From Ministeria vibrans ATCC 50519 (taxonomy: Eukaryota > Protista > Filasterea), in assembly GCA_943704425.1 (NCBI GenBank), contig CALSCP010000942.1:1-36560 (forward strand): a DNA stretch of 36,560 nt, in the 5' to 3' direction. Shown here piece by piece: positions 1 to 36,560 of this stretch; within the stretch, counting starts at the first letter, position 1, and every line of letters begins with the position of its first letter. The translations under genes and the position numbers were made by a program. The notes beneath the pieces were generated by a model. The model made no database searches, was not told the origin of the DNA, and was given only the letters and a program-made list of their open reading frames with translations.

Positions 1-260
<260 letters not shown>

Positions 261-341
261 GTTTTTCGTCCCCATCCCATCTTCACACCGCCCCCGCCCC
301 TCTTCTGCTCCTTGTTCATTCCAATCCACCATTCGGCTCAC

Positions 342-601
342 CTGGGCGTGTGCGGCCAAGTGCGTCGGCGTCTGTGGTCGTCGTGGAGAGCGAGTTGGCC
401 CGTCGCACCGCAATGACTTCGCCGAGCCGTCGCTCAGCCGATTCCATGATTTTCGGCTGAACCAGCAGGCGGGTACCAACGGGAATTGGGGTTTCATCGC
501 TGACTGCATGAAGAACAGGCGGGTTTACAAGGGATTCACGAGGTTCACGCGACAACAGTGCAGCATGTACCACTCGGTAACGGAGAGGAGGGGCCCGCCA
601 T
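342..601 (-). CDS. 5' exons of a gene running off the window start; Tudor-knot/chromo-barrel-like N-terminus, possibly a MYST acetyltransferase (Esa1/Tip60/MOF type)
   Basis: ATG at 601, exon 601-571, GT-AG intron, exon 503-342 ending at a GTGAGC donor. Spliced: MAGPSSPLPSVSDETPIPVGTRLLVQPKIMESAERRLGEVIAVRR..., resembling the 'G.rl.V....laEIl.vr' start of MYST chromo-barrel domains (recalled). Confidence 0.45.
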
Positions 602-918
602 CGCGCTCGTCGTTGCTGGGGGGGGGAGAGAGAGAGAGAGGGTGTGCCGACTGCGGACTGACAAAAAAGGCGAAAGGCCAAAACTTCGAAGTTGTTAAGA
701 TGAATAATGAATGAGTCTGTGTCAGACGTTCTTTTTTTAAAGATCACACAGTTTGTCAGTTCACTCTACTCTGATCACTTCAGTGATCACTCTTAAAATA
801 CATCTTCTGTCACAAGTGACTACCTGCTGTGCTTTTCGTCCTACACTCCCTGGAGTCCTGGATACCCCCCATTGCTTTCCCATTGGTAGTGTCGTTGGCG
901 CTTTGATTTTTCAAGCGG

Positions 919-3900
919 ATGGCTTCATTCGTCATTGCCGCCCTTGGCGCCCTCGTGGGCGAGGCGCTTGCCTCGGGCAACACCACAGCACCACCGGATC
1001 ACGGGGGTGGCGTTCACATTGCCAAAATTGAGGTGAGCCATTCGCATATAACTCTGTTCGTTATGGCCTGACTCCCTCTGCGCGCTTGTCTGCCGCCGCC
1101 TCCCCTTCCCAGTGGGAGCATGTCAAAACACCCTTCCTGGTAACCGTCTTTCTGGTCGTGGCGGTCTTTGCGCGCATCAGTATGAGATCTCATTGAGCCA
1201 ATCGAGAGAAAAGTGCACTGACCCTGTCCGATAGTTTACCATCGCCCTGGACGCATCACGGAGCGATTTCCCGAGTCGTGCGTCATCATCTTACTGGGCG
1301 TGATTGTGGGCCTTCTTGTGTGGGCCGTCGACAGTCGCAGTGACGTGAAATTCGATGTGGACACATTCTTTCTGTACATTCTGCCTCCCATCATATTCGA
1401 AGCGGGCTTCTTCGTCAACAACAAACGCTTCTTCAGCAACATTGGCGCTATTCTCCTCTTTGCCATTCTCGGCACCCTCATTAACACCTTTCTTATTGGC
1501 GGTGCGCTCTACGGTCTCGCTCAGGCCAACATGTTCGGCTTCAGTCTCACCTTTGTCGAGTCGTGTGTGTTCAGCTCGCTCATTAGTGCAGTCGATCCGG
1601 TAAAACGCACAGTCCGTCAAGAGCAGCCGTGACTGTAATGTTGTGTTACATGCAGGTGGCAGTGCTGGCAGTGTTTGAGGAAGTCCATGTGGACGCGACG
1701 CTTCACGTGATTGTGTTGGGAGAGTCCATTTTAAATGGTACACTCGCTCACATTTGCAAGTCTCTCCCTTTCTTATGTGTATTGTTTCTCGTAGATGCTG
1801 TTTCTGTGGTTCTCTATCGTACCTTTGTAGCGTTTACTGCTCAACCGGAAATCACTGGAACTGACGTGGGAAAAGTAAGAGAGAGAGCGAGCGAGATAGA
1901 TTGAGAATCAATGGAATGTGTCTGATTGTGTGTGATAAATTGATAGGGAGTTGCCAGTTTTTTTGTGGTTGGAATCTGTGGAACACTGATTGGTGTTATT
2001 ATTGCGCTATTGGGAGCATTTACAACAAGATTTACACAGCATGTGCCAGGTGAGACAGTTTGAGAGACTTGGTTAAGCATTGCACGAGAGTCAAAGTGAG
2101 AGTTACAGAAAAAGAGTGACGAGTCACAGTGTCATAAGAGTGAGAGTTGCTGTAAGTGAGTGAGACATCAGAGTAAGTATGATTTTATTGGGCGACAGTG
2201 AGTGAGCGAAAACACCATCAGAGTGAGCAATCATGGGCATGAGAGAGACGCAATGAGACTCTTTCAGTGACAAGCACACTCACATCATTTCTGCTCTTTT
2301 TTCATATTATAGTTATGGAACCCATGTTGATTCTCTCATTCGGTACCACACACAGAGTAAAACTCGTCCTTCTCACCCACACATTCTTCTTGTTTTATGC
2401 AGGCTACTTGGCCTATCTTTGTGCGGAAGTTTTTGAGCTGTCGGGCATTCTTTCGATTCTTTTTGCCGCAATGATCCTTCGACATTATTCTCAGCATAAC
2501 ATACAACCGGAGAGTCTCACTGCGACCAGCTACAGTGTCAAAATGCTCGCGTAAGTTCTTAATTATTATCAAATCAATATTCATATTCACGTTGTAAATC
2601 ATTTTCTGCTATAGAATGATCACCGAGTCCATTGTGTTTATGTTTCTGGGTATTTCCCTCGTGAGCGAGGACCACGCGTGGAATGGGCTCTTCATTGTCT
2701 TTACCCTCATTTTCTGCTTTGTCTTTCGCGTTTTCAGTATGACTGAGCATAAATTAAAGGTGAATGGCTCAAGGCGATTTTGTTTTGTTGTAGGCACAAT
2801 TATTCTAACGGCAATTGCGAATCGTTTTCGAGTGGTGAAGGTATGAGAATGTTTAAAACAAAACAATAATTATTAGGAAACTTAACAATTGATGTAGATT
2901 GACCGCTCAGATCAATTTGTGCTCTCGTATGGGGGCTTGCGAGGAGCGGTTGCGTTTTCGCTTGCGTTTGTGTTGGACGAGCAGTCTATTCCTGCTCGAA
3001 ATATCTTTGTCTCGACGACCTTGGTCGTCATTCTCTTTACTGTGTTCATTCAGGTAGCTCTCACAATATTTTTTACATCGACCTCACTCCTGCTTCTCTT
3101 TTAGGGTACGACTATTCGCCCCTTATTGGATCTGCTGAATATCAAACGAGAGAGTGAACATCACGAGTCACTCGCTGAGAGAATTCTCCCTAAGGTATCT
3201 CATATGATATATTCTGATTTTTTGACTCACTCGTTTTGCTTTTTCGCTCTGTTATGCTCAGCCGTTACATCACGTCACAGCTGCTATGAATGCGCTCTAT
3301 GGAAACACCACTGCAAACAAAGGAATTCTTGTACATCGCGCTCATTATGTATGATTATTCTCACTGGTTTCCTTGATTTTTAGACTTGGTTTCGACGAAT
3401 TGACTCAAAGTACCTTAAACCCATATTGGAAAAGAGAGTTGTCACCGAATCAGATCAGCTGATGAGCAAATTGGATGAGCTGCTTCACCAGTGAGAACCG
3501 CACAACACGCACCTTCACAATCACTCACGCTCCTTCTTATTCCTTCAACACTTTGTGCAGGCAAATGATGAGTGACATTAAAGCGAGTCATTCAGTGGGC
3601 AAATTTCCTGCAGGACTCTCAGTTGAACAATCCCATGCAATCCGAAGGTATAATGAAGACATTTCGTTTATGATAATAATTGTATCCTCTCTTTTTGTTT
3701 TTTTTTTGTTGTTTTTTTTTTGTAGGAGTGTCAACGCACAATCGCACTCAGTGGAAGAGACAGTTCGAAACCGATCCGATCAAACGTAAAAGCTAACAAT
3801 AATCTCTCCTCTTTATTTGTTCTTTCTTTCTTTTTCTCTTTTCAGCACTTTGTTTCTCTCTCCCTTCTCTCCCTCCTCTCTCTCTATCACTTTGTTTTTC

Positions 3901-6722
3901 TCTCCCTCCTCTCTCTCTATCACTTTGTTTCTCTCCCTCCTCTCCCTCCTCTCTCTCTCTCTATCGCTTTGTTTCTTTCTTTTTTTCTTCTCGATGACTG
4001 ACAATCTCTTTCTCACTCACGCACTTATGCTACTAGACTGACCGATCGAACGTACTCAATGCAAACACTGGACGCGCACGAACAAGCGGCGGCATCCGAA
4101 TCAGCACACTTGCTCTCCGCATCGCATGCGGGCCACCATGCACTCGCTGCACGCGCACTCAGTCACAATCGTGAGGCTGTGTCGCATTTCCACAGTGGTC
4201 AGAGTCAGAGCAAGGGTGGGAATGACATGGAAATGAGTAGCAGCGGTGTGAGAGCTTCTTCTGCCTCAATGGTTCGCAACGTCTCGGCGTTGGATCTGCT
4301 GCTTTTGGCCGCGCCTAAACGGGACACGTTCGTTGATGTGGAGAGTGCTGAAGGAGGTTCCATGGATGGCACTGCTGTTGACCTCACTGATGAAATCACG
4401 GCTGACCGTTCCTCTACCACCACCACCGCCGCCGCCGCTGTTCCCTCTGCTTCTTCTGAACTCTCTGATGACCATGCATTCCGCCTCGGTCGCAAACGCT
4501 ATGCTCTCACGCGTCCCGCAGAGTCGCAACAGGAACGGCGCGACAACAACACTCTCCAGCTGGTCACCATGCTCATGCACCGTCAGCGTCTTGCCCAGCA
4601 GCAGCAGACAGTGCTTGCTCCTGACCGCTCCTCCTACAACACATCCCACCACCAGCAAGCAGGCACCTCATCCACATCGACATCGTCGTCGCACCACCAT
4701 CATCATCACGCATCGTCGGCTGCTTCAGCTGCCGGTGTCGCTGCCGATGAGAAACGTCGTCACTTTGCCTCCAGCAAACACCATCGGCCTTCCTCAACAG
4801 CCTCCCATCGTAACTCCTCCATTGCCTCAAACACCTCCACAGACCACTCGGTTGCCATCAACGCCTCAACGGCCACTCCTACTCCCGCAACGACCCCGGC
4901 CATCACACCCGCCTTCACTCCCATTGGTCCCTCAACCAATGTCAGCGGCGAGACCACTCGCTCCGTGTCTCCCTCTGTCACATCTGCCTCTGACCTTTCC
5001 ACCGTCGCCTCTTTTGCCGCTCTTGTCCCTCCATCCACGACCACCGAACTCATTCCTTCTTCATCCGCTTCCTCTATGATTTCCGACCGTCGCCCCAACC
5101 TCTCTCCCCTCATTCTCCCTCCTTCCAGCACACCTATCGACTCCAACTCTCGCATCGCTTCACCACAGCCTCCTCCCTCCGCGACCCCTTCCCTCGAAAG
5201 AAGCGAGAAGAAACGTCACCACCACCACCACCACCACCACCACCATCGCCATCATGACCAGTCCAAAAGACACAGTGCTCAGCCTCCCCCGTCAACAACA
5301 AACCCCTCCTCCTCCTCCTCGGCTGCCGCACGCGACAATGCCATCCCCAGCCGTCACTTGCATGCTGCTCTCACACCCGTCGACGCTGCGCCACTCGATG
5401 AGCTTTCCGCCCCTTCGTCAACAACATCCGTCGCTGTTGACGAGGTCGTGCGCTCCTCACGAGCTCACAACGTCCACAACACCTCCTCAGGGCACCACCA
5501 CCACAGCAGCAGCAGCAGCAGTCGCCACCGACCCCAGAGTGCCGTACCACTCAGCTCCAGTAACGCTCTCTCAAGCTTTACCAGCACCGACGGAGCAGTG
5601 TCCCCCACGCTGGCTAGTCGCCACCTGCACGCTGCGCCCGCCCTTGACTCAGCCCCCCTCGACGAGCTTCTCCACTTGGTGCACGATGTCCAGGCACTCG
5701 TCATTGACGAAGCAGTGCGCTCCACCCCCGCACGCAACATCAACTACGGTGCACCCGCTCACCACCACCACAGCGGCAGCAGCAGCGCAGAGCACTCGTC
5801 GCAACGCCACCACAGCCGCCACCGACCACAGAGTGCCATGCCCCTCGGTGCTTCCACCTCCTCCCACCAGCAAGACTATCATCATCACCACCACAGCGGC
5901 AACAGCAGCAGCAGTGCTCGTCACCATCAGCACCGCGACTCCAGCTTAAGCAATTCCTCAGCCATGGGCACTGCGACCACTTCCACAGCCACAGCCGAGG
6001 CCGCCTCTTCGTCCCATCACCACCATCATCACCATCATCACCGCTCTCGCTCCCGCTCCCGCCCTAACTCCTCACTCGACACCCCTACGTCCACAGCCCC
6101 CTTTAGCTCTACACTGGGGCCTCTCTCTGCCAACTCCTCTGCTGCCAACACCACCAGCAACTCCCCAGTGCCAGAGTCATCCAGTCCTGACACTTCAAAT
6201 CCAATGGCTCCCCCGTTGACCACTCCGACATCTTCCACCTCCACCAAGCGCACCTCAGACATGCCTCGTCCCGCCTCCATCAATGCCAATCTCGCCGACC
6301 ATCACCTTACCAGCGACGAGCTCCGTGCCGCCGGCCACGCCGCCCTCCTCTCGCACACCCTTGCCTCCGACGACACTGTCAAAAATCGTCTCCTCTCCGG
6401 CGTGTTCCGCTTTGGCCGCAGCAACCGTCCCGGTTCCTTCACCAACCCGCGTACTGGCTCACTCCGCAGCTCCACCATCGACACGTCTACCCTCAGCGAC
6501 CACCGCGCGAAGAAGTCCGGGCTCCGCCCCATCTCAACGACCTCAAGCACCTCCTCCTCTACCGCGCCCGCCCCCTCTGCCCTCCGTCGCTCCTCTTCCT
6601 CTGGCCGTCTTGCCGGTCGCTCCTCTAGCCTCGTACCTCCCCAACCAACTCAAGCCCCTCCTGCCGACGCAAAACCGCGCACTCCTCCTCCGTCACCCGT
6701 CAACATTGAAGAGAGACTGTAG
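919..6722 (+). CDS. Na+/H+ exchanger (CPA1/SLC9A family, plasma-membrane NHE-like), multi-exon, with ~890-aa low-complexity last exon
   Basis: In-frame GT-AG spliced exons give NHE motifs: [118 protein letters not shown]. Last exon 4037-6722; AATAAA right after the stop. Confidence 0.95.
3813..3990. repeat. Intronic (CT)n compound repeat with ctatcactttgtttc units
   Basis: Reverse complement of the unit at 1-260, inside NHE intron 3786-4036. Confidence 0.85.
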
Positions 6723-6820
6723 CAATAAAAAATCTCTCTCAAGTTCAGTACAAATTACAAAAAACTTGAATACTTTTTTTTCCTTTTTCTTTCTTTCTCT
6801 CTCTCTCTCTCTCTCTTCAC

Positions 6821-9800
6821 ATGCAAACTCTTGCCGTGCGATGGGCCAACTCACACTTAGCCCGTGCAAATGAAAAGACAATCGACAGCATTGCAGAGGA
6901 TCTGCGCGACGGATTGCTTCTCTTCAGACTTGTTCTTCTCGTACGAACACACATAATAAGAAAAATATTATCGCACAATGTTAACACCATTCGCCCAAAA
7001 AGGTCACTGAAGAGCCGCGCGATGCGCCCGACACGGGAGATGAACGCCTAAACACCCTTGGGAGGCTGCAGGCAGTCATCGACCGGGCGTTCCGCGAGCA
7101 GGGCCCGCGCGCACGAATCCTCCCGCAGAGCATCATCGATGGAAGCGAGACGGAGACGCACGAGCTGCTCGCGCGCCTCATGGACCTCGAGATTGAGCTC
7201 ACCGTCGATGGCTCGCTGCACGGACGCGAAGCGCTCCTCGCCTGGGCGCAGCGCTCCATCAGTGGCTCTGCGTCTGCTAATATGCCATCGCCGCTGAGCC
7301 TCGCTGGCTCATTCGCCTCGGGCGAAGCCTTTTGCACTCTCCTCGCCGCCCACACGCTGCTCCCCGGCTACGATGCGCGAGTCGTCAAACACCAGAGTGC
7401 TGCAGACAACATTCAACTTGTCCTCAAGGTATTTATAATTATGATTTATGCGCTCTGTTTCACACTCCCCCCTCTCCCCCGTGCTCTGCAACCCGCTTTC
7501 GTCACGCGCAGTCGACAATGCCGCATGCGTTCCTCACGGCCGACGACTTTGAGGATGACTTTCAAAGGGCAACATTGGCTCTGCTGGTGTCGGTGCAGCG
7601 GCTGGCTCTGCACCGGACCAGGGCAGCCGAGGCGGGTGCGCGGCTGGTGCGCATGTGCACGGCAATCAAGGAGACCAACGACATGCAGTGTGAGTACGTC
7701 GAGCGTGTCTCTGACTTGCTCCGCTGGATCCACTTCGCCTCTGCCAAGCTCAGCGACACTCCACGGGCCTCCACCGACACTGAGCTGCAACACATGCACG
7801 GCAACCTCACAACATTCCGCACATCTGAAAAGAACCCCAAGGTAGAATCATACAGAGTATACACGACACTGCACTTCATTGTTAATATTGTTGGTTTGTA
7901 GTTTGCTCAAAAGGTGGACATTGAAGCAATGTTCCTTGCTCTTCAGACCAAACTCCGGGCCACCAATCGTCCGTTGTTTGTGCCACCGCCTGGCAAATCG
8001 CTCGACGACCTTGTCACGGCATGGAGAGCTCTTGAGCAGAGCGAAAAGACCCTCGAGGATGACATTCAACAGCAACGTGAGCGCTTGCGCAAACTCGAAG
8101 AGACCGCCACACGATTCCGACGCAAGGTTGGTCTGCGACTCCGTTGGCTTGAAGACATCAAGGTATAACATTATTATTCTCTTAATAACACGATAATATT
8201 AATAATAATAATAATTATCTAATAAAATAATATGCATTTAGACCCAATTGATGTTCATGGACTTTGAGCTGAGTGCGTCGTCCCTGGATGCGGCCCGCAA
8301 GAAGCAAGAGGCGTTTGAAGTGGACGTCTTGACACACCAGGAGCGCATTGACACACTGCTCATGACAGCGGAGGAACTTGCCGAGGAAAACTACAAGGAC
8401 GACTCTGGCGAAGTACGTCTTAATGCTGAGATTGTCGAGGAGGAGTGGGGTTCCGTGCTGTTGTTGGTTCAAGAGCGTCGCAAAAAGGTAAACAAACAAT
8501 AATAATAATAATAAATTATTATTATTATAATTATTATTATTATTATTATTATTATTATTTTTATTATAATCTTACTTTTGTAGATCGACTCTTTGTTCGG
8601 TGTGCTGAAAGTGTACCAGGACATCAGTGCGGCGGATCAGGCCATTTGGGAGACATCATTGGTGACATGTTCGGATCATTTGGGTATCGGCGTACAGGGT
8701 GTCCACGACCAACGTGCAAAGCTGGCTGTCGCCCAGCAACAACTCGACAAGTGTGTATTGCAGGTGACGGCGATTGAGCGTGTCGCCGAGCGCTTTCGAG
8801 CGGAGAATCACTCTGAGTCGTCGGTCGTGACAGATCGACACGAGTCGCTGGCTCGACAGCTTCAGGGTGCTCTCAGTGCCGCCCAACGTCGCGACACTGC
8901 TTTACGCGAGCGCCTTGAGGTGGAGCAGATCGTGCAGGATCTCGAAGAGGAGGACACCATTCTCGTGGAGTTTGATCGCATTCTCGCGTCGTCGCGAGAA
9001 CTTGGCAAGGACCTCACGGGCGTGCACAGCCTTGTCGAGCGACACGAGCAGCTCACGAGCTCGCTGGGCGCTCACGAAGTGCGTTTGCTAGACATGCAAC
9101 GGCGTGCGGCGACGCTGCACGCCGACGAACAGCGCGAAGATGTCGGCAATGCACTCGCGGCCATCAATCGGCATTGGCAAGCGATCAAGGAGGCCATGAC
9201 GGCCCGTCGGGATGCCCTTGCAGAGTCTCGTGCTGCCCACGTGTACGCTGTTGAGGTGGACGAAACGCTGACGCTTGCGAGCGAAAAAGCCGTTGTGTTT
9301 GCGAGCGAACTCGTCGGTGGCGACTACGACTCAACGACTGCACTGCTCAAACGCCACGACGCTGTGCTTGACGATCTTCGTGCTCTTGAGCAACACATTG
9401 AGGCCCAGCAAGAGCAAGGCGATGCGCTCAAACGCACGACGGTTCATCGTGAACTGGCGTGTGCTCTCATCAGCGAGAAACAGTCACTCCTACAGAGTCG
9501 CATGGGGGAACTGCAGACGCAAGCAGACGATCGCAAACGTCGCCTGACGCGCCAGCTCTCCTTTCACCAGTACCACGCAGATCTTGCCGATGTGGAGTCG
9601 TGGATGATGGGCTGTGAGGAGACAGTGAGCAAGCATGAGCAGTTGTTGAGCCATCGCAAGAACAAAAAAAAACCCAAGACGAAGATGAATCAAGAGAAGA
9701 TGAAGGATGGCATTGATGCTACCGAAGTCAAAGACGACGATGACGACGACGACGACACGGATGACGACGACGACGATAATGATGATGATGACGACGAAGA

Positions 9801-12800
9801 GGACACAGCCGTGGACAAGAGTGGCAAGAATGCGTCAGAGTTACCGGCACGTCTGCACAAACGGTACGGTGATCTGCAACGCGAGCTGAAGGCACACGAA
9901 CGACGAGTGCCCGACGTGTGCCAGGCGGCCGACGCGCTCATTGGCGAGGCGCATCCTGAAAGCAATGCGATTGCAAGTGAGCGCGACACACTCTTCAATC
10001 GATGGCGCAAACTCGAGGCGCTCGTGGCCAAACGTGTGCGCGTGGTGGGGGCCGCACAGGAAGTGCGTGCACACGAGGAAAGCCTCGATGCCATTGTGGC
10101 GCTTATGGAAATGAAAAAGGCACCACTGATGCGCGAAGAGACGGGCAAGGATGTTGAGGAGGTGGAGAGCTTCCAGCGACAATGTGACGCGGCGACGCGC
10201 GACCTGGAGACGTTAGCACGTCGACTGGTCGAGAAGAATGACGAGACGGAGCGACTCGCTGCAGCACATCCCGTCCTTGCCAAAGACTTGCGTGCAAAAC
10301 AGCGTGTGACAGTGCGCAAGCTGGAGCAGCTGACGCGACGAGTGGTGGATCGCAAGAAACGACTCAATCGTGCCTTTGAGCACTTTGCCTTTACCACACT
10401 GCTCAAGGAGACGACAACGGAACTCGGGGCCATTCAACAGCTCATGATCACCGAAGAGCTGCCACGCAACCTGATCAAGGCGGAGGCGGACATGAGCAAC
10501 CACAAGGCACTGCGTGAGCGCCTGAAACGCGCGGGCGAGCGCTGCAAAATGTGTCTTGAGTCGGGATCGTCGCTTGTGTCCGGCAAAGACTCAGTCTCGT
10601 CGCTCGTGTCGTCGCAGCTCAAGAAGCTCATGGTCCGTAAGGATCGCCTTGACGGCCACTGGGAACTGCGACGCGTCCAACTGATGACGACGCGTGACAT
10701 GCTCTCGTTCTACCGTGACGCGGACCAGGCCGACTCGTGGATGGCCAGCGGTGAGGCGCTGCTTAGCGACAACGACTGTGGCGATTCGTACTTTGCAGCC
10801 GAGTCGCTTTTGCGCAAGTACAACGAGTTTATGCGCACCATGCCGGCCGCGTCGGACACCATCGCCGCAGTGGATGCGTTTGCGCGTGGCATTGGTGATG
10901 CAGTGGAGGCGAGTGATCGTGAGAGAGTGCTTGGGCGCATTCGCCATGTGATGGAGCGCTGGGACAAGTTTGTGTCGCGCGCCATGGTGCGCGGTCGGGC
11001 ACTGGAGGCGAGCATGAACCTGCACAAGTTTTATCGACAGGTCCAGGAGGCGTCCATGTGGCTGGAGACACGTCGTAAGTACGCCGAGGACGACTCGTTC
11101 AAGCAGAGCCTCTCGCATATGGACAGCAAGCGTCGCAAGCACCAGGAGATCACTGCCGAAATCCAAGTACGACAGTCCCAGCTTGCCCTTGTCCTTGAAG
11201 ATGGTCAGGCTCTCATTTCGGGCGCCACTCTGCCCGGTGGTGATGACTCGGCTAAAATGACAAAGAGTGCTGCGTCGCCGACGCCGCCGTTGCCTCACCC
11301 CGAAGCTGACACTGTGCGACTTCGCATCCGACACGTCCGCGATGGGCTTGAGGCATTGATGCACGCCATGAACACCAAGGAGACCGCCCTGAACGACTTG
11401 CACAGTGTCGCGGCACTACACCGCGAGACGGACACGCTCGAGGATTGGGCACAGGGTGCGCTGGCACTGCTTCAATCGCTGGACACGAGCAGAGACCTTG
11501 CTAGTGTACAGGCACAGTGGCGCAAACTGCATGTGATTGTTGACGATGTGGCCAAGCATCGCGATGCTTTTCCGGCCATTGCGGCCACGGCACAAGCACT
11601 GCTGGACCGCGACTGTACCGGCGCGGAACTCGTCAAGGCCAAAAAGGCGTCGCTCCTGGAGCTGCAGGCGCAACTGAATCACGCTGTGGAGTCGCAGCGA
11701 GTGGTGCTGGTGGAGGCCGAGAAGTTTTACACACTCACCCGCGATGCGGACGAACTGTCGTCGTGGCTGCACGATCACAGTGTGATCACGGAGCAGCTGG
11801 TGGCGTCGCCGGACCTGTCGAGTGATCGCATTGAAACGCTAATCAAGAAGTGTGCCAAGCATCGCGATGGAATGTCGGCGAACCGCGAGCGAGTTCACGC
11901 ACTTGAGGGCTCCGCCAAGGCACTCTCTTTTGACAAGCACCCACGCGCCGATGAGGCTCGCCAACTCATTGGGCAGCTGCGCGATGAATGGGATAATGTG
12001 CAGGCGGGCATTGACGCGAAACAGGTGGCGCTGGCGGAGGCGCTGAAGGTTCAGGATTTCTATCGAGAGACTGACGAGGTGACGCTGTGGATGCGTGACA
12101 AGCTTGAGGACATGGAGAATAATGTGGTGCCGGGCCATGACCTGCAACTGGTGCAGACAATGCAGCGGCACGCCGAAGTGCTTAAGGCGGACGTGGGCCG
12201 TGTGCGTCTCAAGGTGACAGCGCTCGAGCGTGAAGCAGCACGCTTTGCCGAGAGCCACGAGGACCACCGAGAGAGGATTGAGGAGCGACGTGTAGGAGCA
12301 GTGAATGCACTGCATGCGCTTGTGATTGCACTTTCCGAGCATGGTGGCCAGCTGCAGGCGGCTCTTGACTATCAGGGTTTTCTGACCAGCGTGCGCGAGT
12401 CACTTTCGTGGGTGGGCGACATGCAGCGCAAGTTTCACTCGGACGACATTGGGTCGGACTTGGCTACGGCCGAGGCACTCAGCGCACAACATTCGCTGGA
12501 TGGGCGCACCGTCGAGGAGTACAGCGAGAGCAAGGTGGGCTTTGTCGAGGAGGTGGGCGAGTCGCTGCTACAGGCAGCGCATCCGTCGCGCGCTGAGATT
12601 GTCGAGAACTTGGGGCTGCTCAAGGCGGAAGTGGCGACAACACGCGCGCTCTGGCGTCAGCGTAGCGCTCGTCTTGAACTGCACTGTGAAGAGCTTGACT
12701 TTGACGGTGAGAAGCAGAAAATCCAAGCGTGGTACCAGGGTGCACGCGAGACGATTGGGGCGGGATCGACACTTGAGGAGCTGTCGCACGGACAGGGCAA

Positions 12801-15800
12801 GACTCACACGAAGCGCTTTGATGAACTTGTGCAGGCGCAGACGAATCAGTCAACACACGTTGCGCGCTTCCAGCGGTACTGTGCGCGTGTTTTAGATGCC
12901 TACAAAAGGTCATTGGTCGAGGTGCAGTCGGAGGAGAAGGAGGCGGCGGCGGCGAAGGAGAAGAAGACGAAAAAGAAGAAGAATGACGTCGAGGTGGTGG
13001 TGGAAGAGCAAGAGGAGGCAGTGGCAGCAGAGGGAGTCGAGGAAGAGTTTGATTTTTCATCGGATGGCGGAGCAATGAGTGAGCTTGACGAGGAGGATGC
13101 GTCGTTGAAGAGCGGATCGAAGAAGAAGAGTGAAGCAGCCGCGGAGGAGGCGGAGCATTGCAAGAAGAGTCAGGCGGAACAACAAGACGAAGACGAGGGG
13201 GAAGAGGAACTTGCAGATGACGCAGCGGCGGATGCACGAGCTGAAAAACTCAAGGCGAAGGCGCAGGAGGGACGTGACAATGACGAACGCGTTGTGCAAC
13301 TGTCGGTCATTATGGCGGAGAGTGGTTCGCGTGAGGCTGCGCGCGCGTTTGCCGAACATGTCCAGACGAGCCTCGATTCGATTTTGGCCGAGTGGACGGT
13401 CGTGCGTGAGTTGGTCGCGACGCACGGCAAACGTGTCGAGAATTATGTGAATGTCCATCGACTCTTGCGACTCACCGAAGAGGTACACTTTTTGTATTGA
13501 TGATGAGAACTATTAATTTGAATGGAATGTCTCTCTCTTTTCTTGTGTAGGCGACGGGTTGGATTGAAGACCATTTGACGAACTTGGAGAAGGACGCGAG
13601 CAAAGCGGGTCTGGTGACGGAGTGGGGCAACACACCCGAGCTGGTGATGCATGTGCAGAAGCATGCAGCGCTGATGGACGCTATTGAGACCCAACGAGCA
13701 CAGATTGAAGGAAATGTGATGCGGGGATTGGCTGAGGCTGGGATCCATGTGGAGAGGCAGAGCACTGACACCGACACAGAGAGGGTCGAGGAGAATCAAG
13801 TGAATGTGCGAATGGCGTCGCGTGGGGAAGGGACATTGGAGCGAGTGCGTGCGTTGCCGCACTTGTGGAAACGATTGTGTGAGCGTGCTAGCGAGTTGGA
13901 TCGGCGACTGCGCGAAGCGACTGAGCTGCGCAAGCACAATGCGGGCACTGACGAACTTGAAATGTGGATTCAGCAGAAGAAACCAACGCTCGTGTCGACG
14001 GCCGTCGCCGTGGCCACCACCACCATGGCGGGCTCGACGTTGACCACGACCACGCTGAGTTTGCCGCAGGTGCAGGCGCAGCTGCGGAACCACGCAGTGG
14101 TCGAGACGGACATTGAGTGGCGTGGGGAGTCGGTAGCGGCTGCACGCGACGAGGCTCGTCGGATGGTGGCGGCAGAGCATCGCGACGCCAGTGCGATTCA
14201 CGCACGCACCGACAGCATTGTGCGCGAGTACGAAGAGATGAAGGCACTGGCTGCGGAGCGACGCGAGGCACTTGAGGGTGCTCTGGCGCTGTGTCTGTTC
14301 TTTCGCGATGTGCGCGACGAAGAGCAGTGGATTGAGGAAAAGCTTCAGTTGGCAACTGCGGTGGACACGGGTCAGGGACTCATGAGTGTGCAGAATCTGC
14401 AGAAGCAACTGCGTGTGTTGGTGGCGCAGCTTGCGGCCCACGAGCCCATGGTGCACGCGGTGGAGGAGCGACGAGCGGCGGTGCTGGCTAAGGCAACGTC
14501 GGACGCCGAACGAGAGGTGGTGGTCAGGCGACTGGACGAACTGCGTGGGTCATGGTTGCGTCTGCAAGATGCAGTGAAGGCGCGGCAGGATCTGCTGACA
14601 CAGGCCGATGCGTACTTTGCGTGGCGTGCCGAGGTGGACAAGCTGTCGCAGTGGGCAATGGAGACGCGAGCGGTGCTGGAGTCGGAGGAATACGGGGACT
14701 CGCTCTTTACGACCGGCGCGCTGCTGAAGCGGCACGCGGATTTTGAGGTTGAGTTTGCACAGCGACGACGTCAGCTGGTAGCATCGATTGGAACGGGACG
14801 CGAAATGGTGTCAACAGGACATTTTCGTGAGGATGTTATTATTGAGCAGCTGGAGCAAGTGGGTGAGGAGGTGCACTCACTGAGTGAGCTGCGTCTGTTC
14901 CGGCAGAGCCGACTGGAGGATCGTCGTGCTCTTCATGAGTTTATACGTGATGTAGATGCGCTTGAGGCATGGACGCGAGAACAGCGTGAGGCGGCGTCGG
15001 GTGCACTCAGTGGGTCTATTGGCACGAGCATTGAGGAGATTGTGCGTCAGCAGAAGAGCCAAGAAATGTTGTTGGGTGTGTTGCAGTCGAATCGGGGGCG
15101 AGTGGAGCAGATTGAACGAGACGGAGCAGCACTGGTGGAACGACTGCGCGACGACGTCGGTGAAAATGAGAATGGGGATGAGAATGAGGAGGCAAATGAA
15201 GACTCTGAGGTAGGTATGATTGAGCGGCACATGGCGCACGCGCAGTCGCTGTGGCGGTCGGCTGTGGACGCGGCCGAGTCGTACATGGCCCGGCTAAGCG
15301 AGGTCAAAGAGGAGCGCGAGCGGGTGCTGGAGCTGCAAGGGCTGTTTGCGCGCGGTGCGGCTGAGCTGAGCAACTGGTTGCAGGCGGGTGAGGAGGACTT
15401 GACCGATCCTATTGTGGTGAAGAGTGTCGCAGCCCTGGCGGAGATTCACGATGGACTCGACGACTATGTTGACGCAGTGGAGGCCAAGGAGGCGCTTTTA
15501 AACAAGCTGCGTGAGTACGATGCGAGCGTACGTGCGTCGCAACAAAGGCGAAAAGGTGAGGCAATAGCGATGGAGGAAGGACCCGACAACGACAACGACA
15601 GCGACGATGCTAGTGATGAGAGTAGTGATGTAAACCCTTTGACACGGCACACACTGGCGACGCTCGAGATGCGCTGGGAGGGAGTGCGACAACTGATGGA
15701 CGAGCGACGGGCACTGTTGGATCGTGAGCAGCGGCGCCAAGAGGACCACGAGCGACGTCGAAGCGAGTACCGTGTGGAGGCAGAGACTCTATCGCAGCTG

Positions 15801-16964
15801 TGCGCGACCATTCGTAGCGACCTGGCTGTGCCGCTGGGGTCGCTTGAGAGCCAGCGGGAGTGTGTGGAGCGCGTGATGGCGACATTACGACACCGGCGGG
15901 GTGATTTGGATCGACTGAGACGACGCTCGCTGGCGCTGGTGGGTGCTGGGGTGCACTTGGACGTGGGCGGGGCGAGTGAGCAGCAGACGGAGACGGTTGC
16001 GTCGTTGACACAGCAGTGGGTGCAGTTGGAGGAGTTGGCGGGTCGCATGGAGATCAACATTGGGAAGATGATGCGTCAGCGCGCTGCCTTGGGGGTATCG
16101 GCGAGTCAGCTGGAGGAGTACGGGCGACAGTTTGCGGCGTACGATGGGCAGCACAAGGGATATTTGGAGTACGATGAGTTTGTGGCGTTTCTCGAGGCGC
16201 TTGGAGAGAGGCCCGACGACGAATCGGCTATGGACGTGAGCGATGTGCTGTGCACGGTGGACGTGGCGGGTCTGGGGCGTGTGAGCCACGGCGACTTTGT
16301 AGCGTTTATGGTGGCGCGCGAGTTGCGAGCGGAGAATCAACCAGAGCGCATGTTGGAGGCGTTTGGGGTGCTAAGTGGCGGTGGGGTTGCACGAGCGGTG
16401 GACGTGCGGGTGCTCGAGGAGACGCTGTCTCCTGAGTTGGCCAAATTTTGTCGAGATCGCATGGACGAGGAGGGTGACGGAGGGCGTCTGAATGTGGCGG
16501 GTTTTGCCGAGGCAGTGTATGGGGGAGGGCGGACACGCGCGATGCGCGTTCAGGATGCAGTGGTGGTGCAGCGACAGAAACGGCGGGACGAGCAGCAGAC
16601 GAGCGAATGGGAGGGCGAGCGACAACGCACTCGTGTGGACGCTGAGCGACGCGCGAGTCTGGTGAGTCTGACACGGTCATCGTCGTCGTCCTTGGCGTCA
16701 CTCCCTGGTGGCCATGGTGGGCGAGCGCGAGTGTCGCGTGGCGACGGACTGGCCGAGGCGCGTCTCAAGGTGGCGCGGCGCGTGAGTGCCATTCGCCGCG
16801 ACGAGTACGTGTCCATTGCGGAGATGCGGTCGCGCCAGCTGGACCAGTGGAGCGAGCGCGAGCGGGAGTATCGGGCGGGAGTTGAAGAGCGCATGCGTTC
16901 ACGGGATTCGTCGGCGAGTTTGCGTGAGCGGACCCGGAAGAAGTTTTGGGATGTAAAGCAGTGA
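6821..16964 (+). CDS. Spectrin-superfamily protein, ~3200 aa: tandem CH domains, ~22 spectrin repeats, C-terminal EF-hand region and Arg-rich tail
   Basis: Seven exons joined in frame (e.g. 6821-6940, 7003-7428, ...8584-13482, 13551-16964). CH1 VRWANSHL..DLRDGLLL, CH2 GREALLAWAQ..SFASGEAFCTLL, repeat 1/2 LQTKLRATNRPLFVPPPGK, many spectrin W/H/L signatures, EF-hand-like FAAYDGQHKGYLEYDEF and DVAGLGRVSHGDFVAFM. Confidence 0.93.
8497..8570. repeat. Intronic (AAT)n/(TTA)n trinucleotide repeat, partly self-complementary
   Basis: aataataat... directly followed by attattatt... in a spectrin intron. Confidence 0.85.
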
Positions 16965-17259
16965 AGCGTATTTATTTAGTATTATCTAACACAGTAAACA
17001 CACCGAGTTGTCAACCGCCCGTGTTCCACACACAGAGACTGCGTTAAAGACCACAGTCAAGAGTTCTGATAGAGTTGATGGCAGAAGGCTCAAGTCTAAT
17101 AGCGGTTGAAGAAGGAACACGCTTGAATATAGCATGTTTCACTTTTTTCAGTGTATCACCGATCAATCAGATCAATCATTAATAATTATTTCAATTAAAA
17201 CTATCATTACCACTTTATTTTAATATTTTTCTTTTCTCCTTCCTTTTGCGACTTGATCT

Positions 17260-18681
17260 ATGACTCACGGCGGTGGACATCACGGCGGCGGCGGCGGCGG
17301 CGGCGGCCATAGCGGGGGCAGCCACGGCGGCGGATTTCACCACCACCACCAGCACCACCGACACCACCACCACCGCTCCAACGTGGTCGTCGTGGGTGGG
17401 GGGCCGCGCTGGGGGGCCAGGACGGCCGTGGGCGTCGGCTGCTGCGCCTGCTGCTGCTGTAGGTGCTGCTCCTGCGCCTGTGCGTCCTTCACTCTTCTTG
17501 GTCTCCTCTTCCTGACCATGTCCGTCGCTCTATGTGCCATTTTCCTTCCCACCTACGATGTCAACTACTCCATGGCCCCCTCCGAGCAGCGCTTGCTCCA
17601 TTTACCCACTGAATTCTTCGGTACAGCTTTTTGGGAAGTCACCCAACTTTTATTTTTTCTGTTTTTCCCGTTGTCGAAACTTTCCCGCTTCTGCATCTTC
17701 CTCTGCCTCTCCCTCTACGCGGTCGGCGCATGTCCCTTCTTTGCATGAGATGTAACACTCACACGCTTGCACCTCTCGGTAGAGTCCTACACCACCTCGA
17801 GCGAGGATCCGCGCACCGTCCTCTATGCGTTTGACGAGAGACCGCCGCTGACGGAGCGCCAGCACTTCCAGACGTCCTGGTCCAAGGACCTCTCTGGCGA
17901 AGAGTATCAGTACGACCAGTTCTATCTGCTTGACGGCTCGACGGTGAGCCCCGTCATTTGCGTCGACAGCTGCACGCCAACGCCCTGCACGTCCACCGTC
18001 GTCTTGTACGTCTTTGACAGCACCGACACCTTCGAGTCGTGGAAGGACTACGACGACGACACCTACTTCTACACGTCGACATATGGTTCGGGTTGCCACA
18101 CGCCCGTCGTTGAGCTTGACAACGGCAGTTCTGACTACTACTTCGTCGTGTACAACAGCCAACGATCAGTGCGCGTCAAGACGAGCGCACAGTTCAATGT
18201 CACACGCGCTCTCTACGACACATCCTCCGCCACTCAGACCTGCTCCAACGCCACACGCTGCTCCGTCACCCTTGATTTTGCCTCGAACGCAGTCGCCCTA
18301 ATCGCCTCACCGCCATCGTCCAACCCCGACACAACCACACGCGTCCGGTGGTACCCCACGTCGCGGGGCTGGTTTATCGGCGTCCTCTTCGCCTCCATTA
18401 CCGGCTTCATCCTCTTCCTCTCCCTTCTCACCTACTGCTTCTGCCGCACCAGCCACCGCCACACCACTCCTAAACCCCTCTCGGAGACCCAATCCCTTCT
18501 ACATCATCCGCCTCCGCCCCCCTTGAGCACACCTCCCGTCCCCTCCACCCTTCCTCCTCCGCCCCCAATGGGTTCCCCCACCTACCATCCCTATCCCAAC
18601 AGCAGCAACGGCAATTTTGAGCCTCCTCCCTCTTATGACTCTGTTATTCCCTCTTCTCCCAATGACTCTTCTTTTGCCTAA
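17260..18681 (+). CDS. Two-TM protein with an APD1-4-like (DUF4792/DUF4793) luminal region, Gly/His/Cys-rich N-terminus and Pro-rich C-tail with PPPSY
   Basis: Exons 17260-17620 and 17783-18681 join in frame (FF-E-SYTTS). Motifs MAPSEQRLL..TEFF, VLYAFDERPPL, FYLLDGSTV, SSDYYFVVYN, FNVTRALYD, CSNATRCSVTL resemble the plant APD ligase luminal region (recalled). TMs at LLGLLFL.. and WFIGVLF... Confidence 0.7.
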
Positions 18682-18722
18682 CTTGCGTTTGTCATCGTTC
18701 TGTATCATAAAATTTTAATTCA

Positions 18723-18757
<35 letters not shown>

Positions 18758-18768
18758 AATGAATGCGG

Positions 18769-19992
18769 TTAGTTGCGTTCCTTTCCAAGTACCAATTGCA
18801 CTCCCGCTCGCATAAAGCTCACCTGAACATGATACACAGTCAATACAACAATAGTTACACCATGGCCCAAAAATTAATGGTATGATACCTTAATGGGCAC
18901 CCCGCACTGACCAGCGATTTTGAGAGCAGCAAGGAATCCGCCTGGGGGGAGTTCATCGCAGCGGGTGCCGTTGACTTCCTCCTATGAGAGTATATGATTA
19001 AGAAAGTTGTCATTAGGGTTAGAGAGTATGAAATTGTTATTGGAGTTTGCGTGCCCCGGACACGTACAATTTTCATTCCTTTTCGCAGCAGCTGGTCTTC
19101 CGCGTGCGATCCTGATTCCACTGCAATAATGTGATGTCCGTCCATTTTTACTCCAATTTCTCCATTTGGTCCAGGAAACAGCTCAGTTTCGTGCAACAGC
19201 GCATTTCGCACAATCTCAAATCGAACGTCCAAATTGCTCTAAAACCACAAAAAAACAAAAAAAGGCGATGGTGTTAGCATACAGAGGATTTTTTCGTGGC
19301 TTAGTATACCGCTCTTCCTTCCTTGTGCCATTTCAACATCAAATGCAAAATATTCGCAACTTCCTCTAAAAAATACCATGAAAACTGAACTCTCTTTGCC
19401 TCGTTCTTGTGTAGCGGTGAGAGTCGTACGAGCAGACGGCACAGTGTCATCTAGGTCACACAGCCAGTCGGGCAGGTTCGACCCAAAGGCTTTGATAGAC
19501 ACAATCCGATCGCCCCGACGGAATCTGCATTGGGAGAGGGTGTGTCATTGCGGGAACAAAGGAAAAGAAGAAGAAGAAGAAGAAGAAGAAACAAACATTC
19601 TTCTTACCCAGCAAGAGCAGCAGCACAGGTACGCGAGGATAGATTTGACACGTAGATTCCATTCTATGTGTGCGTGTGTGAGTGAGTTTGGGAGTCAGTG
19701 TGTGCCTGTGTGTATGATCGTCATTCATTCTGTATGTGCGCGTGGTATATGTGTATGTGTGTGTGTGTGGGTGTCTTTATGGCGTGGTATATGTGCGGAG
19801 TTATTACTTTGTTTGGACCAACTTTGAGGTCTCTGACGAACAGTCCAATGACATCTTCACCTAAAACACAAAACAAACTTCAACTCTGCGTTTGCTTCGC
19901 CTTGCTGTACCTGGAGGCGGAAGGGGTACTTTTACAAGCTCTGTCTTTTTCATCTCGGCGTCAGCAACTGCGCCCAAAACAGACTAAAGCAA

Positions 19993-20051
<59 letters not shown>

Positions 20052-20336
20052 AAGAGAGAGAGAAGAGTGACAATGAAAAAGAGCAAAACAGACCAACAAC
20101 AAAATCTGTCTGTCTCTCTCACACGGTGTCTGCGTGGATCTATTGGCACCACTCCGGTAGACAGGCGTGGCGTGTGCGCTTACCTGAAGACGCGCCTGGC
20201 GTGCCTTTTCACGGCGACGCTTCATTTCTTCCTGTCGCTTGGCAACTTCTGCCGCTGTTGCTGGCGCACCTGCTGCACCTCCCCCTGCCCCGTGACTGGC
20301 CGGGGTGGGCACGGGCGGTGGAGGCGACAGTGGCAT
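18769..20336 (-). CDS. Tandem-PDZ protein, syntenin-like, about 9 short exons
   Basis: Spliced: MPLSPPPP...RLQSVLGAVADAEMKKTELVKVPLPPPGEDVIGLFVRDLKVGPNKNGIYVSNLSSRTCAAALAGFRRGDRIVSI (PDZ1) ... FPGPNGEIGVKMDGHHIIAVESGSHAEDQLLRKGMKIEEVNG (PDZ2) ...VSFMRAGVQLVLGKERN*. All junctions are GT-AG and in phase. Confidence 0.75.
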
Positions 20337-20949
20337 TGCTCCCGAAAGGTTCTTTTTCTTCCCGCGGCCGCTGAAGCAGAGACAACAATTACGACAATGC
20401 TGAGTGGTGACAATAAATAGACGCGTGCGAAAGTCCGCCAATACGCACAACGCCTCATCGCCGGACCCCCCAACACTGCTGTTCAGTAGTGTTGAGGGCG
20501 TGTGGGGGTCCATCGCGGCAAGAGAGGCTCAGGGGGAGGAGTACAGGGGGAAAACGGGCGACGGTTGAAATGTTGGATTCACTCTGAGTCTGTCGCTCCG
20601 CCAACTCCCGGTGCGCGCCTCGCTGTATGCGATGAGGGAAACAGGTTGGAAGGGGGCCAAGGCAAAAAAGGAGGCGGTAATCTACTTATTCTTACGTCTG
20701 CAATAAACAACACAAGTCAGTTCCTTCCACATCATATTCTCATCTCCTCTTACATCTGTCATATTGTGCACGCTTGTTTTCTTGTAGATAGTGAATTAGT
20801 GATGGGCTAAACAAACAGTTTAAACTGAAAAAAAAATCAAAAATTAAAATAATTATAATGGATTTGAATAACTTTTCATTACGTAATTAATAATATATTT
20901 CGGTCTCAACTCTCTCGTCTCTCTACGATATACCCAACACCCATTCTAA

Positions 20950-21446
20950 ATGTTCCGACCGATCGCAAGACTTCTCCTGCTTCTGCCTTTTGTCACATTC
21001 ACATACATTGCGCATTTCGTACAACACTCTCCCTCTTGCGCCTGACAGCCCTCCAGCCCCTCCAGCCCCGACTGACCCCTTGCTTGTAGCATTCAAACTG
21101 GATTAATGACTTTGTCGCTGCCCATCCTGAACTGCAAAGTGTTCAGGTAGACACAACACATTTGAAATGATGCCAAAACGACAAGACTCATTCTCCTCAC
21201 TCCATTCAGAGCTCGCAACTGATGGCGTACGTTGAACTTGGTCTGGTGGCGCTGATTCTGAGCAACAGTCTGCGTCGCGCCGCCTCCTTCTTCCTGATTC
21301 TCTCGCTGGCCGTGTCGCTTGTCACTGTGTACGTTCCCGTCCTTCGCGCCGCGTCCGCCAACCCCGACAAGGTCGTGTTCGCCCTCCTGGCTGCCTTCCA
21401 CGCTGCAGCCATTGGTGGTCTTGCCCTGTGCTTCGACCAGGATTAG
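20950..21446 (+). CDS. Small (~120 aa) multi-pass membrane protein, DoxX/SURF4-like topology
   Basis: Exons 20950-21018, 21090-21146 and 21210-21446 are in frame: MFRPIARLLLLLPFVTF..HPELQSVQSSQLMAYVELGLVALIL..RAASFFLILSLAVSLVTVYVP..LLAAFHAAAIGGLALCFDQD*. The family call is from topology only. Confidence 0.65.
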
Positions 21447-21494
21447 AGTCGAGTCCCTTTTTTTTGCATTGTACACACATAATAATAAACTTTA

Positions 21495-21791
21495 TTACAT
21501 TGCCCTTCGCACTTTGGCGACCACCTGAAGTATCCCGGTGAACGACGAACAGAGTCCAAGAAGCGCAATAAGTCCCGCGTTGAGTCGTTGACGGAACACA
21601 AGCGACGAGGCAAGTGGGAACTCTATGAGAGTCACAATCAACTCGTCAACAAACAACAAGAACCAACGCGCAAACTCGCCCTTTCCCTTACCAAACGCAT
21701 AATGAAGATACGCAATCCGATCGGTCTTTCCCACGAGAACATCGTGTACAACTCCCAAAACAATGCCCCACATCCACGAATGACTGATTAT
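21495..21791 (-). CDS. PEX11: Terminal exon of peroxin PEX11
   Basis: Acceptor cttttgtag at 21800-21792, then IISHSWMWGIVLGVVHDVL...IEFPLASSLVFRQRLNAGLIALLGLCSSFTGILQV..*, matching the PEX11 C-terminal pattern (W..gl.l.l..D; ln.g.vgl.G..SSl.gi). Phase 0, matching the donor at 28639. Confidence 0.8.
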   Translation of the reverse strand: MISHSWMWGIVLGVVHDVLVGKTDRIAYLHYAFGKGKGEFARWFLLFVDELIVTLIEFPLASSLVFRQRLNAGLIALLGLCSSFTGILQVVAKVRRAM

Positions 21792-21811
21792 CTACAAAAG
21801 ATGCTCAATAC

Positions 21812-21898
<87 letters not shown>

Positions 21899-21925
21899 TG
21901 TCTCTTCCTGTCTCTCTCTCTCTCT
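21812..21925. repeat. (CT)n microsatellite
   Basis: Direct reading; lies between the PEX11 last exon and the DsbA acceptor site. Confidence 0.95.
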
Positions 21926-21949
21926 CGCGCGCGATCATTGCTTGTGTAG

Positions 21950-23371
21950 GCGGCGCGCACGGGTCTCTCCGTTGACGCCTGGCCGGTGGGTCAGAAGATT
22001 CGCACGCTGTCTGCCCTCCGTCTGCTCTGCTCGCCGTCATTGGGCGCAGAGCGACGCATTGCCCTGACACACGCCCTTTTCAACGCCTACTGGCAACAAG
22101 CACGCGATATCTCGAGCGAGGACATTCTACAGACTGTGGCTGATGAGACCTTTGGCGTGGGCGTGATCGATGCGCGCCAGTTCATCGCAGCAGAGGAGTC
22201 CAAGGCGGCACTGACTGCCAACACGGACACGGCGCTGGCCGAGGGAGTCTTTGGCGTACCCTCCTTCATTGTCAACACCAACGGCACAGACAAGCAACTG
22301 TTTTGGGGCGCCGATCGTCTCCACTTTGTTGCACAGGCGCTCTCTCTCACGCGCACGGCAGTCCCTCCACGTCTCACGGGCGACCATATTTACTCCCATC
22401 CCGTTCCCGTCGACTTTTTTCACGACTTTGCCTCACCCTGGTCGTTCCTCGGCTGGATGCAAGCCAAAGAGGCCATTGCGCGCGCAGGAGGGCGTCTAGT
22501 GTCGCGACCCATCCTCCTTGGTGCGCTCTTCAAGCAGATTGGGACGCCCGACGTCCCCATGCGCTTCATGGCGCGCGCCAAGCAAGAGTACGCTATGAAG
22601 GACCTCCTCATGCATGCCAAGGTACTACGACTAGAACCATAACCATATCTTTTGACTCCTACCGCGCTCGGAAATATCTCTTGTAGAACATTGGGGGAGT
22701 GTGCAGTGCGTTTGCGTGGCCCTCCAACTTCCCACTGCGCACTGTGCTGCCACTGCGCGTGGCTCTCGTGCTTGACAACGACCCCTCAGTCATCACTGCC
22801 ATCTACACTGCCGCTTGGACTCAAGACAAAGTACACAACGAGAGAGAGAGAGAGAGGAGGGAGAAAGAAACAAAGTGATAGAGAGAGAGAGAGAGGAGGG
22901 AGAAAGAAATAAAGTGATAGAGAGATAGAGAGGGGGGAGAAAGAAACAAAGTGATAGAGAGAGAGAGAGAGAAACAAAGTGATAGAGTGATAGAGAGAGA
23001 AAGAGAGAGAGAAAGAGACATAGACAGAGAGTGACAGAGAGGAAGATTGGGAAGTCACACTGGAAAAGAAACAATTAATTATCTCTTGGTATTAGGACAT
23101 TGGTGATCCTGAGGTTCTTGCTGCTGTGCTACGCGACGCAGGTGTTTCGCGTTCAATCGACGATGTCTACGCTGCGTGTCAGACCCCTGCCATCAAAGAG
23201 GCGCTCAAGTCCAACACGACGGCTGCTGCCGACGCCGGCGCCTGTGGCGTGCCCACCTTTTGTGTCCACGACGAAACCCTCTTTGGCCAGGACCGTCTTG
23301 CCGTTGTCTGTGATCTCATCAATGGTTGGTCCGCCGATCGCGCCAATAGTGTGCCTTCATCAAAATTGTAA
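21950..23371 (+). CDS. Tandem DsbA-like 2-hydroxychromene-2-carboxylate isomerase / GST-kappa-family protein; 5' exon(s) absent
   Basis: Domain 1 end: ALAEGVFGVPSFIV..LFWGADRLHFV. Domain 2: VDFFHDFASPWSFLGW..RPILLGALFK..FPLRTVLPLR..GACGVPTFCVHDETLFGQDRL. Introns 22622-22686 and 22831-23095. Begins mid-domain at an acceptor (gtgtag, 21949). Confidence 0.85.
22840..23045. repeat. Intronic (AG)n with tandem GGGAGAAAGAAACAAAGTGATAG units
   Basis: About four unit copies in the DsbA intron. Confidence 0.9.
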
Positions 23372-23469
23372 CACAACTGACAGACAGTCTGTGAGTCTGA
23401 CTCAATCGTCATTCGTCAATTATCATTTATTCAATAATTTTCAATTTTCGACTTCAACTTCTGTTCGGA

Positions 23470-26400
23470 ATGAAACCTCGTCCTAGCGAAGAGGCTGATC
23501 GAGGTCGAGACTTTCTCGCCGAGGAGGAAGAAGCCTTTGAAGAGGCTTACGGTACGCGTTTCAGACTCGCACACTCATTCTCGCTCTCATTCTCGCCCTC
23601 TCGCGCTCTCTAACCTGCTCTTTGTTACATTCCACCCCCACTACACGTGTACACACATGTGTGCACACACGCATTCCCTCACCTCTATCGTATTGTGCCA
23701 CTTTTTCGCCTTTTTCGCTCACTCCTCCATCTCCGTCTCTCTCCCTCTCTCTCTGTAGGCTATGTAAGTGACTTTCCCAGCGACGCTTTCCTCTCACTCG
23801 ACGCACATTGACAATCGTCGTACATGACGTGCTGTGTTTTGTCGACTGGGGACCGTGTGTTGTCCCGAGAGAGTGAAAAAGAAAAACGTGTTTCAAGTTC
23901 TCATCTTGCTCTGTTCTCTCTCGCACACCACAGCCAAGTGTTGAGGCGTTTCACGCTGCCGTCCGCACCAGTGGCTTTGCAACGGCGAGTGTCTGCATTG
24001 CCTGCGGCGAATTGCCGCAGCCCAACGAGGTAAAGCATCCGGAGGACATGTTTTATATATTTTATGTATTTTTGGTCTTACTGCGTCGTGGTTATGTGCT
24101 GCAGGTGACCAATGCACTGACGGTCTCTCCTGAGCTGCTCATTGGAACATCGCTAGAGTTGGACGAGGACTCGGCTGCTCTCGAAGACACCGATCCCTAC
24201 CCACCCGTCAGCAAGAAAAACGACAACTAACCCCCTGACTGACCGACTGACCGTTATCCATCTTCGCGACCGTTCTTCCTTAGGTTTCACTCTTTGTGTG
24301 TCTGAAATGCCGCAAGCTCATTGAAGAAGACGACTCCGGCGCACTGAGTGTTCTGGCGGCGCGTGATCTGCTTGCTCAGCTCCCGCGTGCCATGGCCGGG
24401 ATGCGCGAAGGGATCGTCATTGAGGAGATCATCGAAGGAGAGGCAAACGATCCGTTGCGGCAGCTCGATGCCAAGCGAGACCCTGTCTTGTACGACTTTG
24501 AAGACGTAGATGATGATGATGATGATGATGATGATGACGACGACGACGACGACGATGACGATGACGACGACGACGAAGAAGAAGACGACGACGACGATGA
24601 TGAGAACTACGACGACGAAGACATGATTGACGACGACGGGCTGTCTGACTCGGACTCGGACGCCGAGTACGTCGACGCGCACACGCACAGTATTGCCAGC
24701 AACAGCATCCACCATCACCATCACCACCACCACAGCAACAACAGCGCGACGGCCACTGCCACTGCGGCGGTCATGGCCGGTGTCGCTGCGGGTGCACGCG
24801 AGTTCCGTCTCCGCCAAGAATCCTCTCGTCGCCCGACACCTGCCGGAACCACCGCAAAACAACAACACACCACACCAACGGAGCACGACCACCACCACCA
24901 CCACCACCACCACCACCAACAGCAGCAGCAGCAGCAGCAGCAGCCGTATGAGACCCTTCAAGATGCCTGGCAGCAGCTCAGGCGCTCTCTGCGTCTCTTC
25001 TACCGTGATCCCAGGCTCACTGCGCCCCTCAGAACCCCCAAAACAATTGCTCTTCTCCGCTCCGTTACCAAAAAGTACATTTTATTTGATGGCATATCTT
25101 GTGGGTTGATTCCGTTTTATATTTTATAAATTTAGGTTACTTGTGCGCGACGCAGACCAATTGTTCCGACGATTGGAACGCGAAGGTCGCGAGTACATGG
25201 ACGAAAAGCGATCTCAACTCGTTGATCAGGTCTCATATTGTGTGTGTTTCTTTGTTTTCTGTGACTATTTTGACTCACTCTTTTCTCTCTCGGTCTCTCT
25301 TTCAATTTGGGTGCACAGTTGGCGTCTACAAGTGCGTCGCCTAATCGCGCAATGTTGTTTATGGATCAGCTGATGGTTCTTTTTGAATCAGTCAAAGAAG
25401 GTGACAGAATTGATTGTTTGTCACTTTATTTCTCTATCACTTTTTTTTCTTCTCTCTTTACTTTATTACTTTATTTCTCTCTCTGTATACTTTTATTCTC
25501 TCTCTCTTTCTCTCTCTCTCTTACTCTTTCTCTTACTTTCTCTCTTTTTTGTAGTCGCGACACTGTTTCAACCGGTTTTGATCGACTTCGAGAATGAGTA
25601 TCTCTCGACGCTTAAACTGACGTGGATTGAGCTGCAGGAGAATCTCTTTGTCGAAACCATCTTCTCAGACTCTGTTCTTCACGTAAAAACCTTGAACGCA
25701 AAGCAATATTTTCTGTGGGAGTTGAATCTTTCACTTTTATTTTCTTCTTCAATGGTTCTTTGACTCGCCACTTTTTCTTGTGTGTGTGTGTGTGTGTGTG
25801 TGTGTTTTTTTCTTTTTTTTTTTTTTTTTTTTGCGTGTCTGTGTGTGTTTCTTACATTTTGCGAATTTTTTCTCCCTGGTGTCACAGTCTAATCTGCCGG
25901 ATCTCAAAGCGGAACTTCGCGCGCACGCTGAGTTGTCGGCGGTGAATGGGCGCGATGCCATCGAGCGCGAACTCAATCTGCTTCGCAAGTACACTCAGTT
26001 TCAACAGGAAATGGCTGACGTGCTCGGAAGGTCCGTCCTCTCTTTCTTCTCCCCTCTTTTATCACTTTGTTTCTTTCTCCCTCTTTTCTTTCTCTCTCGC
26101 CCTTCTTGGCAAACTTTGGCGCGTGCGCTCTCTCTCTCTCCTCCCTCTGTATTCTCCTACATCTCACTCGTTCTTTTCTCCAGATGTGCTCGTACAACTC
26201 GTTTGTTGGAGCGCCAAGAGTACACCAGAGCTCACAAGACCATGCTCTTTGAGGAGTGGGAGCGAATTCTCGTATGTCACAATCTTTGAAGTCCAGTGTT
26301 TAATTGTATGTTGTGTGCAGATGTTGCGTGGACGACAGGACAAGATCAAAGAAGATGCAAAGAGACGGAAAGAACAGGCAGCCACCGCCACCACGACTTC

Positions 26401-28334
26401 TACAACGACAGAAGCGGGCACAAACAGGGCCACTCAGTTCCTTCCCTCCTCAACGACATCATCCCCTTCTACTACTTCTACGGCTGCCACTACGATTCCT
26501 GCGACGTCCACGACGCTTCCTCCGCAGATGCTCGATGAGTGGGACTCGCTCAATCTCGAGGAGAAGGATGCGCTTTTGCGTGCCGAGTGGGAGAAGCTCC
26601 AGCGAAAGTATCGCGTCAAAACACACTCGGGTGACCTGGAAAAGTTCTCTTGGTCCGATCCCTTCCAACGGCTCATCCACGTAACCATTTTTTCGTTACA
26701 TACCGCTTGATTATCATTAATTTTGTTTTTGTGCATATAGGGTGTGGATTTGCCTGCGTGTCCTTGTGAAAAGTGCAGCGAACTCTCTGCCGAGGGTCTT
26801 GGTGTGACTGCGGGCGCTCACGCCGAGTTGTCCAGTCTGGTGCGCGAGAGACTCATTGCAACGGGAATTGCAGATGCCATGCCGCTCGCCAGCGACATGT
26901 GCATGGATGTGCCTCCGTGCGACTGTGAAGATTGTCTTCCCGGGCGCTACCCGCATGCCTCGGCGACGCCCCTTGACGGCTACGATGCAGAGCCAGACGC
27001 TGCAACCGCCACCATCGGCAGCACAACTACGACCAACACCGCGGCTGTTGTTGGGTCCACATCTGCTTTTGCATCCGATAGTGCTTCAGTGCCGAGCTAC
27101 GATCCGTCGTGTCCACTCTGCGAACCTTCAAGTGACGGTGCGACAGCTGCAGCTCATGGCGGGTCAACGACACTTGCTAATTCGCATTTGTATTCCCGGG
27201 CTGCACCTCATACGCACGACCATGGCAAACACTCGAGATCGCTGACGCCGAAGCAGCGACTGCAACACAATCAACTTCACTTGGCACAACAGAAGCAAAT
27301 TCTCGAGCAACAACACGAGGTTTTGAAACAGAAACAGCAACAGCTGCAGGAGCAACAGCAGAAGCAACAGCAGCTGCTGCAGCAACAGCACATGCAGCAG
27401 CAATACCATCATCCCGCTGACCCTAACGCTGCCGAGTCTGCGTTTGATCGCCTTCCACCGGGTGGTGGCGCGAGGGGAGGGACCGGTGGTGGTGGTGGTG
27501 GGCAGTTACCGCCCCATGGGAGCTCTGGAGGAGGTGGTGGAGGCAACAAAAGTGCACCGCCGCCGTTGAGCACACCACTGAACCGCAAGCTGACGGCACG
27601 CGATCGACTGCGACTCAAGTTCAACCAGAAGCAGCAGGAGAAGGACACCGGTGTGGGTGGCGAGTGGGGAAACGAGGAGGGCACAGGCGAGGGAAAGGAA
27701 GTGACGGGCGATGCGAGTCTGGAGGACCTGGTGTCGTTCATTGAGGGTGGCAAGAAGTCGGAAGGCGTGGCGCAGACCAAGGCGGCTAAGAAAGCACGGC
27801 AGAAGCAGCGCAAGGCGGAGGAGAAGGCACGTCGTGAGGAGGAGGAGCGGGAACGCGCGGCGGAGCGGGAGGCGGTTGCGGCGCGAGAGCGGGAGGCACG
27901 CGAGAAGGAGCTTGTACGACAGCAAGAAGAGGCACTTGAGCGGGACCGGAAGGAGAAGGAGAAGGAAAAGGAAAAGAGCAGTAAGAAGGGTAAGAAGAAC
28001 AAGGGGAAGCAGCAGGAGAAGAAGGAGGTCAAGGGGGTGACGGGCAGCAACAAGGTGGTAGATGAGAAGAGCGGCAGTGCACGAAAGGAGGAGGAGAAGA
28101 AGCAGCAAGGGAGGAAGGAAGTTGAAGCGAGCGATGCTGTAGCAAAGAATGGAGATGAGAGAGAACGACGCGATGGCGGAGCGGAAGCAGAAGAAGAGGA
28201 AGACGAAGGCGACTTTGATTTTGATGACGATGATGAGTTGGAGGAGTTTAAGCGCTTTTGCTTTCGCGATGAGTCCGTTTCGGTGGGAGAGCGCAAGAAG
28301 GTGCTCATTGATGTATCGCGTTTTACCCTCAAAG

Positions 28335-28342
<8 letters not shown>
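23470..28342 (+). CDS. FAM193: FAM193-family protein, multi-exon, low-complexity
   Basis: C-terminus DDDDELEEFKRFCFRDESVSVGERKKVLIDVSRFTLKAK* matches the FAM193 C-terminal motif (EVEYFKRFCLDS...rq.l..nw.nF.LKK, recalled). Also LFVCLKCRKLIEEDD, DASLEDLVSFIEG, KAAKKARQKQRK, CPCEKC and CDCEDC. Exon boundaries are partly inferred. Confidence 0.85.
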
Positions 28343-28635
<293 letters not shown>

Positions 28636-28639
28636 TCAC

Positions 28640-29214
28640 TCTGGAGAGCACTTCAAGCGTTTCCGTCGACAAAGGCAACAATTCCATCTTGGCAAGCCAG
28701 ACAAGGTTGTCGGCAAGAAAGTACACCGAGTGCACGGCAAGCTTGAGCTTGAGTAGCGCAGTCACAAGCGGCGAGCGTCCTCTTACAGTCAGCATTGCCT
28801 AGACAGACAGAACAGACAATCAAGAGAAAATGAGTGTCCCGCTTGCTCTGAATCGCACTGCAACGCTTACATCGTAGACGTCAACGAAGCGCAGGAGACG
28901 CCAGACCTTGCGTGAGTCGGACATGGAGCGCTCCAATCGAAAGAGAACGGCGCAAAGGCGTTCGATGCCCAGAGTCTCACGCTGGCCGCCTCGATAGGGC
29001 GTTTTCGAACCCGTGTCGGCCTTGTGGTGTATCCCATTGTCGCGTAGAGCCCACCGAGACAGCATAGCCTGCAGATCAAGCAGGTAAGAAGGGCGAGAGG
29101 GACCAGTTGAATTCCAACCGCGTATTGGATCAGTCGGAATAGCTTGTCTCGCCCCGCCGCGCGATCCAAATACCCTAACAACACGGGATTGACTCTCAAA
29201 TCTTCCACACGCAT
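28640..29214 (-). CDS. PEX11: Peroxisomal biogenesis factor 11, exons 1-3
   Basis: LLGYLDRAAGRDKLFRLIQYA, RLERSMSDSRKVWRLLRF and VYFLADNLVWLAKMELL are characteristic PEX11 motifs. The third exon ends at VLSR|gtgagt. Confidence 0.9.
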
Positions 29215-29604
29215 GATGCAATAAAAAAGTGAATTTAAATTTTAAATTATTATCAATCACAAACGAAAAGTGACAGCACAAACAGCTCAGAACCACTTTC
29301 TTTTTAAGCTATAGAACTTAGGACTCAGTTAGGTCTGTTAGGACGATCACTGGCTGACTGGCTCAGACAGGTTGGCTGAGGGCTAGACGACTGAGAGGAG
29401 CAAACAATTTGAATATTTTAGTGAATAAAGAAAGTTGTGTGTGTGTTCACTCTGTGAAAGTGGCACAACCGAGCGTGTACAAAATATTGGATCTATTTTT
29501 GAGTCTACCGGACGCTTAGGCCTTAGCGCCTGCCCAATTCTTTTATTTCCTGTAGTGGGATTCTTCACTTCTCTGGACTACCTGGTGCAGCACGCACGGG
29601 CGGC

Positions 29605-30941
29605 ATGGTGGACAGCCTGGGAAGTCGCGTTCCGTTTGGGTTTCAAGGGTATATGCTTCCGGGACCGCAGCAGATGGAAATGAGCGAGCTAGCGGCCTTC
29701 CAACGACGCCCCAGCTATGTGGCAAGCAACTATCAGTCACCGCAGTGGAGCCAGGGCACCGAGAACTTCGCTGTCGCTCCACATTCGAACTTTCGCAATG
29801 GGAAACGATCGTCGCTCCGAAACGTCCACTCACCGCCGCCTTTCGACGAAGACGACCGCCAAGACGAGTCTGGCATCATGGCTGGTGGCGGTGCGTTTCG
29901 TGGACAGCGCAGGACGTCGCTGCACTCGTCGACCGCCACAGCGCTCGGATCAACGGCAATGCTCGCACGCCCTCCTATTGGTCCAAACGGCCGACGCGCA
30001 TCTATCCCTCTGCCGGGCTCCTCGTCACGTCGTGCCTCGCTGCCATCGTCGGAGCCGCTTCTTTTTGACAGGGGTATCGACGGAACGTCCCTGAGACCGT
30101 CCGCTCTGCGTCTCAGCGAGACGAGCCTCGCCTCACTTGGCGGCGACGAAGACACGGTCGAACTCCTGCGTCGTCCCATGCACGAGCGAAATATGGAGCA
30201 GCATGTTCGTTTGCCGCCCGTTCCATACGACGGACTTGGCGTCAAAGTTGCCATAGTCAACTCTCTTCTCTTTCTCGTCCTTTTGGCCGCCTTTGGCCTG
30301 CTCAGTTACGATTGTGTTCCCCCTCGATATCCACAACACTCACCCTCCTCTTCCCCATAGGTTTTGGCATTTACATGCTGGGTGGCGTTGCAACAGATGT
30401 TTTTTATTCCTCCTCAGCAGCCGCTCAAACCATCAAATTTGGTCGCTACGGTTTGTACGAACTGAACACACCCAATTCATCAATTGCACTTACAATAACA
30501 TTATTGTATAGCATTGTACTTGCTGCATTTGGAGTGCTCGTGGCGGCACTCACATTAATATGCAATCGGCACCGGCGGCATGCGCTGGTGCGGCAGTCGC
30601 TGTGCCTGTGGCTGCCGCTGTCACTCACTGTCATGGCCATTGTGTTCCTCTGCGCTGCTATCCTCACCCCCATCATCATCAAGACTAGCCTGCACCAACA
30701 GGTTACAGGGTGTTCCCCTGGTCAGACTCCCACGGCGCCCCAGTCGCTCCCTAAGGGCTGCTCCTCCGCCTGTCTACGTGTTCTTTCTACTACCGCATCT
30801 GTCTCCGCCTTCTGCTCCTCCGTCTCCCTCTACTCACTCTTTGTTCAAGTTGGTGCATACGTGTGCGCCGCTGCCCTCCTTGCCCTTGCCTTCTTGTCCG
30901 TACTGGGCTACTGCAATGGCAGACAGCACTGGGGCAAGTGA
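29605..30941 (+). CDS. Four-TM membrane protein (tetraspanin-like topology) with a long disordered N-terminus
   Basis: Exons 29605-30304 and 30361-30941 join in frame (LL-S-FGIYML). Four hydrophobic segments; a Cys-containing loop between TM3 and TM4; no CCG motif. Confidence 0.6.
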
Positions 30942-30984
30942 ATTTTAATCATTGAAAATACTCATGTATACTACATTATCAACT

Positions 30985-33170
30985 TCACTCGTCAAACTCA
31001 CTGCAAAACGAAGTGTGTCGCCGCTCGAGCAGCGCAATGCGGTCGTTGAGGCGCTGGTGTTCTTCCAAGAGGCGTTGCATGACACGATGATCGGGGGACA
31101 ACCACCCACTCAGTGCAGGACTGCCCGTTCCAATGGCTGTGCTGTTGACGGAGCGACCGCGACTGTGCAGCCGGAGACGCCTCAAGGGCGTCAACACTGA
31201 CGCCTGGCTGTTGTTGTTGTTGTTGTTGTCGTTGCTGTTGTTGTTGCTGTTGCTGCTGCCGTTCCCATGCTGATGTTGCTCTCGCGGCGGTTGATGTAAA
31301 GCGTGCTTCCTTGATACTGATCCAGGTGACTGTGATACCGACTCCATTAATGAGAGTAGCTCAGGCGACAATGGCAATATCTTGAGCCCGCCCTCTTCCC
31401 TTACACTCTCGTCCATTCCCCCCTCAACTTCAACTTCGGTGTCTTCTTTTTCTTCTTCTTCTTCTCTTTCTTCTTCTTCTTCTTCTTCTTCTTCTTCTTC
31501 TTCTTTTTCTTCTTCTTTCTCTTTGTCTACACCGCCCTTTCCTCCTCCGGCGTGGTCCCAACGGTTCTGTTTTTCCGCCAAATCACCGCGCAACAACTCC
31601 CGACGGCTCTCTCTTCCATTCCACTGGCCATTCTCGCATCCCTCGCCACTTTCATCGTCATCTTCAATCAGGCTCAGTGTTAGTTGCTCACGCTCCCCCA
31701 CCGCAGCCAAAAGCTGAGACACCGGTGAGTGTGTGGCTCGATAGTACTTTTCCATCATGACTGATGCGCTGCAACAACAACAAAATCAATGCAATGCAGA
31801 GGACGCCATAAAAATGACATTATTAGAAAAGAGTCTATGTAACACATATTACACACTGTAATGCAGTCCTGTGCATGAAATCAGTAAATTGCATGTGACA
31901 GCGCAAATTTGTAGACTCCAACATTTCAAAAAATTCAAAAAAAAAAAAGAGACAAAAGTGAGTTAAGTACCTGCCAGTACAGTGCGCTGATGCCGGGACG
32001 CGACGCAGCGGCGTCAACATGCTTGATTCGTATTGTTCGTTCCACGGAGAGTGGCTCTCACTCGTCGACAGGCGTCTCTTTGAGGTACTCTACTTAAGAC
32101 ACTCCAATTCAGAACTTCATCACCTTTCCTCCCTTTACTCTACTTCAATGCGATCAAGCGCCGATGCTATCCGGCCCATATGAAATGCAGCCGTAGTTTT
32201 CCAATCATTTGGTAGCCTAGACATAGGATATGATAATAATGATAAATAAATTCAAATGATTGCAGATTGATCAGTTACATGATTGAAGTCGTAGAAGTAT
32301 TGTACTGATCTGCAATCGATATTTCTGCTTCACATTTGTCGTTCTGCCATAACTCATACTGCTCTACTGAGAGCTTGTGCAGTTTCCACACACTGGACAC
32401 CTCTATGAGGCTGTGTGCTTCCGATCTTCCCAGGGGCCCATGTGGTCACAAGAACAATCCTGCTCTGCCAGTTTGACTTGTCTCACCGCCACACTCAGCC
32501 AACCTGGAAACCTCGCCTTTACGAAGCAAACCCATACGCTAGAGCATCATTTATTGACTCTTGATCGGTTTCATCACTCAACTCATTGCTCTCAAATTCT
32601 CAATGGAGTCTCAATGAAACTTCTTCTCGTCGATCTTTTATGTCGCAATAAATAATCCCAAGCTCAAAATTGAAAAATCAGTTTTTCTTTCAATCCTTTA
32701 GTGAAAAACTCCTTGTACCCCTTCCATTGGGTAAGATACCACTCACACCTGCATCTTCTTCAATTCTCCACGCGTGGATTGAAACCATTCTCAGCAAAAA
32801 AAAAAAAAAAGCTGCGGTTTNNNNNNNNNNNNNNNNNNNNNNNNNNNNNNNNNNNNNNNNNNNNNNNNNNNNNNNNNNNNNNNNNNNNNNNNNNNNNNNN
32901 NNNNNNNNNNNNNNNNNNNNNNNNNNNNNNNNNCGGCTTTTTTTTTTTTTTTTCGATTCCAAAACCGCATTTACGTGATCGACACGATCAAACAAGCGCA
33001 GAGCTCGTCCTCCCTTCAGTTTTGGGCACAGCATAGTAGTACACAAGCCCACTGTACTCTGGTCACAAAAGACAACAAGCCCACACTGCGCCGTTCTTGG
33101 AATGAGCCACGTCCCCATTTGTTCCTGAAGACTTTGCGGGAAAGAAAAATGTTCGAATACTGTCCCACAT
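30985..33170 (-). CDS. Multi-exon protein of unknown function (acidic tract, C-terminal coiled coil), interrupted by an assembly gap
   Basis: Phase-consistent splicing: ..WFQSTRGELKKMQ|RMGLLRKGEVSRLAECG|EVSSVWKLHKLSVEQYELWQ..SIM|LPNDWKTT..RIE|STSKRRL..CTG|SASVMMEKYY...QRLLEEHQRLNDRIALLERR..DE*. The 5' exons (MWDSIRTFFFP..) are less certain. Confidence 0.55.
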
Positions 33171-33467
33171 GCTCTTGTCGTCAGCGCTTCTTGCAAACCC
33201 CATCCATAGTCTTGCTTGCACCCATTGTCAACACAATAATCTGTAACAAGACACCGCTCTAGCCACCCTTCATCCCGCTTTCGCCACCGCAACGTACCGT
33301 CTGCGTTCCGTCTGCGACGGGTGTTTTTTTTTTTTTTCTCTGCGCCCACAACTCTCCTTCTGCTCCTTCTGCAACGGCACACTCTCACTATCCTTCAGCC
33401 ACGGCACACTCACACTCGCCCTTCTCCTCTCTCTTTCTTCCTCTATCTCTTTCTCTTCTCAGAAAGA

Positions 33468-33765
33468 ATGGTTAGCGGTTCTAGTACACGCAAAGTTATT
33501 GTTCTCCTTGTGGCAGTCGCCGCCCTCTTCAGTGTTGTGGCAGCGACCGCCCAAGGCACCAGCACACAGGATAACTCTGTTTCAAAGCACTCCATCAACG
33601 ACGATGTGTCCGATCTCGAGGACGTGTCGGTCGCTCGCCCTGAAAAGCGTGGCGCTGACCAGTCTTTCGATATCGACGACTCCGTCACCGGTCTGCAGGC
33701 GCTTCTCGACGAAGCTGCTCTCTCCGGTGAATCCACTGACGGCGCCGACATTGTAAAGCGTTGGG

Positions 33766-33831
<66 letters not shown>

Positions 33832-36560
33832 TGATTGTGTGCCCTCCCGGTCGCGTAAAACAAAAAAAGAACATACACGAAAATACGGAACATATCTCAT
33901 GCATGGATTTTCTAGTGGCGCAACGGCGACCCAGGCTACTGTGTCACCTGTGGCTCTGGTCGCTACCAGCCCTACTACAACCAGGCTGGTTCGGGTGCGT
34001 GCCGCTGCTGTCCTGCCGGTCAATACCAAGGGTCGTCCGGTCAAACTTCCTGCCGTGGCTGCTCTAACGGTATTATACGAACAATAACAGTATTCATTTG
34101 AGACTAATACGCCTTTAATAGGTTACTACCAGGGCTCAACGTGCCAAGCGTCCTGTCGAGGCTGCGCTGCCGGCAGATACGCTCGTACTTCTGCCACCGC
34201 GTGTACCACGTGCAATCCCATCACGTACACCCCTGGTGCGGGTTACTCAACCTGTCTCGCGTGCTCGACCGGTCGTTACTACAGCAACGCTCCGTACACC
34301 TTTGGTCGTACGTCCAACTGTCCTCATACGTGCCCCATGGGCAAGTACTCGCCGAACAACGCTTGGGTGAACAATGCCTTTTCCGTCCTCACCACCGGCT
34401 ACAGCTACAACTCGTGGTGGGGTTCCACGTCCACCTACTACTACTACCGCACGCTGTACGCCTACGGTGGCCTCAAGGCGTGTCGCTCCTGCAACAAGCC
34501 TCAGACGACGCTCAGCTCCGGCGCAGGCTCGTGTGTCTACTGCCCCGGTGGTAAGTACTTCAACTACGGCAACACGCCGGCGTCAGGTTGCCGTACCTGC
34601 GGCGGCGGATACTACATGCCGTCCAGCTCGTACTACCAGAGTCAGGCGCGCTACAGTTGCATTGCATGTCCTCAAGGCCGTTACCAGGGTAGCACGCAAC
34701 AGGCGTCGTGCACATACTGCCCAGCAGGTCGCTCCAACAACTACTACGCCCAAAAATCCTGCGGCGCTTGTGGTCCAGGCTACTACTCGAGCAGTACCGG
34801 CTGGTGGCAATGCAGCACTTGCGCTGGTGGCCGCGTGTCGCAAAAGTCGTACTACTCGACCTCTTGCTGGACCTGCCCCTCGGGTCGCTACAAGGCTACA
34901 ACTGCCACCTACCAGTGTACCTACTGCGGCTATGGCAGATACAACCCCTACACCAGTCGCACTTCGTGCCTCACCTGCCCCCAGGGCAAATATTCGGGCC
35001 AGCTGGGCCGTACCTCGTGCATCAACTGCCCCGCAGGCCAGTACACCGGCCTTTGGGGCTCCAAGTACTGCGTCACCTGCCCGACCCTTGGAACATTCTC
35101 CTACTCGGGCTACGCCAGCTGCCCTCTGTGCGCCGCCGGCAGAGTCGGTCGTTCCGACCGCAAGTACTGCGACGCTTGTCCCACTGGAAAGACCTCAAAC
35201 AGTGCGCGCACCGCGTGTACCGGCTGCTCCGCTGGCCAATATCTCTCCGGCACAAGTTGCCGTAACTGCCCTTCGTACACATCGTCGCCTGCCGGCTCCA
35301 CCTCCTGCACTAACTGTCCCTCGGGCAAGAAGAGCTCCGCCGGTGGCCTCTGCACCAACTGCCCGGGCGGTCAGTACAACCCCTACTCGCGCAGCTACTG
35401 CCGCAACTGCCCCACCGGCCAGTACCAAAGCTCCACAGGCCAGGCGTGGTGCCGCAGCTGCCCGACCGGTCGCTATGGATCACAGTACGCCATGAAGGCG
35501 TGTACTCTTTGCTCAACGGGTTACTACACAGGCGGTGCCGGCTCGACTTCGTGCACCACTCAATGCCAACCTCGCTATCAGTGTCCCTCAGGCGTGCGCA
35601 GCCTCTGCGCCAACGGTCGCTACACCAACCAGTACCGCCAAACTGTCTGCAAAACATGCTCGGCTGGAAGCTACTGCACCAGTGGCAACACGGCAGTCTG
35701 TCCTCTCGGCAAGTACCAGGGTAGCGCGGGACAGAGCGGCTGCCTCAGCTGCACCGGCGGCACCTACACCCCTTCGACAGGCTCGGCCAAGTGTACCACG
35801 TGTACCGCCGGCTACTACTGCAACGGTGCCAGCCGTACCCCCTGCCCCGCGTCCAAGTACAGCCCGGCCGGTCGCACCGCCTGCACCACGTGCGCCAGCG
35901 GAACGTACACGTCGGTGTCGTACAGTACCTCGTGCAAAACTTGCGGCACTGGCTACGCTTGCTCCTCCGGTGTCATCAGATTGTGCTCTCGTGGCACCTA
36001 CACCGACGCTGGAGGCCAGTCGGCGTGCAAGACGTGTCCCGCCTATAGCTACTGCACAGGTGTGACCGGCACTCGCGCTGTCTGTAGCGCCGGTACTTAC
36101 CAGCACTCGACCGGCCAGTGGACTTGCAACAACTGCGCCATTGGCAGCTACTGCAGCGGCGGTCAAAGCCGAGTGTGCGGAGCGGGTCGATTCACAGCCG
36201 CCACCAAGCAATCGACTTGCACTGATTGCACCAAAAACTACAGGTGCACCGGTGGCCATCGCACCATTTGCCCCGTGCGCTACTACACTCCCTCAACCAA
36301 GGCAACTGCTTGCTCCGTCTGTCCCGTCAAGTACTACTGCCCCACCGCCGGAGCGAACCCCAAGCTCTGTGGCGCCGGTACCTACGGTGAGAGCACCGGT
36401 CTCTCCGTGTGCGCCACTTGCACCATTGCCTACTCGTGCTCGGGCGACGGCACTCGCAAGATCTGCCCCGCTGGCTCTTACCAGGCCTCCACCGGCAAGA
36501 CCTCCTGTGACACCTGCCCGAAGGCTTACTTGTGCAGCTCGGGCATCCGCACCATCTGCG
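33468..36560 (+). CDS. Secreted/surface cysteine-rich repeat protein (CxxCxxGxY; GCC2/GCC3 / ephrin-receptor-like repeats), partial, runs off the window end
   Basis: Signal peptide MVSG..VIVLLVAVAALFSVVAATA. Introns 33855-33915 and 34070-34121. Open frame from 34122 to the end with dozens of C..C..G.Y units. Missing from the ORF track because there is no stop in the window. Confidence 0.9.
33768..33830 (+). repeat. (CGT)n coding repeat encoding 21 consecutive Arg
   Basis: 63 nt, one CGC interruption, in frame within exon 1. Confidence 0.95.

What the first reader, a model, noticed from the sequence alone, without database searches (positions are those of the whole stretch)
6821..16964. Single-chain beta/alpha spectrin chimera: giant alpha-actinin / proto-spectrin architecture
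Seen: one spliced ORF (the 68-nt phase-0 intron 13483-13550 joins the two big ORFs) with CH-CH, ~22 repeats and EF-hands. By recalled alignment, the N-terminus follows beta-spectrin (ABD and repeats 1-5: LQTKLRATNRP.., RFRRKVGLRLRWL.., ELAEENYKD, GKDLTGV). From repeat 6 it follows alpha-spectrin in order (AHERRV..AHPE..GAAQEV; FYRDADQADSWM; FFRDVRDEEQWIEEK) to the diagnostic alpha C-terminus (GEEDLTDPIVVKS, NPLTRHTL, REQRRQEDHE, LTQQWVQLEELAGRM, GVSASQLEEY). I see no SH3, PH, split tetramerisation repeat, WW/ZZ (dystrophin) or plakin/GAS2 (spectraplakin). Known: spectrins are separate alpha and beta chains, proposed to derive from an elongated alpha-actinin gene that later split. Inference: either a surviving unsplit form or a secondary fusion. 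It could cross-link actin as an antiparallel homodimer or fold-back hairpin via its own beta1-2/alpha20-21 nucleation repeats, giving a one-gene membrane skeleton.
Basis: partly seen in the sequence, partly recalled or inferred. Interest (0 to 1): 0.88.

Follow-up and report, generated by a model that had tools for sequence, protein, structure and literature searches.

The report
Single-chain spectrin-like gene of a protist
This is one expressed gene for a 3,231-residue protein carrying an actin-binding head, 22 spectrin repeats and a calcium-hand tail on a single chain; it is the most diverged of several such unsplit spectrin-like genes in what is probably the filasterean Ministeria vibrans, and the family looks like the long-hypothesised form that preceded the separate alpha and beta spectrins of animals.

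Summary
Positions 6821-16964 (+) hold one 7-exon gene with six phase-0 GT..AG introns, encoding 3,231 aa. The order is tandem CH domains, 22 spectrin repeats, an EF-hand module and an Arg/Ser-rich tail. RNA contigs show introns 3-6 removed and cover the locus in two overlapping pieces.

The "beta/alpha chimera" reading is only partly right.
- Repeat 1 resembles alpha-actinin R1 at least as much as beta-spectrin R1. Only repeat 2 leans towards beta. Repeats 3-5 are alpha-type.
- Nothing beta-specific is present, and there is no SH3 domain.
- The rod does follow alpha-spectrin order: R6-R11 match alpha 2-7, R16-R18 match alpha 15-17, and R20-R21 match alpha 19-20.

The gene is not unique. The same 29.7-Mb genome, probably Ministeria vibrans, holds at least three more single-chain CH-repeat-EF genes (contigs C572, C1674, C1345). 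These are much closer to animal spectrins. The scan had already flagged them on other DNA (s1-763906, s1-764002, s1-765432).

In trees the family falls outside the alpha-spectrin, beta-spectrin and alpha-actinin clades. That argues against a recent fusion and is compatible with an unsplit ancestral architecture.

The window copy is the long-branch member. Its actin-binding domain is diverged, its EF loops are degenerate, and it carries two large charged insertions.

Likely action, by inference: an antiparallel homodimeric, calcium-insensitive, actin cross-linking rod about 110 nm long.

Novelty: new variant of a known kind. Interest is moderate to high.

The parts
6821..6940 (+). Exon 1: start codon and the first part of CH1
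   Evidence: Pfam CH E 2.6e-6. Aligns to alpha-actinin ABD residues 29-58. The length of the RNA contig implies a 5' UTR of about 34 nt.
7003..7428 (+). Exon 2: rest of CH1 and most of CH2
   Evidence: Pfam CH E 1.1e-4, below the cut-off. Weak PDB hit to an alpha-actinin ABD, E 0.009. 28% identity to the Codosiga actinin ABD over 120 columns. Intron 1 (6941-7002) and intron 2 (7429-7511) are inferred, not read from RNA.
7512..7841 (+). Exon 3: end of CH2, neck, and helix A of repeat 1
   Evidence: Aligns to actinin residues 267-294. The following intron, 7842-7901, is removed in RNA contig X6.
7902..8162 (+). Exon 4: repeat 1, helices B-C (the alpha-actinin/beta-spectrin R1 type)
   Evidence: Smith-Waterman scores: actinin R1 125, beta R1 112, beta-heavy R1 93. 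Pairs with own-genome paralogue C1674 in the tree, support 91/81. Intron 8163-8241 is removed in X6 and X18.
8242..8487 (+). Exon 5: repeat 2
   Evidence: Pfam Spectrin E 7.9e-8. Best match is beta R2 at 103, against 85 for the best alpha. Intron 8488-8583 is removed in X6 record 24.
8584..13482 (+). Exon 6: repeats 3 to 15 and the start of the next unit
   Evidence: Pfam Spectrin E 2.5e-111. PDB best hit is alpha-I spectrin, E 9.5e-103, with residues 64-891 against 746-1579. Alpha types: R4=8/16, R5=3, R6-R11=2-7, R13-R14=3-4.
9652..9813 (+). Basic-then-acidic low-complexity insertion inside repeat 6 (Lys-rich run, then poly-Asp)
   Evidence: It splits the HMM match of R6. The (GAC)n tract breaks DNA and RNA assemblies and produces false long joints.
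12910..13299 (+). Lys/Glu-rich insertion of about 130 aa inside repeat 15
   Evidence: Translation, and no HMM match across it.
13483..13550 (+). Intron 6 (68 nt, phase 0), joining the two large ORFs
   Evidence: GT..AG. Skipped in RNA contigs of X6 and X14.
13551..16964 (+). Exon 7: the last seven repeats, the EF-hand module, the tail and the stop codon
   Evidence: Pfam Spectrin E 1.4e-52 and EF-hand_7. PDB best hit is alpha-I spectrin, E 1.5e-119, with residues 221-662 against 1689-2109.
15327..16085 (+). The last two repeats (R20-R21 in my labels). They match alpha-spectrin 19-20, which are homologous to actinin R3-R4 and are the presumed self-association site.
   Evidence: Scores against alpha19: 110/105/101, against 89 for actinin R3. 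Scores against alpha20: 102/84/84. Collinear with the last units of C738, C1674 and C572.
16068..16580 (+). EF-hand module (EF1-4) with degenerate calcium loops
   Evidence: 33-35% identity to the whole EF1-4 module of the paralogues and of Codosiga actinin. No canonical loop is found. Loop 1 has Gln and Lys, and loop 2 has Ala and Leu, at liganding positions 3 and 5. No PF08726 hit even at E<=1.
16581..16961 (+). Arg/Ser-rich C-terminal extension of about 127 aa with no family match
   Evidence: Translation. No Pfam hit.

Best explanation
The locus is one transcribed gene encoding a single-chain member of the spectrin superfamily. From N to C it has a tandem-CH actin-binding domain, 22 spectrin repeats, an EF-hand module and a basic tail.

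It belongs to a family of unsplit CH-(spectrin repeat)n-EF genes in this genome, which is most probably the filasterean Ministeria vibrans. The rods of this family are built from alpha-spectrin-type repeats in alpha-spectrin order. The first repeats are of the type shared by alpha-actinin and beta-spectrin. The last two repeats plus the EF-hands are of the alpha-spectrin/alpha-actinin type.

The family branches outside the alpha and beta spectrins of choanoflagellates and animals. It is therefore best read as retaining the pre-split architecture (an elongated alpha-actinin or proto-spectrin), not as a fusion of modern chains. The window copy is an old, fast-evolving paralogue.

Inferred action, not shown: two chains pair antiparallel, with repeats 1-2 of one chain lying against the last two repeats of the other, as in alpha-actinin and at the spectrin alpha-beta nucleation site. 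That would give a rod of about 110 nm (22 repeats at about 5 nm each, from general knowledge) with an actin-binding head at each end. The rod would cross-link or space cortical actin without calcium control.
For: Gene and transcript:
- ORF and splice structure.
- RNA contigs with introns 3-6 removed, and two overlapping contigs spanning the locus.
- 3 of the 4 strain differences are synonymous.

Architecture: Pfam by exon.

Alpha-type rod:
- PDB and database best hits are alpha-spectrins.
- Per-repeat typing puts 9 of 17 neighbouring repeats in alpha order; 0 of 20,000 shuffles reach this.
- R16-R21 are collinear with the last six units of C1674 and C572.

Family in the same genome:
- C572, C1674 and C1345 carry both an ABD and an alpha-type EF end. 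C1345 has both within one 4,363-aa ORF.
- Their rods are iterated alpha2-alpha7 hexads.

Placement:
- C-terminal module: the window gene, C572, C738 and C1674 form one set (support 100/98), outside alpha-spectrins and actinins.
- R1 pairs with C1674 (91/81), outside the beta, beta-heavy and actinin clades.

Organism:
- The genome has a collagen IV C4 domain, reported as the only case outside animals, in M. vibrans (PMC13366479).
- The pattern of sequencing runs fits: 2011, 2022 and 2025 runs, all marine (PMC9492541).

Self-association, tested on paralogue C1674 only, weak support:
- R1-R2 against its last two repeats gave ipSAE 0.53; the best of 3 controls gave 0.00.
- The pass mark was reached by 51 of 78 solved complexes and 2 of 108 mismatched pairs.
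- At 0.60 or under, it was reached by only 5 of those 78 solved complexes, and by all 4 mismatches that passed (of 180).
- The runs agree in at least 90% of contacts, and the partner's pLDDT is at least 82.
- A like complex is solved, so the pass may only reflect that likeness.
Against: - The window copy has a very long branch (3.99 changes per column) and an odd composition, so its exact place in the tree is unsure.
- Its ABD is only 28-38% identical to canonical ABDs, and its second CH is below Pfam's cut-off. Actin binding is not shown.
- PF08726 is not detected.
- The trees are unrooted. They cannot tell whether the family is sister to alpha-spectrins or lies outside alpha-actinins and spectrins together.
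- C738 (no ABD found) and C596 (ABD, C-terminus off the contig) might be a split pair in the same genome.
- Dimerisation was not tested on the window protein itself.
- The organism name is inferred, not read from a record.
Confidence: 0.7

Rival explanations
1. Secondary fusion: separate alpha- and beta-spectrin genes, as in choanoflagellates and animals, were joined head to tail in this lineage.
For: An ABD plus R1-R2 at the N-terminus and alpha19-20 plus EF-hands at the C-terminus is what such a fusion would retain. R2 leans towards beta2.
Against: - No beta-specific part is present. There is no PH domain on any spectrin contig, no partial 17th repeat, and no run of beta-type repeats.
- No alpha-specific N-terminal partial repeat or SH3 is present.
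- Both end modules fall outside the crown alpha and beta clades.
- At least four paralogues share the architecture.
Confidence: 0.07
2. Independent elongation: an alpha-actinin of this lineage grew a long rod on its own, unrelated to the elongation that gave spectrin.
For: R1 is most like actinin R1. The unrooted tree does not force the family to be sister to alpha-spectrins. Other long CH-repeat-EF proteins of unknown origin exist: P0142 (1,486 aa) groups with an actinin.
Against: The internal repeats match position-specific alpha-spectrin types in order (alpha 2-7, 15-17) in this gene and in all paralogues. Independent duplication would not be expected to produce this. R20 and R21 score higher with alpha 19-20 than with actinin R3-R4.
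Confidence: 0.12
3. Neofunctionalised paralogue: the window copy no longer cross-links actin. It serves instead as a long charged scaffold or spacer, while the conserved paralogues do the spectrin-like work.
For: A very long branch, a diverged ABD, degenerate EF loops and no PF08726 hit, two charged insertions of about 50 and 130 aa, and a new Arg/Ser-rich tail.
Against: The full ABD length and its order of motifs are kept. All 22 repeats are still recognisable and the 9.7-kb ORF is open and expressed. The few strain differences are mostly synonymous.
Confidence: 0.2
4. Gene-model artefact: two or more adjacent genes have been read as one.
For: No single RNA contig spans the whole locus; the two contigs meet in a repeat.
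Against: The two RNA contigs overlap by 27 nt and leave no gap. There is no stop in 4.9 kb and 3.4 kb of exon. Intron 6 lies inside a repeat unit. All splices are in phase.
Confidence: 0.02

Closest known systems
Alpha-spectrin (animals and choanoflagellates, about 2,400 aa)
   Same: Best database and PDB match for both large exons. The rod repeats match alpha types in alpha order. The last two repeats plus the EF module match alpha 19-20 plus EF.
   Different: This protein has an N-terminal tandem-CH ABD, which alpha-spectrin lacks. It has no SH3, no N-terminal partial repeat and no PF08726 hit. Identity is only about 25%. It lies outside the alpha clade.
Beta-spectrin and beta-heavy spectrin
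   Same: A tandem-CH ABD followed by R1-R2 of the same type. R2 is best matched by beta R2.
   Different: No PH domain and no beta-type rod. The protein ends in EF-hands. R1 lies outside the beta and beta-heavy clades.
Alpha-actinin (ABD, 4 repeats, EF-hands; antiparallel homodimer)
   Same: The same domain order on one chain. R1 is the best match of all for the window's R1 (125). The EF1-4 module is 35% identical to Codosiga actinin. It is the natural model for how a single chain could work.
   Different: 22 repeats instead of 4. The 18 extra repeats are of spectrin (alpha) types. The last two repeats are closer to alpha 19-20 than to actinin R3-R4.
Paralogues in the same genome (C572, C1674, C1345; also C738 and C596)
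   Same: The same single-chain plan. The last six repeats are collinear. The R1 and C-terminal modules group together.
   Different: The paralogues are much better conserved: 34-40% identity to animal alpha-spectrin, ABDs 58-61% identical to beta-spectrin, and PF08726 present. They have 27 to about 50 repeats in regular hexads.
P0057, a 2,616-aa product from a public RNA/DNA run of unknown organism (SRR19044621)
   Same: CH-CH, 16 spectrin repeats, EF-hands and EFhand_Ca_insen on one chain. It lies outside the beta clades.
   Different: Only 26% identical to the window protein. Its source organism is not known.

Membership tests
Spectrin superfamily (CH - spectrin repeats - EF) | N-terminal tandem calponin-homology actin-binding domain | tested here: met
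   Pfam CH in exon 1 (28 bits, cut-off 26) and exon 2 (22.8 bits, below the cut-off). Exons 1-3 are collinear with canonical ABDs at 28-38% identity. Actin binding itself was not tested.
Spectrin superfamily (CH - spectrin repeats - EF) | Tandem spectrin repeats of about 106 residues | tested here: met
   Pfam E 2.5e-111 and 1.4e-52. 22 units were segmented.
Spectrin superfamily (CH - spectrin repeats - EF) | C-terminal EF-hand module, including the Ca-insensitive pair (PF08726) | tested here: inconclusive
   EF-hand_7 scores 30.2 bits against a cut-off of 30. PF08726 is not found even at E<=1. Even so, the whole EF1-4 module aligns at 33-35% identity to paralogues and to actinin.
Alpha-spectrin | No ABD; an N-terminal partial repeat for tetramer formation | tested here: not met
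   The protein starts with CH domains.
Alpha-spectrin | SH3 domain inserted in the middle of the rod | tested here: not met
   No SH3 family in any exon, and none in the paralogue ORFs.
Alpha-spectrin | Position-specific repeat types in order, ending in alpha 19-20 plus EF | tested here: met
   R6-R11 match alpha 2-7, R16-R18 match alpha 15-17, and R20-R21 match alpha 19-20. 9 of 17 successions are in alpha order; 0 of 20,000 shuffles reach this.
Beta-spectrin | C-terminal PH domain | tested here: not met
   No PH family in the gene. The PH_9 hits in the genome lie on contigs without spectrin repeats.
Beta-spectrin | Beta-type rod (17 repeats, ankyrin-binding repeats 14-15, partial last repeat) | tested here: not met
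   Only R1-R2 resemble beta. The rod units are best matched by alpha types, apart from one near tie at R8 (beta16 85, alpha4 83) and two untypable units. There is no run of beta types.
Alpha-actinin | Short rod of one to four repeats between the ABD and the EF-hands | tested here: not met
   22 repeats.
Alpha-actinin | Antiparallel homodimer through the rod | not testable with these tools
   R1-R2 of the window gene are split over four exons, and the joined protein was not used. The paralogue C1674 gave only weak support: ipSAE 0.53 against a best control of 0.00, with counts in the report.
Dystrophin/utrophin, spectraplakin, nesprin | WW and ZZ domains; plakin/SH3 and GAS2; KASH | tested here: not met
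   None of these families appears in any exon at E<=0.01, nor in the last 304 aa at E<=1.

The most novel reading that the evidence does not exclude
The window gene and its better-preserved paralogues are living descendants of the unsplit proto-spectrin, an alpha-actinin elongated with the same repeat block that alpha-spectrin still carries. If so, the split into alpha and beta chains happened on the stem of choanoflagellates plus animals, after filastereans branched off. A culturable protist would then show how one chain did the work of the alpha-beta heterodimer.
Probability: 0.45. Interest if true: 0.8.

Novelty: new variant of a known kind. Interest (0 to 1): 0.6.

Why it matters
Textbooks and reviews derive spectrin from an elongated alpha-actinin that later split into alpha and beta chains. 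In the literature I could search, that intermediate is hypothetical, and true spectrins are reported only as far out as choanoflagellates (PMC9145010). "Spectrin homologues" of M. vibrans are mentioned as up-regulated during aggregation, without any architecture (PMC13366479).

An expressed family of single-chain CH-repeat-EF proteins with alpha-type repeat order, in a sister lineage of choanoflagellates plus animals, would make the hypothesis testable by phylogeny, biochemistry and cell biology.

For that purpose the paralogues on C572 and C1674 are the better material. The window copy mainly shows, with RNA support, that the single-chain form is real. It also shows that one copy has diverged strongly.

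Tried and rejected
- **Joined protein left out.** Every search was exon by exon by reference. As a result, R1-R2 and the ABD of the window gene could not be folded or docked.
- **Close relatives not found by sequence search.** The search for homologous proteins with exon 6 and with the C1674 ORF returned only animal alpha and beta spectrins. No protist record appeared and none had both CH and PF08726. The length window and the withholding of the organism's own records limit this, so it is not evidence of absence. The all-library HMMER search with exon 7 found nothing above 31% identity.
- **Naming the organism by HSP70 failed.** The only identical entries are unnamed ENA proteins and a sequence in the MMETSP0661 "Alexandrium margalefii" transcriptome. 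My early guesses of Nannochloropsis and Thecamonas were dropped. The collagen IV test and the literature pointed to Ministeria vibrans.
- **RPB2 exon was unusable.** The exon was too short for the length-limited search.
- **Own alpha-actinin not used in trees.** The gene upstream on C572 is multi-exon and diverged, so I left it out.
- **False joints rejected.** The long "joints" 9761-9790 to 12954-12961 and 8215 to 12993 are artefacts between low-complexity tracts. Their sides are short (23-27 nt), they lack splice ends, and they also appear in DNA run X2.
- **No architecture in the older literature.** Sebe-Pedros 2013 and Suga 2013 do not mention spectrin in their main text.
- **No structure prediction was run.**


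Full report
**1. What is in the sequence**

Between 6821 and 16964 on the + strand lie seven exons: 6821-6940, 7003-7428, 7512-7841, 7902-8162, 8242-8487, 8584-13482 and 13551-16964 (stop included). They are separated by six short AT-rich GT..AG introns, all in phase 0. The exon translations add up to 3,231 aa. The upstream gene ends at 6722.

All searches were done exon by exon by reference. The joined protein was never assembled for any search, fold or complex.

Pfam finds:
- CH in exon 1 (28 bits, cut-off 26) and exon 2 (22.8 bits, below the cut-off).
- Spectrin repeats in exons 4-7 (E 2.5e-111 and 1.4e-52 for the two large exons).
- An EF-hand pair in exon 7 (30.2 bits, cut-off 30).
- No SH3, PH, WW, ZZ, plakin, GAS2 or KASH, and no EFhand_Ca_insen (PF08726) even at E<=1.

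A repeat HMM built here from repeats of this genome segments 22 units. Three units carry insertions:
- A Lys-rich then poly-Asp tract inside R6 (9652-9813).
- A short Pro-rich tract in R10.
- A Lys/Glu-rich tract of about 130 aa in R15 (12910-13299).

**2. Is it one transcript?**

I laid Logan contigs of four runs on 7600-13599.
- RNA run X6 skips 7842-7901, 8163-8241, 8488-8583 and 13483-13550.
- X14 also skips the 68-nt intron, and X18 also skips 8163-8241.
- DNA run X2 covers 7600-8487 unspliced, so it keeps introns 3 and 4.
- X6 gives two contigs, of 2,627 and 7,156 nt, that overlap at 9766-9792 inside the (GAC)n tract.
- Their unmapped lengths (668 nt upstream, 3,390 nt downstream) fit exons 1-3 plus about 34 nt of 5' UTR, and exon 7 plus about 25 nt past the stop.

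Introns 1 and 2 are therefore inferred, not read. The inference rests on splice signals, phase, that length, and collinearity of exons 1-3 with canonical actin-binding domains.

Several long "joints" between the two acidic tracts have 23-27-nt sides and no splice ends, and they also occur in DNA. They are artefacts.

Of the four differences between strains or runs, three are synonymous and one is Thr to Ser.

**3. What the repeats resemble**

Both large exons hit alpha-spectrin best:
- PDB 8iah_8: E 9.5e-103 (residues 64-891 against 746-1579) and E 1.5e-119 (residues 221-662 against 1689-2109). Beta-spectrin is second.
- Animal alpha-spectrins at about 25% identity, E down to 1.7e-155.

Summed scores of repeat proteins are not orthology. 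I therefore scored each repeat against every repeat of three alpha-spectrins (fish, clam, the choanoflagellate Salpingoeca infusionum), a lamprey beta-spectrin, a beta-heavy spectrin and two alpha-actinins.

| Window repeat | Best match |
|---|---|
| R1 | actinin R1 125, beta R1 112, beta-heavy R1 93 |
| R2 | beta R2 103, best alpha 85 |
| R4 | alpha 8/16 |
| R5 | alpha 3 |
| R6-R11 | alpha 2, 3, 4, 5, 6, 7 (equivalently 10-15) |
| R13-R14 | alpha 3, 4 |
| R16-R18 | alpha 7/15, 8/16, 17 |
| R20 | alpha 19 (110/105/101; actinin R3 89) |
| R21 | alpha 20 (102/84/84) |

Nine of 17 neighbouring pairs are in alpha order; none of 20,000 shuffles reaches that.

"Beta for repeats 1-5" does not. R1 is the unit shared by alpha-actinin and beta-spectrin, only R2 leans towards beta, and R3-R5 are alpha-type. 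The supposed switch point is an insertion inside R6.

**4. The gene is one of a family**

The window's genome (29.7 Mb, 2,860 contigs) has about 150 spectrin-repeat matches on several contigs. CH domains lie next to several of them. Searching the genome with a fish alpha-spectrin and a lamprey beta-spectrin, plus Pfam on the long ORFs, gives:

| Contig | ABD | Repeats | C-terminal end | Notes |
|---|---|---|---|---|
| C572 | yes, 58% identical to beta-spectrin | about 50 | EF + PF08726 | 34% identical to alpha 1310-2409 |
| C1674 | yes | 27 | EF + PF08726 | |
| C1345 | yes | few recognisable | EF-hands | both ends in one 4,363-aa ORF |
| C738 | none detected | 18 | EF + PF08726 | no SH3; an N gap lies just upstream |
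| C596 | yes, 61% identical to beta | at least 16 | unknown | runs off the contig |

PH_9 hits lie on contigs without spectrin repeats.

The rods of these paralogues are iterated hexads of alpha types 2-7, ending in alpha 19-20. The window's R16-R21 are collinear with their last six units.

The window gene is far more diverged. It is 28% identical to the fish alpha-spectrin, where the paralogues reach 34-40%.

**5. Trees**

*C-terminal module* (last two repeats plus EF; 20 rows, IQ-TREE):
- The window gene, C572, C738 and C1674 form one set (support 100/98).
- That set is separated from a clade of choanoflagellate and animal alpha-spectrins (97/96) and from alpha-actinins.
- The window branch is 3.99 changes per column and has an odd composition, so its exact place is unsure.

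*R1-R2 module*:
- The window's exon 4 pairs with C1674 (91/81; 40% identity).
- The pair lies outside the beta, beta-heavy and actinin clades.

The trees are unrooted. They exclude nesting inside the crown alpha or beta clades. They do not decide whether the family is sister to spectrins or lies outside actinins plus spectrins.

**6. Which organism**

- Neighbouring genes look holozoan: FAM193_C and APD1-4.
- An intronless HSP70 is 70-73% identical to animal HSP70s. Its only identical entries are unnamed ENA proteins and a sequence in the MMETSP0661 transcriptome labelled Alexandrium margalefii, presumably a culture contaminant.
- The runs that hold the locus are marine (seawater and algae metagenomes). 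They include 2011 DNA and RNA, a 2022 study with a second organism, and four 2025 RNA runs.
- That pattern fits Ministeria vibrans ATCC 50519. Its genome was published in 2022 together with three other protists (PMC9492541), and its aggregation RNA-seq appeared in 2025/2026 (PMC13366479).
- As a test, I searched the genome for the collagen IV C4 domain, which that paper calls the only case known outside animals. It is present (E 9.9e-24).

I take the organism to be M. vibrans, a filasterean, with a probability of about 0.85. This is inferred, not read from a record.

**7. What is known**

- A 2022 survey found alpha and beta spectrin only as far out as choanoflagellates, and proposed an ancestral CH-SR-EF spectrin that later split (PMC9145010).
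- Li et al. mention "spectrin homologues" of M. vibrans up-regulated in aggregation, with an "urfilozoan" origin, but give no architecture.
- I found no description of single-chain spectrins in protists. The searchable library is partial.
- Public data hold at least one more such protein, of unknown origin: P0057, 2,616 aa, CH-CH + 16 repeats + EF + PF08726, from SRR19044621. There is also a shorter one, P0142, 1,486 aa, from a JGI metagenome.
- The scan's own notes had already flagged single-chain spectrins on other pieces of this genome.

**8. How it probably works**

*Shown:* the domain order, the alpha-type rod, expression and splicing.

*Read from the sequence:*
- The EF loops are degenerate. 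Loop 1 has Gln and Lys, and loop 2 has Ala and Leu, at liganding positions 3 and 5. Calcium control is therefore unlikely.
- The ABD keeps its length and motif order but is only 28-38% identical to canonical ABDs.

*Inferred from alpha-actinin and the spectrin nucleation site (general knowledge):*
- Antiparallel pairing of R1-R2 with the last two repeats of a second chain.
- This would give a rod of about 110 nm with an actin-binding head at each end.

*Test on paralogue C1674* (its R1-R2 lie in one exon), verdict weak support:
- ipSAE 0.53; best of 3 controls 0.00.
- The pass mark was reached by 51 of 78 solved complexes and 2 of 108 mismatched pairs.
- At 0.60 or under, it was reached by only 5 of those 78, and by all 4 mismatches that passed (of 180).
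- The runs agree in at least 90% of contacts, and the partner's pLDDT is at least 82.
- A like complex is solved, so this may only show the likeness.

Nothing supports a membrane link: there is no PH domain and there are no ankyrin-site-like repeats.

**9. Verdict**

The gene is a diverged member of a family of unsplit spectrin-like proteins in a filasterean. It is a new variant of a known kind.

The family matters for the origin of spectrin. For that question the window copy is the least informative member, although it is the one whose single-chain transcript was checked against RNA here.

Noticed in passing
G000:C738:82625-90265 and G000:C596:1-6625 (loci L020-L022): C738 encodes 18 repeats + EF + PF08726 with no detectable ABD or SH3, and an N gap lies just upstream. 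C596 encodes an ABD 61% identical to beta-spectrin plus at least 16 repeats and runs off the contig end. Together they could be a split alpha-like/beta-like pair alongside the single-chain genes.
   Followed up: partly
G000:C572:23629-41639 (L025-L027): A giant gene with about 50 repeats in alpha2-alpha7 hexads. Two blocks give identical repeat scores, so they are near-identical copies or an assembly duplication. Two long ORFs overlap at 31923-32022, which means an intron or a frameshift. A diverged, multi-exon alpha-actinin-like gene lies just upstream.
   Followed up: partly
G000:C1345:102766-115854 (L028-L029): A single 4,363-aa ORF with a tandem-CH ABD at residues 18-238 and EF-hands at 3711-3841. 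Only about five repeats are recognisable. It may be another giant, very diverged CH...EF protein.
   Followed up: partly
G000:C372:34129-34714: A collagen IV C4 (NC1) domain, E 9.9e-24. I used it as a marker for Ministeria vibrans.
   Followed up: partly
G000:C2175:25721-27814 (L016:1306-3399): An intronless cytosolic HSP70. It shares a >=90%-identity protein cluster with a sequence in the MMETSP0661 transcriptome labelled Alexandrium margalefii (the cluster's unnamed ENA representative is 100% identical to it over the aligned part). This suggests the organism contaminates that algal culture.
   Followed up: partly
window 9664-9672: RNA contig X6 carries one extra A in a run of nine A's. DNA run X2 does not. 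This may be a homopolymer error or slippage. If real, it would shift the reading frame.
   Followed up: no
window 9733-9808 and 12951-12983: The (GAC)n and acidic tracts attract many unrelated contigs and create false long joints in both DNA and RNA assemblies.
   Followed up: yes
window 6722-6821: Only about 100 nt, with a (CT)n tract, separate the stop of the upstream His/Ser-rich gene from this gene's ATG. The RNA contig length implies a 5' UTR of about 34 nt.
   Followed up: partly
window 26744-28342 (+) and 17767-18681 (+): ORFs with a weak FAM193_C match (E 7e-5, below the cut-off) and with APD1-4 N and M domains. These are animal-type families in a protist.
   Followed up: no
L032 (SRR19044621 contig, 8,087 nt): An intron-free 2,616-aa CH-CH + 16 repeats + EF + EFhand_Ca_insen protein from an unidentified organism. 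It is 34% identical to fish alpha-spectrin and 31% to lamprey beta-spectrin over long collinear stretches.
   Followed up: partly
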